Assembly (NCBI GenBank): GCA_001890965.1
Contig: MLAY01000008.1
Coordinates: 488,341 to 552,340, forward strand
Direction of reading: 5' to 3'
From: a marine bacterium AO1-C
GTDB lineage: Bacteria > Bacteroidota > Bacteroidia > Cytophagales > Microscillaceae
DNA: 64,000 bases
In this document: piece by piece, positions 1 to 64,000 of the stretch
How positions within the stretch are numbered: position 1 is the first letter of the stretch
Layout of the letters: every line of letters begins with the position of its first letter
The notes under the pieces: generated by a model
The model's database searches: none
The model's input: only the letters and a program-made list of their open reading frames with translations
Told to the model about the DNA's origin: nothing
Program-made: the position numbers and the translations under genes

Positions 1-744
1 GCTGGATTATTCATTGGTGGTATGTTACCATTCTTGTTCTCAGCAATGGCTATGCAAGCAGTAGGTAAAGCAGCAATGGCTATGATTGAAGAGGTTCGTC
101 GTCAATTCAACGATATTCCTGCCTTGAAAGCTGCCTTGAATGTAATGCGTAAGAATGAAGGTAAAGAAATGAAAGATTGGGATCAGAAAGATCGCGAAAC
201 TTTTGAAAAAGCAGATGGCGTAGCTGAATACGACAAGTGTGTAGCTATTTCTACTCAATCTTCAATTCGTCAAATGGTGCTACCTGGTATTGTAGCTATC
301 TTTGCTCCTATCGTGATTGGTTTTGGTGCCAAGGCAGCTGGTCAAGATCCACAAATGTTAGGTGGTTTGCTAGCAGGTGTAACCGTAGCCGGAGTATTGA
401 TGGCCATCTTCCAATCTAACGCTGGTGGTGCCTGGGATAATGCTAAGAAGATGTTTGAAGAAGGTGTACAAATTAAAGTACAAGGAAAAGATCAAACCTT
501 CTACAAGGGTTCTGATCCTCACAAAGCGGCTGTAGTTGGTGATACCGTGGGTGATCCTTTTAAAGATACTTCTGGTCCTTCATTGAACATTCTATTGAAG
601 TTGATGTCAGTAGTAGCATTGGTAATTGCTCCTTATTTGGCTACTAACTCAGTAAAGAAAACTGCTGAGGTAAAACCAGAAATCAAAAAGGAAATTACTT
701 TGTCAAAAGAGCAAGCAAAAAAATATACAATTGCTAAAAAATAG
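1..744 (+). CDS. hppA: V-type H+(or Na+)-translocating pyrophosphatase, C-terminal part (5' end lies outside the window)
   Basis: ORF runs from the window edge. It contains the membrane pyrophosphatase signature [24 protein letters not shown] and DNAKK, plus hydrophobic helices. The first Met of the tracked ORF is internal, not the true start. Confidence 0.85.
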
Positions 745-783
745 TAATAGGTATTTTTTAAACCATTTATAGATTTTCTTACA

Positions 784-815
784 AAAGCCTGAACTTTGTT
801 TCAGGCTTTTTTATT
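784..815 (+). terminator. Rho-independent terminator after hppA
   Basis: Hairpin aaagcctgaa-(ctttgtt)-ttcaggcttt followed by a T-run, about 40 bp after the stop codon. Confidence 0.6.
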
Positions 816-869
816 TTTAGGGCATCGTATTAATAGCATTTATAATTTCCACCTCCACATATTATCAAA

Positions 870-1835
870 ATGACACTGCTACTTTTTCAGGATACTACTA
901 AAGCTATTCAGGATACCACTCAGAAAGTTGCCCAAAAAGCCCAGGATGTCCTTGGGAAATCAAAAGACTTCTGGAATATTGAATTAATTCCAAGTAGTAA
1001 TCTTACAGTTGGTCGTATTTTGACCGATATCTTAGTATTGATTATCATCTATGCAAGTGCTCGCTTACTCATTTGGTTCTTGCAAAGGGTTATTACTCGC
1101 CGCCTTGCAAAAGTAAAAGCCATTGATCGAGGTAAGCAATTTGCCATTCTCCAGATTACCAAGTACGTTATTTATGTCATTGCCATTTCTATTATGCTCA
1201 ACCGAATGCATATTGGCTCAGCTTTACTGGCTGGATCAGCCGCATTGTTTGTGGGTATTGGTTTTGGTTTGCAGCAAATCGCCAATGACTTAATTTCTGG
1301 ATTAATTATTTTATTTGAAGGCAGGGTAAAAGTAGGTGATATGGTAGAAATGAATGCCACTGTGGGTCGTGTAACTTCTATTGGGGTAAGAACTTCCACG
1401 GTAGAAACTCGGGACTCAATAGAAATCATTGTACCTAACTCCAAGTTTATGTCCGATAATGTGATCAACTGGAGTAGTAACCGCAGCGTCACTACACGTT
1501 TTCAGATCGCGGTAGGTGTAGCTTATGGTTCTAATGTGGAGTTGGTTAAAGAAAAACTCATCGAGGCAGCCTATGCTCACGAAGATATCGTATCTAAACC
1601 CGAAAAACCTTACGTATTATTCAAAGATTTTGCGGATAATAGCCTCAATTTTGAATTGAATTTTTGGACTTCTAATACCTGGGATATTGAAATTGTACAA
1701 AGTGATTTACGCTTTACGATCGATAAGCTTTTCCGTGAAGTAGACATTACGATTGCTTTCCCTCAACGAGATATTCACCTTACCGTGGACGACAAGGATG
1801 TCACTAAATTGAAAAAGGTTTTCGTAGGGAAATAA
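870..1835 (+). CDS. Mechanosensitive ion channel, MscS family
   Basis: Transmembrane N-terminal region, then an MscS-like beta domain (LIILFEGRVKVGDMVEMNATVGRVTSIGVRTSTVETRDSIEIIVPNSKF...NWS). Confidence 0.8.
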   Translation: MTLLLFQDTTKAIQDTTQKVAQKAQDVLGKSKDFWNIELIPSSNLTVGRILTDILVLIIIYASARLLIWFLQRVITRRLAKVKAIDRGKQFAILQITKYVIYVIAISIMLNRMHIGSALLAGSAALFVGIGFGLQQIANDLISGLIILFEGRVKVGDMVEMNATVGRVTSIGVRTSTVETRDSIEIIVPNSKFMSDNVINWSSNRSVTTRFQIAVGVAYGSNVELVKEKLIEAAYAHEDIVSKPEKPYVLFKDFADNSLNFELNFWTSNTWDIEIVQSDLRFTIDKLFREVDITIAFPQRDIHLTVDDKDVTKLKKVFVGK

Positions 1836-2795
1836 CTACACCCACAACCCGCCAGGACGTGGTCGCTTAGACAACGTTTCAGCGTATTGTTCAAGTAATA
1901 AAGTTGGAGCATCTCCATCCGAAAAATTCATAAAAGGTTTTTGGGGTTGCTCCATAGATTCAAGCCGCTCAATGCGTTCCTTGGTATCAGGATGACTTCT
2001 AAATATAGAAGGTTCCACTACTCCACGATTAGGACGCATGATTTGATGTAACCAATTACCACTATAATATTCTACTTTTTCCAAAGCCTCAGCCAAACCT
2101 AAGGGATCATTGGTTAATAAAGCCGCGTGTAAGTCAGCATTAAACTCTCTGGTACGCGATAAAGCCAGTTGTAACAATCCTACCATTCTGGGAGCAAATA
2201 TCAGCAGCAAAATGGCAATCCAAGGCACTTGCATCCTTCCCATCAGGTATAATGGTAAACTCACCAATAACAATAACTTGCCTAAATTAGCCAACAAACT
2301 GGTTAAACGACTCATAATATCGGCAAAACTCATCACTCGCATATCATTATTGCTCACATGACTTACTTCATGTGCCAATACACCCGCCAACTCTCTCAAA
2401 TTTAGCTTATTAAGTATTCCATCAGTAATTGCAATATGTGCACTTTTGGGAGACCCTACAGCAAATGCATTCATTGTTTTACTCGGAATATAGTATAGTT
2501 TAGGCACCGAAGGTAAATCTGCCCTCTTGGTTAATAAACTCATCATATGATAGAGGTTTGGGGCATTTTGAGGGTTAATTGGATGCACCTTATACATTCT
2601 CAATATCAATTTTGGGGATATTCTAGGTGCTAAAAACATGAGTAATACTCCCAAAACAGCCGACGCAATGAGTCCAATATTACCTGCTAACAAAAAACCC
2701 AGCAATGCTACAATTGCAGTCATGCTGGCAAAAAGAATGATGGTATGTAGTTGGTTACGAAATTTATGTTTCTTAATGACTTCAGGTGCTAACAT
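1836..2795 (-). CDS. M48-family zinc metalloprotease (HtpX-like)
   Basis: HExxH motif (VLAHEVSHVSNND) between transmembrane helices, with the overall HtpX-like layout. Confidence 0.75.
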   Translation of the reverse strand: MLAPEVIKKHKFRNQLHTIILFASMTAIVALLGFLLAGNIGLIASAVLGVLLMFLAPRISPKLILRMYKVHPINPQNAPNLYHMMSLLTKRADLPSVPKLYYIPSKTMNAFAVGSPKSAHIAITDGILNKLNLRELAGVLAHEVSHVSNNDMRVMSFADIMSRLTSLLANLGKLLLLVSLPLYLMGRMQVPWIAILLLIFAPRMVGLLQLALSRTREFNADLHAALLTNDPLGLAEALEKVEYYSGNWLHQIMRPNRGVVEPSIFRSHPDTKERIERLESMEQPQKPFMNFSDGDAPTLLLEQYAETLSKRPRPGGLWV

Positions 2796-2937
2796 AGGTT
2801 CTTATATGGTTTAATGTACAACTTTTCTTAGGCTTGGTTGGTTTGAAAAAGCAGTTTACAGATCACTTTTATTAAGAATTAGTCTAAATAAAAATATTTT
2901 TGTAATTTTGTGCCGAATTCTAAAGATAAAATAAATT

Positions 2938-3429
2938 ATGGTTCCGTCCCCGGCAAAACATCAAGAAGAAGTAAAAAAAGTATTTACCGATTTTCTCGAG
3001 CAAAAGAAAATGCGCAAAACTCAAGAAAGGTTTGCCATTTTAGAAGAAATCTACAACATAGAGCACTTTGATGCTTACTCGCTATTTGTGAATATGAAAG
3101 AGAAAAACTATCGAGTAAGCAGGGCCACAGTTTATAATACTTTGGAGCTATTAATTGAATGTGGTTTGGTAAAGCGTCATCATTTTGGAGCAAACTTCTC
3201 TGTATACGAAAAGGCTTACCATTACCGCCAGCACGACCACTTGGTGTGTATGGAATGCCAAAAAATCTATGAATTTTGCGACCCCAGAATTCAAAATATT
3301 CAAGAATTGGTAGAGAGTATGTACAAATTTGATGTGGAATACCACGCATTGGTTTTTAGGGGAATTTGTCAGGCTTGTGAACAAAAGAAGCAAAACAATG
3401 CTGCCCCTCTATCAACTTCTACCAAATAG
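2938..3429 (+). CDS. Fur-family metalloregulator (Fur/Zur/PerR type)
   Basis: Winged-helix region ([17 protein letters not shown]), an HHF...H motif and a C-terminal CxxC...CxxC metal site (CMECQ...CQAC). Confidence 0.8.
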
Positions 3430-3436
3430 CATGCGC

Positions 3437-3922
3437 TTATACCTTTTCTAATTGTAACGCTTTTCTCACCAGAGCAATTTGGCCTGAATGATAAATATCA
3501 TGTTCGATAATACCATGTAGAAGTGTATAGAAGTTGTACTCCTTGCCTGGAACCAATTCGTCTAGTTGAGCATCTTCCCAACTTTCCAAAATCTCTAGAA
3601 TTACTTGTTGGTTTGCTACCAGCTCTGACAAAACACTTTGCCAACGAGCTTCTATTGGTGCCTGGGTAGGCGTCCAGTCTTCAGTAGAGTTTATTTCAAT
3701 ATCAAATGCAGCATCACCTTCTAGTTTTCTCACTACAAACTCACGCCAGCTCAAAATATGCTGAATTAACTCCCAAATAGAATGTGCATGTGGTATGGGA
3801 CGTTGGTTGGCCTGTTGATAATCTATGCCTTTTACTAAATTTAGAAGTGAGTTCCCGTGCCAGGGAGAACCATTATAGGCTATTTTGAGTGAAAAGCGAA
3901 TACGTTGAATTTCTTTGTTCAT
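3437..3922 (-). CDS. DinB/YfiT-like (DinB_2) metal-dependent protein
   Basis: About 160 aa with a His-containing helical-bundle pattern (HILSW...DIYHSGQIALVRK) typical of the DinB superfamily. Convergent with the Fur-family gene. Confidence 0.55.
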   Translation of the reverse strand: MNKEIQRIRFSLKIAYNGSPWHGNSLLNLVKGIDYQQANQRPIPHAHSIWELIQHILSWREFVVRKLEGDAAFDIEINSTEDWTPTQAPIEARWQSVLSELVANQQVILEILESWEDAQLDELVPGKEYNFYTLLHGIIEHDIYHSGQIALVRKALQLEKV

Positions 3923-4128
3923 GTGTGGGATATTAGAGATTATTAAGCACCTTTTAATTGGTATTATTCATTTTTTAATACCTTGCTTTTAAACATTACA
4001 AGCGTGTGTGAAGTTCACAAAATAACATACGAATAAGTAGTAAAATTGATTTGTTTCCACAAGGCAATTGTTCCTTACACAAATCAACCCTATAATGATA
4101 GTACCAACCCAATTTAACCAATTATAAT

Positions 4129-5133
4129 ATGGCAAATATGCAAGCACTTGTGCTGGTAGAAAACGAAAAAATAGAAATCCAAACTGTACCTGTACCTGAA
4201 CTTAAGCCTGGCGAAGCATTGGTAAAAATGCAAGCAGCATCCTTGAATCACCGTGACCAATGGAGTAGAATAGGCATGTATCCAGGCCTTAAATACCCCT
4301 CTATTCTAGGCTCAGATGGTTGTGGCATTGTCGAGAAAGTACACGATGATGCAGACCAGAGCTGGGTAGGAAAGTCGGTCATTATGAATCCAAACGTAAA
4401 TTGGGGCGATGATCCTCGCTTTCAATCATTTAACTACTCTATTTTGGGTATGCCTACGGATGGTACTTTAGCCGAGTATCTGGCAGTTCCTGTACATCGT
4501 TTACACGAAAAACCAGCCCACCTTACGCCTCACCAAGCTGCAGCATTACCTTTAGCGGCATTAACTGCCTATCGGGCAATATTTACCAAAGCCGAAACTA
4601 CCAAAGATTCCAAGGTATTAGTCACTGGTATTGGTGGAGGGGTTTCTCAGTTTGCTTTTCAATTTGCCAAAGCCTTGGGGTGCAAAGTGTTTGTAACTTC
4701 TGGAAGCGATGAAAAACTTGCCAAGATGAAAGAAGTAGGAGCAGATGGTACTGCTAATTATAAGGCAGAAAAATGGGAGAAAGACTTGGTAAAACAAGCC
4801 TCGGGACATTTTGATGTAATCATTGATAGTGGAGGAGGCCCTGGATTTACGGCTTTGGTAAAGTCACTCAACCGCGCCGGAACATTAGTTGTCTATGGAG
4901 GAACCGCAGGTACTACGGTCAATATCAAACTCCCTTATTTTTGGTTTGCTCAGGCCAATATCAAAGGTACTACTATGGGGAATGACCAGGAGTTTGCAGA
5001 AATGGTAAAGTTTGTAAGCGAACACAAAATTGAGCCGATGATTAGCTCTACTCGCTCACTGGCAGAGGTGGTTTCCGCATTTGACGAAATGCACGAAGGC
5101 AAGCAATTTGGTAAGTTGATCATTGAGATTTAA
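4129..5133 (+). CDS. Zinc-binding alcohol dehydrogenase / quinone oxidoreductase (MDR superfamily)
   Basis: GroES-like N-terminal domain, then a Rossmann motif VLVTGIGGGVSQFAFQFAKALGCKV. Confidence 0.8.
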   Translation: MANMQALVLVENEKIEIQTVPVPELKPGEALVKMQAASLNHRDQWSRIGMYPGLKYPSILGSDGCGIVEKVHDDADQSWVGKSVIMNPNVNWGDDPRFQSFNYSILGMPTDGTLAEYLAVPVHRLHEKPAHLTPHQAAALPLAALTAYRAIFTKAETTKDSKVLVTGIGGGVSQFAFQFAKALGCKVFVTSGSDEKLAKMKEVGADGTANYKAEKWEKDLVKQASGHFDVIIDSGGGPGFTALVKSLNRAGTLVVYGGTAGTTVNIKLPYFWFAQANIKGTTMGNDQEFAEMVKFVSEHKIEPMISSTRSLAEVVSAFDEMHEGKQFGKLIIEI

Positions 5134-5154
5134 TCTCAGCCTACTTATACAAAG

Positions 5155-5195
5155 AAACCCTATGAAGCAATTAGCTGCATAGGGTTTTAGTTTTT
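5155..5195. terminator. Bidirectional hairpin terminator between convergent genes
   Basis: aaccctatg-(13 nt loop)-catagggtt followed by a T-run. Sits between the 4129..5133 (+) and 5210..5530 (-) genes. Confidence 0.5.
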
Positions 5196-5209
5196 ATAGC
5201 AAATAGATT

Positions 5210-5530
5210 TTAAGGAAAATCAAAATCTACGGTCATATCTACTTCATATTCAAGTGCTTCCATTTCTTCTGCCAATGTTTTCTTTTTTTCAGGAGCAGTA
5301 GCCTCAATTGGTTGAGGTTTGGGAGGTGCTATTATTTTTGGAGATACCTTTACTGGCTCCAAAGTATTGATATTGGCTTCGTTCACTTCTAAATCAATTC
5401 TTGATACATCATCATAAGTTGTCCACTCAAAAGCCGCAATCACCCAAAACAAGGTTATCACCAGGCCAATATTGAAATATAAACCACTCTTGCGATGAAT
5501 ATCTACTCTAGGATTTTTCTTGAGTTCCAT
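5210..5530 (-). CDS. Hypothetical small membrane protein resembling the N-terminus of TonB, lacking the TonB C-terminal domain
   Basis: N-terminus MELKKNPRVDIHRKSGLYFNIGLVITL is typical of Bacteroidetes TonB starts. A Pro/Lys-rich linker follows, but there is no C-terminal TonB domain. Confidence 0.35.
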   Translation of the reverse strand: MELKKNPRVDIHRKSGLYFNIGLVITLFWVIAAFEWTTYDDVSRIDLEVNEANINTLEPVKVSPKIIAPPKPQPIEATAPEKKKTLAEEMEALEYEVDMTVDFDFP

Positions 5531-5569
5531 AATCTAATTTTTTTAAAGTTCCGCCTATTATCAATTGAT

Positions 5570-6799
5570 TTACTTTTTAGCTTGAGCTTGTTTCTTGGCC
5601 TTATTTACAGAAAACAACACAGGAATGGTAAGTTTTTGTCCAATGTGGGTACCTTCCATTTTAGCGGGTAACCAATTTACATTTACCGCTTTAATTGCCC
5701 GGATTGCCTCTTTGTCACAAGCTTCATCCAATCCCTTTAAAATTTTAAATTGAGTAAGAGACCCATCTGCTTTAATTTTAAAGTTTACGAATACACGTCC
5801 TTCAATGCCCTTACGTTGTGATTCGATTGGATAGCGAAGTTCTTTTGATAACTTTTTATAAAACAATCCTAACCCTCCTTCTATGCCAGCAAAACGATAG
5901 CTGCTATCGCTTTGTTTAACCGAAACTACTTTGGGTGAGCTATTAGAAAAAGCAAACAACATCATAGCCATTAGAGGTAGTAACAAGAAGATTTTCAAGA
6001 ACTTGTACCCAGGGCTACGCAGTTTTTCCATCATTGCCAAACGCTTCTTAATTTCTATTTGGTTAAAGTTATGGGTAAGCTGTAAATTCATTTGCTTAAA
6101 CAATGACTGTACTAGCAGCTTTCCATAATCCTTGGCAGAGGTTTCTTTCAAAACAGCCGCATCGGCAATAAACTCATGATGATATTTTAATGAACGATCA
6201 TATAAATAGATGATCGGATTGAACCACAATATAATTTTAATCACCTCCATATACATTACATCCCAACTATGAAAATCACGAATGTGGGTCAATTCATGGT
6301 TTATAATTTTAGTACGCTCATTGGGAGTAAGCTCTTTGGTGTTGTCCCAAAACAGGTAACGCATAAATGAGAAGGTGGGGAGGTTGCCTTGAGTATTGAT
6401 AAGCTTATAATCCAGACGAGTTTGTACATCACTATTGCGAATTATACGGATAAGCCTCATCATACGCCACGCAAAGCGAGCTATCATCAACAATGCCATT
6501 ACTATGTATACGATCAACAGCACAGTACCCATACTCCAGGTATTAGTTACTGTGGTTTCAAGAGTTTGCTCAACATTGGTGGCTCCTACTGATATAGTTT
6601 CCAACGTTACAGCAATCGTTTTGTCAGAAGTTGTGGGTGTGAGGTTAAACTCAAGCAAGGGAATCGTTATTGCCAAAAAAGATGACAACAATAAGTAAAA
6701 GCGATTCCGTTGAAAAAACGTATCATTTCTTAGAAAGAAAAAATACACTAAGTAAAATAAAATAAGACAAACCGACGACTCTATTAGATAATTGAACAT
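5570..6799 (-). CDS. BlaR1-like M56 peptidase fused to a TonB C-terminal domain (signal transducer)
   Basis: HExxH within HELTHIRDFHSWD (M56 signature), multiple transmembrane helices, and a C-terminal TonB-C-like domain (GIEGRVFVNFKIKADGSL...). Lies immediately downstream of the blaI-like gene. Confidence 0.8.
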   Translation of the reverse strand: MFNYLIESSVCLILFYLVYFFFLRNDTFFQRNRFYLLLSSFLAITIPLLEFNLTPTTSDKTIAVTLETISVGATNVEQTLETTVTNTWSMGTVLLIVYIVMALLMIARFAWRMMRLIRIIRNSDVQTRLDYKLINTQGNLPTFSFMRYLFWDNTKELTPNERTKIINHELTHIRDFHSWDVMYMEVIKIILWFNPIIYLYDRSLKYHHEFIADAAVLKETSAKDYGKLLVQSLFKQMNLQLTHNFNQIEIKKRLAMMEKLRSPGYKFLKIFLLLPLMAMMLFAFSNSSPKVVSVKQSDSSYRFAGIEGGLGLFYKKLSKELRYPIESQRKGIEGRVFVNFKIKADGSLTQFKILKGLDEACDKEAIRAIKAVNVNWLPAKMEGTHIGQKLTIPVLFSVNKAKKQAQAKK

Positions 6800-6980
6800 G
6801 GGTATGAAGTTAGTATAGAATATATTGTTTTGTTCACTTGATTAACCAAATTTTTATATAGCATTACGACTGGTTAACGCCTAATTATACATTACTCTTT
6901 CTTATCTCCCTGTACTATGAAAAGAGTAATACCTTACCTGAAAACCTAATTTTAAATCTATTTACCCAATATGGGATTCT

Positions 6981-7403
6981 TTATTTATTTTTCTGCTCAG
7001 AATTTTTTGCTTCTTGTTCCTCAGCATACTTCATTAATTCTTCAAAGTTATCCAAATCAATATTGTTTTGCTTCACAAAGAAAGACACCATTTTCTCAAA
7101 TGACCCCCCAAAATATCTTCCAATAAAACTATTTAAATAAAAATTACTGTAGTTACTTTTATCTACCAAAGGAAAATATTCGTGGGTTTTACCATAAGCC
7201 TTGTGCCCTACAAACTTTTTTTCTTCCAGAATTCTTACAATAGTAGACACAGTGTTATAAGCGAATGGCTTACCGTCGGGTTTTAGAGGTAATTCTTTGA
7301 TAACATCTTTCACAAAAGCCTTTTTAAGTTTCCATAACACTTGCATGACTTGTTCTTCGGCTTTTGTAAGCTCCTTCATTTGTTTCTGATCTTTTGTTTT
7401 CAT
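6981..7403 (-). CDS. BlaI/MecI/CopY-family transcriptional repressor
   Basis: N-terminal winged helix (EEQVMQVLWKL...FVKDVIKEL...YNTVSTIVRILEEKKFV) with a BlaI-like dimerisation tail. Confidence 0.85.
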   Translation of the reverse strand: MKTKDQKQMKELTKAEEQVMQVLWKLKKAFVKDVIKELPLKPDGKPFAYNTVSTIVRILEEKKFVGHKAYGKTHEYFPLVDKSNYSNFYLNSFIGRYFGGSFEKMVSFFVKQNNIDLDNFEELMKYAEEQEAKNSEQKNK

Positions 7404-7440
7404 CGTTTTTTGCGCAAAATTTTGAATAGGTGTAAATATA

Positions 7441-7486
7441 AAACTAAATAAATAGTTTTCAAACTAGCGGATTAGTTTATTAACTA
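7441..7486. promoter_or_regulatory. Operator-like array of alternating AAACTA/TAGTTT inverted repeats upstream of the blaI-like gene
   Basis: AAACTA(7441-7446) n6 TAGTTT(7453-7458) tc AAACTA(7461-7466) gcggat TAGTTT(7473-7478) att AACTA(7482-7486). This gives two 6-6-6 palindromes plus a 6-2-6 junction, 40-85 bp upstream of the repressor start. Confidence 0.4.
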
Positions 7487-7722
7487 AAAAAATAAATATA
7501 TGCATTTTTAGCACAAAAAAATATTGCTTATCACGCTTTTACCTATACGAAAATTCCAGTTTGATAGTTTTTACAAGCATAATGCTTGGCAAAAGCATTC
7601 AGAAACTACAAAAAGATTTCCCTTACTCCCCTTGTGAGCTTTGTTTAAAAGACAATTGTAATCCAATAAAGGTGGTAGATCATACCAAAAAAAACCGTCA
7701 TAAAATTTACTAAATTTGCAGC

Positions 7723-8766
7723 ATGCAAAAGAAAACCGAGCAACAAAGAACCGAGTTAAAGGATTTAGGTGAATTTGGGTTGATTCGCCGTATTCAACAG
7801 CAATTTGCTCCCAAGCATTCAGAAAGCGTGCTAGGCATAGGAGATGATGCTGCGGTTATAGATACAGGGGGCGAAAACTACACTTTAGTATCTACTGATA
7901 TGTTGGTAGAGGGCATCCATTTTGATTTGAGCTATGTGCCTCTCAAACATTTGGGATACAAAGCAGTAGCAGTAAATGTATCTGACATTGCCGCCATGAA
8001 TGGCACACCTAAGCAGTTTACAGTAAGCCTGGGGCTCAGCAATCGCTTTCCATTAGAAGCAATAGATGAGTTATATGCAGGTATCAAGCATGCCTGTAGT
8101 AATTATAACATAGATTTGGTAGGAGGAGATACTACCTCTACTCGCGCTGGGTTGGTAATATCCATTACTGCCATAGGAGAAGTAAAAAAAGATCAAATTG
8201 TATATCGTAAGGGATGCCAAGAAAACGAATTGATCTGTGTAAGTGGCGATTTGGGGGGTGCTTATATGGGATTGCAAGTACTGGAAAGAGAAAAGCAAGT
8301 CTTTATGGCCAATCCTGATATGCAACCTGAGCTGGATGGCAAAGATTATATTGTACGTCGTCAGCTCAAGCCTGAAGCCCGCACCGACATGGTTTATGAG
8401 TTGAGAGAATTGGGCGTGGTACCTACTTCTATGATAGATATTTCGGATGGTTTGGCTTCTGAGCTAATGCATCTTTGTTCACAGTCAGAAGTTGGTGCAA
8501 TCTTATATGAAGAGCATCTACCGATTGCAAAAGTGACTTATGATACTTCGGTAGAACTTAATATTGACCCTACTACTTCGATGTTGAATGGTGGGGAAGA
8601 TTATGAATTGCTCTTTACTGTCAAGCAAGAAGACTATGATAAGATCAAGCAAAATGCCGAAATCATTGAAATAGGCTATGTATTACCCAAAGAAAAAGGA
8701 GTAGTACTAAAAACCAAAGGGGAGCAAATTGTCCCAATTACGGCTCAGGGTTGGAAACATTTTTAA
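7723..8766 (+). CDS. thiL: Thiamine-monophosphate kinase
   Basis: AIRS/PurM-like fold with ThiL N-terminal motifs (GEFGLIRRI...GIGDDAAV...TDMLVEGIHF...AVAVNVSDIAAMNG). Confidence 0.8.
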   Translation: MQKKTEQQRTELKDLGEFGLIRRIQQQFAPKHSESVLGIGDDAAVIDTGGENYTLVSTDMLVEGIHFDLSYVPLKHLGYKAVAVNVSDIAAMNGTPKQFTVSLGLSNRFPLEAIDELYAGIKHACSNYNIDLVGGDTTSTRAGLVISITAIGEVKKDQIVYRKGCQENELICVSGDLGGAYMGLQVLEREKQVFMANPDMQPELDGKDYIVRRQLKPEARTDMVYELRELGVVPTSMIDISDGLASELMHLCSQSEVGAILYEEHLPIAKVTYDTSVELNIDPTTSMLNGGEDYELLFTVKQEDYDKIKQNAEIIEIGYVLPKEKGVVLKTKGEQIVPITAQGWKHF

Positions 8767-8865
8767 TATTAATTAAATATTAACTTAATGTAACCTGGGT
8801 ATTAAATAGGCGTAAAACATTATGAGAATCTATGTAGCATTCTCATTTCATTAAAAGTTTTAATA

Positions 8866-8903
8866 GGCCAGACTAGAGTTTTTAACACTAGCCTGGCTTT
8901 TTT
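8866..8903. terminator. Hairpin plus T-run between convergent genes
   Basis: ggccagactag-(loop)-ctagcctggc followed by ttttttg. A second perfect 8-bp hairpin, atgagaat-(9 nt)-attctcat, lies at 8822-8846. Confidence 0.5.
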
Positions 8904-8930
8904 GTATTCATAAGTCCGTTATTCATTCCT

Positions 8931-9863
8931 TTATTTCACTTTTTTAGCATATCGCTTTAGTTGTTTCTTGCCAATTTTATGAAACTGACGAAACTTGATA
9001 CCATTCAAGCCAGCAATACTAAAAGCTCTAGGGGCTACATACAAGTATATCTTGCCATCCTTGGTACTTGAAATAAACTGTATATGCATAGCGCCTCTAC
9101 CAGATTCTATGCTTGCTATATGGATAAAAGCATATTGGTCACTTCTGGTTTTTAGTGCTTCATCAATCATAGGAGCATCGGCAAGTTTATAAGGAAAAGG
9201 ATAATAATCCTTGATTTTGGCGATATCCAGCTTTTTAGAGAGTAATTCCTTATCTATCAATAGTGTTTTATTTTTTAGTTCAGGTCCATTCTTTGGCGCT
9301 TGTCTGCGATAAAAAGTGGCCAAGCTTCTATGCTTAGGATTCTCTACTAAATAATTCAATAGATACTGTAGTTGCATCAATCCATAAATGGTATTTCTTT
9401 CTAAAGAGTAATTGGCAGAAAGGTTCGTTTTTATCAATGATTTTCTACCATTTAGGGTAATCATCAAAGTAGCAATGGTATTGGCCACATAAGGATCTCT
9501 TGTATACTTGCTACGCATGAGTTTGCTTCTTTCATTGTAGAGCGGATTACGGGTTTTTCTGATTGCCCATTCGGTAAACACACTGTAAGTCAATAAAGCG
9601 TACTTTGCTTTATCCTTTTTCATCATCCCCTTCACCTTCGCTGCAGGTACATATTCTATGCTTTCATTAAAAGTCCAGTATTTTTTGACCAATTGCTGAA
9701 ACATCTCACTGTTTTTCTTACCCTTTCCTTTGACTATAGGGATTAATAAAACTCTCCTCTTAATGTCCAATGCCTCCTTGCGTGAAGTATTAGCTGATTG
9801 CCCGTAAGCAAAGCTGCTCAAAAAGATAAGTAGCACTGGCACACTAAATTTTAATTTGATCAT
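8931..9863 (-). CDS. Hypothetical secreted protein (signal peptide), no recognised domain
   Basis: The tracked ORF begins at a TTG. The ATG at 9863 gives MIKLKFSVPVLLIFLSSFAYGQ, a signal peptide. The gene is preceded by regulatory element copy A. Confidence 0.5.
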   Translation of the reverse strand: MIKLKFSVPVLLIFLSSFAYGQSANTSRKEALDIKRRVLLIPIVKGKGKKNSEMFQQLVKKYWTFNESIEYVPAAKVKGMMKKDKAKYALLTYSVFTEWAIRKTRNPLYNERSKLMRSKYTRDPYVANTIATLMITLNGRKSLIKTNLSANYSLERNTIYGLMQLQYLLNYLVENPKHRSLATFYRRQAPKNGPELKNKTLLIDKELLSKKLDIAKIKDYYPFPYKLADAPMIDEALKTRSDQYAFIHIASIESGRGAMHIQFISSTKDGKIYLYVAPRAFSIAGLNGIKFRQFHKIGKKQLKRYAKKVK

Positions 9864-9973
9864 GATTGTCTTGAATAAATTATTTGAAATTCTCAAAGTA
9901 TCATTACAGATTTCAATAAATTATACCTGTAATAACAGATTATTTGATAGTAAAGAAAAGGGAATATGTTGAA

Positions 9974-10050
9974 AGGGCGTTGGACATATTGTGCAAATAC
10001 TTGGGCATATCATTCACCCAACATAAGTCACTCATAATCAAATACTTGCC
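9974..10050 (-). promoter_or_regulatory. Conserved ~77-bp element, copy A, with two TTGG(A/G)CATAT direct repeats 21 bp apart
   Basis: Aligns at about 80% identity with copy B (10839-10914). Half-sites sit at 9980-9989 and 10001-10010. On the minus strand it lies about 110 bp upstream of the 8931..9863 gene. Confidence 0.5.
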
Positions 10051-10257
10051 AATAATAAGTAGGTAAACAGGCAGCAAATTTTAAAAAAGCATTGCTCAGT
10101 TTGATCTATGACTATACAAGGTAACAGCAATGCTTTTTTTTATCTATGAATTAATTAATAGGGAAATCATTTTTATTGAAATACTATCATTGACCACTTA
10201 TTTATGACTTCCCTTATTTTGATAATCGTTGACCACAAACTTTCCTATTGGATAGGA

Positions 10258-10464
10258 TTAAAGATTTTGGCGATCACTTCCACCACTACAACCACAGCCG
10301 CCACCAGAGCTACTTGACCCACTCGTTTTTCCTGTGTTAGTGGGATTGATTTTGGCCTTCTTTTTTTGACTTGGAGAACCATCTCGCTCAGTCTCACCAC
10401 CTTTTATGTTTGATTGTTGTTGGTGGGTCAGTTGTTGCATTCTAAAGTTGCTGAAGCTTTTCAT
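10258..10464 (-). CDS. GG-leader precursor peptide (Bacteroidetes GG-motif natural-product/bacteriocin precursor type), Gly/Ser/Cys-rich core
   Basis: Leader MKSFSNFRMQQLTHQQQSNIKGG ends in a double glycine. The core ends in a GSSSSGGGCGCSGGS tract. It lies 47 nt downstream of the neighbouring GG-leader peptide. Confidence 0.55.
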   Translation of the reverse strand: MKSFSNFRMQQLTHQQQSNIKGGETERDGSPSQKKKAKINPTNTGKTSGSSSSGGGCGCSGGSDRQNL

Positions 10465-10511
10465 ATGTGTTGTGTTTAGTTAATTTAATAATGTTTGTGT
10501 CTTAAGAATCA

Positions 10512-10718
10512 CTACTTCCAGGGACCAGGATAGATTTCGTGTCCACAAGTAGCTCTGCATCTTCTGAGTCCTTCTTTGTCATCTCCCCAGTATTTTTCGC
10601 ATTCTCCTGCTGGCTTCAATTTATCAGGACAACGTACAAGAGATTTTCCTCCCTGGATTGTTTGCAACTCTTTTGTAGAAATTTTGTACTTACCAAACTT
10701 TGCTTTAAGCATGCTCAT
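10512..10718 (-). CDS. GG-leader precursor peptide with a 4-Cys core
   Basis: Leader MSMLKAKFGKYKISTKELQTIQGG, then a core containing four Cys (RCPDK...GECEKYW...RCRATCGH). Preceded by regulatory element copy B. Confidence 0.55.
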   Translation of the reverse strand: MSMLKAKFGKYKISTKELQTIQGGKSLVRCPDKLKPAGECEKYWGDDKEGLRRCRATCGHEIYPGPWK

Positions 10719-10838
10719 AATACATATTATTTAAAAGGTTCAATAGTATCAAATAACTCCTGAATCATAGTGTCAGTCACATAGTTATTTGGTTTGTTTT
10801 GTGATTTTGTGTTGCAAATGAAAGGAAAAAAAGACGAG

Positions 10839-10914
10839 AGGGCTTGGACATATCTTGCAAAAATATTGGACATATCATTCAAGCAAAATAAGCCACTGAT
10901 AATCAAACAATTAC
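10839..10914 (-). promoter_or_regulatory. Conserved ~77-bp element, copy B, with two TTGGACATAT direct repeats about 22 bp apart and embedded TTTG / TATTTTTG promoter-like boxes
   Basis: Half-sites at 10844-10853 and 10866-10875. On the minus strand the sequence reads TTTG-n18-TATTTTTG between and around the half-sites. It sits about 120 bp upstream of the peptide gene start at 10718. Confidence 0.5.
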
Positions 10915-10948
10915 AGCATGTTAAGAGTAAAATAAAGTGCAGAATTGG

Positions 10949-11941
10949 CTAAATACTTCTAATAGAACTCGGAGTTATTCCGTATTTTTTCTTGAAAGCA
11001 TTGGTAAAATGTCCTGGGTGACTGTAGCCTAACAGGTGAGCAATTTCGGAAGTAGGTTTGTCAGTATAGCGAAGTAGGTTACGCGCTTTTTCCATTTTGA
11101 AGTCTAGCAAAAATCCAAAAATGGTATTATTGAATACCTCTTTGAAGCCTTTCTTCAACTTAAAGTCGTTGGTGCCTACCATTTTGGCCAATTCATAAAT
11201 TGTAGGAGGATTATCGGCACGAGCTACCAGGATTTCTTTAGCCTCATGAATTTTATTCAAATCCTTGGTATTATTTATATACGTCTTGGCTTTGATACTA
11301 GGAGAGCTTTGGGCCTGTTCTACCTGCAATGCCAATAATTCCAGCACTTTGGCTTCAATAAAAATACGTTGTAGGTTTCTATCCAGCGGTTGGTTGAGCA
11401 ATTCGTGGATAATCATACGCATTTCGGGGGTAATAGGAAGGTTGGTATCTGCCAACATCACAGGTTCCTGTCGAACCACTTTTTCATAAAAATCGGCTAA
11501 TAAGTACGGATAACGAGCTACCAGTTGTTCGAAGTATTCACGAGTAAAACTCACTTCAAAGTTTTGATAAGCTTGTTTCCCCCGAAAGTTAAAAACCCCA
11601 CTTTTGCTAGGGGTATAACATAAAGTTTGCTGATTTTCTTGAATGATCACTTCGTCTCCAAAGTCATCCATCTTACCAGAAACAGTTCCCTTTAGGTGAA
11701 AACTCATTTCTACCAAATCTTCGTCGGCCTGACCACGAATGCGCAAATCATCATTGAAAGTAAAGCCTCCTCCCAACACGAAAATACCATTTAGGTTGTA
11801 TTGCTTAAAGTTGCCGTTACCAAAACCAAAATCTAAAAAACCGCCATCTCGATATACTTTTGGATCAGAAGCTGGGACAATGGGCAAATCAAACTCGTGT
11901 AGAGTTTCAGGGACTTGATCAACATGCAAACTAAACTTCAT
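10949..11941 (-). CDS. AraC-family transcriptional regulator with an N-terminal sensor domain
   Basis: C-terminal AraC HTH pair (YELAKMVGTNDFKLKKGFKEVF...IAHLLGYSHPGHFTNAFKKKYGITP). Confidence 0.8.
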   Translation of the reverse strand: MKFSLHVDQVPETLHEFDLPIVPASDPKVYRDGGFLDFGFGNGNFKQYNLNGIFVLGGGFTFNDDLRIRGQADEDLVEMSFHLKGTVSGKMDDFGDEVIIQENQQTLCYTPSKSGVFNFRGKQAYQNFEVSFTREYFEQLVARYPYLLADFYEKVVRQEPVMLADTNLPITPEMRMIIHELLNQPLDRNLQRIFIEAKVLELLALQVEQAQSSPSIKAKTYINNTKDLNKIHEAKEILVARADNPPTIYELAKMVGTNDFKLKKGFKEVFNNTIFGFLLDFKMEKARNLLRYTDKPTSEIAHLLGYSHPGHFTNAFKKKYGITPSSIRSI

Positions 11942-12089
11942 AGATATTGGGGCTCTTTTTTAGACAAAAATCCTGATGGCGTAAGTAGTACTCCGTTTAA
12001 CGTAAACAAAACTGGAGAGTTTGTGATAGCTTTGCAAACATACAATTAGGTTTTCATCAACAATTATTCCCATACAACTGAACACTGAC

Positions 12090-12815
12090 ATGCGACACAG
12101 TTCTGATCGATTGACTGCCAAACAGTCACCTCTTTTGTTCCAAAAAGGCATTCAAACTCGCCAAACTACTAATAACTTCTTGCCACCTTATAATACTACG
12201 TTAGCTGCTCAATTGGGCGTTTCACTCGATTATAGCGTATTAGACAAAATCGTTCTCGATTTTATCACTCAAAATCCTTCGGGTACCATCATCAACCTGG
12301 GCGCTGGTCTGGATAACCGTTTTTTCCGCCTGGATAATGGCCAAATCCAGTGGTTTGATATAGATGTTCCTGAAACTATTGAACTAAGACGTACTTTTTT
12401 TGAAGCCAACGACCGTTACCAATTGATTCCTACTAATATTTTTGGAAGGAATTTGCTCAAATACCTCCCTCCTACTTCTAATAGCTTGATTATCATAGAA
12501 GGTCTGGCGATGTATTACTCAGAAAGCAAAATAAAAACCCTGGTACAGAATATTTGCCGTCACTATAGCTCGTGTGAAATCATTTTGGAGGTTATTCATC
12601 CAGCAGTAATGGATAGTGTGGCCTATGCTACCCCAAACTTACCCTTAAAATGGGCAGTAAGTAATTTAAATCAGGTAGAAAAGTGGCATAAAAAGTTATT
12701 TCTAGCTCAGGAATTTCATCATTTATCAAGCGATTCAACTTCTAAGAGTCAATATTTCCATAATATTACTCAACCTCACGAAATGATTAAACTAGGCCAC
12801 TTTAAAGTAGGATAG
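12090..12815 (+). CDS. Class I SAM-dependent methyltransferase (LCM/TcmP-like O-methyltransferase family)
   Basis: IINLGAGLDNRFFRL...WFDIDVPETIELRRTF...IIIEGLAMYY pattern characteristic of the leucine carboxyl methyltransferase/TcmP family. Confidence 0.65.
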   Translation: MRHSSDRLTAKQSPLLFQKGIQTRQTTNNFLPPYNTTLAAQLGVSLDYSVLDKIVLDFITQNPSGTIINLGAGLDNRFFRLDNGQIQWFDIDVPETIELRRTFFEANDRYQLIPTNIFGRNLLKYLPPTSNSLIIIEGLAMYYSESKIKTLVQNICRHYSSCEIILEVIHPAVMDSVAYATPNLPLKWAVSNLNQVEKWHKKLFLAQEFHHLSSDSTSKSQYFHNITQPHEMIKLGHFKVG

Positions 12816-12903
12816 CAATGCATATATTTCTAATAAAAAAGCCATTTGTTGGTAGTATTCACACCGACAAATGGCTTTTGATTTATATATTTTGAATAAT
12901 TAC

Positions 12904-13143
12904 CTAAAAACTCGTCTTGCGAGAGGGCGATACTACATCATCGTGCCAACGATCTACCAACAAATCGTCTATTTTGCCCCCAGGAGGTAAACTGATAATA
13001 GGAAAATCGTTCCCACCTGGCATGCCACCATCATCATCGTTGTTGGGCGGATAATCGTTTCGTTTAATGATAGAACGAATCATCACCCAGGTAATCAATG
13101 AAAAACACACCAGACAAATCACAAAATATATCAGTACCGTCAT
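12904..13143 (-). CDS. Hypothetical small membrane protein
   Basis: N-terminal transmembrane helix and a Pro/Gly-rich tail. No recognised domain. Confidence 0.3.
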   Translation of the reverse strand: MTVLIYFVICLVCFSLITWVMIRSIIKRNDYPPNNDDDGGMPGGNDFPIISLPPGGKIDDLLVDRWHDDVVSPSRKTSF

Positions 13144-13442
13144 ATAGCAGGTAATTAAAAAAACAGGGTCTTAAATAAAATTAGGGGTTGTTGACAAATC
13201 ACCACTTTTTATATGGTATTCATCTTTATTTCTAAAATAAAGAATTATATATAAAAAATCAACGAATCATATTGGATAATGTTTAGGAATTGTATAAAAA
13301 TACCTTATCACTTTGGAAGTATTCCTTCTACTTGATGTGTTGTTATGTTTTTTGGTAATAGGTAGTACCATTTCCGCAAAAACGCCTCGTCTCAAGTCAA
13401 GCTGTTTACCTCAATAAAAGCAATTTATCCTTTCACCGTTTT

Positions 13443-14102
13443 CTAGAAAAATCCTCCCCAATTTGCCAACTGTCGGAAAAAGTTTGGAATAACATTTGGC
13501 ACAAAAGCAATCGTAGTAGCAATACCAAACAATGCCCCAAATAAGTGTGCTTCATGACCAATATTATCGTTCCCCTTTTTAGCCATATAGTAAGAGTAAA
13601 ACAGGTACCCTAACCCAAGCACAAAAGCAGGCAATGGTATAGGAATAAATAGTAGGCCTAGTTTTGCGGTAGGAAAGCACAAAATGAATATAAACACAAT
13701 GGCCGATACTCCTCCTGAAGCTCCCAAGGCATTATATCCAGGATTGCCTTTATATTTCAAATAAGCTGGCACGCTGGAAACAATGATGGCTACCAAATAG
13801 ATTCCTAAGAATATAAAACTCCCAAGGCCAGGGTAAATTTGATCATAAATCAATAACTCTACATGACGCGCGAAAAAGAACAACGTCAGCATGTTGAAGA
13901 GCAGGTGCATACCTCCTCCATGAATAAACCCAGAAGACAAAAAACGATAATACTCGCGACGGGTTTCAATGACGTAAGGATTGAATATCCACTTGGACTT
14001 AAACAATCGGTTTTTATCGGCATATAAACTAATCCCTACAGTAATAGCAATGATGATGGTTGTAAAGAACACATCACCATTGGGTTTAAACAATTCATCC
14101 AT
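13443..14102 (-). CDS. Rhomboid-family intramembrane serine protease
   Basis: GASGGVSAIVFIF (GxSG) and a downstream HLFGALFG (catalytic His) within a six-helix membrane layout. Confidence 0.8.
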   Translation of the reverse strand: MDELFKPNGDVFFTTIIIAITVGISLYADKNRLFKSKWIFNPYVIETRREYYRFLSSGFIHGGGMHLLFNMLTLFFFARHVELLIYDQIYPGLGSFIFLGIYLVAIIVSSVPAYLKYKGNPGYNALGASGGVSAIVFIFILCFPTAKLGLLFIPIPLPAFVLGLGYLFYSYYMAKKGNDNIGHEAHLFGALFGIATTIAFVPNVIPNFFRQLANWGGFF

Positions 14103-14210
14103 ATTTCTTTAAGTTTGATAGGTTTGGTTAATGGTACCTTTGGTTTGTTACGATTCTCTTAAATATAACAAATTTTACGCAGGTTCTATTCCAAGAACGT
14201 GAATTTAAGC

Positions 14211-15182
14211 CTATCGGTCCCGATTCATCAATTGAACTGTAAAGTTTCGTAATACATTTTTGGCTTCATCACGTGCCTCAATAGCCGCTAACTGCTCCAG
14301 CCCAGTATCGAAATACTGATTCATTTTCGTTTCAGTCAAAGTCTTGATTCCCAATTCGTTGTAAATCTCAGTGACCGCCTGCACTTTTTCGGCTTTATCA
14401 AACTCTTTGAGGCTTAACCAATGCTCGAGTGACTCCTTAGTTTTACCCTTCGCCCTTTTCATAGCATTAATCAATAAAAAGGTTTTTTTGTTTGCAATGA
14501 TATCGCCGCCTACTTGTTTACCAAATTTGGCAGCATCGGCATACACATCCAGCAAATCATCCATCAACTGGAAGCCAACCCCGACATTTACTCCAAAACC
14601 ATTAAGCAGGTCAGTTGAAGCTTCTGACGCATTGGCTACAATTCCGCCCAATTCGAGGCTATAACCCAATAAGACAGCCGTTTTCAAACGAATCATATTC
14701 AGGTATTCATCCTCCCCTACTTGATCACGAGTCTCAAAATTCATGTCCAGTTGTTGTCCCTCACACACCTCAGCAGCACAACGATTAAATTTTCGAATTA
14801 CTCTTTTAAGGTGTTGGTTATCTATATCCAATAATAATTCATAGGCTTGCACCAGCATAACATCTCCTGAAAGAATGCCTGTATTAGCGTTCCATTTCTC
14901 ATGAATAGTAGGCTTACCTCTACGCAAGGGGGCTTCATCCATGATGTCATCATGTACCAAAGTAAAATTATGGAAAACCTCCACTGCCAAAGCCGAATTC
15001 ATTGCTTTCTGATAATCAGGCTCAAACAGTGCATACCCTAACAAAGCCAGCAAAGGACGCATACGTTTGCCTCCCAGACTCATAATATATCGAATGGGTT
15101 CATACAGTTCTTGAGGATGCTCCCCATAATTTAGTGCATCCAACGACTGGTTGATTTCGGCTTGTAAAGTTCTGATGTCCAT
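14211..15182 (-). CDS. Polyprenyl diphosphate synthase (trans-isoprenyl diphosphate synthase)
   Basis: First aspartate-rich motif LVHDDIMDEAPLRRGKPT and a second DDxxD (QLMDDLLD). Start chosen at the ATG giving MDIRTLQ rather than the longer tracked ORF. Confidence 0.85.
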   Translation of the reverse strand: MDIRTLQAEINQSLDALNYGEHPQELYEPIRYIMSLGGKRMRPLLALLGYALFEPDYQKAMNSALAVEVFHNFTLVHDDIMDEAPLRRGKPTIHEKWNANTGILSGDVMLVQAYELLLDIDNQHLKRVIRKFNRCAAEVCEGQQLDMNFETRDQVGEDEYLNMIRLKTAVLLGYSLELGGIVANASEASTDLLNGFGVNVGVGFQLMDDLLDVYADAAKFGKQVGGDIIANKKTFLLINAMKRAKGKTKESLEHWLSLKEFDKAEKVQAVTEIYNELGIKTLTETKMNQYFDTGLEQLAAIEARDEAKNVLRNFTVQLMNRDR

Positions 15183-15490
15183 AAAATTTGATTTGAGATC
15201 GGGTAAATAATAAGTTTTTATGAGCGAAAATAATGGGCAATATCCCAAATAGAAACTAGCCAATCGCGTTTTTGTTGAAAAAAAATATATTTGGCGTAAC
15301 TAATTATGAATGAGATAGAAATAAACTGCTTTCGTTCGGCGATTTTTGCAAAATATTTTTAAATTATACCAGAATTGTAGTGGTTTTAGCGGAACTGCCA
15401 ATCAACATTACCCACATCACTTTCAATTCAGTTTACAAGCAGAAGAAACTTACATAATTTGATCAACAAACTATCTCTCCTGAATAAAAT

Positions 15491-18400
15491 ATGGCCGATA
15501 AAAAACTCTTTGCCCTGTGTGTAGGCATCAATGAATATCCTGAAGGTGTAAGCAACCTGGCAGGTTGTATTACTGATGCTGAAAACTGGAAAAACTTTCT
15601 GGAAACCCACTATCAAAAATCCCTTTCTCCCGAAATACTTTTACTTACCAATGCTCAAGCTACCCGAGAGGGGTTCATAGACGCTTTTCGCAATCATTTG
15701 GGCCAGGCCAGAGATGGTGATACGGTTTTTCTTCATTATAGTGGACATGGCTCCCGAGAAAAAGCTCCTCCAGCTTATTTAAAGTTTTTTCCAGATGGTA
15801 TGAATGAGACCCTGGTACTGAGTGATAGCAGGGCTAAAGATGGCGAAGGTAATTATATAGGCCACGATTTAGCTGATAAAGAGCTAGGAAAACTTTTAGA
15901 AGAGGTAATTGCAGATAAACCCAACTTAAATCTCATAGTATCACTCGATTGTTGTCATTCAGGATCAGGTACCCGTGATGCAGCTGGCCTTTCTGCTTCT
16001 CGTCTTACAGGTGACCGTGCCGATGAAGCTCGCTCATTTGATACTTACATTCCTGGTATTTTTACAGGTGGTGAGGTAGTGCCTCCTTCTAGTAAACACA
16101 TCCTATTAGCTTCTTGCAACAAATATCAAAAGGCCTGGGAAACCAAAGAGAATACGGGGCTCTTTACTACTTCTGCATTGGCAATACTTGATAAGTATGG
16201 TGCACAAACAACTTTTGCCGACTTGTATACACGTACTCGCACCATTATGCGACAAACGACTAATATTCAAGATCCTCAATTAGAAGTACACGAAAAATAC
16301 AATGCAAATCAAGTTATTTTCACTGGCGGAACTCTGGAAGGAGCAGGACAGTACACCCGAAGAATTTACCAAATAGATAATACTTGGAAATTAGACTTTG
16401 GGGCAATTCATGGGATGCCTAATGATAAAACTATTGAGCTGGCTGTGTATGAAAATGCTGATGATTTACAACAGCAAAAATCTTTGGGAAATGCTAAATC
16501 TATAGGGGTAACAACAGATAAAACTACGCTCGAACTTGATTTTGAAGCTGATACCAATCAAGAATATATTGGAGAGTTTCTTACCCCTCCCACTACTCCC
16601 ATGAATGTATTCATTTATGGAGTAAAAGAAGGTCAGGAATTTATTCAAAAAACGTTCGAAGAACATCCAAGTCTAAATTTTACATTAACCATAGTAGATG
16701 ACCAAGATGGCTATACTTTCGATTCAAAATATATAGAAAAAGATAACCCTCATCCATATTATGGTGAAATCAAAATTATTGATCAGCAAGGCCAATTGAT
16801 AACCCCCAAAGCAGGCGATTATAATCTTGTTGCGTACTCTGATGGTTATTTCATATTGGATGAAAACAATCGCCTGATTCAAGGGTGTAAAAATGGTTAT
16901 GATGATGTTGGTGCAATCAAAATATTATTTCAAGCTCTAGACAAAATCGCCAACTGGGAAAATTTAACGGTACTTCAAAACAAAGCTCCTAAAATCAATC
17001 CAGACAAAATAGCGTTTAACCTTTATGTAGGAGAAGATGAAAAGCAAATTGAGGGAACAGAATTCACCACTTCTCTAGTAGAAGTAAATGATCCCACAGT
17101 ACCTTGGCCTAGTATTCCCTTTGAATTACGATGTAAAAACAACACTAATCAGGGGCTTCATATTTCACTGATATACCTAGATGATAATTACACTGTAGTA
17201 CCACTTTATAATGATTACATTGAATCTAAAACAGGAGAAACTACGCTCATCAGTGATGGATTCTATATACTAAGTAACAATAAAGCAGAAAGTGGTAATG
17301 TATATGATGAAGAGTTGGACGAATATCGTTTTAATCAAAGTAACATGATATTCAAGTTACTGGTAAGTACTGAACGTTTAGACGACTTTACCCTAGAACA
17401 AGAAGGAATTGATATAGGCCATATTGCTTACAATAGAGTATTGGCTTCTAGAGTTAAAGGTGGGATCACAAAACCTGTGAAAAACGATTGGTTTACCAAA
17501 ACAATTAATACATATACGATACGCCAACGTTCTAAGTTAAGTAAAAATAACTTAGAACTAGGAGAAACAAAACAACTGGCAATCAAAGGTAATGAACAAG
17601 TCTCCGCTAATGTAAAACTCAGTACCAGCAACCCTGGAAGTCGCAGTACCGACAAAACCTCCCTGATGACAAGTTTGCTTGAACAACAAGCGGGGAATTT
17701 GATCAACTTTGGCGGGGAACTGGGAGGCTCGAATATTTTGGAGATTAATGATATCCAAGGTGCCGATGAGCTTGCTGAAAATCCACTGGAAATCACCCTT
17801 AATGAAGAAGTTTCTGAGGATGAATTATTACTTCCTTTCACCTTTGATGGAGAACACATTCTCTCCATTGGCGAAAGCGAAACACAGGCAGACGGCAGCA
17901 CTAACATTGCCATTGATGAAGTTCCTGCCATAGAAGAAGGAAGCCGTAGTTTAGGCAAATCACTCAAGTTGGCTTTCTATAAAATTGCGCTCAAACGTCA
18001 CCCCGATAAGATTTACCAATTGGCTTGGGTAGAATATTTGAACACCCAGGATGAAGATGGTAACGAAGAAATAGATCGCCACCGAGATAATGATGAAGTG
18101 GCTGAAAAAGTAGCCAGTGCCAATAAGGTTTTGCTGTTGTTGCATGGCATTATTGGTGACACCGAAGACATGGCCATTGCCGTAAAAGATATAGCAGCTG
18201 AAAAAGGCTATGATTTGGTATTGAGCTTTGACTACGAAAACCTAAACTCTTCTATTGAAAAAGATATTTCCTGGTCTTTGAAAGACCAACTCGAACGCGT
18301 GGGCTTCAAAGCTGATGATGGCAAGGAATTGCACATTTTAGCCCAAGGCATGGGGTGTTTGGTAGCTCGTTGGATGGTGGAACGCAGGGGAGGCAATAAA

Positions 18401-18919
18401 TTTGTAGACCGGATGATTTTGGTAGGCCCACCCAATGCTGGCTCAGTCTTAGGAAACCTGGAATCTTACCGCAAAATGGCCACCATGGTATTAGGCGTAG
18501 TAGCCAATATAGCTTTGCCGTTTTTAGGTTGGGCTGGTGGCTTGCTCAAAGGAGTAAAAACTGCCTTAAAACAAGGGCAAAAGTTAACAACTACTCTGGC
18601 TGAAATGCACGAAAGCTCTACTTTTATTCGGGACTTGAACGATAGTGATGATCCAGGTGTGCCTTATGCCATTGTAGCAGGAGATGTTCGCAGTTATGAA
18701 CCAACCGATGGTAGTAACTTCTCTAAATTTCACGAAAAAATGTCAGCCAAGTTGGGCACATTTGTCAATGGAGGGGATGCCAACGATATGATTGTAGATT
18801 TTGCCTCTATGAAACGAGCTGGTAAAAACAGTCAGGTAGAAATTACCAAGGTAGTTTGTCATCATTTAAATTATTTTCACGAAGAAGCGAGCTTAGAGGC
18901 TATTCAAGGCCTTTTGTGA
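15491..18919 (+). CDS. Large multidomain protein: N-terminal caspase-like (peptidase C14) domain, ~600-aa central region, C-terminal alpha/beta-hydrolase-like domain with a degenerate nucleophile elbow
   Basis: Caspase His-Cys dyad motifs HYSGHGS and SLDCCHSGSG. The C-terminus has LLLLHGIIGDTEDM and AQGMGCLVA, where Gly sits at the usual GxSxG Ser position. Confidence 0.75.
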   Translation: MADKKLFALCVGINEYPEGVSNLAGCITDAENWKNFLETHYQKSLSPEILLLTNAQATREGFIDAFRNHLGQARDGDTVFLHYSGHGSREKAPPAYLKFFPDGMNETLVLSDSRAKDGEGNYIGHDLADKELGKLLEEVIADKPNLNLIVSLDCCHSGSGTRDAAGLSASRLTGDRADEARSFDTYIPGIFTGGEVVPPSSKHILLASCNKYQKAWETKENTGLFTTSALAILDKYGAQTTFADLYTRTRTIMRQTTNIQDPQLEVHEKYNANQVIFTGGTLEGAGQYTRRIYQIDNTWKLDFGAIHGMPNDKTIELAVYENADDLQQQKSLGNAKSIGVTTDKTTLELDFEADTNQEYIGEFLTPPTTPMNVFIYGVKEGQEFIQKTFEEHPSLNFTLTIVDDQDGYTFDSKYIEKDNPHPYYGEIKIIDQQGQLITPKAGDYNLVAYSDGYFILDENNRLIQGCKNGYDDVGAIKILFQALDKIANWENLTVLQNKAPKINPDKIAFNLYVGEDEKQIEGTEFTTSLVEVNDPTVPWPSIPFELRCKNNTNQGLHISLIYLDDNYTVVPLYNDYIESKTGETTLISDGFYILSNNKAESGNVYDEELDEYRFNQSNMIFKLLVSTERLDDFTLEQEGIDIGHIAYNRVLASRVKGGITKPVKNDWFTKTINTYTIRQRSKLSKNNLELGETKQLAIKGNEQVSANVKLSTSNPGSRSTDKTSLMTSLLEQQAGNLINFGGELGGSNILEINDIQGADELAENPLEITLNEEVSEDELLLPFTFDGEHILSIGESETQADGSTNIAIDEVPAIEEGSRSLGKSLKLAFYKIALKRHPDKIYQLAWVEYLNTQDEDGNEEIDRHRDNDEVAEKVASANKVLLLLHGIIGDTEDMAIAVKDIAAEKGYDLVLSFDYENLNSSIEKDISWSLKDQLERVGFKADDGKELHILAQGMGCLVARWMVERRGGNKFVDRMILVGPPNAGSVLGNLESYRKMATMVLGVVANIALPFLGWAGGLLKGVKTALKQGQKLTTTLAEMHESSTFIRDLNDSDDPGVPYAIVAGDVRSYEPTDGSNFSKFHEKMSAKLGTFVNGGDANDMIVDFASMKRAGKNSQVEITKVVCHHLNYFHEEASLEAIQGLL

Positions 18920-18948
18920 TAATTCCTGTTTAATAATTTATAACTCAA

Positions 18949-18990
18949 GAAAACGACAAATGATTTAAGAATTGTTTGTCGTTTTTATTT
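18949..18990 (+). terminator. Rho-independent terminator after the caspase-like gene
   Basis: aaacgacaaa-(13 nt)-tttgtcgttt followed by tttattttg. Confidence 0.6.
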
Positions 18991-19049
18991 TGCATCTCAT
19001 TACTACACTCTTTACCTTTTCAATCTCATAAAAGATCAACATTCAAAAG

Positions 19050-20018
19050 ATGAACACCCCCATACGTATAGAGTTACCCACCATTTTTGGGATGAAAACA
19101 GTCAATGCTTATTTGTTTTTAGAACCCACACCTACCTTGATAGATTGCGGCGAACAGACCGATAAATCCTGGGATGCGTTACAAAAAGCATTGGCTGAGC
19201 ACAATCTGAAAATTCAGGATTTGGCAAGGGTGATTATTACCCACGCCCATGTAGATCATATTGGCATGGCAGGCAAAATCGCGGCTGAGAGTCCCAATAC
19301 CGAAATCTGGGTTTCCGAATTTGCCTACAACTGGGCAGTCAATCCCAAAGAAATGAACAATATTCGGCAAGAGGTTATGCAAGAATACATGCAGTTGTTT
19401 CCCCAATTTGTCAACTCCCCTTTTCAGCAAATGATGGTACAACTATACAAAACCGCTAGCTCAGCATGGGGCGAAATCCCTAAAGATCGCGTAAGAAGGT
19501 TTACGCTGGACGAAAAGCTTCGCTTAGGTAATCTGGATTGGGAGATTATCTATGCACCAGGGCATTGCAATCATCAAACCTGTTTTTACCAGCCCGAAAC
19601 CCGTCAAATGATCTCGGCAGACATGTTACTCGCTATTACCCCTTCTCCTGTAATAGACGTGACGCTCAAGCCCCCTTATAAAAGAGAGAAAAGCTTGCAT
19701 CAAATGATTGAATCACTCCATAAATTTGCCGCAATAGATATTGATCAGGTATACCCAGGACATTATGAGCCATTTCAAAACCATCGGGAACTAATCCAAA
19801 AACAATTGGATCGCATCATCATGCGCAAAAATCAATGCTTTGCTTTGATCAAATCCGGGACGGATGATTTTTTTGAACTTTTGACTCAGCTTTACGGGAA
19901 AAACTTTACCATTCCTGCCATTCCTATGCTGGTAGGTTATCTTGATTTGTTGACTGAAGAAAACCTAATTACAGTCAGTAAAACCGAACAAGGTCTGAAA
20001 TATCAAGTGCAGGAGTAA
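19050..20018 (+). CDS. MBL-fold metallo-hydrolase
   Basis: ITHAHVDHIGMAG (HxHxDH) with downstream His/Asp ligands. Confidence 0.75.
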   Translation: MNTPIRIELPTIFGMKTVNAYLFLEPTPTLIDCGEQTDKSWDALQKALAEHNLKIQDLARVIITHAHVDHIGMAGKIAAESPNTEIWVSEFAYNWAVNPKEMNNIRQEVMQEYMQLFPQFVNSPFQQMMVQLYKTASSAWGEIPKDRVRRFTLDEKLRLGNLDWEIIYAPGHCNHQTCFYQPETRQMISADMLLAITPSPVIDVTLKPPYKREKSLHQMIESLHKFAAIDIDQVYPGHYEPFQNHRELIQKQLDRIIMRKNQCFALIKSGTDDFFELLTQLYGKNFTIPAIPMLVGYLDLLTEENLITVSKTEQGLKYQVQE

Positions 20019-20105
20019 ATAGGTTAGGTATTGGGGTAAAGTTTATGTATTTTGGAAGTATCCCAACCCAAGATACCCATTCAAACTTACCCAATTATAT
20101 TTTAT

Positions 20106-21059
20106 ATGACTGATCAAATTAAAGACAAAATCCGTGGAGTTATTTTTGGCCAGGCTATTGGAGATGCCATTGGCCTTGGCACCGAATTTATGACTCAGGC
20201 AATGGTTAAGCATTATTACCCTGATGGCCTCACCGAGTATACCCAAATATTGCAAGACAAACATCGAAAACGCTGGAAACCAGGCGAATGGACAGACGAT
20301 ACCAATCAAATGTTGTGCATTTTGGATAGTATTTTAGCTACCAAAAGAGTAGATGTCAAAGATATTGCGCTCACTCTGGTAGACTGGGCCCACCATGATG
20401 GGCGTGGTTTAGGTCGTACGGTATATTCAGTGTTAGGATCTCCTATTTTTATGCAAAGCCCTCACGAAGCTGCCAAAAACTATTGGGAAAAGTCTAACCG
20501 ATATGCTGCCGCTAATGGAGCTGTCATGCGTACGTCGGTACTGGGCATTTGGGAATATAACAAGCCCGAAAAAATTAGAATCAATGCCACCAAAGTTTGT
20601 AAAATCACCCATTACGATCCTCGCTGTGTAGGTTCTTGTGTCATGGTTTGTTTGGTGATTAGTCACTTGCTACAAGGCAAAACTGATTTGGAGTTGGTTA
20701 GTAAATTATTGACTGAAGGTGATATTTTTGATCAACGTATTCGTCCTTTTTTACAAGAACATGTACGCCCTAATATAGCCGCTCTCAATTTGAGCGATCA
20801 GGAAAGCATTGGCTATACCCTCAAAGCCTTAGGAGCTGGTCTTTGGGCCTTGCAATATGCTATTTCGTTTGAATCAGGCATTTCTACTATTATTCATGAA
20901 GGAGGCGATGCCGATACCAATGCCTCAGTAGCAGGAGCTATTTTAGGAGCCCGGTTTGGGTATGAAGCTTTACCTATTCATTGGAAAGATAACCTACATC
21001 GCAAAGACTGGTTGATGGAACAAACAAATCAGCTTATTGCCCTGATGGAAGCTGCATAG
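20106..21059 (+). CDS. ADP-ribosylglycohydrolase family protein
   Basis: GVIFGQAIGDAIGLGTEF near the N-terminus and GGDADTNASVAGAILGARFG near the C-terminus. Start placed at the ATG at 20106 (MTDQIKDK). Confidence 0.8.
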   Translation: MTDQIKDKIRGVIFGQAIGDAIGLGTEFMTQAMVKHYYPDGLTEYTQILQDKHRKRWKPGEWTDDTNQMLCILDSILATKRVDVKDIALTLVDWAHHDGRGLGRTVYSVLGSPIFMQSPHEAAKNYWEKSNRYAAANGAVMRTSVLGIWEYNKPEKIRINATKVCKITHYDPRCVGSCVMVCLVISHLLQGKTDLELVSKLLTEGDIFDQRIRPFLQEHVRPNIAALNLSDQESIGYTLKALGAGLWALQYAISFESGISTIIHEGGDADTNASVAGAILGARFGYEALPIHWKDNLHRKDWLMEQTNQLIALMEAA

Positions 21060-21747
21060 GGACTATCTCACGATGGATATTATTGGTAAAATACACCGTT
21101 TCGCGGCTTTGCCGTTCTTCAAAGTAGCTTTGGTATTGCCAATCATAGTCTATCCGAGAATTGATCACGTCTCCGTAAACATTGTGCATCCCCATCACCA
21201 AATCGGTAATTTCGCGCACGGCAAACTGCCCACTTTGGCTACCAGTGATATAGTCACACAATTGATTATCACGAGCAAAATCCATCAATAACGGGCTGGC
21301 CGCTCTACGTACCATAAAACGTAGGCCACAAATTCGGGCCATTGGGAAATCGTTTACATCATCGAAACAACAAGCGATTTGGTAAGGCTCCAGATCGTTC
21401 ATTTCACAAAAGTGCTCAATGGCTCGGCTTTTATCGTGAATACGGGAATATACCGCATAAAAATGTTCTCTCTGGGCAAACTGAATGGCAGTGGGGTTAT
21501 TGGCCCCGGTAATAATGGCTACAGCCATTTGTTCCTCATCGTTTTTTCGCCAATAGCTATAGCGCATCATATTGGTACCCATAGAATCGGCTTCGGTAAA
21601 GGAGCTAGATACCCCTACTCCTTTAGCCCCCAGGCTAAAAACACCGTCCCAATCGAATACAAATGCTTTGATATCTATTAGTTTTTCGGCAATTTTTTCG
21701 GCTGCCAGCACAAATTCTCCCCCAAAAGATTCAAATTGTTTTTTCAC
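21034..21747 (-). CDS. HAD-superfamily hydrolase-like protein
   Basis: Motif I FVFDWDGVF near the N-terminus. The 3' end overlaps the convergent ADP-ribosylglycohydrolase gene by 26 nt. Confidence 0.4.
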   Translation of the reverse strand: MKKQFESFGGEFVLAAEKIAEKLIDIKAFVFDWDGVFSLGAKGVGVSSSFTEADSMGTNMMRYSYWRKNDEEQMAVAIITGANNPTAIQFAQREHFYAVYSRIHDKSRAIEHFCEMNDLEPYQIACCFDDVNDFPMARICGLRFMVRRAASPLLMDFARDNQLCDYITGSQSGQFAVREITDLVMGMHNVYGDVINSRIDYDWQYQSYFEERQSRETVYFTNNIHREIVPMQLPSGQ

Positions 21748-21939
21748 AATAATGTGCAGTTTTGGTTTGGGCCAAAGTTAGGAAAAAGTACAAGGAAAGT
21801 TGAAAGGAGAAGTATGAAAAGATATATTTTAAAAACCTGTGTTTCATTTAGATTAAACACAAAATGACTAAAATCTTAAACCAACCTTTCAAAATCACAG
21901 TATACTCATTATTTAATCACAATAAACATAATCTAAACA

Positions 21940-22323
21940 ATGAATAGTACCCACACCCGATCAAACCTCTTTAAAATTATTACCCTTGCCTTCTTTATTA
22001 CGGTTTCATTCAATGGTTTTGCCCAGTATTATCAGGGAATGACAGAACAAGAAAAAGCCGAATTACAAGCCAAAGCTGAAGCAGATGAAAAAAAGCGGCA
22101 AGAGCAAGCAGCTAAAGAACAAGCCGAAACTATTCGTGTAGGAGGTTTGCTAGCGCTTGGCCTCATTTCATTTATTTGCTTATTCATTTTCTTGAATATG
22201 AGAAAGGTCAAGAAAAACTCCTGGGGCAAAGTAGAAGTAAAACAACGCCCTATTAAAGGATACGCAGATGGCATGGGGCAATCTGGAAATGGAGGCTACG
22301 GAGGCTCTGATATGCATCTTTAA
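21940..22323 (+). CDS. Hypothetical protein with signal peptide, charged coiled region and one transmembrane helix
   Basis: Signal peptide, KAELQAKAEADEKKRQEQAAKEQAE stretch, a transmembrane helix and a Gly-rich tail. Confidence 0.35.
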   Translation: MNSTHTRSNLFKIITLAFFITVSFNGFAQYYQGMTEQEKAELQAKAEADEKKRQEQAAKEQAETIRVGGLLALGLISFICLFIFLNMRKVKKNSWGKVEVKQRPIKGYADGMGQSGNGGYGGSDMHL

Positions 22324-22586
22324 GTCAAAATATATTCATTTTAAACTTTATGATGGTTGACTTCTCGATTGAGAGGTCAACCAATCTTTTGTCATTCTAT
22401 TCTACCCCTACATTCTTGTCTAAAATAACTATCACATATCTCTAATGACAATAACAAAGGTTCATCCAAGGAAAAGGTAGTAGCATCTTTGGAGGTTTCA
22501 GACGGTCATTAGTCTCATCATCTTACACCTCTTTTTAACTTTTTCAGTCATTTTTTTGATGTTGAAAAAAAAAGAATGCATATTTG

Positions 22587-22600
22587 TATCGTGCACGATA
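22587..22600. promoter_or_regulatory. Perfect 14-bp palindrome TATCGTGCACGATA upstream of ohr (candidate OhrR operator)
   Basis: Self-complementary 14-mer about 45 bp upstream of the ohr start. Followed by the direct repeat ACGATATAA at 22595-22603 and 22610-22618. Confidence 0.4.
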
Positions 22601-22644
22601 TAATCACAAACGATATAAATTAAAACATTCAAAAAACAACGCAT

Positions 22645-23067
22645 ATGAAAGCATTATATGAAGCTCAAGCAACCGCTACGGGTGGTCGCGCTCACGGAAA
22701 AGTAAAATCATCGGATGGTGTATTAGATTTAGAATTACGCATGCCAAAATCATTAGGTGGAACTGGGGGCGCATTTACCAATCCTGAACAATTATTCGCG
22801 GCAGGGTATTCTGCTTGTTTCGACAGTGCCTTAAATCACGTGGCGCGTTTGCAAAAAATCACCTTGAAAGACACTGAAGTAACCGCAACAGTAGGCATTG
22901 GCGCCTTAGAAGGTGGTGGATTTGGTCTGGAGGTTGCCTTAGATGTAAGAATCCCTCACGAAGACCGAACTGTGGCCGAAAAACTATTGCATGCTGCTCA
23001 CCAGGCTTGCCCTTATTCTAATGCTACCCGAGGAAACATCGAAGTAAAACTGACTTTATTAGATTAA
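22645..23067 (+). CDS. ohr: Organic hydroperoxide resistance protein (OsmC/Ohr family)
   Basis: Two conserved Cys contexts (AAGYSACFDSAL and AHQACPYSNATRGNIEV) in an approximately 140-aa protein. Confidence 0.85.
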   Translation: MKALYEAQATATGGRAHGKVKSSDGVLDLELRMPKSLGGTGGAFTNPEQLFAAGYSACFDSALNHVARLQKITLKDTEVTATVGIGALEGGGFGLEVALDVRIPHEDRTVAEKLLHAAHQACPYSNATRGNIEVKLTLLD

Positions 23068-23153
23068 ATTTTAGTCGGTAGTTCATATTTGACAGCCCAT
23101 AGTCGATTGCTTTTATTAATTTTGAGGTGTAAAACTCTAACAAGCGATAGACT

Positions 23154-23627
23154 ATGGACTCAATAACTATGGATCAAGACGAACTTTTAAAATTAGATAA
23201 CCAGATTTGTTTCCCTCTGTATGTAGCCTCTCGGCTCATTACTCGCGCTTATCAGCCAATGCTGGACGACATGGGAATTACCTATCCCCAATATTTGGTA
23301 TTGCTCACGCTTTGGGAAAACGATGGTCAAACCGTAAACCAAATCTCTCAGGGGTTATATCTCAATACCAACACCATTACTCCTTTGCTCAAAAGGATGG
23401 AAAAAACAGGGATTATTGCTCGTACCCGTTCTAAAGAAGATGAACGAAAGGTATTAATCACTCTTACCGAACAAGGCAAGACGCTAAAAGAAAAGGCCTA
23501 TTGTATTCCAGACGAGATTTTGGCCAAAACCGGAAAGCAAGCCTCTGAAATAGTTCAACTTAAAAAACAACTCCATGCACTTATACAGCAAATGGAGCAG
23601 ATTGAAAAGGATACCGCTCCACATTAA
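23154..23627 (+). CDS. ohrR: MarR-family regulator (OhrR-like)
   Basis: Reactive N-terminal Cys (ICFPLYVASR) and a MarR winged helix. Adjacent to ohr. Confidence 0.75.
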   Translation: MDSITMDQDELLKLDNQICFPLYVASRLITRAYQPMLDDMGITYPQYLVLLTLWENDGQTVNQISQGLYLNTNTITPLLKRMEKTGIIARTRSKEDERKVLITLTEQGKTLKEKAYCIPDEILAKTGKQASEIVQLKKQLHALIQQMEQIEKDTAPH

Positions 23628-23831
23628 ACAATGCTTCTATTTTTTGCATAAACCGCTGATATATTCCGAAAAACTCGCTTATACCATAAGAATTCGAGCT
23701 TTTTTATCGTTAAACAATTCCTAATCCCTCGACTTTAGTAATTAAATCTATTATTTTTAGAAAAAAAAAAATTTACTCTAAGCAACCTTTCTTATAGGCA
23801 TTATTGTACTGATGTTGAAACTTGAGAAAAT

Positions 23832-24398
23832 TTGAACCCATCAGAAACACATATTAGCGATCTGGTCAAGGGGTGCAGGAAAAAGGATGTAAAATCCCAA
23901 GAAGCGCTATACAAGCACTTCTATGCCTACGCTCTAAGCATTTGTATGCGTTATACCACCAATTACGACGAAGCAATGGAGGTAATGAATGACGGTTTTA
24001 TGCGAATTTTTAAGAAAATAAAACTGTACAATTCAGACTATCCTTTCAAATCGTGGTTGCGGCGTATTATGATCAACGTGGCGCTCAATAACCAAAAAAA
24101 ATACCTGAAGCATAAGCAAAATCAGGAGATTGAGCAAGCCACCGATAAACATGCAGTAGATGATACCTACACTCAGGTACAATACAAAGAACTAGTAGCA
24201 CTCGTTCAGAAATTGTCACCAGGTTATCGTGCAGTATTCAACTTGTATGTTATTGATGGTTACACCCACGAGGAAATTGCTGATATTTTAAAAATTTCAG
24301 TAGGTACTTCAAAGTCAAATTTATCAAAAGCCAGAGCAAACCTGAGGAAGTTGCTCAGTGAACATTATGAAGAAGATTATGCAAGATATGCCCGATAG
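23832..24398 (+). CDS. ECF-subfamily RNA polymerase sigma-70 factor
   Basis: Region 2 (FKSWLRRIMINVALN) and region 4 (YTHEEIADILKISVGTSKSNLSKARANLRKLL). Confidence 0.85.
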   Translation: MNPSETHISDLVKGCRKKDVKSQEALYKHFYAYALSICMRYTTNYDEAMEVMNDGFMRIFKKIKLYNSDYPFKSWLRRIMINVALNNQKKYLKHKQNQEIEQATDKHAVDDTYTQVQYKELVALVQKLSPGYRAVFNLYVIDGYTHEEIADILKISVGTSKSNLSKARANLRKLLSEHYEEDYARYAR

Positions 24399-25839
24399 GG
24401 AGTTGGACGAGTTGTTCAAAACCGCGGCTGACAATGTGCAGTACGATTTTGAGCAAGCCGCCTGGCAAGACCTGCAACAAAAAATGCGGGGAGGCTGGTG
24501 GTCCAGGAGGGGTATATACTGGGGTAGCGGATTGTTGTTGTTATTAGGGGTAATTTTTACTGTTTTTTGGTTGAATCAACCCAAAAGAGTATCACCTAAC
24601 GGTATTCAGCAAAGTGCCTTATCTCAATTTTTACCTGATTATAGCACTCAAAAATATCCTACTCAACTCGGTCAATTACCAAGTCAAACGAAAACTGATA
24701 CGAAAAATATACAAGGTATACCAAGTCAGAAGGATCGAACCCAGAAAATTCAGTCTAATAATACTGGTTCTATCACACCAAAGGTAAATCAAACCCCTGT
24801 TGTTAGAACTCCTGCTAAAGTAAATACGTCTAAACGCACTGGTCAGCCCTTTAAGCATTCGTCGAGGAACGTAAATCCATTACAAATACAAAATCAACCC
24901 CTTACGACGAGATCAAATGGGCAAAAGGTAGTAACGACTACTAAAAAGCCAGGATATCATTACAATGATATATTCAATCCAAAGGTAAAAGTTACCAATG
25001 GTCAGAAAACTGACCCTAAAAGAGGTGAAAAGCTGGGAGCCAATCAAGTAAAGAATAACGGCAAACCTGCTAAGAATACCTCCTCTGATAAGGATAAAAA
25101 CGTAGTGGTACTCACACCACCTCGCCAAATGGGCAAGGTAGAACGTGTAGAAGCAAAACATAGTTACGAGAAGCAAACCTTTTTGCCACCAATGGCTCAA
25201 AAGACTGTAGTACTTTCGGCGAATGAAAACCAGGCACAAACCATTCGTCCTGGAAGAAAATTCAGCCTTATTGCCCAGGTATCACCCGATTTGAGTATGG
25301 TAGATCAGGTAGCATTGAGTGATACCCGATTAGGTTTTGGTTTACTAGTGGAATATGAAGTTATCAAAAACTTAAGTATTAGTACTGGGGCTAATTATTC
25401 TTTCAAGGCTTATAAGGCAAATGCAGAATCGTATACGCCAAAGAATGGGGAGTGGCGATGGCCTACTTCTCCTGAAAACATAGATGCTACTTGTAACGTG
25501 CTGGAAATCCCTCTAAATATTCGTTACTATTTTCATAATCAGTCCAAGCATCGTTTGTTTATTAGTTCAGGAGTTTCGTCTTATTGGATGTTGAACGAAA
25601 TGTATAACTATACTTATTCAACTCGTACGCAATGGAATTATTCCTGGGAATTGAATAATGAGAATCAACATATGCTCAGTATTCTCAATCTCTCGATTGG
25701 TTGGCAAAAAAAGCTCAACAATCGCTTTAGTATCCAGGCTGAACCATTTCTTAAATTACCTTTGGGTAAAGTAGGTGGTGGTCAGGTAAACCTAAAAACC
25801 ACTGGAATACTACTAGGGCTAAAATATGACTTGTTTTAG
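24367..25839 (+). CDS. Putative anti-sigma factor-like membrane protein with a C-terminal beta-barrel (porin-like) domain
   Basis: Overlaps the sigma gene's 3' end. Short cytoplasmic N-terminus, one transmembrane helix, a Lys/Thr/Gln-rich linker, and a C-terminus with alternating aromatic/hydrophobic beta-strand pattern ending in YDLF. Start is ambiguous (candidate ATGs at 24367, 24379 or 24388). Confidence 0.5.
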   Translation: MKKIMQDMPDRELDELFKTAADNVQYDFEQAAWQDLQQKMRGGWWSRRGIYWGSGLLLLLGVIFTVFWLNQPKRVSPNGIQQSALSQFLPDYSTQKYPTQLGQLPSQTKTDTKNIQGIPSQKDRTQKIQSNNTGSITPKVNQTPVVRTPAKVNTSKRTGQPFKHSSRNVNPLQIQNQPLTTRSNGQKVVTTTKKPGYHYNDIFNPKVKVTNGQKTDPKRGEKLGANQVKNNGKPAKNTSSDKDKNVVVLTPPRQMGKVERVEAKHSYEKQTFLPPMAQKTVVLSANENQAQTIRPGRKFSLIAQVSPDLSMVDQVALSDTRLGFGLLVEYEVIKNLSISTGANYSFKAYKANAESYTPKNGEWRWPTSPENIDATCNVLEIPLNIRYYFHNQSKHRLFISSGVSSYWMLNEMYNYTYSTRTQWNYSWELNNENQHMLSILNLSIGWQKKLNNRFSIQAEPFLKLPLGKVGGGQVNLKTTGILLGLKYDLF

Positions 25840-25870
25840 ATTTGTGTGAATTTTCAATATCTATTCTAAA

Positions 25871-25912
25871 CGCTGATTGAGTACCTAAAACGCTCAATCA
25901 GCGTTTTTTTTA
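25871..25912. terminator. Bidirectional terminator with a perfect 11-12-bp stem
   Basis: cgctgattgag-(loop)-ctcaatcagcg followed by tttttttt. Sits between convergent genes. Confidence 0.6.
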
Positions 25913-25922
25913 TATCAAAAGG

Positions 25923-26393
25923 TTATTTGTTACAAGTCGGGAATGATTTAGTAACTGTAGCTATAATTTTATCAAATCGTTTTTTCTCACTGGGCAAATA
26001 ATCAAAATAGACCGTAATCAAGAGGTCTTTTCGCAGCACAGTTTTTTGGTAAAAAATCCGCTCTTTATCCCAACCTGATACTACATAAGAATTCTTAAAT
26101 AATGCTTTATAGGTAACTTTCTTACCTTCTTGAGCCATTGCATAATCTTTCTTTAAGCCTCGTCCAGGCATTTGCCAGGAACCAAACGTCAACAGGCGCC
26201 CTGCTTTATTAGCCATCATAAAAGATCGCCCATCTCCATTGGCAGGAGCCATACCTTTGGTAAAAATGTGTGGATACAATACACAAAAGTCGAAGCGTTG
26301 ATTATGATAGGTATTATAACCTTTGGGAGCTTGTGCAAAACCACTGAACGAAATACAAGCGACCAGCAATGTAAATAAGTATTTTTTCATCAT
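25923..26393 (-). CDS. Hypothetical secreted protein
   Basis: Signal peptide MMKKYLFTLLVACISFSGFAQA. No recognised domain. Confidence 0.4.
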   Translation of the reverse strand: MMKKYLFTLLVACISFSGFAQAPKGYNTYHNQRFDFCVLYPHIFTKGMAPANGDGRSFMMANKAGRLLTFGSWQMPGRGLKKDYAMAQEGKKVTYKALFKNSYVVSGWDKERIFYQKTVLRKDLLITVYFDYLPSEKKRFDKIIATVTKSFPTCNK

Positions 26394-26437
26394 AGAGTTT
26401 CTTTATAATTTCTAGCAATAACGTAAAAACCGCTCAT

Positions 26438-27652
26438 TTATGCAGTTTTAGCCTTTCTACGTTTGAGTTCTTTTTTTACCAGCTCATATTCACGATTGCT
26501 TTGTCCCGCAATGGCGGTATTTTCTTGAGCCCGACGAAAAAGATAAGGCATTACATCTTGTACTGTGCCATAGGGTACATATTTCAACACATTGAAACCA
26601 GCCTTGGCCAGATTAAAGGTAATGTTGTCGCTCATTCCATACAATTGCCCAAAAAACACCCGAGAATCGCCAGCAGCTATTCCAAGCTTTTGAGTAAGTT
26701 GAGCAATGTGATAGCAACTTTGTTCATTATGGGTTCCTGCAAATAAGGCCAAATGCTCCAGATTTTGCAGACAAAAATCTACTGCCTTGTTGTACATGTC
26801 GTCGGTCGCATTTTTGTCAGAATTTAGAGGATCTTCATAACCATTAGCATTGGCTCGGTTACGTTCTTTCTCTACATAAGCCCCTCTTACCACTTTGGCA
26901 CCTAAGCGATATCCACCAGATTTAGCCTTTTCTAATGATTGTTGCAAAAACGTTAAGCCTCGCTTTAGGTACATTTGGTAGGTATTGTATACAATGATTT
27001 GCTCTCGATTGTATTGATCCATCATGGCATCAGCTACCGCATCAATTGGATCTTGAATCCAGGTTTCTTCGGCATCTATCAAGATCTTCACGTTGTGTTC
27101 ATAGCCAGCAGCACAAATAGCATCTACCCGATCTTTGGCTTTTTCCCAGGCAAGTTCTTCCGCTTCGTTTAGTGGTTGCTGGTTTTGAATCTTTTCTAAC
27201 AAAGCAAAAGAGGCAATTCCAGTCAGCTTGAAAGCGGCAAAGGGTACTGCTTCTCGTTGTGAAGCAAAACGAATATAACGAAGCATTTCTTCGGTAGCTT
27301 TGTCATACTCTGCATCAGTGGCTTTGCCTTCTACCGAATACCCCAACAAAGCATATACCTTAGATTGCCACAGTTGGTCTACAAAGTGGGCACATTCTGA
27401 CAAGGTTTCTCCCCCACAAAAATGACGGTATAAAGTATTCTTTACGGTATTTTTTATCCTCCCCCAATGCAGCGTTTTACCAATCATTTTGGTACCCATG
27501 CCTACCAACCAGGGATAGTTCATCATTTGATAAATGCGGTGAGTAAGCTTGAGGGCTTTTTGGTCTTTAGCCGCAAATGCTATGGCTGTATTGTCAAAAG
27601 ATAGGGCTTCTATAGATGAGGAAGCATTTGTTTTTTCGGGACGATTATTCAT
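26438..27652 (-). CDS. Proline dehydrogenase family protein
   Basis: TIM-barrel PRODH motifs (ILIDAEETWIQD, VRGAYVEKE, LFAGTHNEQS). Confidence 0.75.
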   Translation of the reverse strand: MNNRPEKTNASSSIEALSFDNTAIAFAAKDQKALKLTHRIYQMMNYPWLVGMGTKMIGKTLHWGRIKNTVKNTLYRHFCGGETLSECAHFVDQLWQSKVYALLGYSVEGKATDAEYDKATEEMLRYIRFASQREAVPFAAFKLTGIASFALLEKIQNQQPLNEAEELAWEKAKDRVDAICAAGYEHNVKILIDAEETWIQDPIDAVADAMMDQYNREQIIVYNTYQMYLKRGLTFLQQSLEKAKSGGYRLGAKVVRGAYVEKERNRANANGYEDPLNSDKNATDDMYNKAVDFCLQNLEHLALFAGTHNEQSCYHIAQLTQKLGIAAGDSRVFFGQLYGMSDNITFNLAKAGFNVLKYVPYGTVQDVMPYLFRRAQENTAIAGQSNREYELVKKELKRRKAKTA

Positions 27653-27782
27653 GTAAGGTTACTGTCAGTTTTTTAACAAAAATAAGATTTTACTTCAGAT
27701 TACCTATATTCGATACCCAGAATGTAACCTAAGATATTTTTTTTGAGTATGCATATTAGAATTATACAATCAAACTAACTCA

Positions 27783-28391
27783 ATGAATCATTATCAACGC
27801 CTTGGCGTGACCAAGGAATCCACTCTGGAAGAAGTAGAACAAGCTTATCACAGTCGCCTTCAGGAATACAAAACACAAGCCGAGCAAGGAGTCATTATTG
27901 ACAAAGAAGCAGAAACTGCATTAGAAAAATCCTATCAGGTAATTACAAACTATATATTAGATGCCCAGAGGAAGAAAATTCCACAAGGAATAAAGTTCTT
28001 ATTAATGGTGATTGCAGGAGCGGTGATTGTACTCAGTCCCATTTTATTGGTTGATGTGTTTGATAATCCAGCATTTTTTGTACTGATTCCAGTGTTCTTT
28101 GTACTATTGATCTTATTAAATATAGTAATAAACACTCGTAGGCTTCGTAAAAATAATGGTGGTAAGCTATATCGCCCCAATACTACCGAAAACAGAAAAA
28201 AGAGTAGACAAAGTATTATTTGGATCGTAAGTATTTTGGCTGGTGTCTATTTTTTGGGCTACACATTGGGTGAAGAAACCATTGATAACACTTCAGATTA
28301 TGTAGAGCTAGCGATTGGTATACTTGCGGCATGTGGAGGTTTGTTTATGTTAGTGAAGGATTGGTTGATATATCGCAAAAACAACAATTAA
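27783..28391 (+). CDS. Membrane protein with a degenerate J-domain-like N-terminus (no HPD), paralog 1 of 3
   Basis: HYQRLGVTKESTLEEVEQAY...QEYKTQAEQG resembles a J-domain helix II/III with the HPD replaced. Transmembrane helices follow. Confidence 0.5.
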   Translation: MNHYQRLGVTKESTLEEVEQAYHSRLQEYKTQAEQGVIIDKEAETALEKSYQVITNYILDAQRKKIPQGIKFLLMVIAGAVIVLSPILLVDVFDNPAFFVLIPVFFVLLILLNIVINTRRLRKNNGGKLYRPNTTENRKKSRQSIIWIVSILAGVYFLGYTLGEETIDNTSDYVELAIGILAACGGLFMLVKDWLIYRKNNN

Positions 28392-28439
28392 TACAAGTAA
28401 TTACTTGTACACATCACATCGTAACTCCTATTACAATTT

Positions 28440-29237
28440 ATGACCTATTACCAGATATTAGAAGTAAGTGAACAGGCTAATCAGGAAGAAATCAAAGAAG
28501 CTTTTAAGAAATTAAGAATCAAATACGAAGCAGAGAATAACCTGCATCAGTTACAAAGATTGCGAGAGGCCTATCGAGCATTATTGCCTAAGCCCGAAGT
28601 CAAGAAAAATAAAGCAGGTTTCAATGCTTTGTTATTAACATTGGGAGTTGCTCTGGCCATACTTGTCCCTCATCTGTTAGTTATCTCATTTGATAATCCT
28701 CAGTTTTATTGGTTATGGTTTGTCTACATTGTGCTGATGATTACTTACTTGTTGGTATCCTCTATCATCAAGTTGCTACTTTTTGTGTTTAGTGGAGAGG
28801 TAAAGGGTTTTAGCAAAAGAACAAACATTACCCAGCGAGATAGATTGAATCGCAAACGTACCATTTCTGCTTTTCTACTAATAGCTCAAGTAATTCCCGT
28901 TACTGTCATTTTATGGAGCTTTGTACCCGATACCGACTTAGCCGCACTTGCCGGGGCAAGCATCGCATTTTATATAAGTATTGGCATTGCTTTGTATGAC
29001 CCTATCACTTCTATGATTGCCGCTCGCAGAGGCAAATCGGTCTCTAAAAAAGCTGGCCGTAAAGCATTAATATTAAGTATGGTTATTCTGGCATTTGTGT
29101 TCGGATATTTTGCTCAATATTTACCTGAAGAAATGCAGATTGGTGATCCACGAGTGGTCATCGCAGTCATCTTCAGCTTCCTGACCTGCTCTATTATTAG
29201 TTTGATGCTAGAGTTATGGAAAATGGCCAAAAGATAA
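28440..29237 (+). CDS. Membrane protein with a degenerate J-domain-like N-terminus (no HPD), paralog 2 of 3
   Basis: TYYQILEVSEQANQEEIKEAFKKLRIKYEAENN...REAYRALL, followed by several transmembrane helices. Confidence 0.5.
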   Translation: MTYYQILEVSEQANQEEIKEAFKKLRIKYEAENNLHQLQRLREAYRALLPKPEVKKNKAGFNALLLTLGVALAILVPHLLVISFDNPQFYWLWFVYIVLMITYLLVSSIIKLLLFVFSGEVKGFSKRTNITQRDRLNRKRTISAFLLIAQVIPVTVILWSFVPDTDLAALAGASIAFYISIGIALYDPITSMIAARRGKSVSKKAGRKALILSMVILAFVFGYFAQYLPEEMQIGDPRVVIAVIFSFLTCSIISLMLELWKMAKR

Positions 29238-29256
29238 ACCTAAATAAACCCTCTAT

Positions 29257-29727
29257 ATGACTTATTACGAAACATTAGGCGTAAGCCCCAAAGCTACTTT
29301 AGAAGAAATTACAAAGGCTTACCAAACACTCACTAAAAAATTTCAGGAATTTGGTGAATCATCAAGCTCTGATAAATTTATACAGCTTAATAAAGCCTAC
29401 GAAATATTGTCGAACGACAATACTCGCAAAACTTATGATATACACATTGATGATCCTAATAATGAGAAAAAGGTGGGAGAACGAGTAAAAAAAACTCGGA
29501 AAAAAAGTGGTACTTATGACAATCGCAATGTTATCAGCATTTTGATTTTATTGTCTATCATACTTGGCATCTTCTTATCTTTTGCATTTGCTTCTTCTTA
29601 TTTCCTGTTACTTCCAGTAATTACTGCCCTTATTGGCATCATTAGTCTTTGGCGCTCTGGTAAAGTAGCTAAAGATAAGGTGAGCAGAAAAAGCATTATT
29701 AGGGGAATTATCGATTTGCTTGATTGA
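29257..29727 (+). CDS. Membrane protein with a degenerate J-domain-like N-terminus (no HPD), paralog 3 of 3
   Basis: TYYETLGVSPKATLEEITKAYQTLTKKFQEFGES...NKAYEILSNDNTRKTYD is clearly J-like but QEF replaces the HPD. Two transmembrane helices follow. Confidence 0.55.
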   Translation: MTYYETLGVSPKATLEEITKAYQTLTKKFQEFGESSSSDKFIQLNKAYEILSNDNTRKTYDIHIDDPNNEKKVGERVKKTRKKSGTYDNRNVISILILLSIILGIFLSFAFASSYFLLLPVITALIGIISLWRSGKVAKDKVSRKSIIRGIIDLLD

Positions 29728-29753
29728 TAAAATTAAATCAAGCGTAATATTGA

Positions 29754-39481: not shown

Positions 39482-40156
39482 ATGCAGGTACATTATTCGT
39501 GGAAAGAACTCCCTCCCTCCTACCAAGATCAATTTATCACAGGTTTTGACACCCAAAATCTCAAAGATTTTTATCCAGTCGTTACCTATTTTTGGATGTC
39601 CTTGCTTGGCACTATTTTGTTTGCCATACCAGGCTTGCTTTTGAGCATTTGGGGCATTATTGAGTTTATTCAATTGTTGTTTTTTTCCAAAGCAGAATCC
39701 GAATCATCCAGTATTGGTAGTATTATCTTAATTATTATAGCAGCGTTGGTAGTGTTCTTTCTGTTAGTCGCTTTTGTTATTTGGGCCATCAATCACTTAG
39801 CTAACTTCGCCCGAGCCATTAAAATATACCAGGCTCAAAAAAAACATCGTATGCATTTTGGTCTATTGTTAGGGCCAGATGCATTGGTTTACCGTCCTCG
39901 CCTGGTGAGCAATAGTGTTATTTACATTCCTAAAGAACAGATACAAAAAGCCGAATGGCATTGGGAAAGTAATAATGCAGGCTCGGGTGGTAACCGAAGA
40001 CGCATTTATTTTACCCTAATCTATTACCAGGATTTATTGCAGAACACCGAACACTATATTCGTATTGGCCAAGATGTGCTCAACCCTCAATATATGCATC
40101 GCAAGGAAGTATACCAGCTTGTAAATGATTGGCTCGGCAATAAAGCAGGAGGTTAA
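39482..40156 (+). CDS. Hypothetical membrane protein, paralog of 37411..38034
   Basis: See 37411..38034. Shares the N-terminal ELP.(A/S)YQ..F..GFD..NL..FYP motif and the G(L/F)LL...(L/A)VYRP motif. Confidence 0.5.
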   Translation: MQVHYSWKELPPSYQDQFITGFDTQNLKDFYPVVTYFWMSLLGTILFAIPGLLLSIWGIIEFIQLLFFSKAESESSSIGSIILIIIAALVVFFLLVAFVIWAINHLANFARAIKIYQAQKKHRMHFGLLLGPDALVYRPRLVSNSVIYIPKEQIQKAEWHWESNNAGSGGNRRRIYFTLIYYQDLLQNTEHYIRIGQDVLNPQYMHRKEVYQLVNDWLGNKAGG

Positions 40157-40165
40157 TTAACCTAA

Positions 40166-40915
40166 TTATTTTTTGGCGTTGACCAACGATAAAGTACGAC
40201 AGGTTTTTTCGGCTGCAGCTTGTTCTGCCTTCTTTTTGCTAAATCCGGTTCCACTGGCTACAGGTTCGTCGTCTATAATTACCTGTGCTACAAATTGTCG
40301 TTGATGTTTAGAGCCTTCTTCCTTTACAATCTCAAATCGTAGTTCGCGATTGTTTTTCTGCGCCCACTCAATCACAATACTTTTGTAGTTTTGGTTATTC
40401 TCAATGATTTCACCTAAGTCAAGGTGACCCATCACAATTTTCTTCACCACAAACTTGCGACAGTAATGAAAGCCTTTGTCTAAGTATACCGCTCCTACCA
40501 ATGCCTCAAGAGCATCGCCACCCATAGATTTATAGGTAAAGTTGTTTTTGCGGCTTCCCTCAAACTTGATAAGGTCATGAATACCCATCTTACGAGACAA
40601 TTGATTCAAGGATTCCCGGTTAACAATTCGGGCTCGAATCTCTGTAAGAAAGCCTTCTTCTTTGAATGGATATTTTTTGAATAGGTAATCGGCTACTATT
40701 GCGCCTAGAATAGCATCACCCAGATACTCTAAACGCTCATTAGACTCTTTGAAACCATCTTGCAGCGATTTGGAAGCCGAGGTATGGCTCAAGGCAAGTT
40801 GATAAAGAGAAAGGTTAAACGGCTTGTGTCCTATAATTCTTTTGATAGAATGGGCAAGCCGTTTTTCTTCTTCGGTATGCTTATTAAGTAGTTTAGATAT
40901 AAATCTAAAAATCAC
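40166..40915 (-). CDS. rnc: Ribonuclease III
   Basis: Catalytic signature ERLEYLGDAILG and a C-terminal dsRBD. Lies downstream of fabF. Confidence 0.85.
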   Translation of the reverse strand: MIFRFISKLLNKHTEEEKRLAHSIKRIIGHKPFNLSLYQLALSHTSASKSLQDGFKESNERLEYLGDAILGAIVADYLFKKYPFKEEGFLTEIRARIVNRESLNQLSRKMGIHDLIKFEGSRKNNFTYKSMGGDALEALVGAVYLDKGFHYCRKFVVKKIVMGHLDLGEIIENNQNYKSIVIEWAQKNNRELRFEIVKEEGSKHQRQFVAQVIIDDEPVASGTGFSKKKAEQAAAEKTCRTLSLVNAKK

Positions 40916-42168
40916 TACATTTCTAATTTTTTAAACACTAAGGTAAAATTATGTCCACCGAAACCAAAGGTATTACTCATGGCATAATTTATTTCTCTTT
41001 CCTGAGCTTCGTTAAACGTAAAATTCAACTTGGTATCAAATTGCTCATCATCCGTAAAATGGTTGATTGTAGGGGGAGCAGTTTGATGTTGAATAGCCAA
41101 AATAGTAGCGACTGCTTCTATTGCGCCTGCGGCTCCTAACAAATGCCCAGTCATTGACTTGGTAGAGCTAATGTTAAGATTGTAAGCATGTTCGCCAAAT
41201 ACTTTTTGAATGGCTAAAGCCTCACTATAATCTCCCAAAGGAGTAGAAGTACCATGTACGTTGATATAATCAATGGCCTCAGGAGTTATACCAGCATCAT
41301 TTAAGGCATCTTGCATCACTTTAGTAGCCCCAAGTCCTTCTGGATGAGGAGCTGTAAGATGGTGTGCATCAGAAGACATGCCACCTCCCACTAATTCAGC
41401 GTAGATTTTGGCACCTCTTGCTTTGGCATGCTCATATTCTTCAAGAATAATAGCTGCACCACCTTCTCCCAGAACAAAACCATCACGCTCTTTGTCAAAA
41501 GGACGAGAGGCAGTTTCTGGAGAATCATTTCTTTCAGAAAGTGCTTTCAAGGCATTGAAACCTCCAATACCGGTTTCGGTAACAGCTGCTTCTGAGCCTC
41601 CCGAAACGGCCATATCAATTCTACCTAAACGGATATAATTGAAGGCGTCTACCATAGCGTTGGTAGCCGATGCACAAGCCGAAACTGTTACATAGTTTGG
41701 CCCTCGAAAGCCATATTTTATAGATACATGACCTGAACTTAGGTCAGCAATCATCTTAGGTATAAAAAACGGACTAAATTTAGGAGTACCATCACCTTTG
41801 GCAAACCCAACTACTTCGTCCTGGAAAGACTTCAAACCACCAATGCCTGCTCCCCAGATTACTCCTACACGATCTTTGTTGATAGTTTCCAGGTTAATTT
41901 TTGCATCTTGGATAGCTTCTTCACAAACCACCAATGCATAGTGAGTAAAAATATCCATACGACGCGCGTCTCGACGGTGAATATGGTCTTCAACATTGAA
42001 GTTTTTTACCTCACAGGCAAATTTAGTTTTGAATTTTTCTGCATCAAACTTAGTAATAGGAGCAGCCCCACTCACCCCATTTTTAAGACCATCCCAAAAC
42101 TCAGGTATGGTGTTACCGATAGGAGTCAGTGAGCCTAATCCAGTTACTACAACTCGTCTTAAATTCAT
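40915..42168 (-). CDS. fabF: Beta-ketoacyl-ACP synthase II
   Basis: Active-site Cys context (VTVSACASATNAM) and the His-His region (HGTSTPLGD...TGHLLGAAG). Follows the acpP gene. Confidence 0.85.
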   Translation of the reverse strand: MNLRRVVVTGLGSLTPIGNTIPEFWDGLKNGVSGAAPITKFDAEKFKTKFACEVKNFNVEDHIHRRDARRMDIFTHYALVVCEEAIQDAKINLETINKDRVGVIWGAGIGGLKSFQDEVVGFAKGDGTPKFSPFFIPKMIADLSSGHVSIKYGFRGPNYVTVSACASATNAMVDAFNYIRLGRIDMAVSGGSEAAVTETGIGGFNALKALSERNDSPETASRPFDKERDGFVLGEGGAAIILEEYEHAKARGAKIYAELVGGGMSSDAHHLTAPHPEGLGATKVMQDALNDAGITPEAIDYINVHGTSTPLGDYSEALAIQKVFGEHAYNLNISSTKSMTGHLLGAAGAIEAVATILAIQHQTAPPTINHFTDDEQFDTKLNFTFNEAQEREINYAMSNTFGFGGHNFTLVFKKLEM

Positions 42169-42184
42169 AAACAGAGTTTATTTT

Positions 42185-42427
42185 TTACTTTACGTTCTCT
42201 TCTAGGTAGGTAATAGCCTGTCCCACAGTCGCAATGTTTTCTGCGTGATCGTCTGGAATAGAAATCTCAAATTCTTTTTCAAATTCCATGATCAATTCCA
42301 CAGTATCCAAAGAATCAGCCCCTAAATCATTAGTGAAGCTTGCTTCTGGAGTAACTTCTGATTCTTCAACACCAAGTTTGTCAATGATGATTCCTTTAAC
42401 TTTTTGTGCGATATCTGACATTTTCAA
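42185..42427 (-). CDS. acpP: Acyl carrier protein
   Basis: [20 protein letters not shown] phosphopantetheine-attachment motif in an approximately 80-aa protein. Confidence 0.9.
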
Positions 42428-42850
42428 TAATAGTTTAGTTAAAAAAACTCTGCAAAGAAATACATTAAAAACAATATTATCAAACTATTTTAACGATTCG
42501 TGATCTGATTTGCTGGAAATTATATTATTGTTAAATATTGCTTTCTTTGGAAGCTTATTTGGCAAAAACTTACTGAATTATCTTTTTTGTGTATTTGAAC
42601 ATCCATATTATTTTTGGGAATCAGAAAAAAACGCGAAATATAATTTTGAGTCATAATATTGGGTGGGTAGAAAGGATAAAATCCCCCGAAACAATCGCCA
42701 AAGGTGCTTAACCTCTTGTTATTACCAATATATTGTAGGTTTTTACAAAATAGTAGTACAAATTAATCAAAATTTGATGCATATTGCGGCCATTGTACAA
42801 AAAATTCTCCCCATAACTAAATTAAAACAAAAACACTTAAGACAAACGAG

Positions 42851-44278
42851 ATGAAACCATTTTTCAACAAAACAAAAGTAATCGCAACTGTGGGCCCCGC
42901 CATTAACACCAAAGAGAAATTATTGGAAATGGTTCAGGCAGGTACTGATGTGTTTAGGTTGAATTTTTCGCACGGAAGCCACGAAGAACACAAAAAAGTG
43001 ATTCAGTATATCCGCGAATTGAACAAGGAGCATAACTTAAATATATGCATTCTTCAAGATTTGCAAGGGCCTAAAATTCGCCTGGGAGAAGTTGCCTCTA
43101 ATGAAGAATTTTTGAAAGAGGGAAAAAAAGTAACCATTACTACTCAGGCTGTTAAGTCTACGGCCAAAAAAATTAGTACTACTTACAAAGCTTTTGTAAA
43201 TGATGTAAAACCTGATGATCAGATTTTGATTGATGACGGTAAAATCGAGCTTAAAGTACTAGAGGTAAAAAACAAGGAAGTAATTGCCGAAGTAATATAT
43301 GGTGGACAATTGAAGTCTAAAAAAGGAATTAACCTGCCCAGTACCAATATTTCTTCTCCTTCACTTACTGAAAAAGATACCAAAGATTTAATGTTTGGTC
43401 TGGAGCAAGAAGTAGACTGGATTGCTTTATCTTTTGTACGTTCTCCGATCGATGTGTTGCTTTTGAAGCACATCATTAAGCAACAAGGTAAAGAAACCAA
43501 GGTGATTGCCAAAATTGAAAAACCAGAGGCCATTGAGCAAATTGATGCCATTATTGAAGCATCGGATGCTATCATGGTAGCTCGTGGTGATCTGGGCGTA
43601 GAAGTAAAGATTGAGGAAGTACCTTTGATCCAAAAGCTCATTGCCCAAAAGTGTCGCCACGCAGGTAAACCAGTGGTAGTTGCTACCCAAATGCTGGAAA
43701 GCATGATTGATAATCCTCGTCCTACTCGAGCCGAAACCAACGATATTGCCAACGCGGTAATGGATGGAGCAGATACTTTGATGCTGAGTGGAGAAACGGC
43801 AGTAGGTAAGTACCCTATAGAAACGGTGCGTACTATGAACGAGACAATACGTATCATGGAGCAAAAAAGTGAGGGTATTTATCACAAAAAAGAGGTGTTA
43901 CACCGCAAGTCGCCTACTTATTATAACGATAGTATCATTGCAGCAGCTTGTGTGTTGGCACAAGATACTCACGCCAAAGGTATTGTAGGAATGACTCAAT
44001 CGGGGTACACCGCTTTTCAGGTGGCGCGTTTTCGCCCTAAAGCCAATATCTTTATATTCACTGCCAATCGCAAACTACTCAATCGCTTGAGTTTAGTATG
44101 GGGAGTAAGGGCTTTTTATTATGATAAGTTTACCTCTACCGATGATACTTTCGACGAAGTATTGGGACTTTTACAAAGCAAAGGTCACTTAAATAAGGGC
44201 GATATTTGTATTAACCTGGCAAGTATGCCTATAGCTAAACGTCAACGTACCAATACGATTAAGATGTCGCAGATATAG
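42851..44278 (+). CDS. pyk: Pyruvate kinase
   Basis: IVARGDLGVEV, MLESMIDNPRPTRAE and the overall barrel plus C-terminal domain layout. Confidence 0.85.
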   Translation: MKPFFNKTKVIATVGPAINTKEKLLEMVQAGTDVFRLNFSHGSHEEHKKVIQYIRELNKEHNLNICILQDLQGPKIRLGEVASNEEFLKEGKKVTITTQAVKSTAKKISTTYKAFVNDVKPDDQILIDDGKIELKVLEVKNKEVIAEVIYGGQLKSKKGINLPSTNISSPSLTEKDTKDLMFGLEQEVDWIALSFVRSPIDVLLLKHIIKQQGKETKVIAKIEKPEAIEQIDAIIEASDAIMVARGDLGVEVKIEEVPLIQKLIAQKCRHAGKPVVVATQMLESMIDNPRPTRAETNDIANAVMDGADTLMLSGETAVGKYPIETVRTMNETIRIMEQKSEGIYHKKEVLHRKSPTYYNDSIIAAACVLAQDTHAKGIVGMTQSGYTAFQVARFRPKANIFIFTANRKLLNRLSLVWGVRAFYYDKFTSTDDTFDEVLGLLQSKGHLNKGDICINLASMPIAKRQRTNTIKMSQI

Positions 44279-44332
44279 TTTAGTTATTGGTCTCTTGTTC
44301 TTGACCTTTTATTCTATTCAAGCTAAAAAAGT

Positions 44333-44372
44333 CATTTCAAAACATCCTAAGGTTTTGGAATGGCTTTTTTGT
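44333..44372 (+). terminator. Rho-independent terminator after pyk
   Basis: catttcaaaac-(8 nt)-gttttggaatg (one mismatch) followed by gcttttttg. Confidence 0.55.
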
Positions 44373-44523
44373 TTTAAGATTTGGGTAATCCATAAATTCT
44401 CCTAAAAATATTCGGCTAGCCGAGTATTTTTTTTATTTTTGTTAAAGGAGGTTTTGGTACTCATTCCTTATTTTATTAGACAATTCCAACACTCCTTCAT
44501 TTTCAAGACAAGACAAATAACCA

Positions 44524-46134
44524 ATGAATTTTGACTATATTATCGTGGGTGCCGGATCGGCAGGCTGTGTATTGGCCAACCGCCTGACCGAAGATCCACA
44601 AACTAAAGTATTGCTCATAGAAGCTGGAGGCAAAGACAAAAAGAAAGAAATCCATATACCCGCAGGCTATGCCAAACTACACAATAGCCAAGTAGATTGG
44701 GCCTATCATACTATCCCACAAAAACACGTCAAAAACCGCAAGATGTTTCAGCCCCGAGGCAAAGTATTGGGAGGATGTAGCTCTACCAATTGTATGGCCT
44801 ATATTAGAGGCAATCGCAAAGATTATGATGATTGGGTTGCTTTGGGAAATGAGGGCTGGAGCTATGAAGAGGTACTCCCCTATTTTAAAAAATCAGAACA
44901 TAATGCGGCCATCAACAATGAATATCATGGGCAAGGTGGGCTTTTACATGTACAACACAATCAGCACATTACGCCGCTTTCTCACGCTTTTATCGATGCC
45001 CACGAAGAGTTAGGTTTTCCCAGAAATGATGATTTTAATGGGCTTACCCAAGAAGGTGCTGGTCTATTTCATTTCACGATCAAAAACGCACAACGACACA
45101 GTGTAGCCAAGGGATTTTTGCGCCCTGCTATGAAACGTCCAAACCTCCAGGTAGTTACTCAGGCGCATACTGAAAAACTACTATTTGAAGGTAAAAAAGT
45201 GGTAGGGGTAGTATATCATCAGAAAAGTAAAAGGGTAGAAGTCAAAGCCAATAAAGAGGTGATTCTGTCGGCAGGAGCTTTTAATTCACCGCAAATATTG
45301 CAATTGTCAGGCATTGGAGATGGAGAATACTTGAAAAATATGGGCATTACGGTGCAACATCATTTACCTGGAGTAGGACAAAACCTACAAGACCATCTGT
45401 TTTGTATTATGTCTTGTTTGTGCAATCAAAAAATCACTTACAATACTGCCGAAAACCTGGGGAATATATTGCGCTACTTCTTGATGAAAAAAGGCCCCCT
45501 CACCTCGAGTCCGTTAGAAGCTTGTTCGTTTGTAAAAACTAAAGAAGGCATAGATCGCCCTGATATCCAAATGCACTTTAGTCCCTCACATGGTTCGGTA
45601 GAGGCTTTGTATAACCCCGATTTATTACCCGAAAGCGATGGCTTTAGCATTTTACCAACTTTGCTACAACCCAAAAGCAGAGGCACTGTTGGTTTATTCT
45701 CTACCGATTTTAGAGATACTCCCTTGATTGACCCTAACTACCTAGCTCATGAAGAGGATCGAGCTGCTTTGTTTAGAGGATTTAAAATCGCTCGTAAATT
45801 ATTGTTATCTAAGGCTTTTGCCCCTTACCGTATCAAGATGCACTATCCTGAAGATGCTCAAACTGATGATGAAATCTGGGATCATATACTCACCACTCTG
45901 GAAACGGTATACCACCCCACCAGCACTTGTAAAATGGGTAATGATGATATGGCGGTGGTTGATGCCGAACTGCGCGTACATGGGCTGGAAGGTTTACGAG
46001 TAGTAGATGCCTCAGTAATGCCCAATGTAATTTCTGGAAACACCAATGCCCCCACTATTATGATTGCCGAAAAAGCCGCAGATATGATTCGGGGCAAGGT
46101 CACAATAAAGCAAGAGGCTACGGTGAATTACTAA
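44524..46134 (+). CDS. GMC-family oxidoreductase (choline dehydrogenase-like)
   Basis: FAD-binding N-terminus [18 protein letters not shown] and the GMC signature region [14 protein letters not shown]. The C-terminus carries the conserved His/Asn. Confidence 0.8.
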
Positions 46135-46185
46135 GCTTTTTTCTTCAAGTTTGCTTACATTTAGAACAAATCATTTTTTTGATAT

Positions 46186-47286
46186 ATGAAAGAAGCATTG
46201 ATTCAAGCGCTTAATCGTATAAGGGGTGATCAATCGTTGTGGGGAGAACTGGCCTGGAAAAAGGCAGAAAGTGGGGAAGATTATTTTGACGAAAATGCGC
46301 TAAAACGCGCCAAGATTTTATTTGCTCTACAATGGGATTTGCAACCCAACGATGAAGATTTATTAAGGTTTTTGTTCAGCGAAGAAATCAAAGATCGCAA
46401 TGCAGATCCTTTTCAGGGAGGTTCTGAGGCATTATCAACAGGTGGGTATTTGTTGGCATCTTTCAAAAACCCAGCAAATGTATGGTTATTGGCTCAGGCC
46501 AAGTCAGCCAATTTTGACACCCACTGTGGTTTCGATTATCAGCACTTACTATCGGCAGGTGTACAAGCTACCTTTGCCTATGTACAAGAACAAGAAAATC
46601 CACTCAAAGAATATTTTCATGATTTCTTTCCAGATTTGGCTACTTGTAGTCTCTCTGAAAAAGATATTGCCCAATGGCATCAGCATAAACAAGCACTCTA
46701 TTTAACAACTCCCCCAGATAGTGACATCGAATATTGGCTAGAAGTAGCCTTAGAAATAGAGGACATGGCCACTGTTCAGGAACTGGTTGTAAAATTAGAG
46801 GCTCAATCAGACGAAAGCGTTGGTTCCTTGTCTACCCTAAAATTTTATAAAGAACAATTGGGCGATTATGCTGGCGCTATTGCTTTGGCTGAAAAAATAT
46901 TTGCCCAAAAAGAAAACCCCACTTTTGGAGATCATACCAAGTTTATAGGACTATATCTCAACAACAATGACCCTGCGTCTGCCTGGAAAATGATTCAATC
47001 AATCCTAAAAAAATTGAGCCCTTTGAGCGATTATAATCAAAAAAGAATTCAGGGCTTGGCCATAGACATAGTATTGGCTTCGAGTGGCCAGGAACCATTT
47101 GCTTTGGAAGCTTATCGTTTAGGAATGAATAATATTGATAAGAAATTAGCGTTGGTTGATTTGGAAAAGCATCTAAAAGCTACTCAGATAATGGAAGATA
47201 AAGCCAGTGAGTCCATAGTAAAAAAACTCTACGAAGCAGAAGCCAGTCGAATTGACGCTATGATGCAGCGTCTTAAAGAAAAATAG
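46186..47286 (+). CDS. Hypothetical protein
   Basis: Long ORF with no recognised motif. Helical composition. Confidence 0.4.
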   Translation: MKEALIQALNRIRGDQSLWGELAWKKAESGEDYFDENALKRAKILFALQWDLQPNDEDLLRFLFSEEIKDRNADPFQGGSEALSTGGYLLASFKNPANVWLLAQAKSANFDTHCGFDYQHLLSAGVQATFAYVQEQENPLKEYFHDFFPDLATCSLSEKDIAQWHQHKQALYLTTPPDSDIEYWLEVALEIEDMATVQELVVKLEAQSDESVGSLSTLKFYKEQLGDYAGAIALAEKIFAQKENPTFGDHTKFIGLYLNNNDPASAWKMIQSILKKLSPLSDYNQKRIQGLAIDIVLASSGQEPFALEAYRLGMNNIDKKLALVDLEKHLKATQIMEDKASESIVKKLYEAEASRIDAMMQRLKEK

Positions 47287-47390
47287 ACTATATTGGCAAT
47301 CTGTTACTTTTTTATGACCAACTTCTCCACTTTTGGTCGCAAACCGCGGTATATAGCCGTATTGGTTAATCAAAGTTTAACACCTATTCT

Positions 47391-48200
47391 ATGCTTAAGT
47401 TATTACCCGTTTTTTCACTGCCTGTATTTATTTTATCTATTACCGCTTGTAAAAAAAATCAAACTCCTACTCCTACTAATGCTCCCAGACCTGTGGTTAT
47501 TGAGAGAAATGCATTAGGTGTGCTCATTAGGTCTAATATTAGTTACCATACTGATGGCAATCCAAAAACGATTACTGATTCAAGTTTTACAAATGATAGT
47601 CTGAATGAAACTCGAGTATATCGTTTCTTTTATAATAATGATAGGAAAGTAAATTATGTGGCCATTGAGGCATTCAGTCCATCAGGAGAACGCCACCTTT
47701 TCGAACAAAAGGATTTCAATTGGAAAGATGGTGTATTGCAATCGATTCGGCAGAGTAATGGAGAAACTGAGCATTTCACTTATAATGCTCAAGGTAAAAT
47801 TACTGAAATACTGAGAACGTCTAAGGATAATGCTCCTTATTGGCGGGAAACCTATGCATACAACGAGCAAGGAAACTATAATGAGGAACGTACTTATCAC
47901 ATCAATCAAGGAGTAGAGCAACTCTTTTCGGTACTTACTTACCGCGATTTTGACCAAAAGCAGAATGTATATGCCCTCATCCCCTATTATGAGCATTTGG
48001 TATCTATTCCGGCCCAACGAAACAACGCCAAAACAACCCATTATACCTTGGATTTTGACCAGGATGGCACCCTTGAGAAAGATGAATTGGTTTCCTCCAC
48101 TTTTAAATTCTTTTATGATGTTCAGGGACTTCCTATTAGTTGGATACAGTTTGACCAGAACTATATGCATACCTTCACCGCAAAATATCAGACCCCATAG
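47391..48200 (+). CDS. Hypothetical lipoprotein
   Basis: Lipobox LSITAC. Repetitive, YD-like, beta-rich sequence. Confidence 0.4.
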   Translation: MLKLLPVFSLPVFILSITACKKNQTPTPTNAPRPVVIERNALGVLIRSNISYHTDGNPKTITDSSFTNDSLNETRVYRFFYNNDRKVNYVAIEAFSPSGERHLFEQKDFNWKDGVLQSIRQSNGETEHFTYNAQGKITEILRTSKDNAPYWRETYAYNEQGNYNEERTYHINQGVEQLFSVLTYRDFDQKQNVYALIPYYEHLVSIPAQRNNAKTTHYTLDFDQDGTLEKDELVSSTFKFFYDVQGLPISWIQFDQNYMHTFTAKYQTP

Positions 48201-48620
48201 ATTAGCATTTAATCAAAGTATTTTTGCTGAATAATATATTCACTTAGCTTTTAAAATTGACTAATACTCAACCACTTCTTAATTACAAAAGTCAAAAAAG
48301 GCACACTATACTTTCTGAGAAAGCACTCACTTCTTCATAAGCTGCATATGCTTGAATATTATTCAAATCCTTCTTTATTGATCATTTAATAAATCAACAA
48401 TTTCACTGACCAGCATTCATTTTAAAACCACAAGTTTTTATTGTCAAATTTAGATGAATTGCTAAGGAATATATTACTCAATTTTACCCAATGAATACAT
48501 TCATACTTACCCTTGCCACAACATTGGCATAACAATAAATACCCACCTTTGCGCCCATATAATTCACTGACCCTTTGGAGCTTTTTGCTCTGGATTTGAA
48601 CCTTAATTAACACAAAACTC

Positions 48621-50849
48621 ATGAAGAAAATTTTACTAGCCTTGGCTTTGTGCCTGGGAGGGCTATACTATGGCCAGGCTCAAAACCAACGCACCCGTAT
48701 CGTAAAGATTAGTCGAACTACTATGGGTAACACAACCAAACAACTACAAAGCTACTTTGATCAAAACATGGCGCCATTTTATCACGGGGTAGCATCTGGA
48801 GATCCTTTGTCGGATCGGGTAATCCTGTGGACTCGGGTAACCCCTGATACGCACGGATCGATACAGGTAGTATGGCAAATTGCTACCGACCCAAAAATGC
48901 AAAATGTAGTAAACTCTGGTACCTTGACCACTGATGAAGCCAAGGACTACACCGTAAAAGTAGACGCTACTGGGTTACAGCCAGCTACTACTTATTACTA
49001 TCACTTTAGTGCTTTGGGTAAAAACTCTTTAGTGGGCCGCACCCGTACTGCGCCTACTACCAATGTAAGCAACTTACGTTTTGCAGTAGTGTCTTGTTCA
49101 AACTACCAAAACGGCTATTTCAACGCCTATGGTAACATTGCTGAACGTAACGACATTGATGCCGTAATTCACCTGGGAGACTATATTTATGAGTATGCTA
49201 CGGGCGAATTTGGTTACAGTGATGAGATTGGTCGTGGCCATCAGCCCAGCAATGAAATCATTACTTTGCAAGATTATCGTATCCGTTATTCTTACTATCG
49301 TCTAGACCCTAAACTGCGTCGTTTGCACCAGCAATTGCCTTTCGTAACAGTGTGGGATGACCACGAATTTGCTAATGATGCTTTTAAAAACGGCGCTGAA
49401 AATCACCAAAGCAACGAGGGAAGCTGGGACAAGCGCAAGAGCAATGCTTTTAAGGCTTATTTTGAGTGGATGCCAGTGCGTACCAATACTTTGCAAACCA
49501 ACCGCATTTACCGTAAAATTAGTTACGGAAACCTGGTAGACTTGATTATGCTAGATACACGTATCGAAGGCCGTGATGAACAAGCAGGTGGTGGTTTATT
49601 CAGAAAAAGTACTGCCAAGAAATTGGAAGCCCGTGCGCGTGAATTGGCTCGTAGTCGTACTACTGCGCAAGATAAGCTGACCACTTTGTTGCGTGAGTTT
49701 ATGCCTTATATGGTCAACATTAGCAACTCAAACGAGCGTAATGATAAGGCTTTGACCAAAGACGAGTTTGAATTTGTAATTGCCACTTTGGTAAAATGGG
49801 TAAAGGCTCGTAAAGAAAACGCTGAGATTAAAACCACTCCTGAATTTGCCCAATTAAGAAGCTTGTTGTTGAAGGCACAAAAGGATAATCCTAACCAGCA
49901 AGCACGTACCGCTGAAGAACGTAGCATGTTGGGTAAAACCCAATTGGCTTGGTTAAAACAACAATTGAGTAGCTCTAAAGCACAATGGAAGTTATTGGGT
50001 AATCAAGTCATGTTTTTCCCCTTCAACGGTATCGACATCAAAGATACCTGGGATGGTTATCAGGATGAGCGTGGCGAAATCATTGATTATGTAATGGATC
50101 GCAACATTAAAAATGTAGTAGTGCTTACTGGTGATATCCACACTACTTTTGCCGCTGATGTACCTACTTCGCAATGGGGGTATGCTTTCTTTGGTACACG
50201 TTATTCGGCAATGGTAGAGTTTGTTACACCTAGTGTGACTTCTTCTAACTTTGACGAGTTTGTAGACTTGGGCATTATTGGTGATTTTGCCAACTTCGTA
50301 GCCAGCGGTTTATTAGACGTACTCAACCCACACTTGAAAGAGCGCAACTTGAACGATCACGGCTATATGGTGATTGATGTAAATTCTTCTCGGGTACAGG
50401 CTGATTGGTACTATATGAATGACATCAAGACCAATAACAACAGCCAGCGGTATGGCCAAGGCTGGTATGTACGCAACAACCAACGCTATTTGCGTAAAGC
50501 AAACAGTGCAGCCCCTAATCGTAACTTATACGGCGCTTCAGCTCCTACTACGCCTTTGAACAAACGCATCACTAGCAGCAATGAACCTGCACTATTGGTA
50601 GTTGGTAATTATCCCAACCCTGCCAAAGTAGCAACCAACATACATTACGCTATTTCTCATGATAGTAAAGTGCAAATCTTGATTTACAACGAACAGGGTA
50701 AATTGATTAAGCAGGTAATGAACTTACCACAAGAGGCTGGTTTGTACAATGTAACGTTCGGGGTAAACGACCTTAAGAATGGCTACTACATCTACAAAGT
50801 AATCAGCAATGGGCACGAAGTAAGTCGTCGTTTGCTGATTCAGAAATAG
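48621..50849 (+). CDS. PhoD-like alkaline phosphatase with a T9SS C-terminal sorting domain
   Basis: Signal peptide. PhoD metallophosphatase motifs (VSCSNYQNGYFNAYG...VIHLGDYIYEY, WDDHEF, TGDIHT). The C-terminal ~80 aa match a por-secretion CTD (VQILIYNEQGKLI...YIYKVISNGHEVSRRLLI). Confidence 0.8.
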   Translation: MKKILLALALCLGGLYYGQAQNQRTRIVKISRTTMGNTTKQLQSYFDQNMAPFYHGVASGDPLSDRVILWTRVTPDTHGSIQVVWQIATDPKMQNVVNSGTLTTDEAKDYTVKVDATGLQPATTYYYHFSALGKNSLVGRTRTAPTTNVSNLRFAVVSCSNYQNGYFNAYGNIAERNDIDAVIHLGDYIYEYATGEFGYSDEIGRGHQPSNEIITLQDYRIRYSYYRLDPKLRRLHQQLPFVTVWDDHEFANDAFKNGAENHQSNEGSWDKRKSNAFKAYFEWMPVRTNTLQTNRIYRKISYGNLVDLIMLDTRIEGRDEQAGGGLFRKSTAKKLEARARELARSRTTAQDKLTTLLREFMPYMVNISNSNERNDKALTKDEFEFVIATLVKWVKARKENAEIKTTPEFAQLRSLLLKAQKDNPNQQARTAEERSMLGKTQLAWLKQQLSSSKAQWKLLGNQVMFFPFNGIDIKDTWDGYQDERGEIIDYVMDRNIKNVVVLTGDIHTTFAADVPTSQWGYAFFGTRYSAMVEFVTPSVTSSNFDEFVDLGIIGDFANFVASGLLDVLNPHLKERNLNDHGYMVIDVNSSRVQADWYYMNDIKTNNNSQRYGQGWYVRNNQRYLRKANSAAPNRNLYGASAPTTPLNKRITSSNEPALLVVGNYPNPAKVATNIHYAISHDSKVQILIYNEQGKLIKQVMNLPQEAGLYNVTFGVNDLKNGYYIYKVISNGHEVSRRLLIQK

Positions 50850-51111
50850 TTAAGATGTGTAAAGAAGTATTGATCAATCACTTATACTTAACCCTTTTAA
50901 ATAATAGTCTAACTAACCCATAACTTTTTCTCAATACAATTTGCATAGAATACCTGCTGGGAGTACCTGGTAGGTATTTTTGTTTATTGAATCATACCTA
51001 CAAATTTTAACTTTTCTCCTTCCTTACTTAGGGTCTCTCCTGCTTTCGTTGTCTAGAATTATAAGAAGCAGTATTGGCTTCAAAATCAAGCTTTTTAAAA
51101 ACCCAAAACAT

Positions 51112-51669
51112 ATGAGAAATCTTATTTTTTTATTCGTACTTGTGTGTACGACTAGTGTGATTCAAGCTCAAAACGAAAATATTTCTAAAGGTACCTGGAT
51201 GGCGGGAGGAAGCGTATCATTTTCTAACACGACCCAAACACTGGGCAACAACAGCACAACTAATACTAATTTTACCCTCGAACCTCAAGCAGGTTATTTT
51301 TTCTCTTCCCGATTTGCACTCACATTTGGAACCAGTTTTTCTACCAGCACTTTTGCAGCAGGACGTTCTAGTGGATTTTCTATACAACCTGGAGCTCGTT
51401 TTTATTTGCATAAAGGCTTTTTTGCCTCTGCACAAGTAGGAATTGGCCATGTAAAAACCTCCATTACCGATCCAGCGAGTAGCGATTATATCAATATCAT
51501 ATCGTTCGAGGGAGGAACTGGCTATAGCATATTTTTGAATAAGTATGTGGCCATTGAACCCGCCTTGGTATATCGTGTAACCAATTTTGACCAAAACGGA
51601 ACCAGTTCAAGTTTTACTGGCTCCAACCGAGAGTTTAATTTTAGTGTTGGCTTTAGAATATTTTTGTAA
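51112..51669 (+). CDS. Small outer-membrane beta-barrel protein, paralog 1 of 3
   Basis: Signal peptide and KGTWMAGGSVSFSN. Alternating beta-strand pattern with a C-terminal FNFSVGFRIFL. Start placed at the ATG at 51112. Confidence 0.6.
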   Translation: MRNLIFLFVLVCTTSVIQAQNENISKGTWMAGGSVSFSNTTQTLGNNSTTNTNFTLEPQAGYFFSSRFALTFGTSFSTSTFAAGRSSGFSIQPGARFYLHKGFFASAQVGIGHVKTSITDPASSDYINIISFEGGTGYSIFLNKYVAIEPALVYRVTNFDQNGTSSSFTGSNREFNFSVGFRIFL

Positions 51670-51983
51670 TACCTAACCAGAGACTGTCTTATAATTTTTT
51701 TTGTACTGAATATTACTTTGGTTTTCTCTATCAGGAAAAGATAAACTTCTCTCATCTCGCAGGCTTACTCAATCCTCCCCAAGTGTTGTTGCCCCTTTAG
51801 GAGGGAGTTGCTTCTGATTATGTAGAACTAAAAATCTTTCTAGAATAATATTTGGTAGTTGATTATTTATGAGACAGCCTCTTCATCCTTCCCTTAACAA
51901 TCCTCTTATCTTCCCTCCTTTTGGCTTCCACTTCCAATTCACTAATTTTGCCCGCAGTATCAAACGATTAAATTTTAATTATA

Positions 51984-52577
51984 ATGAAACAGGTTTTTGT
52001 ATTAGTGATCATCGCTTTTATTAGTATTCAGGCAAAAGCTCAAGATCAAAATCGTTTTAGTAAAGGGCAATGGTTTGTAGGTGGTGATTTTTCTTTTAGC
52101 AATAATTCTAGAAATCTGGGAGGATCAACAGGTAAATTTAAAACAAGTAACTTAAGTTTTTCGGGGGAAGTAGGGTACTTTGTCATACCCAAGCTAGCGG
52201 TTACGCTTACTCCCATATACGCTCGAAACAGTTCCGAAAATACGTCACAATTCAACCCTAATCGTAATGTTTACCGTGAATATAGCCTCAATGCTGGAAT
52301 AAGAGGTTATGTAATTCAAAACTTATTTCTATATGGTAGTATAGGGTGGGGAAAAGTAAAAGAGGTAATTGAAATACCAAATCTTCTTCCAATAACAATT
52401 GAAAGCACCCCAAATGTGTTTGTTTACAGTGCAGGGGTAGGATATAGTCTTTTTTTAATAAAAAAAGTATCACTTGAACCACGGGTATTTTATCGTTTTC
52501 GTCGAATTGGGGATGTTGATGCAGGAGCTGACAATAACTCATTTAATTTTAGTGTTGGCTTTAGAATATTTTTGTAA
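51984..52577 (+). CDS. Small outer-membrane beta-barrel protein, paralog 2 of 3
   Basis: KGQWFVGGDFSFSNN near the N-terminus and FNFSVGFRIFL at the C-terminus. Confidence 0.6.
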   Translation: MKQVFVLVIIAFISIQAKAQDQNRFSKGQWFVGGDFSFSNNSRNLGGSTGKFKTSNLSFSGEVGYFVIPKLAVTLTPIYARNSSENTSQFNPNRNVYREYSLNAGIRGYVIQNLFLYGSIGWGKVKEVIEIPNLLPITIESTPNVFVYSAGVGYSLFLIKKVSLEPRVFYRFRRIGDVDAGADNNSFNFSVGFRIFL

Positions 52578-52849
52578 CGCTTAATAAGTGAGGAAGATCC
52601 AAATCTTTCTCACTCATCCCACCTTTCGTGTCTTCGTTCTATTTAAGTTTCTCAGTCTTACCCTCTTCGTTTAGTCACAACCAACTCTACATTGGTCTAA
52701 AAAGACCGATATCTCCTATAATATGCCCAATTTCGCCTACTAAATCACCTCACTTTTTGAGATATTGCATTATGTAACTTGTCCTAAAATCATTGCTTTA
52801 GGTCATTACAATCATTCAAACACTTCAATACTCATTAAATATCTTTCTC

Positions 52850-53380
52850 ATGAAAAAAATCATTTTACCATTCATTTTATTATTAATTAGCTTTGGGATT
52901 CAGGCTCAAGATCAAACCACCAAAATCCGCAAAGGCACCTGGCTAATCGGCGGTGATCTTTCGTTTAGCACTTTTACTTTCCAGTATCCTTCTAATATGA
53001 GTAGTAGTCCCAATACCAGTACGGTGCTCACCCTAAATCCCCAGGCAGGTTATTTTATTGGTAATCGTATTGCTGTTGGTTTGGGTTTAAACTATTCTAC
53101 CAACCAAACTTTTGATACTTATGGTATACAAACTGGTGCTCGCTTTTATTTGATCAAACATCTATTTGCCGAAGGAATTATTGGGTTTGGAAAAAACGTT
53201 GCGCGAGAAGGTGATTTTCAGTCCGATACGTTTAGTTGGATAACAACGGTGGGCTACTCCGCTTTCTTAAACGAACATGTGGCCCTGGAGCCTCGCATTA
53301 TTTATCAGGAAAATCACTACTCATCTAATATCATAGGGAGAGGATTAACTATAGGAGTAGGGTTGAGGGTATTTTTATAA
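52850..53380 (+). CDS. Small outer-membrane beta-barrel protein, paralog 3 of 3
   Basis: KGTWLIGGDLSFST near the N-terminus and LTIGVGLRVFL at the C-terminus. Confidence 0.6.
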   Translation: MKKIILPFILLLISFGIQAQDQTTKIRKGTWLIGGDLSFSTFTFQYPSNMSSSPNTSTVLTLNPQAGYFIGNRIAVGLGLNYSTNQTFDTYGIQTGARFYLIKHLFAEGIIGFGKNVAREGDFQSDTFSWITTVGYSAFLNEHVALEPRIIYQENHYSSNIIGRGLTIGVGLRVFL

Positions 53381-53448
53381 GGCTTTAAGAAACACAACAG
53401 TTTTTGTAAGATTCTAATAATCATATCAAAACTGTTGTGTTCAATGCG

Positions 53449-54288
53449 TTACCAAATATCTTTTCCCCCTCCAATATTATCAATCAACCAACCAGTCAAT
53501 GGGTTGAGGTATTTATGTGGCACCACACTAGCTGCAGTGGCCGAAAGGTTATTGACTACCCCACCAGTAATGTGTACCCGTTTGTTCTGGCGTAAAGCAT
53601 CGTAGGCTTCTTGGGCTACTTCCTCGGCACTTTGGGTTACCCAATCGGTGTAGCGTCCCTGAGGAGGAGTAGCCAGTTGGGCATTTTCCAGGAAATCGGT
53701 GCGGGTAACTCCTGGGCACACTGTAGTAATATGAATACCACTATGCTTAAGCTCTTCGGCAATGGCTTCCGAAAACGACAATACAAATGCCTTGGTGGCA
53801 AAATAAACAGCCATATTGGGCCCTGGCTGAAAAGCAGCCAGCGATGAGATGTTCATTACTTTATAAGGGAGGCGAACTTCTTCGGTAGCATTGCGTTCTT
53901 TTTGCTCTAGCATGTCATTGACAAACACCTTGGTAAGTTGGGTAAGGGCTATCATGTTTACCTGTAACATTTGATGGTCGTTTTCCCAGGCTTGGTCAGT
54001 AAACTTACCCCTTAAGCCCAACCCAGCATTGTTTATCAATACATTTACGTGTACATCTTTCTCTACCAATTGATCATAAATCTTTTGGGCAGCATTGGGT
54101 TCGTTCAGGTCCTGGGGTACTACCCAACAGTGGGTCTCGAAACGATGCTTGAGGTCTTCTGCAATTTCTTTGAGTTTATCTTCTCGGCGAGCTACCAATA
54201 CCAGGTTGTAATGGTCAGCAGCCAATACATAGGCCAATGCGGCACCAATGCCACCAGAAGCACCTGTGATCAAGGCTATAGGTTTCAT
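53449..54288 (-). CDS. SDR-family oxidoreductase
   Basis: ALITGASGGIGAALA (TGxxxGxG) and the YFATK (YxxxK) catalytic motif. Confidence 0.8.
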   Translation of the reverse strand: MKPIALITGASGGIGAALAYVLAADHYNLVLVARREDKLKEIAEDLKHRFETHCWVVPQDLNEPNAAQKIYDQLVEKDVHVNVLINNAGLGLRGKFTDQAWENDHQMLQVNMIALTQLTKVFVNDMLEQKERNATEEVRLPYKVMNISSLAAFQPGPNMAVYFATKAFVLSFSEAIAEELKHSGIHITTVCPGVTRTDFLENAQLATPPQGRYTDWVTQSAEEVAQEAYDALRQNKRVHITGGVVNNLSATAASVVPHKYLNPLTGWLIDNIGGGKDIW

Positions 54289-54479
54289 GAGGGTAAAGTT
54301 TAAATAAACTTATCTTGGGTATATCACTGACATACTTAAAACCTTAGATAAGTTAAGACTAAAAAATGTAAATTTCCAAGATAAATGTAAGGTAGATTTT
54401 TTATCTTTAAAAACCCCACCTTGTCTTTTAGCAGGCTATCATAAAACATCCTATTTTCACATTTACTCAGAATACTACG

Positions 54480-54890
54480 ATGGAATACGTTTATAAGAAC
54501 AAATTTTTACAGGTTACCTACGATGCTGATCGGAAACTGATGATCAATACTTGGTTGCCTGAGTGCAAGTATATGACTGATACTGATTACAAAGCGCAAA
54601 TGATGGAATATGCCGAGCGAGTCGAGAAGTACCGCCCTGATGTGAGCATGGCCGATGCGATCAATTTTCTCTATACAATTACCCCTGAGATACAAGACTG
54701 GACCAATTCCGAATTTATGCCTCGTTTTATCGGCGCTGGCGTAAAAAAACAAGCCTTTTTGGTAAGTAAAGATTTATTCTCACAGGTTTCGGTAGAACAA
54801 ACGATGAACGAAGAGCAAAATATCAAAGCATTTCAGTTTCGCTATTTTAAATCTCGAGAGGAGGCTTTAGGCTGGCTTACAAATTCATAA
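54480..54890 (+). CDS. Hypothetical protein
   Basis: 136 aa with no recognised motif. Confidence 0.35.
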   Translation: MEYVYKNKFLQVTYDADRKLMINTWLPECKYMTDTDYKAQMMEYAERVEKYRPDVSMADAINFLYTITPEIQDWTNSEFMPRFIGAGVKKQAFLVSKDLFSQVSVEQTMNEEQNIKAFQFRYFKSREEALGWLTNS

Positions 54891-54937
54891 ATGACTTGGC
54901 CTTATTTACAGGCAAGGCCAAGCCGAATACTTAAATA

Positions 54938-56074
54938 TTAAGGAATTACTTCAAATACAATGAATTGATTGAGTTGTTGGCCAAATGCGCTAAAGTTGTT
55001 ATCGGCTACCAATACTAATGATTTATTACCATTGGGTAAATCAGCACCAAAGGCAATGCCTTCTATGTTGTCTACGACACGATCGGTACCTCCAGCAGCA
55101 GACAGTTGGGAACGAATATCCTCAAAATCAAATAGCAATGTTTTAGTAGCAGGGGTATAAGTAGCTCCTTTTAGGGCAGTCATAGAAGATACATCTGTAG
55201 CACTGCTGGCATCTACTTTATAAATGCGTACATTATTGCCGCCATCACTATATCCAGTAGCAAAAGAGCGCTCTAATACCAAAAACTTATTTTCGGCATA
55301 AGCCAGTACTTCTACCACCCCATTCACCATAAAATTACCACTACGTACTACTGGCCCCAATTCGTATACAAACTGGCGACCAAATTCTCCTGTGGCTTGG
55401 TCTACATAAGAAATACGAACGGGTGATTGAGTAGTGGTTCCAAAAGTTGGGGCATCGCCATCTTGAATCAAGGGCAGTTCCATAGCTACCCAATAGCCTT
55501 TATTGTCTATGCTATGCGAAATACCTTCAAAAGTACCATTGTTGCGAGGCCCTTGGTCGGCTTGAGTAGTTGCCTGAAATAGCGAGGGAACAGTGTATTC
55601 TTTGACAAATTGCCCATTGGCAGAAGCTTCACGAATAAATGGATTAACCCCTCTACCATCTACATAACCTTCGCTTGTCCAGATAATGTTTCCCGAAGAA
55701 GGAATCAACCTGATGGCCTCTGGATCGGCTTGGTCATTGGAAAAAGGATTCCCGTTTTTGTCTAAAAGTTCTACCTGACTTAGGATTTCGACTTTAGAAA
55801 AACTGCTTTGGTCAAAAGTGAGTTGGGCAGTATAGTAGCGAATAGGAGCGGCAGGTGCATCGCTAATCAGGTAATATACACCATTGGCATAATCGATACT
55901 GGATAAACCACCTACTACTGTACCATTGAAGGTTGTATTGTCAGGAATAACCTGTTCGCCAATAAAATTGAGGCTGGTAATACTTACCTCAGAAACCTGA
56001 TCGTTGCTGTCTTTTTTACAAGCCGTAAACAAAGACAACACCATTGCTAGCATGATAATGTTTAAATACTTCAT
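54938..56074 (-). CDS. Hypothetical lipoprotein (beta-rich, possibly propeller-like)
   Basis: Lipobox LFTACKK. Repetitive, beta-rich sequence. Confidence 0.4.
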   Translation of the reverse strand: MKYLNIIMLAMVLSLFTACKKDSNDQVSEVSITSLNFIGEQVIPDNTTFNGTVVGGLSSIDYANGVYYLISDAPAAPIRYYTAQLTFDQSSFSKVEILSQVELLDKNGNPFSNDQADPEAIRLIPSSGNIIWTSEGYVDGRGVNPFIREASANGQFVKEYTVPSLFQATTQADQGPRNNGTFEGISHSIDNKGYWVAMELPLIQDGDAPTFGTTTQSPVRISYVDQATGEFGRQFVYELGPVVRSGNFMVNGVVEVLAYAENKFLVLERSFATGYSDGGNNVRIYKVDASSATDVSSMTALKGATYTPATKTLLFDFEDIRSQLSAAGGTDRVVDNIEGIAFGADLPNGNKSLVLVADNNFSAFGQQLNQFIVFEVIP

Positions 56075-56284
56075 TTTGTGATTAATAGCTTAGTAATGTT
56101 GTTTTAAATGAAGCACAAAGAAATGCTAAAATTCCTGCATTGCTTTTACCAATACATTAAGTAATGGTCAAGCAAATGTTTCATATGTAGGTGACATAAA
56201 AAAATAGGTGACGCGAAAACACGCGCCCCTATTCAAGTGAGCTTACTCGAAGCTTACATTTCACACACAACACAATTGTTATTT

Positions 56285-57589
56285 TTAATAAAGTTCATCA
56301 TTAAGCTGAAGCTTCAACTTTTGGGCTGAAGCCCAAGCCTTGATCACCTTCATCTCTTTTTCGGAGGGCATGCGGTTATAGGCCCCTCGAGCTTGCACCA
56401 CTCGATGATCATCTAGTACCTCAATAGTGATGATCTTGGTAGTGGGGCGAAACAAGTCTTGCTTTACCAGACTCCAGATTGAGCAATACCCCGAAGTACA
56501 TCGGTTGAGATAAGAAGACACACAATGACTCATCTGTCGTCCTTCTTCAAACAATGACTGACTATCAGTGATTTGTCGAATCGTATACCATTGCAATGAG
56601 CGTCGTTTGGCAAAATAATGGAACTCGTCCATGGTAGAATAGTTCCAATGAACCACCGCCTGACCATATTGCTCCATCACTCGCTGGTACTGCTGAGCAT
56701 CGTTTAGCCAACGGTGCCATTCTCCAATCATGCGCATCAATGAACCATAAGTTCGCCCCTTTAGGCTAAACTCAGTAGTGCGGGTTTTCTGGCGTACCAA
56801 CTCCCCTGCTTCGTTGAGTTGCAAAGGGGTTTCGTATCGCTGGGCTACGGTAAAGTCTACCAATGGCCCCACCTGGTGATTCTCCAAAAAATCCGGGTGG
56901 TTGATCAAAAATTGAATCAACTCTAGCCAAAACGCTGTATCCTGGGTAACTTGATCCAACTTGGCTACCATTAGCGCTTTAAACAACGCCATACTACCTC
57001 CCAAAGCGATGATTTGCCCATAATACAATGCCTGATAAACACTGTATTCCACAGGAGACTCCAAAAAATGATGCGCCATTTTTTTGGTTAAGCTCACAGG
57101 TAAATCCTTGGCCTTACGGATGTTATGTCCGTTGACCAAATGTAGGTACCATTCTATGGTTTGCTTATTCCCGGTTTTCCAGGCTTGATTCATAAACATA
57201 GGTACCGAATAATGGCCAAACAGGAACTGTAGTAAATCTTTCAACAAAAAATTAGACGCCTCTCGCCAACTTGCCCCTCGGGGGAGTTCTATAGTAGGTT
57301 CCCAGTCTTTAGGATCACGAATCCAGTATTTGGCATAACGATATGCATTCGACAAAGCAGTACCTCGATAATAAATCTGGTAGGCATTGTCTCGAGCAAT
57401 GTCTTTGACAAACTGGTAAAACTCTTTTTGATCGCAACGACGGCGATGCCACCAGGTAGTTTGCAGCAATTCGGCAATGTTTTTAAAATCATTGGGACGA
57501 TTGCTGATGGCTACTTTACGATGGCTCAAATCATACAAAATGGTCTCAAGTTGAGCCCGGGTATAAGCACGTTGTTTTTGTTTTGTCAT
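56285..57589 (-). CDS. Uncharacterised protein, member 1 of a four-gene tandem paralog family (conserved W.RDPK.W.P, FM.QAW, YGQ..A.GGS and M.HCV..Y...C..G..SIW blocks)
   Basis: Aligns along its length with 57953..59491, 59754..61019 and 61456..62805. Shared blocks: WIRDPKDWEP, FMNQAWKTGNKQTIEWYLHLVNGHNIRKAKDLP, YGQIIALGGS and QMSHCVSSYLNRCTSGYCSIWSL. Confidence 0.6.
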   Translation of the reverse strand: MTKQKQRAYTRAQLETILYDLSHRKVAISNRPNDFKNIAELLQTTWWHRRRCDQKEFYQFVKDIARDNAYQIYYRGTALSNAYRYAKYWIRDPKDWEPTIELPRGASWREASNFLLKDLLQFLFGHYSVPMFMNQAWKTGNKQTIEWYLHLVNGHNIRKAKDLPVSLTKKMAHHFLESPVEYSVYQALYYGQIIALGGSMALFKALMVAKLDQVTQDTAFWLELIQFLINHPDFLENHQVGPLVDFTVAQRYETPLQLNEAGELVRQKTRTTEFSLKGRTYGSLMRMIGEWHRWLNDAQQYQRVMEQYGQAVVHWNYSTMDEFHYFAKRRSLQWYTIRQITDSQSLFEEGRQMSHCVSSYLNRCTSGYCSIWSLVKQDLFRPTTKIITIEVLDDHRVVQARGAYNRMPSEKEMKVIKAWASAQKLKLQLNDELY

Positions 57590-57609
57590 GATTATAATCC
57601 AGCTTTGAT

Positions 57610-57650
57610 CCGCCAGATTATAACCATCTTATGAGGTCAGAATCTGGCGG
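57610..57650 (-). promoter_or_regulatory. Perfect 10-bp inverted repeat (ccgccagatt...aatctggcgg, 21-nt spacer) 20-60 nt upstream of the start codon of paralog 1
   Basis: Seen directly in the sequence. Also a GATTATAA(T/C)C direct repeat at 57590-57600 and 57616-57626. Confidence 0.35.
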
Positions 57651-57952
57651 GGTAAAACATTGATGCTTGGGTAATTTGCATGAGTAGTTCATTCAAATTA
57701 CCATTGGCGCCTTCACCTTCAGCATCAGGTTTTGTTTCTTGTTTTTGTTTTCTTTTGCTCAATTTTATTTTTCGTTTTAATTACTGATAGTCAATCTTTT
57801 AGCATTTATTTGATTATCATATTTCAAACTTACTCACTCACTACGCAAGCTTTTTGCGCAGCAAATAATTTTTCTAAAAATTTTCATCTCAGCAAAGGAT
57901 TCTAAACTATCGCCTTGCGCTCATTTTTCACTTTTCATTTTTAGTTTTTCAC

Positions 57953-59491
57953 TTAAGAATAGTCAATAGACAAATCCAGGTTTTCTTGCTTACTCCAATG
58001 TTGAATAATTGATAATTCGCTGTCAGTAGGTTCGCGATTTTGCTTACCTTTTACTGTCCATATTTTGTCCTCATTGCCCAGCTCTATAGTCACGCATTTT
58101 TCTTCTCGACCATCATAAAAAATCCGACTCATGGCCCAAATAGAACTAGTTCCTTCCTGGCATTTATAAGCGTAACCTCCCACACAATGCGACATTACTT
58201 TGCCTTCCAACCATAGCTCATAGTTGTTGATCAGCTGAATGATGCGATAACGTGGCAAAAACGGCAAAGGCTGGTATTCAAAATCCTGCTTTTTACGTGT
58301 TTCCCAGCTTGTCAAATTAGCCTTGAACTCATCGCCCAAAATATTCAATGCATCGTGCCAATCATTAACTACCTTCATCAATGACTTTGGAGTACGCTTT
58401 TGAAGCGTAAAGTCAGGTTCCAAAGCAGTTTCTTTTCTAATACCACCTTCTCGGGTGTACACTCGCTGCCCATAGTATTTGCGCGCATTGATAAAGTTGA
58501 CAATTCGTGGCAACTCTCCCTGATCTACCAATTCGGGATAACGCATCAGGAAATGCACCAACTGAGCAAAAAAATCAGGATCGCGTTGGATCCGTTTTAC
58601 CGAACATTTATATAGTTCGTCGCTCAAAGCTACACTGCCTCCCAACCCTCGAACTTGCCCATATAACAAAGCCTGATTGATGGCGTAATAGCTAGGAGCC
58701 TTGGTAAAATAATGCGTCATTTTAGTGGTCAGTTTGGCTGGAACCGACTTTACCCGACGAAGGTTGTGTCCTTTGGCCAGAAAAATGAACCACAAAATAT
58801 GCTGATGATCATTTGTATCCCAGGCCTTATGCATAAAGGCTGGTACAGAATATTTTACAAACAAATGATTAATCAACTCTTTTATTAATTGAGGATGTAC
58901 TTTGCCCCAACTTACTTCTTGAGCTGCATCCCAATGAATGCTTGGTTTCCAATCTTCAGGATTACGTAGCCAATGCCTCCGATATTTGAACAACACATAC
59001 AAAATATTGTGTTGGTATAAAACTGGCACATTGCCAGGACGCAGTATATCTTTTAGAAAATAGAAAAACTGTTGTTTTTGATGTCCAGGAAGCCATTGGG
59101 TAGTTTGTAACATTTTACCAATATTCTGAAACATCGGCGAAAGCTCATGATACTTTACTTCATTTAAATACAATGCATGTAAAATATCGATTGCCCGAGA
59201 GTACCCTTCGTAAGACAATTGGCGACGCTGTCCTCTTTTTTTGCCTTGCTTCCGAAGTTGCCCTTTCTTTTCCGCGTTGGTCTTCCCTACCGTTTTTCTA
59301 TATGCTCTTTGTTTATTTCTTCTCGAATTCCTTGAGTAATTACGACTAGCCATGATTACCAAATTGGGAGCAAGCCAGGATGACTCACTCCATTGAAGAG
59401 GTAATGATGTTGAATAAAGTATTCGACGTATCTGTATGATCATTGAATCACCCAATATGCAGATATGGCCGAAAACCGCTCCCTTACCCAA
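57953..59491 (-). CDS. Uncharacterised protein, member 2 of the four-gene paralog family (longer, highly basic N-terminus)
   Basis: WLRNPEDWKPS, FMHKAWDTNDHQHILWFIFLAKGHNLRRVKSVP, YGQVRGLGGS and VMSHCVGGYAYKCQEGTSSIWAM. The N-terminal ~100 aa are Arg/Lys-rich. Confidence 0.6.
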   Translation of the reverse strand: MGKGAVFGHICILGDSMIIQIRRILYSTSLPLQWSESSWLAPNLVIMASRNYSRNSRRNKQRAYRKTVGKTNAEKKGQLRKQGKKRGQRRQLSYEGYSRAIDILHALYLNEVKYHELSPMFQNIGKMLQTTQWLPGHQKQQFFYFLKDILRPGNVPVLYQHNILYVLFKYRRHWLRNPEDWKPSIHWDAAQEVSWGKVHPQLIKELINHLFVKYSVPAFMHKAWDTNDHQHILWFIFLAKGHNLRRVKSVPAKLTTKMTHYFTKAPSYYAINQALLYGQVRGLGGSVALSDELYKCSVKRIQRDPDFFAQLVHFLMRYPELVDQGELPRIVNFINARKYYGQRVYTREGGIRKETALEPDFTLQKRTPKSLMKVVNDWHDALNILGDEFKANLTSWETRKKQDFEYQPLPFLPRYRIIQLINNYELWLEGKVMSHCVGGYAYKCQEGTSSIWAMSRIFYDGREEKCVTIELGNEDKIWTVKGKQNREPTDSELSIIQHWSKQENLDLSIDYS

Positions 59492-59723
59492 TTTAGCTTA
59501 CCTCTTTGGCTCCATCAGGAAGGGAGGAGATTGGTATCTTTTCGCCTGAAACACATACCATCTTCTGAGCCTTGAACAATTTGGTTTAGCATTCTTTTAT
59601 TGAATTATAAATTGTTAATGATGAATTATTAATTAGTGTGTATTTGTAATGCGATGTTAAAAACCTACCATCTTTGGTTATGATTTCGTGTCTCTAAAAT
59701 CGCGTTGCAAACACTCGTATAAA

Positions 59724-59750
59724 GTAGCACGCATTTACATGCGTGCTAGT
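59724..59750 (-). terminator. Hairpin immediately after the stop codon of paralog 3 (tagcacgcat-ttac-atgcgtgcta)
   Basis: Perfect 10-bp stem with a 4-nt loop starting 4 nt below the stop codon. On the minus strand it is followed by a U-rich stretch (uacuuuauac). Confidence 0.5.
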
Positions 59751-59753
59751 CAT

Positions 59754-61019
59754 TTATTCTAGTTCGCAGTAATTGGCTACTTTTAGCCTTTCACGCTTTG
59801 CCCATTGACGAACGATTTTGCTTTCGTCTACTCCAGGCATACTGTTCGCCTTACCCCGTACCTGTACAATGGTTTCGCCCTCATGCAACTGAATTGTCAA
59901 TAATGGCTTTACACCGTTACAGGTGGTAGCAGTCAGCGACCAAATAGATGTATCGCCCGATTCACAACGATGCAAGTAAGAACCTACACAGTGTCGCATT
60001 ACTTCTCCCTCACGCTCAATCGCATAGTTGTTGGTCAACTGCATAATGCGATAAATCGGTGATTTTTGATCGGCTTTATTGGCTCGATACAAAAAGTTAC
60101 GCACCTTGTTGGGAGTCCAGGTAACCAATTTTCCCGCACTTATTCCATAGCGATTACTATTTTCCCAATCTTTGACCTCACGCATTAACGACTTGGCAGT
60201 TTTACCTTTTAGGCTAACTTTTCGAGTCACTTGTGGCCCTAGTTGCCCATAGGCATCTATTTGTACCTTCACCAACCTGCGATCGTTCAAATAATTCACA
60301 ATGCGATCTACTTGTTGGTCTTCTTCCAGTTCAGGATTATTGATGAACAATCTCAATAGTGTCAACCACATTTCCTGATCCTGACACAAGTAACTTGTGG
60401 AAAGCAAGCTCAGCTTTTTTACCAGCGATTTTCGCCCTCCCATGGCCATTACTTGCCCATATATTAAGGCATCTTCAATGCGGTACTCAGTCGGAGCTTG
60501 CAAGAATTCATGCGCCATCTTTTTTGTCAAATGTGCCTGCATTCCTGGAGCTGTTCTTATGTTTTGGCCTTGTGCCAAGTGAATAAACCAACTGATATGT
60601 AGTGGGTCTATATCTTGCCACGCCTGATACATAAATTGTGGTACTTCGTAGCGAACAAATAAGTAGTCTATCAGATCTTGTTGCAAAATTTCCCCAGCAT
60701 TACCAATGCTTTTTGGCATCCAGCCTTTAGGAGACTTTAGCCAATGCTTGGTTTGACCATATATGGCCAACAAAGCCTCCCCCTGGTAAAATACCCGATA
60801 GTAATGACGACGAGCTATGGCACTTAAAAATTCATAAAACCCACGTTTGTCGCCTGGACGATCTTTCCATTCGCCTCGCATCAGCTTTCCTACTTTGTAG
60901 TAAGGAGAAAAGCTATCTAACCGATTCAATTTCAGCTTCTTGCGGTAAAGCGCCTCTAATGTTTTTCGAGGGCGACTCAAATCCGCTTTTTTAATTTGAG
61001 AACCCATAATTCTTACCAT
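59754..61019 (-). CDS. Uncharacterised protein, member 3 of the four-gene paralog family
   Basis: WLKSPKGWMPK, FMYQAWQDIDPLHISWFIHLAQGQNIRTAPGM, YGQVMAMGGR and VMRHCVGSYLHRCESGDTSIWSL. Confidence 0.6.
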   Translation of the reverse strand: MVRIMGSQIKKADLSRPRKTLEALYRKKLKLNRLDSFSPYYKVGKLMRGEWKDRPGDKRGFYEFLSAIARRHYYRVFYQGEALLAIYGQTKHWLKSPKGWMPKSIGNAGEILQQDLIDYLFVRYEVPQFMYQAWQDIDPLHISWFIHLAQGQNIRTAPGMQAHLTKKMAHEFLQAPTEYRIEDALIYGQVMAMGGRKSLVKKLSLLSTSYLCQDQEMWLTLLRLFINNPELEEDQQVDRIVNYLNDRRLVKVQIDAYGQLGPQVTRKVSLKGKTAKSLMREVKDWENSNRYGISAGKLVTWTPNKVRNFLYRANKADQKSPIYRIMQLTNNYAIEREGEVMRHCVGSYLHRCESGDTSIWSLTATTCNGVKPLLTIQLHEGETIVQVRGKANSMPGVDESKIVRQWAKRERLKVANYCELE

Positions 61020-61455
61020 TTTGAATGCGGCAAGGAACCTTTCAGGGTAAATGGTCAGGGGTTAATGATGAATTTCCTGAACAGTATTTATCCAATCAAA
61101 GCCATTGCTTGGTAAGTATCTGGGATACTCAAACCTCGCCGCGATTAAGAAGTATTGTTATTCATTTTGAAATTTATGTTGTACCCCTCAGGGGGTATGC
61201 CTGCATCACCTCGTGAGTCAGACTTGTTTTGTTTAAATAATTTGATGTTGGTCATGTATATTTTTGATTTTAAGTGCTTTCAATAAATATGGCTAAATGG
61301 TTTCATTGTTCTATGGTCTCGTGATGCATTGCAGTACCATATCACTACTTCATAATAAAATATGAATTATCTTGAACTACTCATTAGCCATATCTAAAGC
61401 ACTGATTAATAACAATTTTAAACTTTATCGTAAACTCTGAACTACTGACTACCTA

Positions 61456-62805
61456 CTAGTAGTCGTCGTCCAAAGTAAGCTGCTCGGCATCCATCCAAAT
61501 GCCGATAATGTCTAGTATTTCTTGAGAAGGCGGCTCGTTGTTTTTGGCTTTGACTTGCAAAACCAGATGATCGGTCATGCCTACCTCAATGGTTACCAAC
61601 CGCTTGGGCTTATGGTATTGTCGCGATTTCAACGTCATCATAAAAATGGAGCTGTCACCCTCGATGCATTCTTCCACATAAGTAGCCACACAGTGATTCA
61701 TCGCTTTGCCTTCTTCTTTCAGCTCAAAGTTGGATACCAACTGAGTAATACTGTAGGTTTCCAAACGCCCCCCTCGTTGGGTAACGTGCTTAAAGTCTCG
61801 AATTGGAACCGCTCTCCATTGGATGAATTCGTCTTCTCCCAGTTTGTTGAGCAATTCACGCTCTCGATCCAATTCCTCCTGCCATTTTTCCACTGACTTG
61901 TTCAGCGAATCCATCGTACGCCCCTTGATCCTCAATTGAGGTTTGGGCGGTGGCAACATTTCCCATTTACCTTCTCGATTTCGGGTACGACGCGGAAGAA
62001 ATTTTTGGTGATAGATGTACTCTACTACCTTGTTCATATCTTCAGCTTCGAACCCTTTATTTTCGGTAAAAAATTGTAAAACTGTAGACCAGAAATCCTT
62101 GTGTTCCAGCATTCTGGCTACCGAAGTTACATCCAAGTCATCTACCAGCTGTTCGGTTCCTCCCATTCCCATAATTTGCGCATAACGCAATGCCTTTTGG
62201 ATGGTATAATCCTCAGGCGCTATCGTAAAATAGTGCGCCATTCTTTTGGTAAGTTCAATAGGCAAACCAGGGGCAGTACGAATGTTCAGCCCACTTCCCA
62301 AATGGATAAACCAGCGAATGTATCGTTCGTTGAGTTCATCCCAGGCCTGATTCATGAACTTAGGCACCGGAAACTTTGCAAACAAGTAGTGAATGAGGTC
62401 CAGTGCCAATTCTTCGCTATCGCAAGTGTTTTCATCTGGCATCCACCCTTTGGGGTCACGTGCCCATTGTGGCGCATAGTGAAAAACGTAGCGTAGCGTT
62501 TTGGCTTCCTCGTACACCAAAGTGTAATCTTTACGGGCAATGTCTTTCAAAAACTGACTAAATCCTTCTCGTTTGCCTCGGGTGTAGTGCCACTTATTTT
62601 GTAAAACCTCCCCTACTTCCCGGAAATGAGAGTACTGAGGTAGCTCTTTTACCGGAACCTTTCTGCGAAACAAGGCTTCTATCATTTTAGAAGGCTTGCG
62701 ATGTAACTTTTCAATTTTGGCTTCTCTTTGCTCCTTTCGGAGTCTTTTTTCTTGTGCGGCTTGTTCGGCCTCGTAGTGTCGTAGTGTTGTGCGAATATTA
62801 GCCAT
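61456..62805 (-). CDS. Uncharacterised protein, member 4 of the four-gene paralog family
   Basis: WARDPKGWMPD, FMNQAWDELNERYIRWFIHLGSGLNIRTAPGL, YAQIMGMGGT and AMNHCVATYVEECIEGDSSIFMM. Confidence 0.6.
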   Translation of the reverse strand: MANIRTTLRHYEAEQAAQEKRLRKEQREAKIEKLHRKPSKMIEALFRRKVPVKELPQYSHFREVGEVLQNKWHYTRGKREGFSQFLKDIARKDYTLVYEEAKTLRYVFHYAPQWARDPKGWMPDENTCDSEELALDLIHYLFAKFPVPKFMNQAWDELNERYIRWFIHLGSGLNIRTAPGLPIELTKRMAHYFTIAPEDYTIQKALRYAQIMGMGGTEQLVDDLDVTSVARMLEHKDFWSTVLQFFTENKGFEAEDMNKVVEYIYHQKFLPRRTRNREGKWEMLPPPKPQLRIKGRTMDSLNKSVEKWQEELDRERELLNKLGEDEFIQWRAVPIRDFKHVTQRGGRLETYSITQLVSNFELKEEGKAMNHCVATYVEECIEGDSSIFMMTLKSRQYHKPKRLVTIEVGMTDHLVLQVKAKNNEPPSQEILDIIGIWMDAEQLTLDDDY

Positions 62806-63131
62806 TGTGATGCTTCATTGGGAGATGGGTTTACTTTTTACTCACTTCATGGAAAATTTTCCCATCTCCCGAAAATTTTCACGAAGTACCTAAAGAGGGC
62901 GTCACATCTGACTGACTACCGTAGCAGCAGACAACAAGGGAATACTTATTCGTATAACTACGAATAAAATAATCCTGCTCGTTCGCTGGGCCTTTTTGCC
63001 CGCTTTGCGCCGAACAGGTCTCGGCGTTGCCATGAATCATAAAATATTTGTGTTTTTAAAGGGTATTTGTTTGGGAAGCAGCAACCATTGTTACCGCGTT
63101 TTTCACCCAGAAAATTAGGGGTAGGCAAAAA

Positions 63132-63590
63132 CTATTTGCTCTTGCCTATTTTTTGCAATTGAGCAAGCATGATGTCTTGTTCCCGTTCCATATTCGCGAG
63201 CAAGTGATCTTTCAATAAGGTCACCATTTCTTCGAATGATTGTCTGCGGGTAAATTTCTCAACTACTTGCTTGGTATGGGCATCTATCAACAAGATAAAC
63301 CCCGTACCCGCGTGCTTTTTCACGCTACGCTCTACGCCAAGGGCGGTTGTGAGTAGATCGGATTGGTACTGAGAGGTTCGGTTGGTGAAGTTTAAATCCA
63401 CAAATAAAACTTCTCGGCCGTCAAAGCGATTTTTCAAGTCATTGAAAACGGGTACCATCACTTTACTCGCTGCACACCAGTCAGCGTGTCGTTTTACAAC
63501 TAATAATCTGGCAGCAAATCTAGGCTTGCTAGGTTTTTTCACCACACTAGTTTGCTGAGGCTTTTTAGAGGTGGTAAATAGACTAAACAT
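63132..63590 (-). CDS. Hypothetical protein, possibly thioredoxin-like fold
   Basis: HADWCAASK resembles a WCxxC/S redox motif context. Otherwise unassigned. Confidence 0.3.
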   Translation of the reverse strand: MFSLFTTSKKPQQTSVVKKPSKPRFAARLLVVKRHADWCAASKVMVPVFNDLKNRFDGREVLFVDLNFTNRTSQYQSDLLTTALGVERSVKKHAGTGFILLIDAHTKQVVEKFTRRQSFEEMVTLLKDHLLANMEREQDIMLAQLQKIGKSK

Positions 63591-63858
63591 TACGGTTGTG
63601 TTGTGTTAATTGAATTAAATTGTGTGAGGGAGTAAGTAAAGAATAACATACCCATCTTTGAGCGGCGCTTTCATCTGTATATTTCGTTATTTTTATTACC
63701 CATAGCGCTGCTATAAGTGCAAAAAATCCCTCATCTCCAATCAAAATTGCTCACTCTAAATGGGAGACTATTATGTATTTCCTCCCAGAATTTTGAATTT
63801 AGTGTTATTTCTTTCCCCTTGCGGGTGTTCGTAGCTTGATCTATTATGCGGCAAAGGC

Positions 63859-63891
63859 ATAAAAAAACCCGAACCTTGTGGGGTTCGGGTT
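63859..63891 (-). terminator. Strong rho-independent terminator on the minus strand at the window edge
   Basis: aacccgaacc-(ttgtg)-ggttcgggtt with a 7-A run on the + strand side, which is a U-run after the hairpin on the minus strand. Presumably terminates a gene lying beyond 64000. Confidence 0.6.
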
Positions 63892-64000
63892 ACCTTTATA
63901 TCTTGGAATAATTATATATCAATCCAGATAGGATGTATAGGTATACCCGTTCCCTTACTCATAAAAATCAAACCACATCTCTGTGAGTTTGGTGCGACTT

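Follow-up and report, generated by a model that had tools for sequence, protein, structure and literature searches.

The window, i.e. the whole 64,000-nt stretch of marine bacterium AO1-C DNA analysed here, carries two copies (A and B) of a duplicated element next to the following genes and hairpin, all of them on the minus strand:

10949..11941, minus strand: AraC-family regulator gene, directly upstream of copy B (HTH_18, E=3e-19)
10512..10718, minus strand: GG-leader peptide 1, the first gene 3' of copy B; leader ending in ...LQTIQGG, core with four Cys
10258..10464, minus strand: GG-leader peptide 2; leader ending in ...SNIKGG, tail rich in Gly, Ser and Cys
10083..10133, minus strand: terminator hairpin after peptide 2, read from the sequence as GCATTGCT ... 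AGCAATGC and then a T run
8931..9863, minus strand: gene for a 310-aa secreted protein with no assigned function, downstream of copy A

GG-leader peptide 1 is 100% identical to BKI52_24840 (marine bacterium AO1-C) and has a homologue, P0122, at 66% identity, while peptide 2 has one at 72% identity in the related locus L001. All peptides carry ...(I/V/L)(K/Q)GG at residues 21-24, and their matches to leader models all remain below the curated cut-offs (bacteriocin_sig, 15.6 versus 15.7 bits; TIGR04149, 17.9 versus 25 bits). Since peptide 2 follows peptide 1 after 47 nt that contain no element, the two genes are probably co-transcribed, and the predicted hairpin at 10083..10133 separates this peptide operon from copy A. 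The hairpin is kept in L001 with a compensatory change (GCATTACT/AGTAATGC); a simple terminator scan missed it because of its 29-nt loop. The 310-aa protein belongs to a clade-restricted family of secreted proteins of ~300 aa.

The two elements and their parts, as delimited by the sequence, MAFFT and a repeat finder, are:

10839..10914, minus strand: copy B, long form, with an upstream extension of ~30 nt, TTGATTATCAGTGGCTTATTTTG
10865..10883, minus strand: copy B distal 19-nt unit CTTGAATGATATGTCCAAT, core ATATGTCCAA at 10866-10875; 23.8 bits
10843..10861, minus strand: copy B proximal 19-nt unit TTTGCAAGATATGTCCAAG, core at 10844-10853; 28.8 bits, soxbox 10/14
10815..10822, minus strand: candidate -7 box TTCATTTG of copy B, with the TTTG beginning 25 nt beyond the proximal core
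9974..10050, minus strand: copy A, long form
10000..10018, minus strand: copy A distal unit GGTGAATGATATGCCCAAG, core at 10001-10010; 21.5 bits
9979..9997, minus strand: copy A proximal unit TTTGCACAATATGTCCAAC, core at 9980-9989; 22.8 bits, soxbox 12/14
9951..9958, minus strand: copy A candidate -7 box TTTCTTTA, with TTTA and not TTTG, 25 nt after the proximal core

Alignment of the minus-strand stretches with MAFFT gave a mean column identity of 82% between copies A and B, with a single 1-nt indel, and the repeat finder matched 10001-10047 to 10866-10912 at 83% ungapped identity (family D6). The ~77-bp duplication, which the sequence-only reading had put at about 80% identity, is thus real. 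The same reading had claimed two TTGG(A/G)CATAT half-sites per copy at a spacing of 21-22 bp, and exact matches to TTGGRCATAT do start at the predicted places on the plus strand, i.e. at 9980 and 10001 in copy A (21 nt apart) and at 10844 and 10866 in copy B (22 nt apart), each copy therefore reading as two ATATG(T/C)CCAA repeats on the minus strand. The claimed positions upstream of genes proved correct as well, with 120 nt between copy B and the first GG-peptide gene (10512-10718) and 110 nt between copy A and the 310-aa gene (8931-9863). ATATGNCCAA occurs six times in the window against an expectation of 0.9, a count reached in 0/100 shuffles, and four of these six occurrences fall within copies A and B. 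A 19-nt weight matrix, built from the aligned module sites including the window's own four, scores those four units at 21.5-28.8 bits; the next best match in the window, at 16.0 bits, lies in coding sequence. Another repeat family of the window, D5 (51634/52542), consists of the coding 3' ends of paralogous outer-membrane beta-barrel genes and is not regulatory.

The search for further copies that had been proposed for the genome was run on relatives. Nine further instances came from metagenomes of related Microscillaceae and from one Splendidivirga genome; with copies A and B they make up a comparison set of 11 distinct instances, represented by 12 aligned rows that are not all independent. 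Ten of these 11 precede a gene in the same orientation, which lends good support to a co-regulated gene set. GG-leader peptide genes follow four copies (copy B, L001, L047 and L053b), members of the secreted-protein family another four (copy A, L046, L053a and L057) and other genes two (L048 and L034). The same module thus stands before other GG-peptide and secreted-protein genes, always co-oriented with them, in support of one co-regulated gene set; random locations or a mobile repeat with no half-site conservation, both named beforehand as refuting outcomes, were not seen among the copies in relatives. The GG-peptide genes and the secreted-protein gene are therefore, judging by these arrangements, probably switched on together. 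The remaining copy (L003/L045), to which copy B is 87.5% identical over 64 nt, is intact and followed by ~1.2 kb in which no gene is recognisable; after the L003 element, this stretch has neither a GG-peptide ORF nor any remains of the genes for the peptides or the secreted protein. Because L003 and L045 are 97% identical, comparing them is uninformative on constraint. In L001 the downstream gene has been lost and the copy-A remnant has decayed, and in L043 and L058 the secreted-protein gene directly follows the AraC gene without an intact module.

Several copies can occur in one source, i.e. four on four contigs of similar coverage in assembly ERZ1740067 and three in sample SRR24820228. Scanning genome contigs, in a collection that excludes AO1-C itself, with the pattern ATATGNCCAA-N11/12-ATATGTCCAA returned 32 loci, of which only L012 (on the same contig as L003) and L034 (Splendidivirga) are relevant. 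Nearly all of the 32 are unrelated 21-22-nt tandem arrays, coding repeats or chance matches in Bacteroides, Prevotella, Tannerellaceae and others. The metagenome matches L049-L052 were likewise rejected as unrelated, with palindromic structure or ORF-free, eukaryotic-looking DNA.

The module consists of two direct bipartite units of 18-19 bp, (T)TG-N3-G-ATATGnCCAA(G), whose starts are 21-22 nt apart, and its consensus over the 11 instances reads ..TGa..g ATATGnCCAA gTTTTTGCa.g ATATGtCCAA g-N24-TTTG-caa. Information content is highest at both 10-bp cores, at TTTTTGCA between them (conserved in 12/12 aligned rows) and at the downstream TTTG. The spacer between the cores measures 11 or 12 nt; in 11/12 aligned rows the repeats recur after 21 nt, copy B being the row with 22 nt, and L048 carries three repeats at 21 nt. 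As 21-22 nt corresponds to about two helical turns, both units lie on one face of the helix. A bipartite make-up is clear in the proximal unit (TTTGCA ... ATGTCCAA); of the distal unit only TG is kept in that register, in 10/12 rows; the A and B boxes of a unit also resemble each other and would fit four equivalent repeats. From the end of the proximal unit to the TTTG there are 25 nt (rarely 24 or 26) of unconserved sequence. The distance is exactly 25 nt in 9/12 aligned rows, with a background of 0.011 per intergenic position, and the resulting binomial P of ~1e-11 treats the instances as independent and should be read as a rough bound, given that it was the very sequences tested that had suggested the spacing. 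A leader of 40-105 nt separates the TTTG from the ATG.

What all copies have in common is this TTTG at 25 nt beyond the proximal repeat, which would put both repeats ahead of the core promoter and not within it. The sequence-only reading had instead seen the promoter as interleaved with the half-sites, in the form TTTG-n18-TATTTTTG on the minus strand of copy B. That string does stand there, but as a shared core promoter it fits only copy B and the L003 lineage. In flavobacteria the sigma-A -7 box TAnnTTTG spans -12 to -5 (PMC9723704). The module shares the fixed-position TTTG of the canonical Bacteroidota sigma-A promoter (-33 TTTG/-7 TAnnTTTG), from which it differs in that the TA of the -7 box is mostly missing (TTyMTTTG) and the proximal repeat replaces the -33 TTTG. 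TAnnTTTG itself is enriched in the intergenic DNA of the window (1.18 versus 0.70 per kb per strand).

We consider it the best explanation, with a probability of roughly 60%, that each copy is a self-contained, activator-dependent sigma-A promoter and that all copies form one regulon. The downstream TTTG would be the 3' half of a weak Bacteroidota -7 box that has mostly lost the TA of TAnnTTTG, and the two units would lie at about -65/-55 and -43/-34, in a promoter with no -33 TTTG. A bound activator may then replace -33 recognition and recruit RNA polymerase (class II activation). In the window, the module would drive peptides 1 and 2, up to the hairpin, and separately the 310-aa gene, and in relatives the same module would drive dispersed paralogues of these genes. 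Some observations do not fit easily. We infer the -7 assignment, and TTTTTGCA between the cores could itself be the -7 box, copy B reading there as an exact TAnnTTTG (TATTTTTG); the intact L003/L045 copy has no recognisable gene to drive, and L043 and L058 carry the secreted-protein gene where no intact module is found.

A TGCA-like box and a YCCAA box 7 nt apart point to a protein with two helix-turn-helix motifs per monomer, and the module would be occupied by two tandem AraC/XylS-family monomers or by one dimer. XylS at Pm and AraC at araI1-araI2 likewise bind two homologous direct repeats with a period of ~21 bp. Their repeats are bipartite, as the units of the module appear to be, a TGCA-like box A being joined by another box roughly one helical turn further on. 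At araI, the proximal repeat recognised by AraC abuts the -35/-33 region of the polymerase. The XylS site consists of two 15-bp direct repeats, each formed by a box A, TGCA, and a box B 6 bp apart, and here too the proximal repeat abuts the -35/-33 region (PMC5481539), as it would in the module given its putative -7 placement. In contrast to XylS, the box B of the module is ATGnCCAA and its boxes are 7-8 nt apart, not 6. Compared with both systems, the host promoter is of the Bacteroidota -33/-7 type, the targets are GG-leader peptide and secreted-protein genes instead of a catabolic operon, and the binding protein is a candidate only.

The proximal 20-mers of the module also match 8-12 of the 14 specified positions of the MarA/SoxS/Rob box AYNGCACNNWNNRYYAAAYN, for which the background probability of at least 10 matches is 0.0076, and GCA and YCCAA of the module coincide with the two recognition elements of that box. 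This likeness of sequences is statistical and not a membership test, and Mar/Sox boxes are single sites bound by a monomer, whereas the module has two tandem units and a candidate protein with a cupin dimerisation domain. The odds that the binding factor belongs to the AraC/XylS class appear to be about even. The soxbox resemblance was found by eye in one register, and LytTR response regulators controlling GG-peptide genes in streptococci just as typically use 10-bp direct repeats separated by 11 bp (PMC2766830).

A more specific version of the activator-dependent promoter is the model of the sequence-only reading, in which the product of the AraC gene at 10949-11941 would bind the repeats and activate both promoters, so that AraC, the two peptides and the secreted protein make up one local unit. 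In the window, L001 and L003/L045 this gene stands immediately before the module, and in L043 and L058 it stands immediately before the secreted-protein gene. The protein combines a dimerising cupin with a two-HTH architecture, as in AraC, RhaR, ToxT and ExsA, and the repeat unit is AraC/XylS-like. The AraC orthologue group shares its restriction to one narrow clade with the module and the secreted-protein family. A hybrid sensor kinase ending in an AraC-type HTH precedes the motif in Splendidivirga; this HTH is, however, only 27% identical to the window's AraC.

Several findings speak against this assignment. A single ancestral arrangement between the AraC gene and thiL may account for all the adjacencies, the dispersed module copies have no regulator gene nearby, and different contigs of sample SRR24489651 carry the AraC gene (L005) and the module-bearing cassette (L054). 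Co-occurrence of regulator and site across genomes, combined with a similar site in the regulator's own control region, was not found: AraC orthologues at 88%, 76%, 68% and 66% identity have no adjacent module, and the weight matrix scored at most 5.9 bits in the AraC/methyltransferase intergenic regions and no higher than -5 bits in that of the window. The constant partner of the AraC gene, wherever upstream sequence was recovered, is instead a divergent LCM-type methyltransferase gene, and the region between the two contains a nearly invariant block of 42 nt (in the window at 11966-12008) that is unrelated to the module in sequence. This block comprises two 21-nt-spaced repeats TCC-N4-T-N2-CGTAA (register read by eye) and ends 21 nt before an exact TAnnTTTG of the methyltransferase gene, a geometry as in the module; as an operator of this AraC it would be the more natural choice. 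More distant paralogues of the AraC protein, 37% identical (Rapidithrix and Flexithrix), were also considered and set aside, as they occur in unrelated contexts with no peptide genes or repeats nearby. Regarding the neighbouring protein as the switch is a tentative proposal, with the odds against it.

A response regulator encoded elsewhere could bind the repeats in its place, as in Gram-positive autoinduced bacteriocin regulons, being either of the LytTR type or of the winged-helix OmpR/PhoB type, the latter reading four ~10.5-nt repeats T(T/G)T(G/C)CAAG. The geometry is that of the SilA site, with two 10-bp direct repeats, an 11-bp spacer and GG-leader peptide genes, and LytTR promoters in general (SilA, ComE, BlpR, PlnC/D and AgrA) resemble the module in their two 9-10-bp direct repeats with an 11-12-bp spacer, a weak core promoter, double-glycine-leader peptide genes and dispersed copies acting as a regulon (PMC2766830). 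The A-type box TTTGCAAG and the B-type box TGTCCAAG agree at 6/8 positions, the dispersal of the copies implies a factor acting in trans, and the presence of the same 10-mer in another family (Splendidivirga) suggests a well-conserved factor. However, the neighbours tested include no gene of the LytTR or OmpR type, none of the copies tested has a LytTR gene, histidine kinase or C39 peptidase ABC exporter beside it, and a search of 46 neighbouring proteins from the window and related loci returned no LytTR regulator, histidine kinase or peptide exporter. The core sequence is unrelated to that of the LytTR promoters and does not resemble the LytTR consensus, and the spacer of the module is strongly conserved (TTTTTGCA), which is unusual for LytTR sites and better explained by a two-HTH protein. 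A response regulator of this kind is thus unlikely.

Decidedly less probable is that the element is the operator of a repressor, with the core promoter interleaved with the repeats, the -7 box at TTTTTGCA and binding of the protein blocking RNA polymerase. The conservation of TTTTTGCA and the TTTG found 18 nt upstream of TATTTTTG in copy B would agree with such an arrangement, but the TA is present only in that copy, the distance to any upstream TTG/TTTG ranges from ~13 to ~18 nt among the copies, this upstream motif being absent from short-form copies, and the model leaves unexplained why the downstream TTTG keeps so strictly to 25 nt when the sequence before it is not conserved.

That the element is no transcription-factor site at all is extremely improbable: small ORFs do span the long-form copies (e.g. 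MIISGLFCLNDMSN... in copy B and MIMSGLFCVNDMTK... in L003), but a small ORF is contradicted by the 1-nt indel that shifts the frame between copies A and B, by the variable base N of ATATGNCCAA, which would be a first codon position, and by short-form copies without an ORF; a mobile repeat by the lack of terminal inverted repeats, unrelated flanks beyond ~90 nt, only two copies in 64 kb, the co-orientation of 10/11 copies upstream of genes and the lack of any match to the element in plasmid and phage collections; and a structured RNA by folding z-scores of 0.03 and -0.25 for the two copies, i.e. no excess stability, and by Rfam searches (whole window at the gathering threshold; 9800-12150 at E up to 1) in which no family reached its gathering score, the single evalue-mode match, tpke11 (E 0.33), falling far below the cut-off.

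The module is a real and so far undescribed cis-regulatory motif, and one that is ordinary in kind: tandem-repeat activator sites are textbook knowledge, and no concept is changed by it. To our knowledge, very few transcription-factor binding motifs have been defined in Cytophagales; literature searches bearing on GG-peptide regulation brought up no account of the control of double-glycine-leader peptide genes in Bacteroidota, and none is known to us. Here, the promoter architecture is sharply defined, and readily testable, by two 19-bp units, a fixed spacing to the putative -7 box and 11 natural variants, and the module can be used as a probe in pull-down or DAP-seq experiments to identify its regulator.

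It is also conceivable, though highly unlikely, that the module serves as the cis-element of a self-inducing, quorum-sensing-like circuit of Bacteroidota that runs on peptides and has an AraC-type regulator as its sensor. The cupin domain of this regulator, possibly the neighbouring one, would detect one of the exported GG-leader peptides or a product that the secreted protein helps to make, and the regulator would then switch on all tandem-repeat promoters. If true, Bacteroidota would have in it a functional counterpart, based on AraC, to the bacteriocin regulons that LytTR proteins control in Gram-positive bacteria. The module links orphan peptide genes to a clade-restricted secreted protein, and this link suggests that the peptides and the secreted protein share a role, e.g. 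in antagonism, immunity or signalling.

The two ~77 bp elements of the window, copies A and B, lie in a minus-strand gene order running from an AraC-family gene through two double-glycine (GG) leader peptide genes to a secreted-protein gene, then thiL:

10949–11941, minus strand: AraC-family gene (HTH_18, E=3e-19)
10914 down to 10839, minus strand: copy B
10718 down to 10512, minus strand: GG-leader peptide 1, 100% identical to BKI52_24840
10464 down to 10258, minus strand: GG-leader peptide 2
10133 down to 10083, minus strand: hairpin and T run, after peptide 2
10050 down to 9974, minus strand: copy A
9863 down to 8931, minus strand: 310-aa signal-peptide protein without family assignment, 100% identical to BKI52_24830
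plus strand: thiL, converging on the 310-aa gene and last in the locus

The duplication and the half-site geometry described in the sequence-only reading were both recovered, i.e. the aligned copies are 82% identical, with a single 1 nt indel, and each harbours two ATATG(T/C)CCAA cores, 21 nt apart in copy A and 22 nt apart in copy B. Across the window, ATATGNCCAA was observed six times against 0.9 expected (0/100 shuffles reach six), and four of these six occurrences fall within the two copies. The closest homologue of the AraC protein is labelled as Microscillaceae. The hairpin is terminator-like, with a long loop and T runs on both strands; a simple terminator scan overlooked it, and it is kept in a related locus, L001, with a compensatory base-pair change. 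A AAGTGGTCAAYGAT-like motif is found twice 3' of peptide 2 (~10175–10245, minus strand) and many times at 6370–6960 of the related contig L003, as part of a 1.2 kb non-coding stretch after the L003/L045 element.

Anchoring the instances on the proximal, i.e. promoter-side, core gave the consensus ..TGa..g ATATGnCCAA g(n)TTTTTGCa.g ATATGtCCAA g - 24 nt - TTTG - caa, which is a real and previously undescribed cis-regulatory module. The TTTG is located exactly 25 nt past the end of the proximal core in 9 of 12 aligned rows, the exceptions being TTTA at 25 nt (copy A), TTTA at 24 nt (L048) and TTTG at 26 nt (L034), and the stretch in between is unconserved. TTTG has a background frequency of 0.011 across intergenic positions, which gives a binomial P of ~1e-11 for this spacing; this is a rough bound, as the sequences are related to one another and the spacing was first seen in these very instances. 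Both cores follow (T)TG at -7 to -5 and G at -1 in a common register, so that the actual unit is bipartite and spans 18–19 bp, which is clear at the proximal position (TTTGCAnG-ATATGTCCAAG) and less so at the distal one. A further ~30 nt preceding the distal unit (TTGATTATSAGTGRYTTATKTTG) are common only to copies A, B and L003/L045, which places copy A closer to copy B than to its positional equivalents L046 and L053a, located before the orthologous gene in other genomes. This likeness points to a recent event in the window's lineage, either duplication or gene conversion.

When metagenome contigs were scanned with a strict pattern, the module turned up on four contigs of one assembly, ERZ1740067 (coverage 5.7–6.8x): at the AraC locus (L045), ahead of a secreted-protein homologue (63% identity, L046), ahead of a new Cys-rich peptide with a GG leader, MKILKEKFSAYKLKNNQLNEIKGG... 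(L047), and as three cores with 21 nt spacing ~580 nt upstream of a 1319-aa protein (L048). The latter protein (7708–11667) has no Pfam match, its C-terminal part being pyroglutamyl-peptidase-like as judged by eye. The sole homologue of peptide 1, P0122, pointed to a locus (L053/L054) with the order module, secreted-protein homologue, module, 76-aa GG peptide, 64-aa GG peptide and thiL. The AraC gene is missing there, the orthologue of the L054 sample being located on a separate contig (L005). The L053 sample also contains a full module with a 45% paralogue of the secreted protein (L057). On L053, genes for an ECF sigma factor (3633–4085) and a 524-aa OMP_b-brl_2-like protein (2099–3673) are located upstream of the secreted-protein gene that carries the module and are encoded on the other strand, in the lineage from which the AraC gene moved away. 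In Splendidivirga corallicola (L034), two perfect cores with TTTTTG in between and TTTG 26 nt downstream are flanked by a hybrid sensor kinase containing an AraC-type HTH and, on the other side, by a 70-aa ORF, then a decarboxylase-like gene. The secreted-protein family comprises only 8 clusters among 5.8 billion.

Long tandem arrays in gut Bacteroidales, built of 21–22 nt units with ATATGTCCAA-like or ATATATCCAA-like sequence, are unrelated and fit the direct-repeat pattern by construction (Tannerellaceae MAG: L009, L027, L030; uncultured bacterium and Bacteroides spp.: L014, L016, L019, L031, L033, L036, L039). A lone ATATGCCCAA at 52721–52730 (plus strand), with TTTG 25 nt on and an outer-membrane beta-barrel gene (52850–53380) 120 nt further downstream of the site, lacks box A and a second core and is therefore probably due to chance. 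That region (50980–53380) holds three tandem paralogous OMP_b-brl genes, whose conserved C-terminal coding end, FNFSVGFRIFL, accounts for repeat family D5 (50 nt, 51634/52542); four tandem paralogous genes of ~420–510 aa with ~1.7 kb spacing (repeat families D1–D3) occupy 56285–62805 on the minus strand.

Seven AraC orthologues (92–66% identity) were placed on contigs. The AraC gene forms a divergent pair with an LCM-type methyltransferase gene in every locus with recovered sequence upstream of AraC; L042 and L043 begin at the AraC gene and are therefore uninformative. The AraC–thiL interval varies, being empty in L041 (AraC 88%) and L044 (68%) and occupied by different genes in L005 and L007. 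L001 (92%) retains peptide 2 and part of copy B, as well as a decayed copy-A remnant without a gene behind it, L043 and L058 carry the secreted-protein orthologue directly after AraC with at most one degenerate core, and in L003/L012/L045 (84%) an intact element is followed by ~1.2 kb without a recognisable gene. Neither a GG-peptide ORF nor peptide or secreted-protein relics were found in this stretch (L003 6110–7240, equal to L045), and the two-core module ahead of it may act as an orphan promoter or serve an RNA that is not annotated.

The flavobacterial sigma-A -7 box, TAnnTTTG, spans -12 to -5 (PMC9723704), and TAnnTTTG is enriched in the window's intergenic DNA. We infer that the conserved TTTG is a -7 box, which would put the proximal unit at about -43 to -34, with the distal one at about -65 to -55; a -33 TTTG would then be absent and the -7 box would mostly lack TA (TTyMTTTG). 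Such a weak core promoter, with its -33 region replaced by a bound protein, would correspond to a class II activator layout, the repeats being the putative activator sites. The interleaved promoter of the sequence-only reading is not supported across the copies: TTTG-n18-TATTTTTG is present in copy B, but its TA is unique to that copy, and the upstream TTTG occurs in long-form copies only, at a distance varying from ~13 to 18 nt. For the conserved TTTTTGCA, box A of the proximal unit is the better reading. The unit is similar to AraC/XylS-type sites; XylS binds two 15 bp direct repeats, in each of which 6 bp separate TGCA (box A) from box B, and binding of the distal monomer is aided by the proximal one (PMC5481539). 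In a register picked by eye, proximal 20-mers match the soxbox AYNGCACNNWNNRYYAAAYN at 8–12 of 14 specified positions, at least 10 matches having a background probability of 0.0076. We therefore favour tandem binding by an AraC/XylS-family activator, and give a factor of this class overall a probability of about 0.5; what the sequences show directly is the conservation of the module, its spacing and its association with genes.

Whether this factor would be the adjacent AraC gene product, as first proposed for both elements, is doubtful. Its gene neighbours the module in several lineages and shares its clade distribution; however, these adjacencies probably reflect a single ancestral arrangement inherited by descent, orthologues occur without an adjoining module, and regulator genes were not found near the dispersed module copies. 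Moreover, the AraC–methyltransferase intergenic region contains a 42 nt block (11966–12008, with 12027–12042) that is nearly invariant in an alignment of eight loci (AraC identity 66–92% in seven, L058 being the eighth), while its flanks diverge. Towards the methyltransferase, the block reads as two direct repeats of TCC-N4-T-N2-CGTAA with 21 nt spacing; from the end of the proximal repeat it is 21 nt to TAGCTTTG, which matches TAnnTTTG exactly. The module shares this geometry, its CCAA ending 21 nt ahead of the 8-mer, but has an unrelated sequence. The module-unit weight matrix found nothing above -5 bits in the window's intergenic region and at best 5.9 bits in an orthologous one. The palindromic TTTGCAAA (12031–12038) provides a TAnnTTTG box for either direction. 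Such an intergenic block is where a divergently transcribed regulator of the AraC type would be expected to bind, and it is probably the AraC's own operator.

Binding of the repeats by a response regulator appears unlikely. The module geometry is identical to that of the SilA site, i.e. two 10 bp repeats with an 11 bp spacer, which controls GG-leader peptide genes (PMC2766830). Reading the repeats as the operator of a repressor, instead of activator sites, is more improbable still. A mobile repeat is very unlikely, as the element has no terminal repeats, is present in only two copies in 64 kb and has no match in plasmid and phage collections, and the copies are always promoter-proximal, not at the random positions that the sequence-only reading had named as speaking against its regulon. 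An RNA element (folding z-scores near 0, no Rfam family reaching its gathering score) and a small ORF (frame broken by the 1 nt indel between copies A and B, variable base at the first codon position, ORF missing from short-form copies) are likewise very unlikely.

In kind, the module would belong with the tandem-repeat activator sites known from textbooks. It delimits a small gene set restricted to this clade, made up of GG-leader peptide genes and a secreted protein family of unknown function, and offers a clean entry point to GG-peptide regulation in Bacteroidota.

Follow-up and report, generated by a model that had tools for sequence, protein, structure and literature searches.

C39 peptidase transporters consistently accompany the peptides of Bacteroidales that bear a double-glycine (GG) motif, and the bacteroidetocins of this order (Coyne et al. 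2019, PMC6671954), for which bacteriocin class IIf has been proposed, are four-cysteine GG-leader toxins encoded together with a thiol oxidoreductase (PMC10352776, PMC6671954). We analyzed a 64-kb stretch of the genome of the marine bacterium AO1-C of the Microscillaceae (hereafter, the window) that contains a gene for a comparable peptide, pepB. Like the bacteroidetocins, pepB is a Bacteroidota double-glycine peptide with a net positive charge and four cysteines that are presumed to be disulfide-bonded, and its relatives are encoded beside a C39 peptidase and thiol oxidoreductases. The mature lengths are also similar (~42–48 residues in bacteroidetocins and 44 in pepB), in a comparison that covers length and cysteine number. 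In contrast, the leader of pepB is longer (22–24 aa rather than 15–16 aa), its core is strongly hydrophilic, and the C39 domain encoded near its relatives is part of a VKOR fusion and not of an ABC transporter. Bacteroidetocin clusters contain genes for a PCAT, a TM protein, and a thiol oxidoreductase, all of which are absent from the window; pepB has, instead, an adjacent predicted AraC regulator and a sequence-defined putative operator.

Layout and conservation of the pepB–pepA locus

The initial annotation described two 68-aa ORFs 47 nt apart on the minus strand, and both are located there: pepB (10512–10718), encoding a precursor with a double-glycine leader and a four-cysteine core, and pepA (10258–10464), encoding a lineage-restricted small protein. 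In AO1-C, they are annotated as hypothetical proteins BKI52_24840 and BKI52_24835, respectively. Both leaders end in GG, as originally described (MSMLKAKFGKYKISTKELQTIQGG in pepB and MKSFSNFRMQQLTHQQQSNIKGG in pepA), and the two cores are of the reported types, with four cysteines in pepB and a SGSSSSGGGCGCSGGS tract followed by DRQNL in pepA. The AraC-family regulator reported immediately upstream is likewise confirmed at 10949–11941 on the minus strand.

Purifying selection acts on both pepA and pepB in related genomes. For pepA, dN/dS is 0.15–0.26 against two orthologues, and for pepB, pN is 0.20 compared with pS of 0.8, with synonymous sites saturated in this comparison; only in-frame indels are found among the orthologues of either gene. 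Because of these low values and the in-frame indels, we consider both to be more than chance ORFs. An antisense ORF that overlaps the 3′ end of pepA (10204–10317, plus strand) is conserved in the related locus L001 and interrupted in L007, and was rejected as a gene.

The 3′ UTR of pepA (10083–10257, minus strand) is also conserved and ends in a hairpin resembling an intrinsic terminator, with arms at 10126–10139 and 10083–10096 followed by a T run. This inverted repeat (I4) has perfect 14-nt arms, and L001 and L007 both retain the hairpin, one pair of which shows compensatory change. No terminator-like site was found between pepB and pepA. A search of the whole window and the UTRs against Rfam gave no match reaching threshold, no compositional anomaly indicative of horizontal transfer was detected around the locus, and the literature on strain AO1-C yielded nothing relevant to it. 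The locus is best read as filling a slot that is variable in Microscillaceae and lies between araC and thiL.

The pepB family and its processing genes

The pepB leader comprises 24 aa; with a start at Met3, it would be 22 aa long. The double-glycine leader consensus has GG at positions −2/−1, hydrophobic residues at −4, −7, and −12, and an acidic residue at −8; as read from the sequence, pepB has I(−4), L(−7), E(−8), I(−12), and GG. The same hydrophobic/acidic pattern before GG characterizes the leaders of class II bacteriocins and competence pheromones (TIGR01847; ComC, PF03047), and TIGR01847 scored 15.6 bits with the whole protein and 18.3 bits with the leader alone (cut-off 15.7), alongside weak ComC and bactofencin matches. 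A custom leader HMM, trained only on pepB relatives from outside the Microscillaceae, recognized pepB with 25.6 bits (E 7e-7) as its sole match among 1360 six-frame segments of the window. Unlike class II bacteriocin and ComC systems, pepB resides in a Gram-negative Bacteroidota host, has no adjacent cognate transporter, and is predicted to be under AraC-type rather than two- or three-component regulation. Its 44-aa core is cationic and contains four conserved cysteines, and its marked hydrophilicity (GRAVY −1.1) sets it apart from the typical membrane-active bacteriocins of class II; a PDB sequence search with the core returned nothing significant.

The initial annotation had suggested a check against the TIGR04149-type precursor model (GG_sam_targ_CFB), which describes radical-SAM-modified precursors that are likewise short Bacteroidota peptides with an MKK...GG leader. 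Membership in this type was not supported. Neither window peptide matched TIGR04149 at E ≤ 10, and pepB was missed outright by NF047798 as well. Relatives gave weak partial TIGR04149 matches of 12.6–17.9 bits (a 77-aa protein of L005, 17.9; P0002, 12.6; P0018, 17.7; P0023, 16.6), all below the 25-bit cut-off, and no radical-SAM/SPASM maturase gene was present near any pepB family member seen, in the window or in the loci of relatives.

Judged by profile similarity, pepB falls into a Bacteroidota family without a name, whose members are four-cysteine, bacteriocin-like peptides with the core motif CPxxL..GxCExYWGxDxxG..CxxTCG. An hmmsearch of 1.84 billion representatives with a profile of pepB and P0002 retrieved short GG-leader peptides with E values of 8e-16 to 5e-6. 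The match spans both leader and core, with the four cysteines, W44, and D47 conserved; the invariant columns of the family alignment are F8, G23, G24, G38, C40, W44, D47, C54, and C58. Three large repetitive proteins also matched (P0016, P0024, and P0025) and were discarded as repeat-driven artefacts. Family members P0018 (L013–L016) and P0022 (L021, GCA_013299115.1) adjoin genes for Peptidase_C39+VKOR fusions and for thioredoxin- and OmpA-domain proteins, and the P0018 loci additionally encode an ABC ATPase and an HlyD/AprE-type protein. The C39-VKOR context is thus known from two other organisms, and the ABC/HlyD parts from one. Elsewhere, pepB relatives occur in polymorphic arrays with paired secreted proteins.

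In the window, a Pfam scan of ~60 ORFs (all non-nested ORFs of 110 aa or more and one of 79 aa) revealed no C39 peptidase, ABC transporter, radical-SAM, YcaO, or LanB/C domains. The C39-VKOR, thioredoxin- and OmpA-domain, and ABC/HlyD partners found near pepB relatives are also missing from the 64 kb, aside from a borderline thioredoxin-like ORF at 63132–63590, 52 kb away. The initial statement that the window holds no maturation or export genes thus stands for C39, ABC, and radical-SAM genes, and has to be qualified for this ORF and for a methyltransferase gene at 12090–12815 on the plus strand. Because the processing genes of its relatives are absent from the 64-kb window, we regard pepB as an orphan precursor. 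It is well known that distant peptidase transporters can serve orphan GG-leader precursors in trans, and we assume such processing for pepB, the absence of processing genes covering the 64-kb window. The two options offered initially, an orphan precursor or a minimal regulated peptide locus, both fit, and the shared operator-promoter described below strengthens the latter.

pepA, a lineage-restricted small protein

Both peptides had originally been read as GG-leader precursors of the bacteriocin type. This description suits pepB, given its canonical leader, its match to the leader HMM, and its relatives beside C39 and thiol-oxidoreductase genes, but is not supported for pepA, with which all leader models failed. 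We regard pepA as a real small protein, conserved yet restricted to one lineage: at 90% identity, its known members form no more than three clusters (that of the window and two from relatives), each at a locus of the Microscillaceae type. In sister lineages, it is the sole predicted target beside araC. Its Q-rich N-terminus extends to IKGG and is followed by a conserved ETERDGSPS block, a variable middle part, and a G/S-rich tail that carries a conserved CGCxGGSDRxN[LF] element. pepA could not be assigned to any NCBIfam or Pfam family, did not match TIGR01847, and retrieved nothing significant in a PDB sequence search. It falls below every GG-leader model of NCBIfam and Pfam and our custom HMM (−5.8 to 4.2 bits), and has only I(−4), L(−12), and GG of the consensus positions. 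The class I lanthipeptide leader model NF038153 scored 13.4 bits (E 0.067, cut-off 22) with the pepA leader alone and did not match the whole protein. The putative GG-leader character of pepA is based on its IKGG together with a weak similarity to such leaders.

These properties raise the possibility that pepA is not exported at all and is a small intracellular protein, for instance a metal-binding or regulatory partner, in which GG is incidental and pepB alone is secreted. The failure of the NCBIfam, Pfam, and custom GG-leader models, the absence of the hydrophobic residue that the consensus has at −7 and of the acidic one at −8, and the confinement of pepA relatives to three closely related lineages are in line with this possibility. 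Nevertheless, we consider it unlikely: the pepA leader matches those in L013/L014 in length and in its framework, MKxFxxFxxxx[LM][ST]xx[EQ]xxN[IV]KGG, and tblastn aligned it with them at 33–35% identity over 23–27 residues (E 0.09–0.18 in a small database), conservation falls sharply after the block following GG, and pepA is predicted to be co-transcribed with a genuine GG-leader peptide.

Still less probable, in our view, is that pepA is a RiPP precursor, with a Ser/Gly/Cys-rich, CGC-containing core modified to lanthionine or azoline by enzymes encoded elsewhere and possibly tailored by the LCM-type methyltransferase. The composition of the core (GSSSSGGGCGCSGGS), with its many Ser/Thr residues, is RiPP-like, the leader alone gives the sub-threshold NF038153 match, conservation peaks in the leader and in the nine residues that open the core, and the SAM methyltransferase is syntenic with araC at every AraC-bearing locus. 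However, LanB/LanC, YcaO, and radical-SAM genes are absent from the window, every model match is below its cut-off, and the G/S tract differs in length and sequence among orthologues, with only CGCxGGSDRxN[LF] fixed. The methyltransferase gene, moreover, is without the operator and shares no transcript with the peptide genes.

The AraC-family regulator and its candidate operator-promoter

The 330-aa AraC/XylS-family regulator possesses a C-terminal dual helix-turn-helix (HTH_18, 69.5 bits, cut-off 33.6; HTH_AraC, 34.4 bits, cut-off 26.6), to which its PDB matches are limited (residues ~228–329). The N-terminal domain of ~230 aa matches no family in Pfam or NCBIfam; a single-sequence AF2 model made for classing this domain had a pLDDT of 39 and was discarded. 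Orthologues with the same synteny are found in L001, L002, and L003 (92, 84, and 65% identity, respectively), and araC adjoins the locus in five lineage types. Divergent from araC lies the LCM/TIGR00027-type SAM-dependent methyltransferase gene mentioned above (Pfam LCM, 38.9 bits). It is found beside araC in L001–L003 and L007–L012, is syntenic in all AraC-bearing relatives, and is a neighbor with only a possible tie to the peptides.

AraC/XylS activators (AraC at I1-I2, RhaS, XylS) act at tandem direct-repeat operators that overlap the −35 region. A similar arrangement precedes pepB–pepA (copy 1, 10815–10912, minus strand), where an upstream conserved block is followed by two direct repeats of GATATGTCCAA (family D1/D2; 10866–10876 and 10844–10854), 24 nt, and TTTG (10815–10818), which resembles the −7 box of Bacteroidota. 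A second copy (9951–10047, minus strand), with GATATGCCCAA ... AATATGTCCAA, 24 nt, and TTTA, precedes the gene for a 310-aa protein and shares 83% identity with copy 1 across 47 nt. The repeats are 11-bp direct repeats, 21–22 nt apart, and the pattern can be written as RATWYRNCYMRK(N0-1)TWTTTGMAMRATATGKYCAA-N24-TTTG. Paired repeats occur in the 64-kb window only at 9980–10010 and 10844–10875, with 0 expected by chance. As in AraC/XylS systems, the two repeats are about two helical turns apart and the proximal one is next to the upstream promoter element; unlike in those systems, the promoter is of the Bacteroidota −33/−7 type and the N-terminal domain of the regulator is of no recognized family.

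Copy 1 aligns with the homologous promoters of L001, L002, and L005. The module is located upstream of pepA in L001 and L007, of pepB′ and a 300-aa gene in L005, and of 310-aa homologues in L023 and L024/25, and the spacing between the repeats and the TTTG-type box is 24 nt in all nine distinct instances. A perfect operator in L002/L022 precedes no recognizable gene, and a scan of metagenome contigs with a 32-nt degenerate operator pattern recovered only L022, of the same type as L002. No recognizable operator was found before the 307/311-aa gene in L003 and L007, or upstream of araC itself in the araC–methyltransferase intergenic region. This conserved putative operator-promoter, defined by its repeats and fixed 24-nt spacing, is new here; we infer the binding of AraC to the repeats and the resulting activation.

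The gene downstream of copy 2 (8931–9863, minus strand) shares the predicted operator and belongs to the putative regulated unit, a point that the initial annotation had missed. It encodes a lysine-rich secreted protein of 310 aa with a signal peptide (...FAYG|Q). pepB is present only where the 300/310-aa gene is present (the window and L005/6), whereas the latter occurs without pepB in L003 and L007, a pattern, among only six lineage types, that is expected of an immunity-type partner. The 310-aa protein may therefore be an immunity-type (protective) or accessory partner of pepB. The hhalign comparison of its family with the proteins bearing signal peptides that are encoded after the GG peptides of L013/L014 detected no homology, and a Foldseek search of the PDB with a model of the protein yielded nothing significant and no informative structural relative.

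We hold, with moderate confidence, that the araC–thiL slot contains a small AraC-controlled regulon in which the GG peptide pepB is processed in trans, pepA is co-transcribed with it, and a second module drives the 310-aa gene. The AraC-family protein would bind the two 11-bp direct repeats, 21–22 bp apart, the promoter-proximal one abutting the −33 region of a Bacteroidota-type promoter with its −7 box TTTG 24 nt downstream, and would activate transcription. From copy 1, a bicistronic pepB–pepA transcript would extend to the conserved hairpin terminator, while copy 2 would drive the next gene, encoding the secreted 310-aa protein. Most likely, a C39-type peptidase whose gene lies in another part of the genome would cut pepB behind Gly24, and the product would be exported and oxidized to a two-disulfide, cationic 44-residue peptide of ~5.1 kDa that would serve extracellularly as a signal or a bacteriocin-like antagonist. 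GG cleavage, disulfide formation, export, and any biological activity of the peptides are steps that we infer.

An alternative to antagonism is a signaling circuit in which pepA and/or pepB are exported pheromones that feed back, directly or indirectly, on AraC in a manner resembling quorum-sensing autoinduction. The regulator is indeed directly beside short GG-leader peptide genes, with an operator preceding the peptide operon, both cores are very hydrophilic, which is atypical of pore-forming bacteriocins, and the ~230-aa N-terminal domain of AraC matches no known ligand-binding family. Furthermore, pepA is the most constant neighbor of AraC across lineages. Still, we regard such a circuit as rather improbable. 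The locus is linked to neither an import system nor a sensor kinase, araC itself has no upstream operator, and the polymorphic arrays of pepB relatives with paired secreted proteins have the look of conflict systems. To our knowledge, neither AraC-family peptide receptors nor a peptide quorum-sensing-like circuit of this kind has been established in Bacteroidota. An extension of this idea, in which AraC, the operator, pepA/pepB, and the 310-aa protein would constitute a self-contained module for cell–cell communication or kin discrimination, with AraC as the responder and a distant C39 exporter, appears highly improbable to us.

The AraC-controlled regulon that we favor overturns nothing in current understanding. 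If this reading is right, pepB would represent an uncurated four-cysteine double-glycine family in Bacteroidota, recognizable by its core motif and elsewhere linked to C39-VKOR fusions, proteins that hint at joint leader cleavage and disulfide formation. The operator-promoter would be one of few sequence-defined AraC-family modules in Cytophagia-type Bacteroidota, and peptide genes would be gained and lost as promoter-equipped cassettes at a single chromosomal slot.

Layout and coding status of the locus

In the annotation of the marine bacterium AO1-C (Microscillaceae), the two 68-aa ORFs and their neighbour gene are the hypothetical proteins BKI52_24840, BKI52_24835 and BKI52_24830. On the minus strand, an AraC-family gene (araC, 11941→10949; HTH_18, 69.5 bits) is followed by a 230-nt intergenic region, pepB (10718→10512; 68 aa), a 47-nt gap, pepA (10464→10258; 68 aa) and a conserved 175-nt 3′ region that closes with a hairpin (10139→10083), which has perfectly paired 14-nt arms and a T run. 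A second minus-strand intergenic region separates this hairpin from the gene of a 310-aa protein (9863→8931), beyond which lies thiL, on the strand opposite to pepB-pepA. The ORFs, their leaders and cores, and the AraC neighbour were all found as described in the initial annotation: the leaders end in ...TIQGG (pepB) and ...NIKGG (pepA), the pepB core carries four Cys, and the pepA core includes SGSSSSGGGCGCSGGS.

Orthologues of pepA are present in related Microscillaceae genomes and metagenomes (L001/L010-12, 72% identity; L007-9, 67%), and those of pepB form two tandem copies in L005/L006 (66% and 47%). Codon-level comparison with the orthologues gave a dN/dS of 0.15–0.26 for pepA and a pN of 0.20 for pepB, for which synonymous sites are saturated. 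In the alignments, every indel is in frame and third codon positions change most often. Judged by these substitution patterns, pepA and pepB are protein-coding genes under purifying selection. Because no terminator-like site lies between them and the hairpin beyond pepA has been preserved, in one place by a compensatory pair, they are probably expressed as a single transcript.

In the window, L001 and L007, the pepA 3′ UTR (10140–10257, minus strand) is conserved about as strongly as the coding sequence. Two GTGGTCAAyGA boxes, 39 nt from each other, lie within it; it has no match in Rfam and might serve as a second site for protein binding or as a 3′-UTR RNA element.

Elsewhere in the window, the 857-aa protein encoded at 30714–33287 (minus strand) matches MVP_shoulder (107.5 bits), Vault_3 and SPFH/Band_7, and is thus a bacterial protein homologous to the major vault protein of eukaryotes. 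A 1142-aa protein (15491–18919, plus strand) combines an N-terminal caspase domain (Peptidase_C14) with DUF7379, and its synteny is kept in L007-L012. Four tandem paralogues (434, 512, 421 and 449 aa; 56285–62805, minus strand) each have a C-terminal PcfJ-like domain.

The pepB family and the leaders

A HMMER profile of pepB and its homologue P0002, searched against 1.84 billion cluster representatives, retrieved short peptides of 57–87 aa (E 8e-16 to 5e-6). Three long repetitive proteins that also matched were regarded as artefacts. The family alignment has the leader consensus MKxLKxKFGKFxxSxKxLKxIKGG and the core consensus CPxxLxxxGxCExYWGDDxxGxxxCxxTCG, with F8, G23, G24, G38, C40, W44, D47, C54 and C58 invariant. 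The family is named by no Pfam or NCBIfam model. pepB is not a member of TIGR04149, a model on which family members score 12.6–17.9 bits (cut-off 25), and it has no rSAM neighbour. Against NF047798, pepB scores 14.5 bits (cut-off 23.5); against TIGR01847 (cut-off 15.7), whole pepB scores 15.6 bits and its leader alone 18.3 bits.

A custom leader HMM, made from the non-Microscillaceae family members only, matched pepB alone among 1360 six-frame window segments (25.6 bits, E 7e-7), and the pepB leader fits the classical double-glycine pattern, with I(-4), L(-7), E(-8) and I(-12). Assignment of the pair to the GG-leader precursor type is supported for pepB but not for pepA, which failed all leader models applied to it, those of NCBIfam and Pfam as well as the custom HMM (-5.8 to 4.2 bits). 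We conclude that pepB, as a new member of a kind already known, belongs to a family of GG-leader peptides with four Cys that has yet to be curated.

The relatives of pepA are confined to two sister lineages. Its leader has the length and framework of the leaders in L013 and L014, loci that encode a pepB homologue, with weak similarity (33–35% identity by tblastn, E 0.09–0.18 in a small database). Conservation peaks in the leader and the nine residues past GG (ETERDGSPS), is lowest in the middle and is higher once more over the C-terminal CGCxGGSDRxN[LF]. In its richness in S, G and C, pepA resembles RiPP cores; with the class I lanthipeptide-leader model, its leader by itself scores a sub-threshold 13.4 bits (threshold 22), and no modifying enzyme was found near pepA. 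We regard pepA as a real small protein, which may be exported or modified as a second peptide of the locus.

A repeated, putative operator-promoter module and a variable gene slot

A 70-nt block is present in two copies, before pepB (10912→10844) and before the 310-aa gene (10047→9980). Its core consists of two direct repeats, GATATGTCCAA, with a spacing of 21–22 nt, a paired pattern that occurs at just these two sites in 64 kb (shuffles expect 0). In nine of nine distinct instances, the proximal repeat (...CCAAG) is exactly 24 nt from TTTG (once TTTA). The Bacteroidota -7 promoter element is TAnnTTTG, the 3′ half of which the module TTTG would fit. Classical AraC/XylS-type activators use direct repeats placed in tandem at a spacing of two helical turns, of which the proximal one borders on the upstream element of the promoter, and the adjacent AraC protein would be the obvious candidate to bind the repeats. 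That the locus is a Bacteroidota peptide-signalling circuit with an AraC-type responder seems to us very improbable.

Elsewhere, the module precedes pepA (L001, L007), the first of the two pepB copies as well as the 300-aa gene (L005), and 310-aa homologues whose gene surroundings are quite different (L023, L024/25); in L002/L022, it follows araC and precedes nothing recognisable. As L005 keeps the operator with no araC nearby, its regulator is suggested to be encoded elsewhere in that genome.

Gene content between araC and thiL varies by lineage. The slot holds pepB, pepA and the 310-aa gene in the window; only pepA in L001/L010-12, where operator copy 2 survives as a decayed remnant beyond the pepA terminator; pepA and a 311-aa gene in L007-9; a 307-aa gene in L003; only the operator in L002/L022; and a 300-aa gene with two pepB copies in L005/6, where araC is not nearby. 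pepB was seen only alongside the 300/310-aa gene, which also occurs without pepB; a toxin with an immunity partner would be expected to show such asymmetry, although only six lineage types are compared. The 310-aa protein is lysine-rich, has a signal peptide (...FAYG|Q) and nine relatives, none annotated, and shows no homology to the secreted proteins that accompany the GG peptides of L013/L014. We can only hypothesize that it is an immunity or accessory partner.

An LCM/TIGR00027-type SAM methyltransferase gene (12090–12815, plus strand), divergent from araC, keeps its synteny with araC in every relative that has the AraC gene. In L002 (7000–8380) and L022 (10455–11780), a perfect operator-promoter comes after araC; the 1.3-kb stretch up to thiL holds short repeated elements, with no recognisable ORF and nothing left of pepA, pepB or the 310-aa gene. 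In L024 (1528–2058; also L025), an ORF adjoining the operator and a 310-aa homologue has sub-threshold matches to ADP-ribosyltransferase toxins (Scabin-like 18.1, Pertussis_S1 16.4 and Enterotoxin_a 16.1 bits) and the motif LYRGDSRLPQEIIRQGGFNPRGG. Small immunity-like ORFs lie next to it, and the arrangement suggests a toxin-immunity island.

Processing genes and neighbourhoods of the family

The view that maturation and export genes are lacking nearby was borne out: a Pfam scan of about 60 window ORFs found no C39, ABC-transporter, HlyD, VKOR, radical-SAM, YcaO or lanthipeptide-enzyme domain, nor did the flanks of the Microscillaceae relatives contain any. Over at least 10 kb to one side and 50 kb to the other, pepB therefore stands as an orphan precursor. 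As GG precursors of the orphan kind are well known, pepB would not much surprise a specialist; what is unusual is a locus without processing genes and its placement in an AraC-type mini-regulon.

Usable gene context for the pepB family comes from two independent organisms, four other members being on contigs too short. P0018 (L013-L016) sits in an array of GG-leader peptides with a common leader, in which a signal-peptide protein comes after each peptide; further products of the array are an OmpA-thioredoxin protein, Peptidase_C39+VKOR fusions, an ABC ATPase and an HlyD/AprE-type protein. Downstream of P0022 (L021, GCA_013299115.1) are genes for an OmpA-domain protein, a thioredoxin-domain protein and a C39+VKOR fusion.

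Within the array, L013 1–9917 and L014 1–8287 contain at least five GG-leader peptide genes with one common leader (MKKFEKFAGKKMS..EMK.VKGG) and unrelated cores. The C39+VKOR fusions there have no ABC domains and suggest leader cleavage combined with disulfide formation.

In Bacteroidales, GG-motif peptides consistently have C39 peptidase transporters as partners (PMC10352776), and bacteroidetocins are four-Cys GG-leader peptides with a thiol oxidoreductase encoded alongside (PMC6671954). pepB would work like such class II or bacteroidetocin-type double-glycine peptides, but differs from bacteroidetocins in leader length and local gene cluster and, by these features, cannot be filed as one. 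Given the P0018 and P0022 neighbourhoods and the matching literature, the pepB family is best read as leader-cleaved, disulfide-bonded secreted peptides.

Follow-up and report, generated by a model that had tools for sequence, protein, structure and literature searches.

Conflict modules that couple a caspase to an alpha/beta-hydrolase as protease and effector were predicted by Kaur, Burroughs, Iyer & Aravind 2020 (PMC7159879), and in these systems the genes of the two proteins are reported to be obligate neighbours. One such pair, LcCaspase-LcHydrolase of Lysobacter capsici, was tested in a preprint by Evans et al. 2025 (bioRxiv 10.1101/2025.11.14.688446): LcCaspase cuts LcHydrolase at two R|G sites, and the hydrolase then becomes toxic. 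Conflict systems built on nSTAND1 NTPases were described by Kaur et al. 2021 (PMC8195603), and the accessible part of that paper does not mention a caspase-lipase fusion as a partner. The gene reported here, from the marine bacterium AO1-C, encodes such a fusion and belongs to what we call the caspase-lipase family. How does it compare with the published modules? By analogy, the family also couples a caspase-like Cys protease to a lipase-like alpha/beta-hydrolase, and its members have attached or adjacent STAND/WD40 sensors as the modules of Kaur 2020 and Evans 2025 do. Like LcHydrolase, it may have two sites placed to license the hydrolase, in this case two conserved Arg residues each followed by a small residue, which are candidate sites pointed out by conservation. 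The family differs from LcCaspase-LcHydrolase in being one fused chain of ~1100 aa with an Ig-like spacer of ~590 aa, and its candidate sites precede the hydrolase core, in a pro-region, whereas the sites of LcHydrolase are inside the hydrolase. The AO1-C copy differs further, as it has neither the hydrolase nucleophile nor a sensor gene. With the nucleophile absent, the AO1-C protein does not provide the catalytically competent hydrolase toxin of the published modules.

Gene layout, caspase domain and middle region

The complete gene including the stop codon lies at 15491..18919 of the window, i.e. the whole 64-kb stretch of DNA that was analysed; this and all features below are on the + strand. 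According to the ORF list and its translation, it is an uninterrupted ORF with an ATG start and encodes a protein of 1142 aa, with a caspase domain, an Ig-like middle and a pseudo-lipase domain. Full-length homologues of the same architecture have 1070-1150 aa. The AF2 model of the protein has a mean pLDDT of 80. The motifs YSGHGS, DCCHSG, LLLLHG and AQGMG are at aa 83-88, 153-158, 881-886 and 951-955, respectively. Upstream there is a divergent intergenic region of 227 nt, where a scan for sigma-70 promoters gave background level, and the sigma-70 consensus is ill-suited to Bacteroidota. A terminator-like hairpin (18949..18986; 17-bp stem, 4-nt loop, T-run) follows 30 nt past the stop; it is a consensus match only, and the region has just as many terminator-like sites as shuffled sequence is expected to have. 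The gene is monocistronic in the AO1-C genome.

The N-terminal domain (aa 1-280, 15491..16330) is a Peptidase C14 domain of the metacaspase/orthocaspase type. Pfam Peptidase_C14 (PF00656) matches aa 7-266 with E 2.6e-22 (80.1 bits against a cutoff of 21.4), and the PADLOC caspase model matches with E 2.5e-30. Foldseek with the AF2 model matched metacaspase-9 and GSU0716 at E ~1e-12, and metacaspase structures at E 7e-13 with probability 1.00. The preliminary description had proposed an intact C14 His-Cys dyad, and this is borne out: His86 (15746-15748, in YSGHG) and Cys155 (15953-15955, in DCCHSG) are invariant in 118/118 relatives. The protein has the C14 fold, the dyad and the DxCHSG motif in common with metacaspases and orthocaspases (Yca1 4f6o, AtMC9 9n3e, TbMCA2 4afv, Geobacter GSU0716 3bij). 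It probably also has the Cys-x-x-Asp, Ser and Asp residues of their basic-P1 pocket: by motif positions and a HMMER alignment to Yca1, C26, D29, S84 and D153 take the positions of C92, D95, S156 and D211 in the S1 pocket of TbMCA2 (PMC4357240). Unlike in these enzymes, no p10-type C-terminal region can be recognised in its sequence, and a long Ig-like region and then the hydrolase domain follow behind C14. In the loop past the catalytic Cys, R162, R171 and R181 are conserved in 114-118 of the 118 relatives; pLDDT in this loop is <50 at aa 158-165 only. The caspase-like protease is probably cytoplasmic, latent and Arg/Lys-specific, the P1 specificity being a prediction.

What lies between the two domains? 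For the middle region of ~590 aa (aa 281-870, 16331..18100), no match was found among Pfam, NCBIfam and PADLOC. The earlier statement that a middle of ~600 aa has no recognisable motif thus holds for sequence families, but it does not hold for the structure model, in which several Ig-like beta-sandwiches occur along with a small alpha/beta domain, and aa 473-493 form a long helix, nor for two near-invariant Arg residues found between variable flanking residues. One is R718 (R718-S719, 17642..17647), which is Arg in 116/118 relatives, with S, G, D, N or A as the next residue, and is in a disordered loop (aa 715-721, pLDDT <50). The other, R819 (R819-S820, 17945..17950), is also within those 600 aa, just before the hydrolase core; it is Arg in 113/118 relatives and Lys in the remaining 5, with Ser next in 110/118, and its segment (aa 814-836) has pLDDT <50 as well. 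Directly behind it there is a conserved Lys-rich, hydrophobic helix, SLGKxLKLxFFK. Both residues are upstream of the hydrolase core, and both are kept in P0128, an effector encoded as a split protein (A-R-G for R718, Q-R-S for R819). Column counts and pLDDT make R718 and R819 candidate sites of protease processing, where the chain may be cleaved.

The hydrolase domain and its lost nucleophile

The C-terminal domain (aa 871-1142, 18101..18916) is a lipase-like alpha/beta-hydrolase domain (DUF7379) that is catalytically disabled. Pfam DUF7379 (PF24096) matches aa 881-1050 with 38.9 bits against a cutoff of 33, and there are weak Pfam matches to Palm_thioest and DUF676. Foldseek with the AF2 model matched lipases of Burkholderia, Pseudomonas and Proteus (E 7e-9 to 1e-7), and the domain profile matched lipases with E 2e-5 to 1e-3, the family motif ILAHSMGGLvsRw..GTPNaGS being aligned with the lipase motif LIGHSQGGLTSRY..GTPHRGS. 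The fold of the AO1-C domain is common to the family I lipases (Burkholderia cepacia/glumae, Pseudomonas, Proteus; PDB 1ys1, 1tah, 4hs9; Foldseek E 7e-9), which share with the caspase-lipase family the elbow and the downstream motifs xHSxGGLxSRy ... GTPxxGS. Their HG oxyanion motif and their Asp and His positions match the AO1-C domain too: H885-G886 is present, and the triad residues D1099 (18785-18787) and H1125 (18863-18865) are retained. Unlike family I lipases, the AO1-C domain has Gly in place of the nucleophile Ser, is intracellular and is fused to a protease; its likeness to lipases is in sequence and fold only.

The elbow reads A951-Q-G953-M-G-C956 (18341-18358), while that of the family is A-H-S-M-G-G. 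Gly953 (18347-18349) aligns with the Ser of GHSQG in the Burkholderia, Pseudomonas and Proteus lipases, which is the catalytic Ser87 of those enzymes. Ser at this position is found in 112/118 full-length relatives. Q-G at the elbow (A-Q-G-M-G-C/S) occurs among the 118 only in the AO1-C protein and P0001-P0005, and these six Ser-less proteins form one monophyletic clade, to which Ser953Gly together with His952Gln is restricted. Where the clade alone departs from a residue that is otherwise conserved to >=90%, the changes cluster at the active site (positions 952, 953, 956, 980 and 1101). At position 956, for example, 112/118 have Gly, and just the six Ser-less proteins have Cys (four) or Ser (two). 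P0004 and P0005 have His1125Tyr on top of the Ser loss. The locus L041 represents an independent Ser-to-Gly case.

Is the disabled domain decaying? The dN/dS of the AO1-C gene against L001 is 0.05-0.07 in all three regions, and that of the hydrolase region in two comparisons with L009 is 0.06-0.10, all values being approximate because dS is near saturation. Hydrolase identity within the clade is 0.69-0.91, at least equal to caspase identity, and intact ORFs of 1135-1152 aa were found in 7/7 sampled clade lineages (AO1-C, L001, L009, L085, L086, L087, and P0002 as a separate protein). The codon of Gly953 is GGC, GGA or GGT across six independent assemblies, and this synonymous variation means that the Gly is not a sequencing error; together with the low dN/dS, it rules out an origin from sequencing error or a pseudogene. 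The dead lipase domain is not decaying but under strong purifying selection. One might still take the C-terminal domain, if not the whole gene, for a decaying relic that has no function, as the catalytic Ser is gone, in two relatives the His too, and the usual partner is missing from the 64-kb window. With intact ORFs in all seven lineages, dN/dS of ~0.06, a hydrolase domain conserved as much as the caspase domain, and synonymous turnover of the Gly953 codon, this is hardly credible. Another explanation is that the domain remains an active hydrolase through a relocated nucleophile, with Cys956 (Ser956 in P0004 and P0005) as the candidate. This residue arose three residues past the lost Ser, exactly in the Ser-less clade, and the domain is strongly conserved with D1099, H1125 and the HG motif kept in the AO1-C protein. 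However, the Ser956-bearing P0004 and P0005 are the very proteins that have lost the triad His, and L041 keeps Gly-Gly and has also lost the Gly of HG. By the general geometry of alpha/beta-hydrolases, a residue at +3 from the nucleophile would belong to the first helix C turn and be placed below the apex of the elbow. We consider a relocated nucleophile improbable. The C-terminal domain is most likely a non-catalytic module by now, which may serve in lipid, membrane or substrate binding, or in auto-inhibition. The preliminary description, which had read the C-terminus as a lipase-type fold turned pseudo-enzyme or binding module by Gly at the nucleophile position, agrees with the family columns, the dN/dS of 0.05-0.10, the conservation of the domain and the loss of the triad His in two clade members.

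Family partners and the AO1-C locus

The caspase-lipase family was found in at least 538 species genomes of many phyla, among them Bacteroidota, Planctomycetota, Proteobacteria, Cyanobacteria, Acidobacteriota and others. Its members are annotated as 'caspase family protein' or DUF7379 only, and a search for literature on DUF7379 gave no result. In PADLOC-DB v2 the AO1-C protein matched the generic 'caspase' model PDLC02987 and no system-specific model, and a PADLOC scan of the neighbours and family partners gave no catalogued system. Does the family have a constant partner? When the neighbours at 80 loci were clustered by all-vs-all BLAST, only caspase/CHAT/nSTAND1 proteins were conserved. An nSTAND1 gene is within 10 kb at 47/80 loci, usually downstream and on the same strand, a feature shared with the nSTAND1 conflict systems as presented in the accessible part of PMC8195603. 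The proportion depends strongly on lineage: an nSTAND1 NTPase gene is <=10 kb away at 41/51 non-Bacteroidota loci (27/30 of those with complete flanks) versus 3/26 Bacteroidota loci, where 23/26 members are solitary. The partner nSTAND1 often has its own N-terminal caspase or CHAT domain and a C-terminal WD40, or a separately encoded TPR. At one locus (L081) the effector itself is split, the operon being C14 / pro-region+DUF7379 / CHAT / nSTAND1 / TPR, and P0128 is this split effector. Of five match loci examined from a search with the hydrolase domain only, P0128 was the one real split-operon variant; P0135, P0138 and P0131 were rejected as stand-alone DUF7379 proteins, as they resemble frameshift fragments of the full-length gene. 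The P0131 locus has no Peptidase_C14 gene despite the fragment-like look of the protein.

That the family often adjoins caspase/CHAT-nSTAND1-WD40/TPR genes supports the link to prokaryotic cell-death and conflict systems that had been suggested from the sequence. The accompanying claim of a stand-alone gene without partner genes is correct for the 64-kb window, which has no nSTAND1 or other STAND-like neighbour and no other ORF >857 aa; here AO1-C departs from the nSTAND1 systems in the available part of PMC8195603, having no STAND gene of any kind. The claim fails as a property of the family, since being solitary is characteristic of the Bacteroidota lineage, and the Ser-less orthologue at L086 keeps a C14-nSTAND1 gene downstream in the same locus. 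The family is large, conserved and uncharacterised, and the AO1-C gene is a solitary offshoot of it.

In AO1-C the gene is surrounded by housekeeping genes, between polyprenyl synthetase/rhomboid and an MBL/ADP-ribosylglycohydrolase block, and this synteny is kept across relatives from 85% down to 56% identity. Such a locus is unlike a typical mobile defence island. The next gene downstream (19050..20018, +) encodes an MBL-fold hydrolase, and caspase-associated MBL effectors have been published (10.1101/2025.11.14.688446). Might it have replaced the lipase as the caspase-activated effector? It is next on the same strand at 5/6 clade loci and just 7 nt past the stop in L085 and L087. But it is a widespread single-domain Bacteroidota orthologue (801 matches, many of ~50% identity), the MBL+ADP-ribosylglycohydrolase+KdsC-like block occurs without a caspase gene at L088, as does MBL among housekeeping genes at L089, none is found at other family loci (the MBL cluster is at 3/81 loci), and the terminator-like hairpin is between both genes in AO1-C. 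The caspase-less MBL loci and the absence from other family loci largely refute this idea, which we regard as very unlikely. The ADP-ribosylglycohydrolase neighbour was rejected as a partner, too, being part of that independent block and absent in L087. A further reading is that the AO1-C protein is no conflict or cell-death effector but was domesticated into a protease with a housekeeping or regulatory role, such as protein processing in response to stress, and that the dead lipase docks it to substrates or membranes. Vertical retention at one syntenic locus, the usual solitude of Bacteroidota members, a GC content in line with the surroundings and the lack of a PADLOC system match are consistent with it; the tight coupling of the family to STAND NTPases elsewhere, the STAND partner kept at L086 and the absence of a positive sign of any housekeeping substrate argue against it. 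We think that domestication is possible, if on the unlikely side.

Proposed mechanism and its meaning

The best explanation, to which we give a probability of about 55%, is that the protein is an effector of the caspase / Ig-like spacer / lipase family, a latent protease with a non-catalytic lipase module in the AO1-C lineage. For the family as a whole, the caspase-lipase protein may serve nSTAND1-NTPase systems of conflict or cell death as their executioner or effector. In this model, a STAND sensor with its own caspase or CHAT domain would become activated; the effector would then be cut after conserved Arg residues, R162/R171/R181 behind the catalytic Cys and R718 and R819 before the hydrolase; and this processing would free or unlock the active caspase and the lipase-type hydrolase. 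The cascade logic is inferred, and the STAND-coupled model may not hold for Bacteroidota because most members there are solitary. Within the Microscillaceae-like clade, Gly has taken the place of the nucleophile Ser of the lipase, and Gln that of the His next to it; caspase proteolysis would be the sole enzymatic output of the AO1-C lineage. As the gene is monocistronic and has no adjacent sensor, activation would be by autoprocessing or by a factor encoded elsewhere. A more speculative scenario, which we hold with little confidence, is that in the Ser-less clade a former death effector was turned into a pseudo-lipase sensor or regulator, whose dead ligand-binding domain gates the fused caspase, e.g. 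via a lipid or membrane-damage signal. If this is true, the protein would combine sensor and protease in a single self-contained chain and would no longer depend on a STAND partner, a bacterial parallel to the pseudoenzyme switches from effector to regulator that are known in eukaryotic cell death.

Coupling of caspase and hydrolase is already known, and such modules were shown to be protease-licensed bacterial death effectors only recently, in the 2025 preprint; the Ser-less solitary caspase-lipase protein is a real, new variant. The AO1-C locus leads to a much larger family of fused proteins, and the way in which this family is paired with caspase/CHAT-nSTAND1 genes is reminiscent of initiator and executioner. 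What is more, the Ser-less clade is a natural experiment, in which lipase chemistry was removed, the domain is strongly selected and the sensor is gone in most members. A comparison of members with and without the Ser could tell the catalytic from the structural roles of the effector domain, and the clade could test whether bacterial caspases alone suffice as the killing or signalling activity.

Domain architecture of the protein and its family

The gene is an uninterrupted ORF of 1142 aa with an ATG start (15491..18919, forward strand), and the four motifs quoted in the preliminary description are all found at their places in its translation: YSGHGS at aa 83, DCCHSG at aa 153, LLLLHG at aa 881 and AQGMG at aa 951. 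The Pfam match over aa 7-266 is Peptidase_C14 (E 2.6e-22), and the His and Cys of the dyad are invariant in an alignment of 118 full-length family members, which bears out the caspase-like N-terminus. DUF7379 (PF24096) scores 38.9 bits over aa 881-1050 (cutoff 33), and weak Pfam matches to palmitoyl-thioesterase and to DUF676, a 'putative serine esterase', run across the same stretch. The middle had been described as lacking a recognisable motif, and the Pfam search of aa ~270-870 indeed gave no credible match. For the whole protein, the NCBIfam scan gave a sub-threshold caspase model only and the PADLOC scan a generic caspase model only. The GC content of the window is about 39%, and the composition does not break at the caspase gene.

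An AlphaFold2 model was built from 67 family sequences (mean pLDDT 80) and compared with the PDB by Foldseek. Its N-terminus resembles metacaspases and Geobacter GSU0716 (E about 1e-12), and its C-terminus resembles the family-I bacterial lipases of B. cepacia (1ys1), P. glumae (1tah) and Proteus (4hs9), with E from 7e-9 to 5e-7. In the profile of the C-terminal domain, the family pattern 'ILAHSMGGLvsRw...GTPNaGS' aligns to the lipase pattern 'LIGHSQGGLTSRY...GTPHRGS'. The DUF7379 match, the Foldseek matches and this alignment together support the suspected lipase-type alpha/beta-hydrolase fold. Since the alignment puts the family elbow on the lipase GHSQG, whose Ser is the nucleophile (Ser87) of these family-I lipases, residue 953 is the nucleophile position.

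How widespread is this architecture? Among 5.8 billion proteins searched there were more than 530 matches; the best 120 come from many phyla, are nearly all 1070-1150 aa long and have the same C14 and DUF7379 arrangement. Of the species-representative genomes scanned, at least 538 encode a relative, the closest being a Microscillaceae MAG (L001) with 84% identity. Our literature search for DUF7379 found no paper mentioning it.

Loss of the serine and constraint on the domain

In the 118-member alignment the hydrolase elbow reads A/V-H-S-M-G-G, with Ser in 112 members; Asp1099 is invariant, and His1125 is kept in all 112 Ser-containing members. The elbow A-Q-G-M-G-C/S is limited to the window protein and P0001-P0005, which form a single clade whose sister, P0007, retains the Ser. 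In P0004 and P0005 the triad His is changed to Tyr too. At positions that are elsewhere at least 90% conserved, the Ser-less clade has the changes H952Q, S953G, G956C/S, T980P and A1101I/V, which concentrate around the hydrolase active site. The second Gly of the family G-G after the elbow (window 18356..18358) is Cys956, or Ser in P0004 and P0005, in this clade only. An independent Ser-to-Gly loss was found in a Planctomycetaceae MAG (L041, 2204-5509), where the elbow is GHGLGG and the HG oxyanion motif has become HS.

Is the Ser-less domain still maintained? When the window gene is compared with L001, all three regions (caspase, middle and hydrolase) give a dN/dS of 0.05-0.07, and in the hydrolase region it is 0.10 between the window and another relative, L009, and 0.06 between L001 and L009; all these values are approximate, with dS near saturation. 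Members of the Ser-less clade conserve the hydrolase domain at least as well as the caspase domain (mean difference +0.05), the corresponding hydrolase-caspase difference being -0.04 +/- 0.07 in Ser-containing pairs of comparable divergence. Against the closest relative that retains the Ser, identity is only 50% in the hydrolase domain, compared with 62% in the caspase domain. The codon for Gly953 is GGC, GGA or GGT in different Ser-less members, which rules out a sequencing error as its source.

Low dN/dS, domain conservation and the variable codon thus exclude decay as well as error, and the idea that the gene or its C-terminal domain is a relic is hardly credible when the hydrolase domain of this clade is no less conserved than the caspase domain. 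Another explanation is that Cys956 serves as a relocated nucleophile and keeps the hydrolase active; this is improbable, being weakened by P0004 and P0005, which have no triad His. The elbow alignment, the clade, dN/dS and domain conservation instead make a predicted pseudo-enzyme or binding module, as first proposed from the Gly, the best-supported reading of the C-terminal domain.

Gene neighbourhoods and STAND partners

The genes for a polyprenyl synthetase and a rhomboid protease lie upstream of the caspase gene and diverge from it. Its stop codon is followed by a hairpin of 17 bp and a T-run, and downstream on the same strand are genes for an MBL-fold hydrolase and an ADP-ribosylglycohydrolase (19050..21059), followed by a KdsC-like HAD phosphatase on the reverse strand (21034..21747). 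The 64-kb window has no further large ORF and no gene of STAND type. The claim that the gene stands alone without partners therefore holds for the window, but not for the family. When ORFs flanking the gene at 80 genome loci were clustered, the sole recurrent neighbours were large proteins with a caspase or CHAT N-terminus and an nSTAND1 NTPase (defined by Kaur et al. 2021, PMC8195603), often with WD40 repeats at the end. In 47 of the 80 loci there is an nSTAND1 gene no more than 10 kb away. Outside Bacteroidota this holds for 41/51 loci (27/30 of those with at least 5 kb on both sides), and in 30 of the 41 the nSTAND1 gene is downstream on the same strand; in Bacteroidota it holds for 3/26 (3/14). 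The family protein may also be split: in operon L081 (8287-17202) a C14 protein (569 aa), a pro-region with DUF7379 (506 aa), a CHAT, an nSTAND1 and a TPR protein are encoded by co-directional, abutting genes. The C14 protein aligns with aa 5-577 of the window protein, and the DUF7379 protein with aa ~630-1142.

Then is the solitary state tied to the loss of Ser? The Ser-less orthologue P0003, on a metagenome contig (L086, 13487-19493), occupies the same syntenic locus, and downstream of it a pentapeptide-repeat gene, a 677-aa C14-nSTAND1 gene, an LRR gene and small ORFs replace the MBL and ADP-ribosylglycohydrolase genes. That the window gene is solitary is thus a lineage condition; a Ser-less protein can still coexist with a STAND partner, and the slot 3' of the caspase gene is variable.

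Caspase-MBL modules with the MBL protein as caspase-licensed effector are described in a preprint (10.1101/2025.11.14.688446). The same role for the downstream MBL-fold hydrolase here is very improbable, and we rejected it: its orthologues are widespread across Bacteroidota, the MBL/ADP-ribosylglycohydrolase/KdsC-like block is present without a caspase gene in the comparison locus L088, the MBL gene lies alone amid housekeeping genes in L089, and it is absent from the other family loci examined. The three-gene block is itself conserved, and the MBL orthologues give a weak Pfam match to Anti-Pycsar Apyc1-like proteins. Stable synteny with housekeeping genes and the solitary state across Bacteroidota would also suit a domesticated protease with a role outside conflict, which we consider rather unlikely and which is compatible with our main reading.

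Elsewhere in the window, an 857-aa ORF (30714..33287, reverse strand) encodes a bacterial homologue of the Major Vault Protein (Pfam MVP_shoulder E 5e-31, Vault_3 E 2.7e-9, Band_7 weak). It adjoins a 308-aa ORF without annotation (29754..30680), and directly adjoining the vault-protein gene are three tandem paralogous small proteins (27783..29727, forward strand) with similar MxxYQxLGV… N-termini and hydrophobic C-terminal halves; Pfam assigns DnaJ to the second and third and not to the first.

Candidate processing sites and a proposed mechanism

The family keeps C26, D29, S84 and D153 where TbMCA2 has C92, D95, S156 and D211 in its S1 pocket (PMC4357240), which suggests Arg/Lys specificity. 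Which residues might be cut? Several Arg residues are near-invariant with variable flanks. R162, R171 and R181 (Arg in 114-118 of 118, next residue variable) lie in the loop after the catalytic Cys, where pLDDT falls below 50 only at aa 158-165. R718 (116/118, followed by S, G, D, N or A) is in a low-confidence loop of the middle region. R819 (Arg in 113 and Lys in 5, followed by Ser in 110/118) is in a low-confidence loop ahead of the hydrolase, and a conserved Lys-rich, hydrophobic helix comes directly after it. The effector protein of the split operon keeps both R718 and R819, as A-R-G and Q-R-S. The arrangement of these putative cleavage sites is similar to the two R|G cuts by which the L. 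capsici alpha/beta-hydrolase becomes a toxin (10.1101/2025.11.14.688446).

These features give a scenario in which a STAND sensor that has a caspase or CHAT domain of its own would activate the fused caspase-lipase executioner, which would be cut after conserved Arg residues, so that the protease is freed in active form together with a lipase-type effector. In the Ser-less clade the scaffold would be unchanged and the lipase domain catalytically dead yet constrained, most likely binding lipid, membrane or substrate, or auto-inhibiting the protease; the caspase would be the sole remaining enzymatic output. In the window genome no sensor gene is adjacent to the caspase gene. We put the probability of this overall reading, an executioner family with a constrained pseudo-lipase in the window clade, at roughly 55%, with higher confidence in the domain and pseudoenzyme parts and lower confidence in the cascade and cleavage steps.

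Kaur et al. 2020 (PMC7159879) predicted that a caspase pairs with an alpha/beta-hydrolase, and Evans et al. 2025 (10.1101/2025.11.14.688446) tested such a pairing. In the window protein, by contrast, one chain joins both domains through a long Ig-like spacer, the candidate sites precede the core of the hydrolase, and the hydrolase nucleophile is missing; in addition, the window has no sensor gene. The original observation is real and its interpretation supported, with refinements. The general caspase, hydrolase and STAND logic is already in the literature. The caspase-lipase family has many members and no experimental work on it yet, and the clade with the conserved pseudo-lipase offers a useful contrast made by nature.

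Follow-up and report, generated by a model that had tools for sequence, protein, structure and literature searches.

The DNA analysed here, referred to as the window, is a stretch of 64,000 nt from the marine bacterium AO1-C (Microscillaceae, Cytophagales; assembly GCA_001890965.1, contig MLAY01000008.1, positions 488,341–552,340). It contains three neighbouring open reading frames on the + strand, designated P1, P2 and P3, which are separated by intergenic gaps of 48 and 19 nt and lie exactly where a reading of the sequence alone had placed three tandem same-strand genes. The features of the locus are listed in Table 1. Because the gaps are short and no + strand terminator-like site is found between the genes, P1, P2 and P3 probably form one transcription unit, the promoter of which would lie in the region between P1 and the divergent proline dehydrogenase (ProDH) gene. 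A scan with the sigma-70 promoter consensus, which does not cover Bacteroidota promoters, gave nothing above shuffled sequence, and the same was true of the terminator scan as a whole, which is ill-suited to Bacteroidota. Rfam, tRNA and repeat scans revealed neither RNA genes nor mobile-element boundaries. The window holds no dnaK or true J-protein gene, and no Hsp70 gene is found nearby.

Table 1. Features of the P1–P2–P3 locus and its neighbours (window coordinates)
Feature	Positions	Strand	Description
ProDH gene	26438-27652	-	Proline dehydrogenase; divergent from P1
ProDH/P1 intergenic region	27653-27782		130 nt; presumed promoter region of P1-P2-P3, from the ORF map
P1	27783-28391	+	202 aa; degenerate J-like domain, then 4 TM helices (two hairpins)
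P1 J-like domain	27783-27971	+	aa 1-63; helices I-III, no separate helix IV
P1 tripeptide at HPD position	27870-27878	+	KTQ
P1 membrane region	27990-28361	+	aa 70-193; TM1-TM2 hairpin (acidic DVFDNP turn), K/R-rich cytoplasmic loop (10 K+R), TM3-TM4 hairpin
P2	28440-29237	+	265 aa; J-like domain, then 6 TM helices (three hairpins)
P2 J-like domain	28440-28589	+	aa 1-50; helices I-III; from Pfam DnaJ and DNAJA1 alignment
P2 tripeptide at HPD position	28527-28535	+	EAE
P2 membrane region	28623-29216	+	aa 62-259; three TM hairpins with two K/R-rich cytoplasmic loops between
P3	29257-29727	+	156 aa; complete J-domain, K/R-rich linker, one TM hairpin, cytoplasmic tail
P3 J-domain	29257-29448	+	aa 1-64
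P3 tripeptide at HPD position	29344-29352	+	QEF
P3 TM hairpin	29527-29652	+	aa 91-132; from hydropathy
MVP homologue	30714-33287	-	Major Vault Protein; convergent with P1-P3

The three N-termini had been described from the sequence alone as J-like, most clearly in the third gene, and profile searches give the same ranking. Against the Pfam DnaJ model (PF00226; gathering score 27.8 bits) P3 scores 55.9 bits (E = 4.5e-15) over the full model, positions 1–63, and its orthologue in L010 (L001–L014, L081 and L082 denote the loci compared) scores 52.2 bits. P2 reaches 28.1 bits, just over the threshold, along model positions 1–53 of 63, with its orthologues under the threshold at 21.5–22.9 bits, and P1 falls below it at 17.2 bits (model positions 1–29), as does its L010 orthologue with the same score. 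By this model the J signal decreases stepwise from P3 through P2 to P1, and the assignment stands clearly for P3, barely for P2 and not for P1; P1 and P2 are tied to the J superfamily by paralogy and structure. Paralogy is above chance for each pair: P1 matches P2 with E = 4e-10, reaching through the first transmembrane (TM) hairpin, P1 matches P3 with E = 1e-7 and P2 matches P3 with E = 1e-5.

The AF2 model of P3 residues 1–64 contains four helices (pLDDT 79–89), including the helix II–III hairpin of the J fold. In a Foldseek comparison of this segment with the PDB, J-domains make up nearly all of the best 50 matches, the best being 2och (TM score 0.86, r.m.s.d. 1.9 Å), and phmmer matches P3 to DNAJA1 with E = 5.9e-11. 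All 18 of the fold-core positions checked are kept in P3. The four-helix fold that the earlier reading named as a check is therefore found in P3, but not in P1 and P2, which have no separate helix IV; only P3 contains a complete J-domain, and the other two domains are truncated or degenerate J-like versions. No match to DnaJ_C or zinc-finger domains was obtained for P1–P3, so the features of classes A and B (DnaJ, CbpA), a G/F region, zinc finger or DnaJ_C client-binding domain, are absent, and the NCBIfam DnaJ and CbpA models match the J region only, far under their cut-offs. In contrast, the true class B proteins of L081 and L082 match DnaJ_C at 112–123 bits.

Alignment by HMMER to solved J-domains places QEF (P3), EAE (P2) and KTQ (P1) at the position of the HPD tripeptide, the same replacements that had been read from the sequence, and HPD is absent from every orthologue seen. 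The basic face of helix II, which docks on DnaK in the DnaK–DnaJ complex, has also largely gone. At the positions of Escherichia coli DnaJ R19, R22, K23, K26 and R27, P1 keeps none of the five basic residues, P3 none or one and P2 one to three, compared with three to four in DNAJA1 and Tid1. The net charge of helix II plus the loop is −3 in P1, 0 in P2 and −1 in P3, compared with +3 in E. coli DnaJ. Of the features of functional co-chaperone J-domain proteins (JDPs) of classes A, B and C, HPD is thus absent from P1–P3 and the basic helix II largely so. Alterations of HPD, even conservative ones, abolish Hsp70 stimulation, the only tolerated variant known being HPE, which functions with the divergent Hsp70 HscC (PMC13254874). 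The earlier suggestion that these proteins could not stimulate the DnaK ATPase agrees with this literature and is reinforced by the loss of the basic helix II residues. From the replacement of both the HPD loop and the basic helix II face we infer that the three proteins have no DnaK co-chaperone function. We do note that a missing HPD does not strictly prove inactivity, because Hsc70 can be stimulated by a de novo designed J-analogue that has no HPD (PMC13254874), and that P2 may still contact DnaK, because up to three of its five basic helix II residues are kept. Type IV, or 'pseudo', JDPs are defined by a recognisable J-domain in which HPD is non-conservatively replaced (PMC13254874). P1–P3 belong to this class, P3 clearly, P2 at the threshold by sequence and P1 by fold and paralogy.

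Hydropathy analysis gives four, six and two TM helices for P1, P2 and P3, within the range of two to six noted earlier, and these correspond to two, three and one hairpins. The cytoplasmic side carries 12, 18 and 7 lysine and arginine residues in P1, P2 and P3, respectively, and the periplasmic turns carry 0, 1 and 0. This concentration of positive charge in the cytoplasmic loops points to an N-in topology, in which both termini are predicted to be cytoplasmic and the J-type domain to lie on the cytoplasmic face of the inner membrane. P1 and P2 have an FDNPxF turn motif in common, and hairpins 1 and 3 of P2 faintly resemble the two hairpins of P1 (the P1 TM-only profile matches P2 residues 61–111 and 202–250 with E = 0.09). 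In both AF2 models, confidence is low over the TM parts (pLDDT 40–65).

The family is tiny, fast-evolving and variable in composition, and is confined to one sub-clade of the Microscillaceae. A word-indexed search of 5.8 billion proteins returned 3, 7 and 1 clusters for family members, a metagenome scan found no member on any further contig, and a viral scan recovered generic J-domain proteins only, matching residues 1–62. A protein identical to P3 is present in NCBI. The defence models of PADLOC gave two weak matches only (SspB, E = 0.0033; Aga2, E = 0.00056), neither with support from context, and phage libraries gave nothing meaningful. No earlier description of the family, of the organism or of bacterial HPD-less membrane J-proteins was found in the literature. 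Relatives in the sub-clade do carry the set that had been described as a triplet, but it is not fixed, since two or three genes are present: P2 is missing from L001–L004 and L010–L011, and in L008 the third gene has no J-domain. The 79-aa product of this L008 gene matches the P3 TM-only profile with E = 2e-12, the TM hairpin being kept, and only 69 non-coding nt lie upstream. In the stubs L013 and L014, which are only 150–200 nt each, no P3-like C-terminus was seen.

Orthologues of P1 are 46–63% identical, those of P3 53–65% and those of P2 39–44% (L005, 273 aa; L008, 266 aa), so that the family as a whole is about 40–65% identical where ProDH is 84–91% and the Major Vault Protein (MVP) 93–96% identical. 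Within this rapid divergence the J-type segment is the best conserved part of both P1 (67%, compared with 40–56% elsewhere) and P3 (71%, compared with 56–64% elsewhere). The loop that replaces HPD is conserved inside each orthologue group, the motif KKF[QK][EV]FGE is kept among P3 orthologues, and the reading frames are intact across five diverged lineages. The initial ~165 nt of the L005 P2 gene share ~92% identity with P1 on the same contig, which we interpret as gene conversion and as a sign that the module is interchangeable between the paralogues.

Our preferred, although tentative, interpretation is that P1–P3 are paralogous inner-membrane pseudo-JDPs encoded in one unit, that they are inactive towards DnaK and that they serve as pairing modules on the cytoplasmic face. 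Between one and three helical hairpins would hold each protein in the membrane, its J-type head facing the cytoplasm, and this head would have kept the J fold while its Hsp70-activating surface, the HPD loop and the basic helix II face, was replaced. The J-type domain would then most likely act as a protein–protein pairing module independent of Hsp70, joining the paralogues to one another, or to another partner, so that a small hetero-oligomeric complex would form in the membrane; the pairs of J-like and J proteins Pam16–Pam18 and CJD1–ARC6 offer precedents. The kept core of P3, its replaced contact surface, the superior conservation of this domain and the gene conversion together argue for selection for a function other than Hsp70 activation. 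Against the pairing interpretation we note the fast evolution of the family relative to ProDH and MVP, and an unstable composition, with P2 optional and the L008 P3 lacking its J-domain, which is not what a complex with three obligatory parts would lead one to expect. A recent review of JDPs leaves open whether J-domains with a destroyed HPD are evolutionary accidents or have been selected (PMC13254874). The locus provides a compact case from bacteria that is relevant to this question, and the set of three genes would offer a tractable system for J-like/J-like pairing, although its general importance is limited by the very narrow distribution.

An alternative, which we consider unlikely, is that the J-like domains bind DnaK without triggering ATP hydrolysis, and so concentrate DnaK at the membrane or outcompete true J-proteins. 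The J fold, retained fully in P3, and the up to three basic helix II residues of P2 would suit such a role, and a 2026 review keeps both competition and recruitment open for JDPs with a non-conservative HPD replacement (PMC13254874). However, P1 and P3 have lost four or five of the five basic residues, leaving a neutral to acidic face, the CJD1 J-like domain is reported to be without co-chaperone action (PMC3196505), and neither DnaK nor a true J-protein is encoded in the window. Of the two hypothetical roles put forward from the sequence alone, a membrane scaffold or a decoy co-chaperone, precedent favours the scaffold, or a pairing role, over that of a DnaK decoy. Distinctly unlikely, in our view, is that the genes are decaying or near-neutral lineage-specific duplicates, in which the fusion of a J-domain to TM hairpins was followed by duplication and by a degeneration that is still under way, the J-like part having no specific function. 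The small number of clusters, the rapid divergence, the variable presence of P2, the loss of the J-domain in L008 and the stepwise weakening of the J signal are all consistent with decay; the intact reading frames in five lineages, the many invariant residues of the J-type regions of P1 and P3, including those of the HPD-replacing loop, the complete fold core of P3 and the preservation of a P1-type domain on P2 by gene conversion are not.

The position of the genes next to an MVP homologue raises the question of a link to vaults. In the four related loci that reach that side (L001–L004, L010, L011 and L012) P1-[P2]-P3 lies directly downstream of, and convergent with, the MVP gene, and these relatives include one whose P1 shares only 46% identity. 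The L010 MVP is a cut reading frame of 774 residues that is 93% identical to that of the window; the contigs with triplet variants (L005–L009) end before any MVP position. In addition, MVP carries an SPFH/Band-7-like shoulder domain, and membranes are the site of many SPFH assemblies (PMC12624060). We therefore surveyed MVP by an exhaustive HMMER search and a 40-sequence alignment, fetched 80 loci from species genomes, and scanned every reading frame of 45 aa or more in them using J, full-length and TM-only profiles, the latter two without filters. The genomes of 485 bacterial species contained MVP relatives, but a relative of P1, P2 or P3 was present at only one of the 66 species-level MVP loci that extend 1.5 kb or more downstream, and that one is the same MAG as L001. 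Clustering of the flanking reading frames revealed no recurrent MVP neighbour, as no gene family is common to more than seven of 75 MVP loci. A general association with the MVP family was rejected, since no family members occur at MVP loci outside the clade of the window, and the adjacency is local synteny only. The ProDH gene on the opposite flank is just as syntenic. Elsewhere, synteny is already lost at 84% MVP identity, so that ProDH–MVP adjacency in other genomes does not bear on an insertion scenario.

A vault-linked module, in which P1–P3 would act as membrane anchors or receptors for an MVP particle or assist in its assembly, is accordingly very unlikely: besides the survey result, the convergent orientation means that the genes are not co-transcribed with MVP, an unrelated 308-aa gene intervenes in the window, and MVP is far more conserved than the J-like proteins. 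The narrower proposal, that in this sub-clade the pseudo-J proteins dock or assemble a vault-like particle built of MVP at the inner membrane, we rate as more doubtful still, although if true it would give a first handle on the function and cellular location of prokaryotic vaults. The neighbouring MVP gene, which has no conserved operon partners, is arguably of more interest than P1–P3. Least probable of all is that the J-like domains of P1–P3 are active, using a motif other than HPD to stimulate a divergent Hsp70, for although HPE and the designed J-analogue provide examples (PMC13254874) and the replacement loops are conserved inside each group, KTQ, EAE and QEF are unrelated and the helix II charges differ, as one common Hsp70 partner would not predict, and no Hsp70 gene lies nearby.

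Returning to the pairing interpretation, comparison with known systems indicates which likenesses are closest. DjlA, like P1–P3, is a bacterial inner-membrane protein with a cytoplasmic J-domain, but it has an N-terminal TM segment and a C-terminal J-domain with an intact HPD that activates DnaK; the domain order of P1–P3 is reversed and HPD is absent, and the NCBIfam DjlA model (PRK09430) matches P2 only, with E = 0.14. The sequence-only reading had considered a triplicated membrane-anchored family without HPD unusual. The case is less exceptional than this suggests, as type IV JDPs such as Pam16/Tim16 and DNAJB13 form a recognised class, known from mitochondria and chloroplasts, with anchored examples in CPP1, CJD1, NdhT/NdhU, Pam16 and ARC6. 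J or J-like domains also act as permanent structural subunits in NdhT/NdhU, Tetrahymena complex I J1, RSP16/DNAJB13 and mitoribosomal mL77, and the structural and sequence matches of P1–P3 include several such subunits (7tgh_J1, 9grx_U, 7jtk_Y and 6yxx_BK). These are eukaryotic or organellar, however, and a cognate complex is not apparent for P1–P3.

Pam16 is likewise membrane-sited, and its J-like domain pairs with the true J-protein Pam18 (PMC13254874). The likeness is limited to the J fold: all three of P1–P3 lack HPD, so that no true J-protein is evident among them, they are bacterial, lineage-restricted and hairpin-anchored, and a Pfam scan gave no match to the Pam16 family, the Pam16/Tim16 signature being absent. 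In CPP1/CDF1, a J-like domain lacking HPD and helix IV precedes four TM helices (PMC10423991), an architecture nearly identical to that of P1 as judged from the published description. The conservation of CPP1 extends from cyanobacteria to plants, and its client, POR, is photosynthetic, whereas P1 comes from a non-photosynthetic member of the Cytophagales; in the Pfam scan, DnaJ and weak generic TM families were the only matches at E ≤ 1, with no CPP1-type family among them. CJD1 and ARC6/Ftn2 are restricted to photosynthetic organisms, single-copy, well conserved and not arranged as tandem paralogues, and their TM parts showed no sequence similarity to P1–P3. Nevertheless, the J-like domain at the N-terminus of CJD1, which lacks HPD and is accompanied by three TM helices, does not rescue an E. 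coli dnaJ cbpA mutant but binds the J-like membrane protein ARC6 in yeast two-hybrid assays (PMC3196505), which makes CJD1–ARC6 the best precedent for two membrane proteins that pair through J-like domains.

The ORF map places P1, P2 and P3 as three tandem genes on the forward strand exactly where the sequence-only reading had put them, with intergenic gaps of 48 nt (P1–P2) and 19 nt (P2–P3). A scan found no terminator-like site on this strand between the genes, and they probably form one operon. The identical database entries (BKI52_24925, 24930 and 24935 of marine bacterium AO1-C, classed as an unclassified Cytophagaceae bacterium) are all labelled 'hypothetical protein'. Elsewhere in the window, an ECF-type sigma factor gene, the L001 orthologue of which has Sigma70_ECF, r2 and r4 domains, overlaps the following gene by 41 nt. 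The latter encodes a protein with a TM segment at its N-terminus and an outer-membrane β-barrel domain (OMP_b-brl_2) at its C-terminus; as anti-sigma-like partners go, the pairing is unusual.

Features of the P1–P3 locus and its surroundings
Feature	Position	Strand	Remarks
ECF-type sigma factor	23832-24398	+	
β-barrel protein	24358-25839	+	493 aa
Proline dehydrogenase (ProDH)	26438-27652	-	upstream of P1, divergent
P1	27783-28391	+	202 aa, ORF map
P2	28440-29237	+	265 aa, ORF map
P3	29257-29727	+	156 aa, ORF map
308-aa orphan gene	29754-30680	-	downstream of P3, convergent
Major Vault Protein (MVP) homologue	30714-33287	-	857 aa; downstream, convergent; Pfam MVP_shoulder 107.5 bits, Vault_3 37.5 bits, Band_7
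519-aa protein	33508-35067	-	directly upstream of MVP, same strand

All three N-termini had been described as J-like; the data below show that P3 carries a complete J-domain, and that P2 and then P1 carry increasingly degenerate J-like domains that lack a separate helix IV. Against the Pfam DnaJ model (length 63, threshold 27.8 bits), P3 scores 55.9 bits (E = 4.5e-15, positions 1-63 of 63; orthologues 52 bits) and P2 28.1 bits (positions 1-53; orthologues 21-23 bits), while P1 scores 17.2 bits (positions 1-29) and its orthologues 17 bits, all below threshold. Among PDB sequences (phmmer, E <= 1) P3 matches 40 J-domains, the best being DNAJA1 (E = 5.9e-11), and P2 matches 27; the top matches of a seven-orthologue P1 profile are also J-domains, with helices I–III covered in Tid1 (E = 0.0068). 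The similarities between P1 and P2 (E = 4e-10, extending across the first TM hairpin, with an FDNPxF turn common to both), P1 and P3 (E = 1e-7) and P2 and P3 (E = 1e-5) mark the three as paralogues. The expected four-helix fold was recovered in the AF2 model of P3 (residues 1-64, pLDDT 79-89), for which nearly all of the best 50 Foldseek matches in the PDB are J-domains (top match 2och, TM 0.86, r.m.s.d. 1.9 Å).

HMMER alignments bear out the reported replacement of the His-Pro-Asp (HPD) motif for Hsp70 activation by QEF in P3, EAE in P2 and KTQ in P1, and HPD was found in none of their orthologues. The loop is invariably KKF[QK][EV]FGE in the P3 family and reads QEYxTQ in that of P1. Residues were placed in the numbering of E. 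coli DnaJ, using 18 fold-core positions and the basic helix-II set R19, R22, K23, K26 and R27, of which DNAJA1 keeps four and Tid1 three of the five. By this mapping, P1–P3 retain the fold and have the Hsp70-activating surface exchanged. Such a domain might still recruit DnaK or act as a decoy for it, a reading that we regard as rather unlikely.

Fold-core and helix-II residues in E. coli DnaJ numbering
Protein	Fold core	Basic helix II	Net charge, helix II + loop
E. coli DnaJ	reference	5/5	+3
P3	18/18	1/5	-1
P2	14/18	3/5 (1 in L008 orthologue)	0
P1	13/18	0/5	-3

Hydropathy indicates four TM helices in P1, six in P2 and two in P3, arranged as two, three and one hairpins, respectively, with very short acidic turns. 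Since the loops assigned to the cytoplasm contain 12, 18 and 7 Lys and Arg residues and the turns 0, 1 and 0 (P1, P2 and P3, respectively), the positive-inside rule predicts that both termini and the J-type domain are cytoplasmic. A TM-only profile of P1 weakly matches hairpins 1 and 3 of P2 (E = 0.09), which suggests that P2 may be P1 with an additional middle hairpin. The TM segments of the AF2 models are of low confidence. We note that P1, P3 and several orthologues (including those in L008 and L010) recurrently match Pfam PF20990 (DUF2207_C, predicted membrane protein) at 14-19 bits (threshold 33) over J helix III, the linker and the TM hairpin; this could be remote kinship or else TM composition bias.

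The family is very small: a search of 5.8 billion clustered proteins gave three clusters for P3, seven for P1 and nothing but P2 itself for P2, and scans found no new members in metagenomes and, in viruses, only generic J-domains. Gene order is syntenic across all relatives, with ProDH(-), P1(+), an optional P2(+) and P3(+), followed by convergent MVP(-) wherever the contig extends far enough (L001-L004, L010 and L011; L005-L009 stop short of its position). The triplet itself varies: P2 is found in L005-L009 and missing from L001-L004 and L010-L011, and the J-domain of P3 is gone in L008. There the third gene (6582-6821) encodes only 79 aa, the P3 linker and TM hairpin (TM-only profile E = 2e-12), preceded by 69 non-coding nt, and the J-domain is therefore truly absent. 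In L005, P2 begins with ~165 nt that match P1 on the same contig at ~92% identity (2072-2260 versus 2804-2992), and the remainder of the two genes is highly diverged, which indicates a recent gene conversion that moved a P1-type J-like module onto P2. Relatives are 93-96% identical to the window in MVP and only 84-91% in ProDH, compared with 53-65% in P3, 46-63% in P1 and 40-44% in P2. The J-like region is the most conserved segment of both P1 (67% versus 40-56% elsewhere) and P3 (71% versus 56-64%). The family is thus fast-evolving and unstable in composition, with the J-like head as its constrained part; near-neutral decay of such a family is unlikely in our judgement.

We tentatively prefer a pairing or scaffold mechanism, proposed by analogy. 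Three paralogous inner-membrane proteins would be made from the probable operon, and their cytoplasmic heads, having lost DnaK activation, would act as pairing modules. Tandem paralogues with a head apparently interchangeable by gene conversion would fit hetero-oligomerization among P1–P3.

An anchor linked to vaults, suggested by the adjacent MVP gene, is very unlikely, as the family is absent from the scanned MVP loci outside the window clade and the arrangement is convergent. An exhaustive HMMER search yielded 1357 MVP relatives (647 at E <= 1e-30), and all ORFs of 45 aa or more in 80 MVP loci from many phyla, 66 of them extending 1.5 kb or more beyond MVP on its downstream side, were scanned with J, full-length and TM-only profiles. 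The family occurred only in L012, which is from the same MAG as L001; the two other J-domain matches (L081 and L082) are class B DnaJ/CbpA proteins of the usual kind, which carry DnaJ_C domains. None of the remaining window neighbours of MVP is conserved outside the immediate clade at the loci compared, and the most widespread gene family occurs at no more than 7 of 75 loci. The adjacency is therefore local synteny and, on this comparison, lends no support to a functional module of P1–P3 with MVP; MVP behaves as a stand-alone gene. Nor is the arrangement that of an operon, the genes being convergent with an unrelated window gene in between. This 308-aa orphan has a C-terminal TM anchor, a coiled-coil-like C-terminal half and no match in Pfam, NCBIfam, PADLOC or PHROGs; it is missing from the corresponding syntenic site of L001, L003 and L010 and is thus an insertion specific to the window, lying between P3 and MVP. 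The 519-aa protein has no family match in Pfam, PADLOC or PHROGs, and in L012 and L013 its orthologues likewise lie upstream of MVP. The MVP homologue in the window is full-length. With a 40-sequence alignment as query, relatives turned up in the genomes of 485 bacterial species, among them Riflebacteria, Sericytochromatia, Anaerolineae, Desulfobacterales, Myxococcota, Vulcanimicrobiota, Bacillota, Gemmatimonadaceae and Synergistia, a far broader range than the three orders given in bioRxiv 10.1101/872010.

P1–P3 are very probably membrane pseudo-J-domain proteins (pseudo-JDPs). A 2026 JDP review (PMC13254874) uses this name, or type IV, for proteins with such HPD changes, and the family falls within the definition; the HPD and basic helix II that mark functional JDPs of classes A, B and C are absent from it, and P1–P3 have neither a G/F region nor a zinc finger nor a DnaJ_C domain. 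According to the review, even D→N or H→Q within HPD abolishes stimulation, and the only tolerated change known is HPE (PMC13254874). A non-canonical but active J-domain is very unlikely. Pfam and NCBIfam scans detected no membership of Pam16, DjlA or CPP1-type families, and no description of the family was found in the literature searched. The structural part of the earlier interpretation (J-type N-termini, loss of HPD, membrane location) stands, but its label 'unusual' was overstated, pseudo-JDPs and membrane J-like proteins being already known. Direct precedents for J-like pairing at membranes are Pam16 and CJD1. Pam16, in which DKE or DKS replaces HPD, joins Pam18 in a stable J-like/J complex at the inner membrane of mitochondria (PMC13254874). 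CJD1 combines an HPD-less J-like domain at its N-terminus with three TM helices; it fails to complement an E. coli dnaJ cbpA mutant, and through its J-like domain it binds ARC6, itself a J-like membrane protein (PMC3196505). CPP1, in which four TM helices follow a J-like domain lacking helix IV (PMC10423991), has nearly the same architecture as P1. The P1–P3 family is best filed as a lineage-restricted addition to these known pseudo-JDPs.

Follow-up and report, generated by a model that had tools for sequence, protein, structure and literature searches.

The stretch of DNA analysed here (the window) comprises 64,000 nucleotides of the marine bacterium AO1-C and carries, between positions 56285 and 62805, four tandem genes on the minus strand, which we call g1 to g4. 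The gene transcribed first, g1 (61456-62805), encodes a protein of 449 aa (OJJ18846.1, BKI52_25070, named 'hypothetical protein' at NCBI) and is the slowest-evolving copy. It is followed by g2 (59754-61019, 421 aa), for which an alternative start at Met5 gives 417 aa, as in the cluster representative P0099, which lies at zero distance from g2 in the family distance tree. The fastest-evolving copy, g3 (57953-59353, 466 aa; OJJ18844.1), has a very basic N-terminal tail, and the last gene of the array, g4 (56285-57589, 434 aa; OJJ18843.1, BKI52_25055), was the copy chosen for structure modelling. The spacers measure 436, 400 (262 with a TTG start of g3) and 363 bp. All four genes are intact open reading frames whose products align pairwise with 32-36% identity over 413-464 columns (BLASTP, E 1e-70 to 1e-84), far above chance, which bears out the four mutually alignable same-strand paralogs described in the initial annotation. 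The motif blocks that it listed were all found and are invariant across the four copies: in g4 numbering, W89..P93..W96.P98, F132-M133..A136-W137, W147..L151..G154.N156.R158, Y190.Q192....G197-G198 and, near the C-terminus, M353.H355-C356-V357..Y360...C364..G367..S370-I371. On sequence grounds the four genes are true, old and strongly diverged paralogs, and recent segmental duplication is excluded.

The open reading frame of g3 can be extended to a TTG codon (57953-59491, 512 aa), and a highly basic extension of ~100 aa had been described for this gene. The basic tail is real, with 19 K+R in the first 60 aa, but the 512-aa form is probably over-extended because the orthologs are 465-470 aa long and the NCBI annotation gives 466 aa. 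The TTG start is also doubtful because the surrounding stretch is a conserved non-coding block, in which the frame is broken at the orthologous locus L001. The ATG at 59353 is thus the likely start. The g2-g4 proteins have pI values of 9.3-9.7 and N-termini rich in K and R, and neither a transmembrane nor a signal segment was found in g1-g4.

All four proteins match the PcfJ family of Pfam (PF14284; gathering threshold 25 bits, whole-protein score), with 51.4 bits for g1 (residues 344-429, window positions 61519-61776), 47.4 for g2 (residues 319-395, 59835-60065), 37.8 for g3 (58019-58270) and 54.3 for g4 (residues 299-413). A PcfJ-like domain, initially raised as a hypothesis, is thus confirmed in every copy, and the identity of g1-g4 as PcfJ-domain proteins is secure at the level of sequence. 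An HMM of 45 homologs aligns with all four genes over their full length, from profile positions 1-25 to 424-427 of 427 (E 1e-120 to 1e-153). Searching 1.84 billion representatives with a profile gave 19,379 hits (50%-identity clusters) at E<=1e-3 and 3,087 at E<=1e-30, the best 150 of which cover most of the profile. The proteins consist of a family-specific, all-helical N-domain of ~250 aa, which carries no annotation in this full-length subfamily, a variable linker and a C-terminal PcfJ core of ~110 aa. The signature block of g4, E349-G-x-x-M-x-H355-C356-V-x-x-Y360-x-x-x-C364-x-x-G-x-x-S-I371 (56477-56545, minus strand), lies between predicted helices α1 and α2 and is invariant in 19/19 array genes. 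Among 136 family members, E349, C356, G154, T388 and N405 are present in all, H355, Y360, H173 and V357 in 134 and C364 in 133; every family-invariant residue is kept in all four copies. PcfJ of the Enterococcus plasmid pY3-2 has Ile in place of C364 and Asp in place of N405, and in the family member P0049 a truncated copy is fused to a full copy.

The description of the family as uncharacterised holds. No match to g1-g4 was found in NCBIfam, and none in PADLOC-DB beyond a chance-level match of g1 to PDC-S14 (E 0.021, 12.5 bits); the PHROG matches are all of 'unknown function', and we found no functional paper. The literature searched offers neither a solved structure nor a function for the PcfJ family, nor any study devoted to it, only passing mentions. 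Sequence and profile searches of the PDB, with alignments of 4 and of 136 sequences, returned no usable match and no acetyltransferase; matches to Csm6 and ferritin (E 0.24-0.29) cover the variable linker only and are at chance level. A PTP-type loop (H-C-x5-R) was rejected, as the four copies have R, K, R and E where such a loop requires Arg.

Several non-coding elements accompany the genes. The inverted repeat that had been noticed before g4 is real: a stem-loop on the minus strand (57610-57651, 21-62 nt 5' of the ATG; CCCGCCAGAT-N22-ATCTGGCGG) has an MFE of -26.9 kcal/mol and a z-score of -6.1 in the window, and of -5.3, -4.4 and -2.9 at the orthologous loci L009, L002 and L001; its stem shows two compensatory pair changes in L001 and is weakened in L010. 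Further upstream of g4, a conserved block on the same strand (57825-57861) contains the Bacteroidota -7-like element TAAGTTTG ~243 nt before the ATG, with TAAATTTG at the equivalent position in L002. This block is a candidate g4 promoter, and g4 is the only array gene preceded by the -7 motif TAnnTTTG. A leader block upstream of g1 (62834-62886, minus strand), with GAAAATTTTC repeated 20 nt apart, is conserved in the window, L002 and L001. Two conserved non-coding blocks precede g3 (59471-59593, minus strand), at 59576-59593 and 59471-59512, the second overlapping the spurious TTG start. In three of the four upstream spacers there are blocks conserved from genome to genome, which makes the initial proposal of independent expression plausible. 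Right after the g2 stop codon, the hairpin reported earlier is also present, as a perfect 10-bp palindrome (59725-59748, with no strand assigned) that is terminator-like without a strong T run; it is absent from 4/4 orthologous loci and was rejected as a conserved element. A terminator-like hairpin with a T-rich tail (56210-56227, minus strand), located by consensus scan ~58 nt past the g4 stop, is the probable end of array transcription. A sigma-70 promoter scan was no better than chance (19 sites versus 16.4 expected from shuffles), and an Rfam search of 54-64 kb yielded one sub-threshold miRNA match and nothing else.

The array is set in a housekeeping chromosomal neighbourhood. Directly upstream, at every locus that reaches that far, lies a thioredoxin-like gene (63132-63590 in the window, minus strand, 152 aa, single-Cys WCAAS motif; Pfam 23.6 bits for a cut-off of 23.5), which is 97, 84 and 79% identical at the same position in L009, L001 and L002. 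The neighbours encode thioredoxin-like, phytase-like and SDR proteins, OMPs, PhoD, pyruvate kinase, FabF and RNase III. Among the ORFs scanned at 30.7-56 kb and 63.1-63.6 kb, we found no integrase, toxin, reverse transcriptase (RT), relaxase, T4SS, secretion or phage gene, and no conserved gene neighbour or fusion partner pointing to a substrate was found. The window contains no tRNA, the region 56000-63200 has no TR/VR-type repeats (its sole repeats are the paralogous coding blocks, 60-79% identical), and the GC content of the array is that of its surroundings. A scan of viral contigs with the four paralogs found no relative.

The same four genes occur in the same order in L001, L002 and L009, and g2-g4 on the truncated contig L010, so that the array is present in five Microscillaceae/Cytophagales-type assemblies of marine Bacteroidota including the window, with the same flanks. 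Orthologs of g1 are 89, 73 and 66% identical in L009, L002 and L001; the values are 81, 74, 58 and 52% for g2, 90, 85, 68 and 43% for g3, and 83, 79, 72 and 60% for g4. Identities among the window, L001 and L002 are 41-73% within and 29-38% between ortholog groups, which separates four groups. The array genes form one clade among the 136 family members (NJ bootstrap 129/200), which gives moderate support to the monophyly of the four paralogs; these are about as distant from one another (mean 1.38) as from the nearest outgroups (1.40-1.48). A small copy-number survey found four copies at each complete locus among the five with the array, and a single copy at 14/14 loci that carry more distant homologs (L004-L008, L011-L012, L015-L017 and L020-L023; HMM scan, or called genes with Pfam hits). 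The locus is an old tandem expansion of the full-length PcfJ-domain family, apparently confined to one lineage. Where dS could be computed, dN/dS (NG86) is 0.07-0.12, a rough estimate as dS is saturated, and the four copies are under purifying selection. The PcfJ paralogs evolve somewhat faster than the flanking genes, and no hypervariable region was found within any ortholog group.

The AF2 model of g4 has a pLDDT of 88.4 and a pTM of 0.74. Complete GNAT folds follow the order β1-α1-α2-β2-β3-β4-α3-β5-α4-β6(-β7). The C-terminal alpha/beta core of g4 (residues 323-427; 56309-56623, minus strand) is predicted to adopt a GNAT-like fold, β1-α1-α2-β2-β3-β4-α3-β5, that lacks the C-terminal α4-β6-β7. 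Invariant polar residues are predicted to fall at positions that line the active-site cleft in GNATs: E349, H355-C356 and Y360 in the α1-α2 region, T388 and E390 on β3 and Q399 on β4. The basic loop (R/K)-G-K-x-N405 is predicted to lie where GNATs bind the CoA pyrophosphate. GNAT motif A (Q/R-x-x-G-x-G/A, β4-α3 loop) is incomplete: the consensus is Q399-x-(R/K)-G402-K-x-N405, with Q in 130/136 and the first G in 104/136 members and a variable residue at the last G/A position. No Acetyltransf_* Pfam model matches g1-g4 at E<=1. The likeness is one of predicted fold rather than of demonstrated membership of the superfamily.

The reading that we favour, to which we give an even chance, is that the array encodes four subfunctionalised, separately regulated cytoplasmic enzymes, kept as a conserved old array and built on a GNAT-like PcfJ core. 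We infer an enzymatic mechanism in which each paralog would be a soluble cytoplasmic enzyme whose Cys356, assisted by His355 and Glu349, performs a putative group transfer or hydrolysis. Target choice would fall to the conserved N-domain together with the basic N-terminal tails, and the target may be a nucleic acid or a protein bound to one. The four copies would have become subfunctionalised, by taking on distinct targets or by partnering with each other, and would be transcribed from separate conserved leaders. A more specific proposal, which we regard as unlikely, is that the PcfJ domain is an unrecognised, C-terminally truncated GNAT-like catalytic module in which an invariant Cys-His(-Glu) centre replaces the canonical GNAT general base. 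Acting on nucleic acids or on DNA/RNA-bound proteins, it might transfer acyl or aminoacyl groups by way of a thioester (ping-pong) or work as a de-acylase; plasmids and phages would use it at entry, bacteria would have domesticated it, and the Microscillaceae array would consist of four isoenzymes that have co-evolved, or would build a hetero-oligomer, every member having a regulatory leader of its own.

H355, C356 and C364 could equally be read as metal ligands. Together with H173 or H292 they would form a structural metal site in non-enzymatic, zinc-binding and nucleic-acid-binding proteins, with the basic tails and the helical N-domain contacting DNA or RNA and the paralogs acting as regulators or as one hetero-oligomer. 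The near-invariance of the His and Cys residues, the basic pI of g2-g4 and the K/R-rich N-termini are consistent with this possibility, the conserved inverted repeats and leader blocks could be autoregulatory operators, and the P0049 fusion hints at self-association. We nevertheless consider it rather unlikely. C364 is missing from some bona fide PcfJ domains (pY3-2 and 3/136 of the family), and a four-ligand site that includes H292 is weakened by the Q or E found there in g1 and g2. Adjacent His and Cys residues rarely ligate the same metal, the invariant E349, Y360, T388 and N405 and the conserved Q399 suit a catalytic or ligand pocket better than a zinc site with four ligands, and Pfam revealed no HTH or zinc-finger family.

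Two other explanations place the array in the mobile or defensive gene pool. The initial annotation likened it to diversifying immunity, defence or effector families. On this view, selection for diversity as such would keep the tandem copies, as it does for polymorphic toxin-immunity cassettes, targets of diversity-generating DGR systems or defence-island genes. Mobile elements do often carry the wider PcfJ domain, with 16 plasmid and 75 phage records; it has been listed among mobilome genes (PMC10782964) and is one of the domains reported from a DGR target in CPR bacteria (PMC5758913). Some distant single-copy homologs lie in variable, defence-island-like regions, near WYL, AAA/STAND, RlaP and DUF4276 (L005/L006/L015) or beside a large methylase and a helicase (L004), and the faster evolution of the paralogs relative to their flanks would also fit. 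This explanation is very unlikely here, and the analogy fails on several points: copy number and order are fixed, with 1:1 orthologs in five assemblies and dN/dS of 0.07-0.12; catalytic-type residues are intact in all copies, and no ortholog group has a hypervariable region. The flanks are housekeeping genes, with no secretion, toxin, RT or integrase gene in the scanned 30.7-64 kb and no tRNA in the window. The PADLOC-DB search gave nothing above chance. Polymorphic toxin-immunity systems are further contradicted by proteins devoid of toxin, signal or TM segments, and DGR targets by the lack of a TR/VR pair and of an RT among the scanned neighbours. It is highly improbable, in our view, that an integrated conjugative element or prophage left the genes behind or carries them as cargo, with a pCF10-type role of PcfJ in DNA transfer or establishment and with the genes now mere passengers. 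In favour, pCF10 PcfJ gave the Pfam family its name, the pY3-2 gene lies in a T4SS transfer region near an ArdC-like gene, a Xanthomonas plasmid gene adjoins DotA/TraY, and a 595-kb uncultured phage also has the full-length architecture. Against this, the plasmid and phage proteins share the C-terminal ~100-150 aa only and not the N-domain; the ORFs scanned at 30.7-64 kb include no gene for an integrase, relaxase or T4SS and none of phage type, the window has no tRNA and the viral contigs gave no relative; GC matches the surroundings; and synteny extends to a genome just 43-66% identical in these proteins (window versus L001). Other full-length subfamilies likewise consist of single genes with a stable place on the chromosome; in L004, L017, L020 and L021, for instance, the gene invariably follows the same ABC transporter.

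PcfJ-domain proteins are widespread, with ~19,000 50%-identity clusters in the profile search, and range over conjugative plasmids, large Bacillus, Clostridioides and Listeria phages and many chromosomes. The full-length subfamily behaves as ordinary chromosomal genes under purifying selection, not as mobile-element cargo alone. The four ancient paralogs sharply define a functional core of G154, H173, E349, H355, C356, Y360, T388 and N405. The predicted GNAT-like fold with its invariant Cys offers a structural lead which, if true, would suggest that PcfJ proteins act as enzymes in the biology of plasmids and phages; were the core a truncated GNAT module, a family of ~19,000 sequence clusters would gain a function.

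As a member of a known domain-of-unknown-function family the locus can be annotated well, and it is not a new kind of system. PF14284 (at NCBI, 'PcfJ domain-containing protein') takes its name from PcfJ of the Enterococcus faecalis plasmid pCF10. Aligned with the Enterococcus pY3-2 and Xanthomonas p3191.2 proteins, g1-g4 share with plasmid PcfJ the E-G-x-x-M-x-H-C-V-x-x-Y core and the (R/K)-G-K-x-(N/D) loop. The plasmid and phage members have just this domain, at the C-terminus, in common with g1-g4 and carry unrelated N-terminal parts. Plasmid PcfJ is a single gene, whereas g1-g4 belong to the full-length chromosomal subfamily and form a fixed four-gene array off any conjugative element. The array does not lie in a conjugative-transfer region as pCF10 pcfJ does (no T4SS, relaxase or integrase among the scanned neighbours), a context feature outside the Pfam definition. 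Four groups of phage proteins of 'unknown function' (PHROG 3169, 8470, 7484 and 9653; 340-900 aa, with other N-terminal regions) match over the C-terminal 80-110 residues alone (E 1e-9 to 5e-19), and the structural matches in BFVD are phage 'PcfJ-like' proteins of the same kind. Compared by fold with the GNAT superfamily, for example PA3270 (1yre), HAT1 (1bob), RimL (1s7f) and RimJ (6c30), the PcfJ core has no detectable sequence similarity, is predicted to lack α4-β6-β7 and has an incomplete motif A, and canonical GNATs have no counterpart of the conserved His-Cys/Glu/Tyr set. An unnamed subfamily that joins a helical N-domain to PcfJ (P0013, P0026, P0045 and P0023, the last a 'MAG: PcfJ domain-containing protein [Bacteroidota bacterium]') shares with g1-g4 the end-to-end architecture and all invariant residues (W89, W96, P130, F132, G154, H173, E349, H355, C356, Y360, T388 and N405). 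Some full-length members carry an extra N-terminal SF0329 domain (PF25753), absent from g1-g4, or are paired with a PF04308 RNaseH-like gene, a pairing not seen at the array. Like g1-g4, the members of this subfamily appear to be monocistronic genes, with long upstream spacers; outside the Microscillaceae, those sampled are single-copy.

The four genes of the array, g1 to g4 in order of transcription, lie head-to-tail on the minus strand as intact open reading frames of 449 aa (g1, 61456-62805), 421 aa (g2, 59754-61019), 512 aa if translated from a TTG start (g3, 57953-59491) and 434 aa (g4, 56285-57589), separated by spacers of 436, 400 (262 from the TTG) and 363 bp. The initial annotation had described them as mutually alignable genes of one strand, and BLASTP bears this out, with 32-36% identity over the whole length and E values of 1e-70 to 1e-84; each motif block that it had listed is invariant in the four proteins. 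The length of 512 aa that it gives for g3 is doubtful. The orthologs of g3 are 465-470 aa long, NCBI annotates g3 as 466 aa, and the TTG falls inside a nucleotide block conserved in other genomes, where the reading frame is not conserved. The longer form is thus probably over-extended, and translation likely starts at the ATG at 59353, giving 466 aa. The collection has three of the proteins under marine bacterium AO1-C, g1, g3 and g4, each with the name 'hypothetical protein'.

The suggestion of a PcfJ-like domain proved correct: all four proteins score above the Pfam gathering cut-off of PF14284 (37.8-54.3 bits, cut-off 25), the match being limited to their last 80-115 residues. Searches of NCBIfam, PADLOC and PDB sequences gave no match, the several phage families matched in PHROGs, through the C-terminus only, are of 'unknown function', and the searchable literature on PcfJ yielded passing mentions only (as a mobilome gene, and as one domain of a DGR target in CPR bacteria) and no functional study. 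The family is uncharacterised, as had been proposed. A family profile of 45 homologs, searched against 1.84 billion cluster representatives, matched 19,379 proteins at E≤1e-3, of which 3,087 remain at E≤1e-30. The best 150 matches cover most of the profile, showing that the ~300 N-terminal residues left unannotated by Pfam belong to a large full-length architecture that is conserved. The array genes are bona fide members of this full-length PcfJ-domain family, and so new members of a known, functionally uncharacterised family; the modestly new leads are the conserved four-paralog arrangement and a predicted fold resembling that of GCN5-related N-acetyltransferases (GNAT). Among full-length members of the family, a subset (P0051, P0069, P0082, P0095 and P0117; also locus L013, 2626-4395) has an extra N-terminal domain, the uncharacterised SF0329 (PF25753), and in P0049 (968 aa) a truncated copy without the PcfJ core is fused to a complete one.

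The four-gene layout recurs in two metagenome assemblies (L001 and L002) and in a Microscillaceae MAG (L009), while the truncated contig of a Cytophagaceae MAG (L010) holds g2-g4. In L001, L002 and L009 a thioredoxin-like gene is followed by PcfJ genes of ~450, 415, 465 and 431 aa, then by phytase-like and/or SDR genes. The pairwise identities sort the genes into four orthologous groups, each corresponding to one array position: among the window, L001 and L002, identity is 66-73% for g1, 53-58% for g2, 41-68% for g3 and 60-71% for g4 within groups, and 29-38% between groups. Across the 19 array genes 46 columns are invariant, among them every family-wide invariant; a different residue is fixed in three or more groups at just 4 columns, and none of the segments is hypervariable. 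Ortholog dN/dS is 0.07-0.12 where dS could be computed (NG86), rough values because dS is saturated. The PcfJ paralogs evolve somewhat faster than the flanking genes, being 81-90% identical to those of L009, against 93-97% for the thioredoxin-like, phytase-like and SDR genes. Neighbour-joining of 136 family members places the array genes in a single clade with moderate support (bootstrap 129/200), and the distance among paralogs nearly equals that to the nearest outgroups. The array is thus ancient, syntenically fixed and under purifying selection, and not DIVERSIFYING.

The initial annotation had framed these genes as a diversifying immunity or effector array; alternatively, the genes could be cargo of a mobile element, and PcfJ domains do occur on plasmids (Clostridioides, Enterococcus, Xanthomonas, Burkholderia) and in phages (Bacillus Tsamsa-like, Clostridioides, Brevibacillus and others). 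An Enterococcus conjugative plasmid has its PcfJ gene within the T4SS region, close to an ArdC-like gene; on a Xanthomonas plasmid the gene adjoins DotA/TraY. Almost all matches in the plasmid and phage collections are confined to residues ~280-430 (numbering of g4, as throughout), the sole full-length match coming from a 595-kb uncultured phage. Both readings conflict with synteny, selection and context. The neighbours of the array encode phytase-like, SDR, GMC oxidoreductase, pyruvate kinase, FabF and RNase III proteins and three outer-membrane beta-barrels, with no integrase, relaxase, RT or toxin domain found among them; the window has no tRNA, and GC content shows no deviation. This is the housekeeping core chromosome of a Microscillaceae-type bacterium. 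Moreover, the only repeats around the array are the paralogous coding blocks, at 60-79% identity, and this excludes DGR-type TR/VR pairs as well as recent duplication and recent gene conversion.

The window contains a second set of tandem paralogs: three small outer-membrane beta-barrel genes of 229, 197 and 176 aa (50980-53380, plus strand; PF13505 in each case), which lie close downstream of a PhoD phosphatase with a T9SS C-terminal sorting domain (48621-50849). An 857-aa ORF (30714-33287, minus strand) has matches to the shoulder domain of the eukaryotic Major Vault Protein (PF11978, E 5e-31) and to a vault repeat (PF17795, E 3e-9); homologs of this protein are uncommon in bacteria.

The gene directly upstream of the array (63132-63590, minus strand) encodes a thioredoxin-like protein with the single-Cys motif WCAAS. 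It is array-adjacent in every locus reaching that far (L001 4407-4865, L002 137-592, L009 4041-4496), is 79-97% conserved, much above the PcfJ genes, and is absent beside distant single-copy homologs. A functional link between it and the invariant cysteine of the PcfJ domain is conceivable.

Comparison between genomes shows conserved blocks in three of the four upstream spacers. Upstream of g1, a 53-nt block (62834-62886) carries GAAAATTTTC twice, 20 nt apart; two blocks precede g3 (59576-59593 and 59471-59512), and the block upstream of g4 (57825-57861) includes a Bacteroidota -7-like TAAGTTTG ~243 nt before the ATG. Two elements of the initial annotation, the hairpin after its paralog 3 (g2) and the inverted repeat before its paralog 1 (g4), are both present. 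The palindrome after g2 (59725-59748) is conserved in no orthologous locus. The inverted repeat before g4 (57610-57651, minus strand) is a stem-loop of -26.9 kcal/mol (z -6.1), kept in L009 (~9940-9980, z -5.3), L002 (~5855-5887, z -4.4) and L001 (~9942-9980, z -2.9) and weakened in L010; the L001 stem shows two compensatory pair changes, CCGCCAGAT/ATCTGGCGG to CCACCTGAT/ATCAGGTGG. It has no match in Rfam. The lack of a T run after it points away from a terminator and towards a leader RNA structure, which could be cis-regulatory, or a palindromic operator. Downstream of g4 lies a terminator-like hairpin (56210-56227). We infer that g1-g4 are expressed independently.

The PcfJ gene is single-copy in all 14 loci of distant homologs (L004-L008, L011-L012, L015-L017, L020-L023), where upstream gaps of 130-370 bp and no recurrent operon partner fit monocistronic genes. 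In one 418-aa subfamily a PF04308 'RNaseH_like' gene always immediately precedes the PcfJ gene (L005 9391-11257, L006 9365-11257, L015 5366-7257), within variable islands containing WYL regulators, AAA/STAND NTPases, RlaP, DUF6169 and RtcB; the two genes may together constitute a module of such a mobile or defence island. PcfJ genes of the 483-aa subfamily always lie after one and the same ABC sugar transporter, and the DNA immediately downstream differs between genomes (L004 11855-18186, L017 7550-8251), with a 1102-aa N6/N4 methylase and a 1003-aa ResIII/DEAD helicase in one case and PIN fragments in the other, which suggests an insertion hotspot beside the gene.

The AlphaFold2 model of g4 (45-sequence alignment; pLDDT 88.4, pTM 0.74) comprises an all-helical N-domain (~10-250), a lower-confidence linker (~255-280), two helices and an alpha/beta core (323-427). 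Four core residues, E349, C356, T388 and N405, are present in 136/136 family members, followed by H355, V357 and Y360 (134/136), C364 (133/136), Q399 (130/136) and E390 (127/136); in the N-domain, which has no convincing structural neighbour, G154 (136/136), F132 (135/136), H173 and P130 (both 134/136) stand out. No transmembrane or signal segment was found in g1-g4, and the paralogs have a basic pI and basic N-terminal tails. We tentatively propose that they would be soluble enzymes in which Cys356 might act as a catalytic or ligand-binding residue, the four copies perhaps being subfunctionalised. They could also be non-enzymatic zinc or nucleic-acid binders; some plasmid PcfJ domains do without C364, which speaks against a Cys/His zinc site being obligatory.

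Returning to the putative enzymes, the model supports the prediction of a GNAT-like fold for the PcfJ core, bearing the invariant Glu/His-Cys/Tyr/Thr/Asn set. By DSSP the core runs β(333-340)-α(343-353)-α(360-366)-β(369-378)-β(384-392)-β(396-401)-α(410-422)-β(426-427), and the GNAT elements α4-β6-β7 are absent because the chain ends after β5. The β4-α3 loop of the family, Q-x-(R/K)-G-K-x-N, agrees with GNAT motif A over its first half only, and no Pfam acetyltransferase model matches g1-g4 at E≤1. We therefore regard the GNAT-like fold as a supported prediction, and membership of the superfamily or use of acyl-CoA as hypotheses; the likeness of fold lies in the order β1-α1-α2-β2-β3-β4-α3-β5, which is the same in the PcfJ core and in GNAT.
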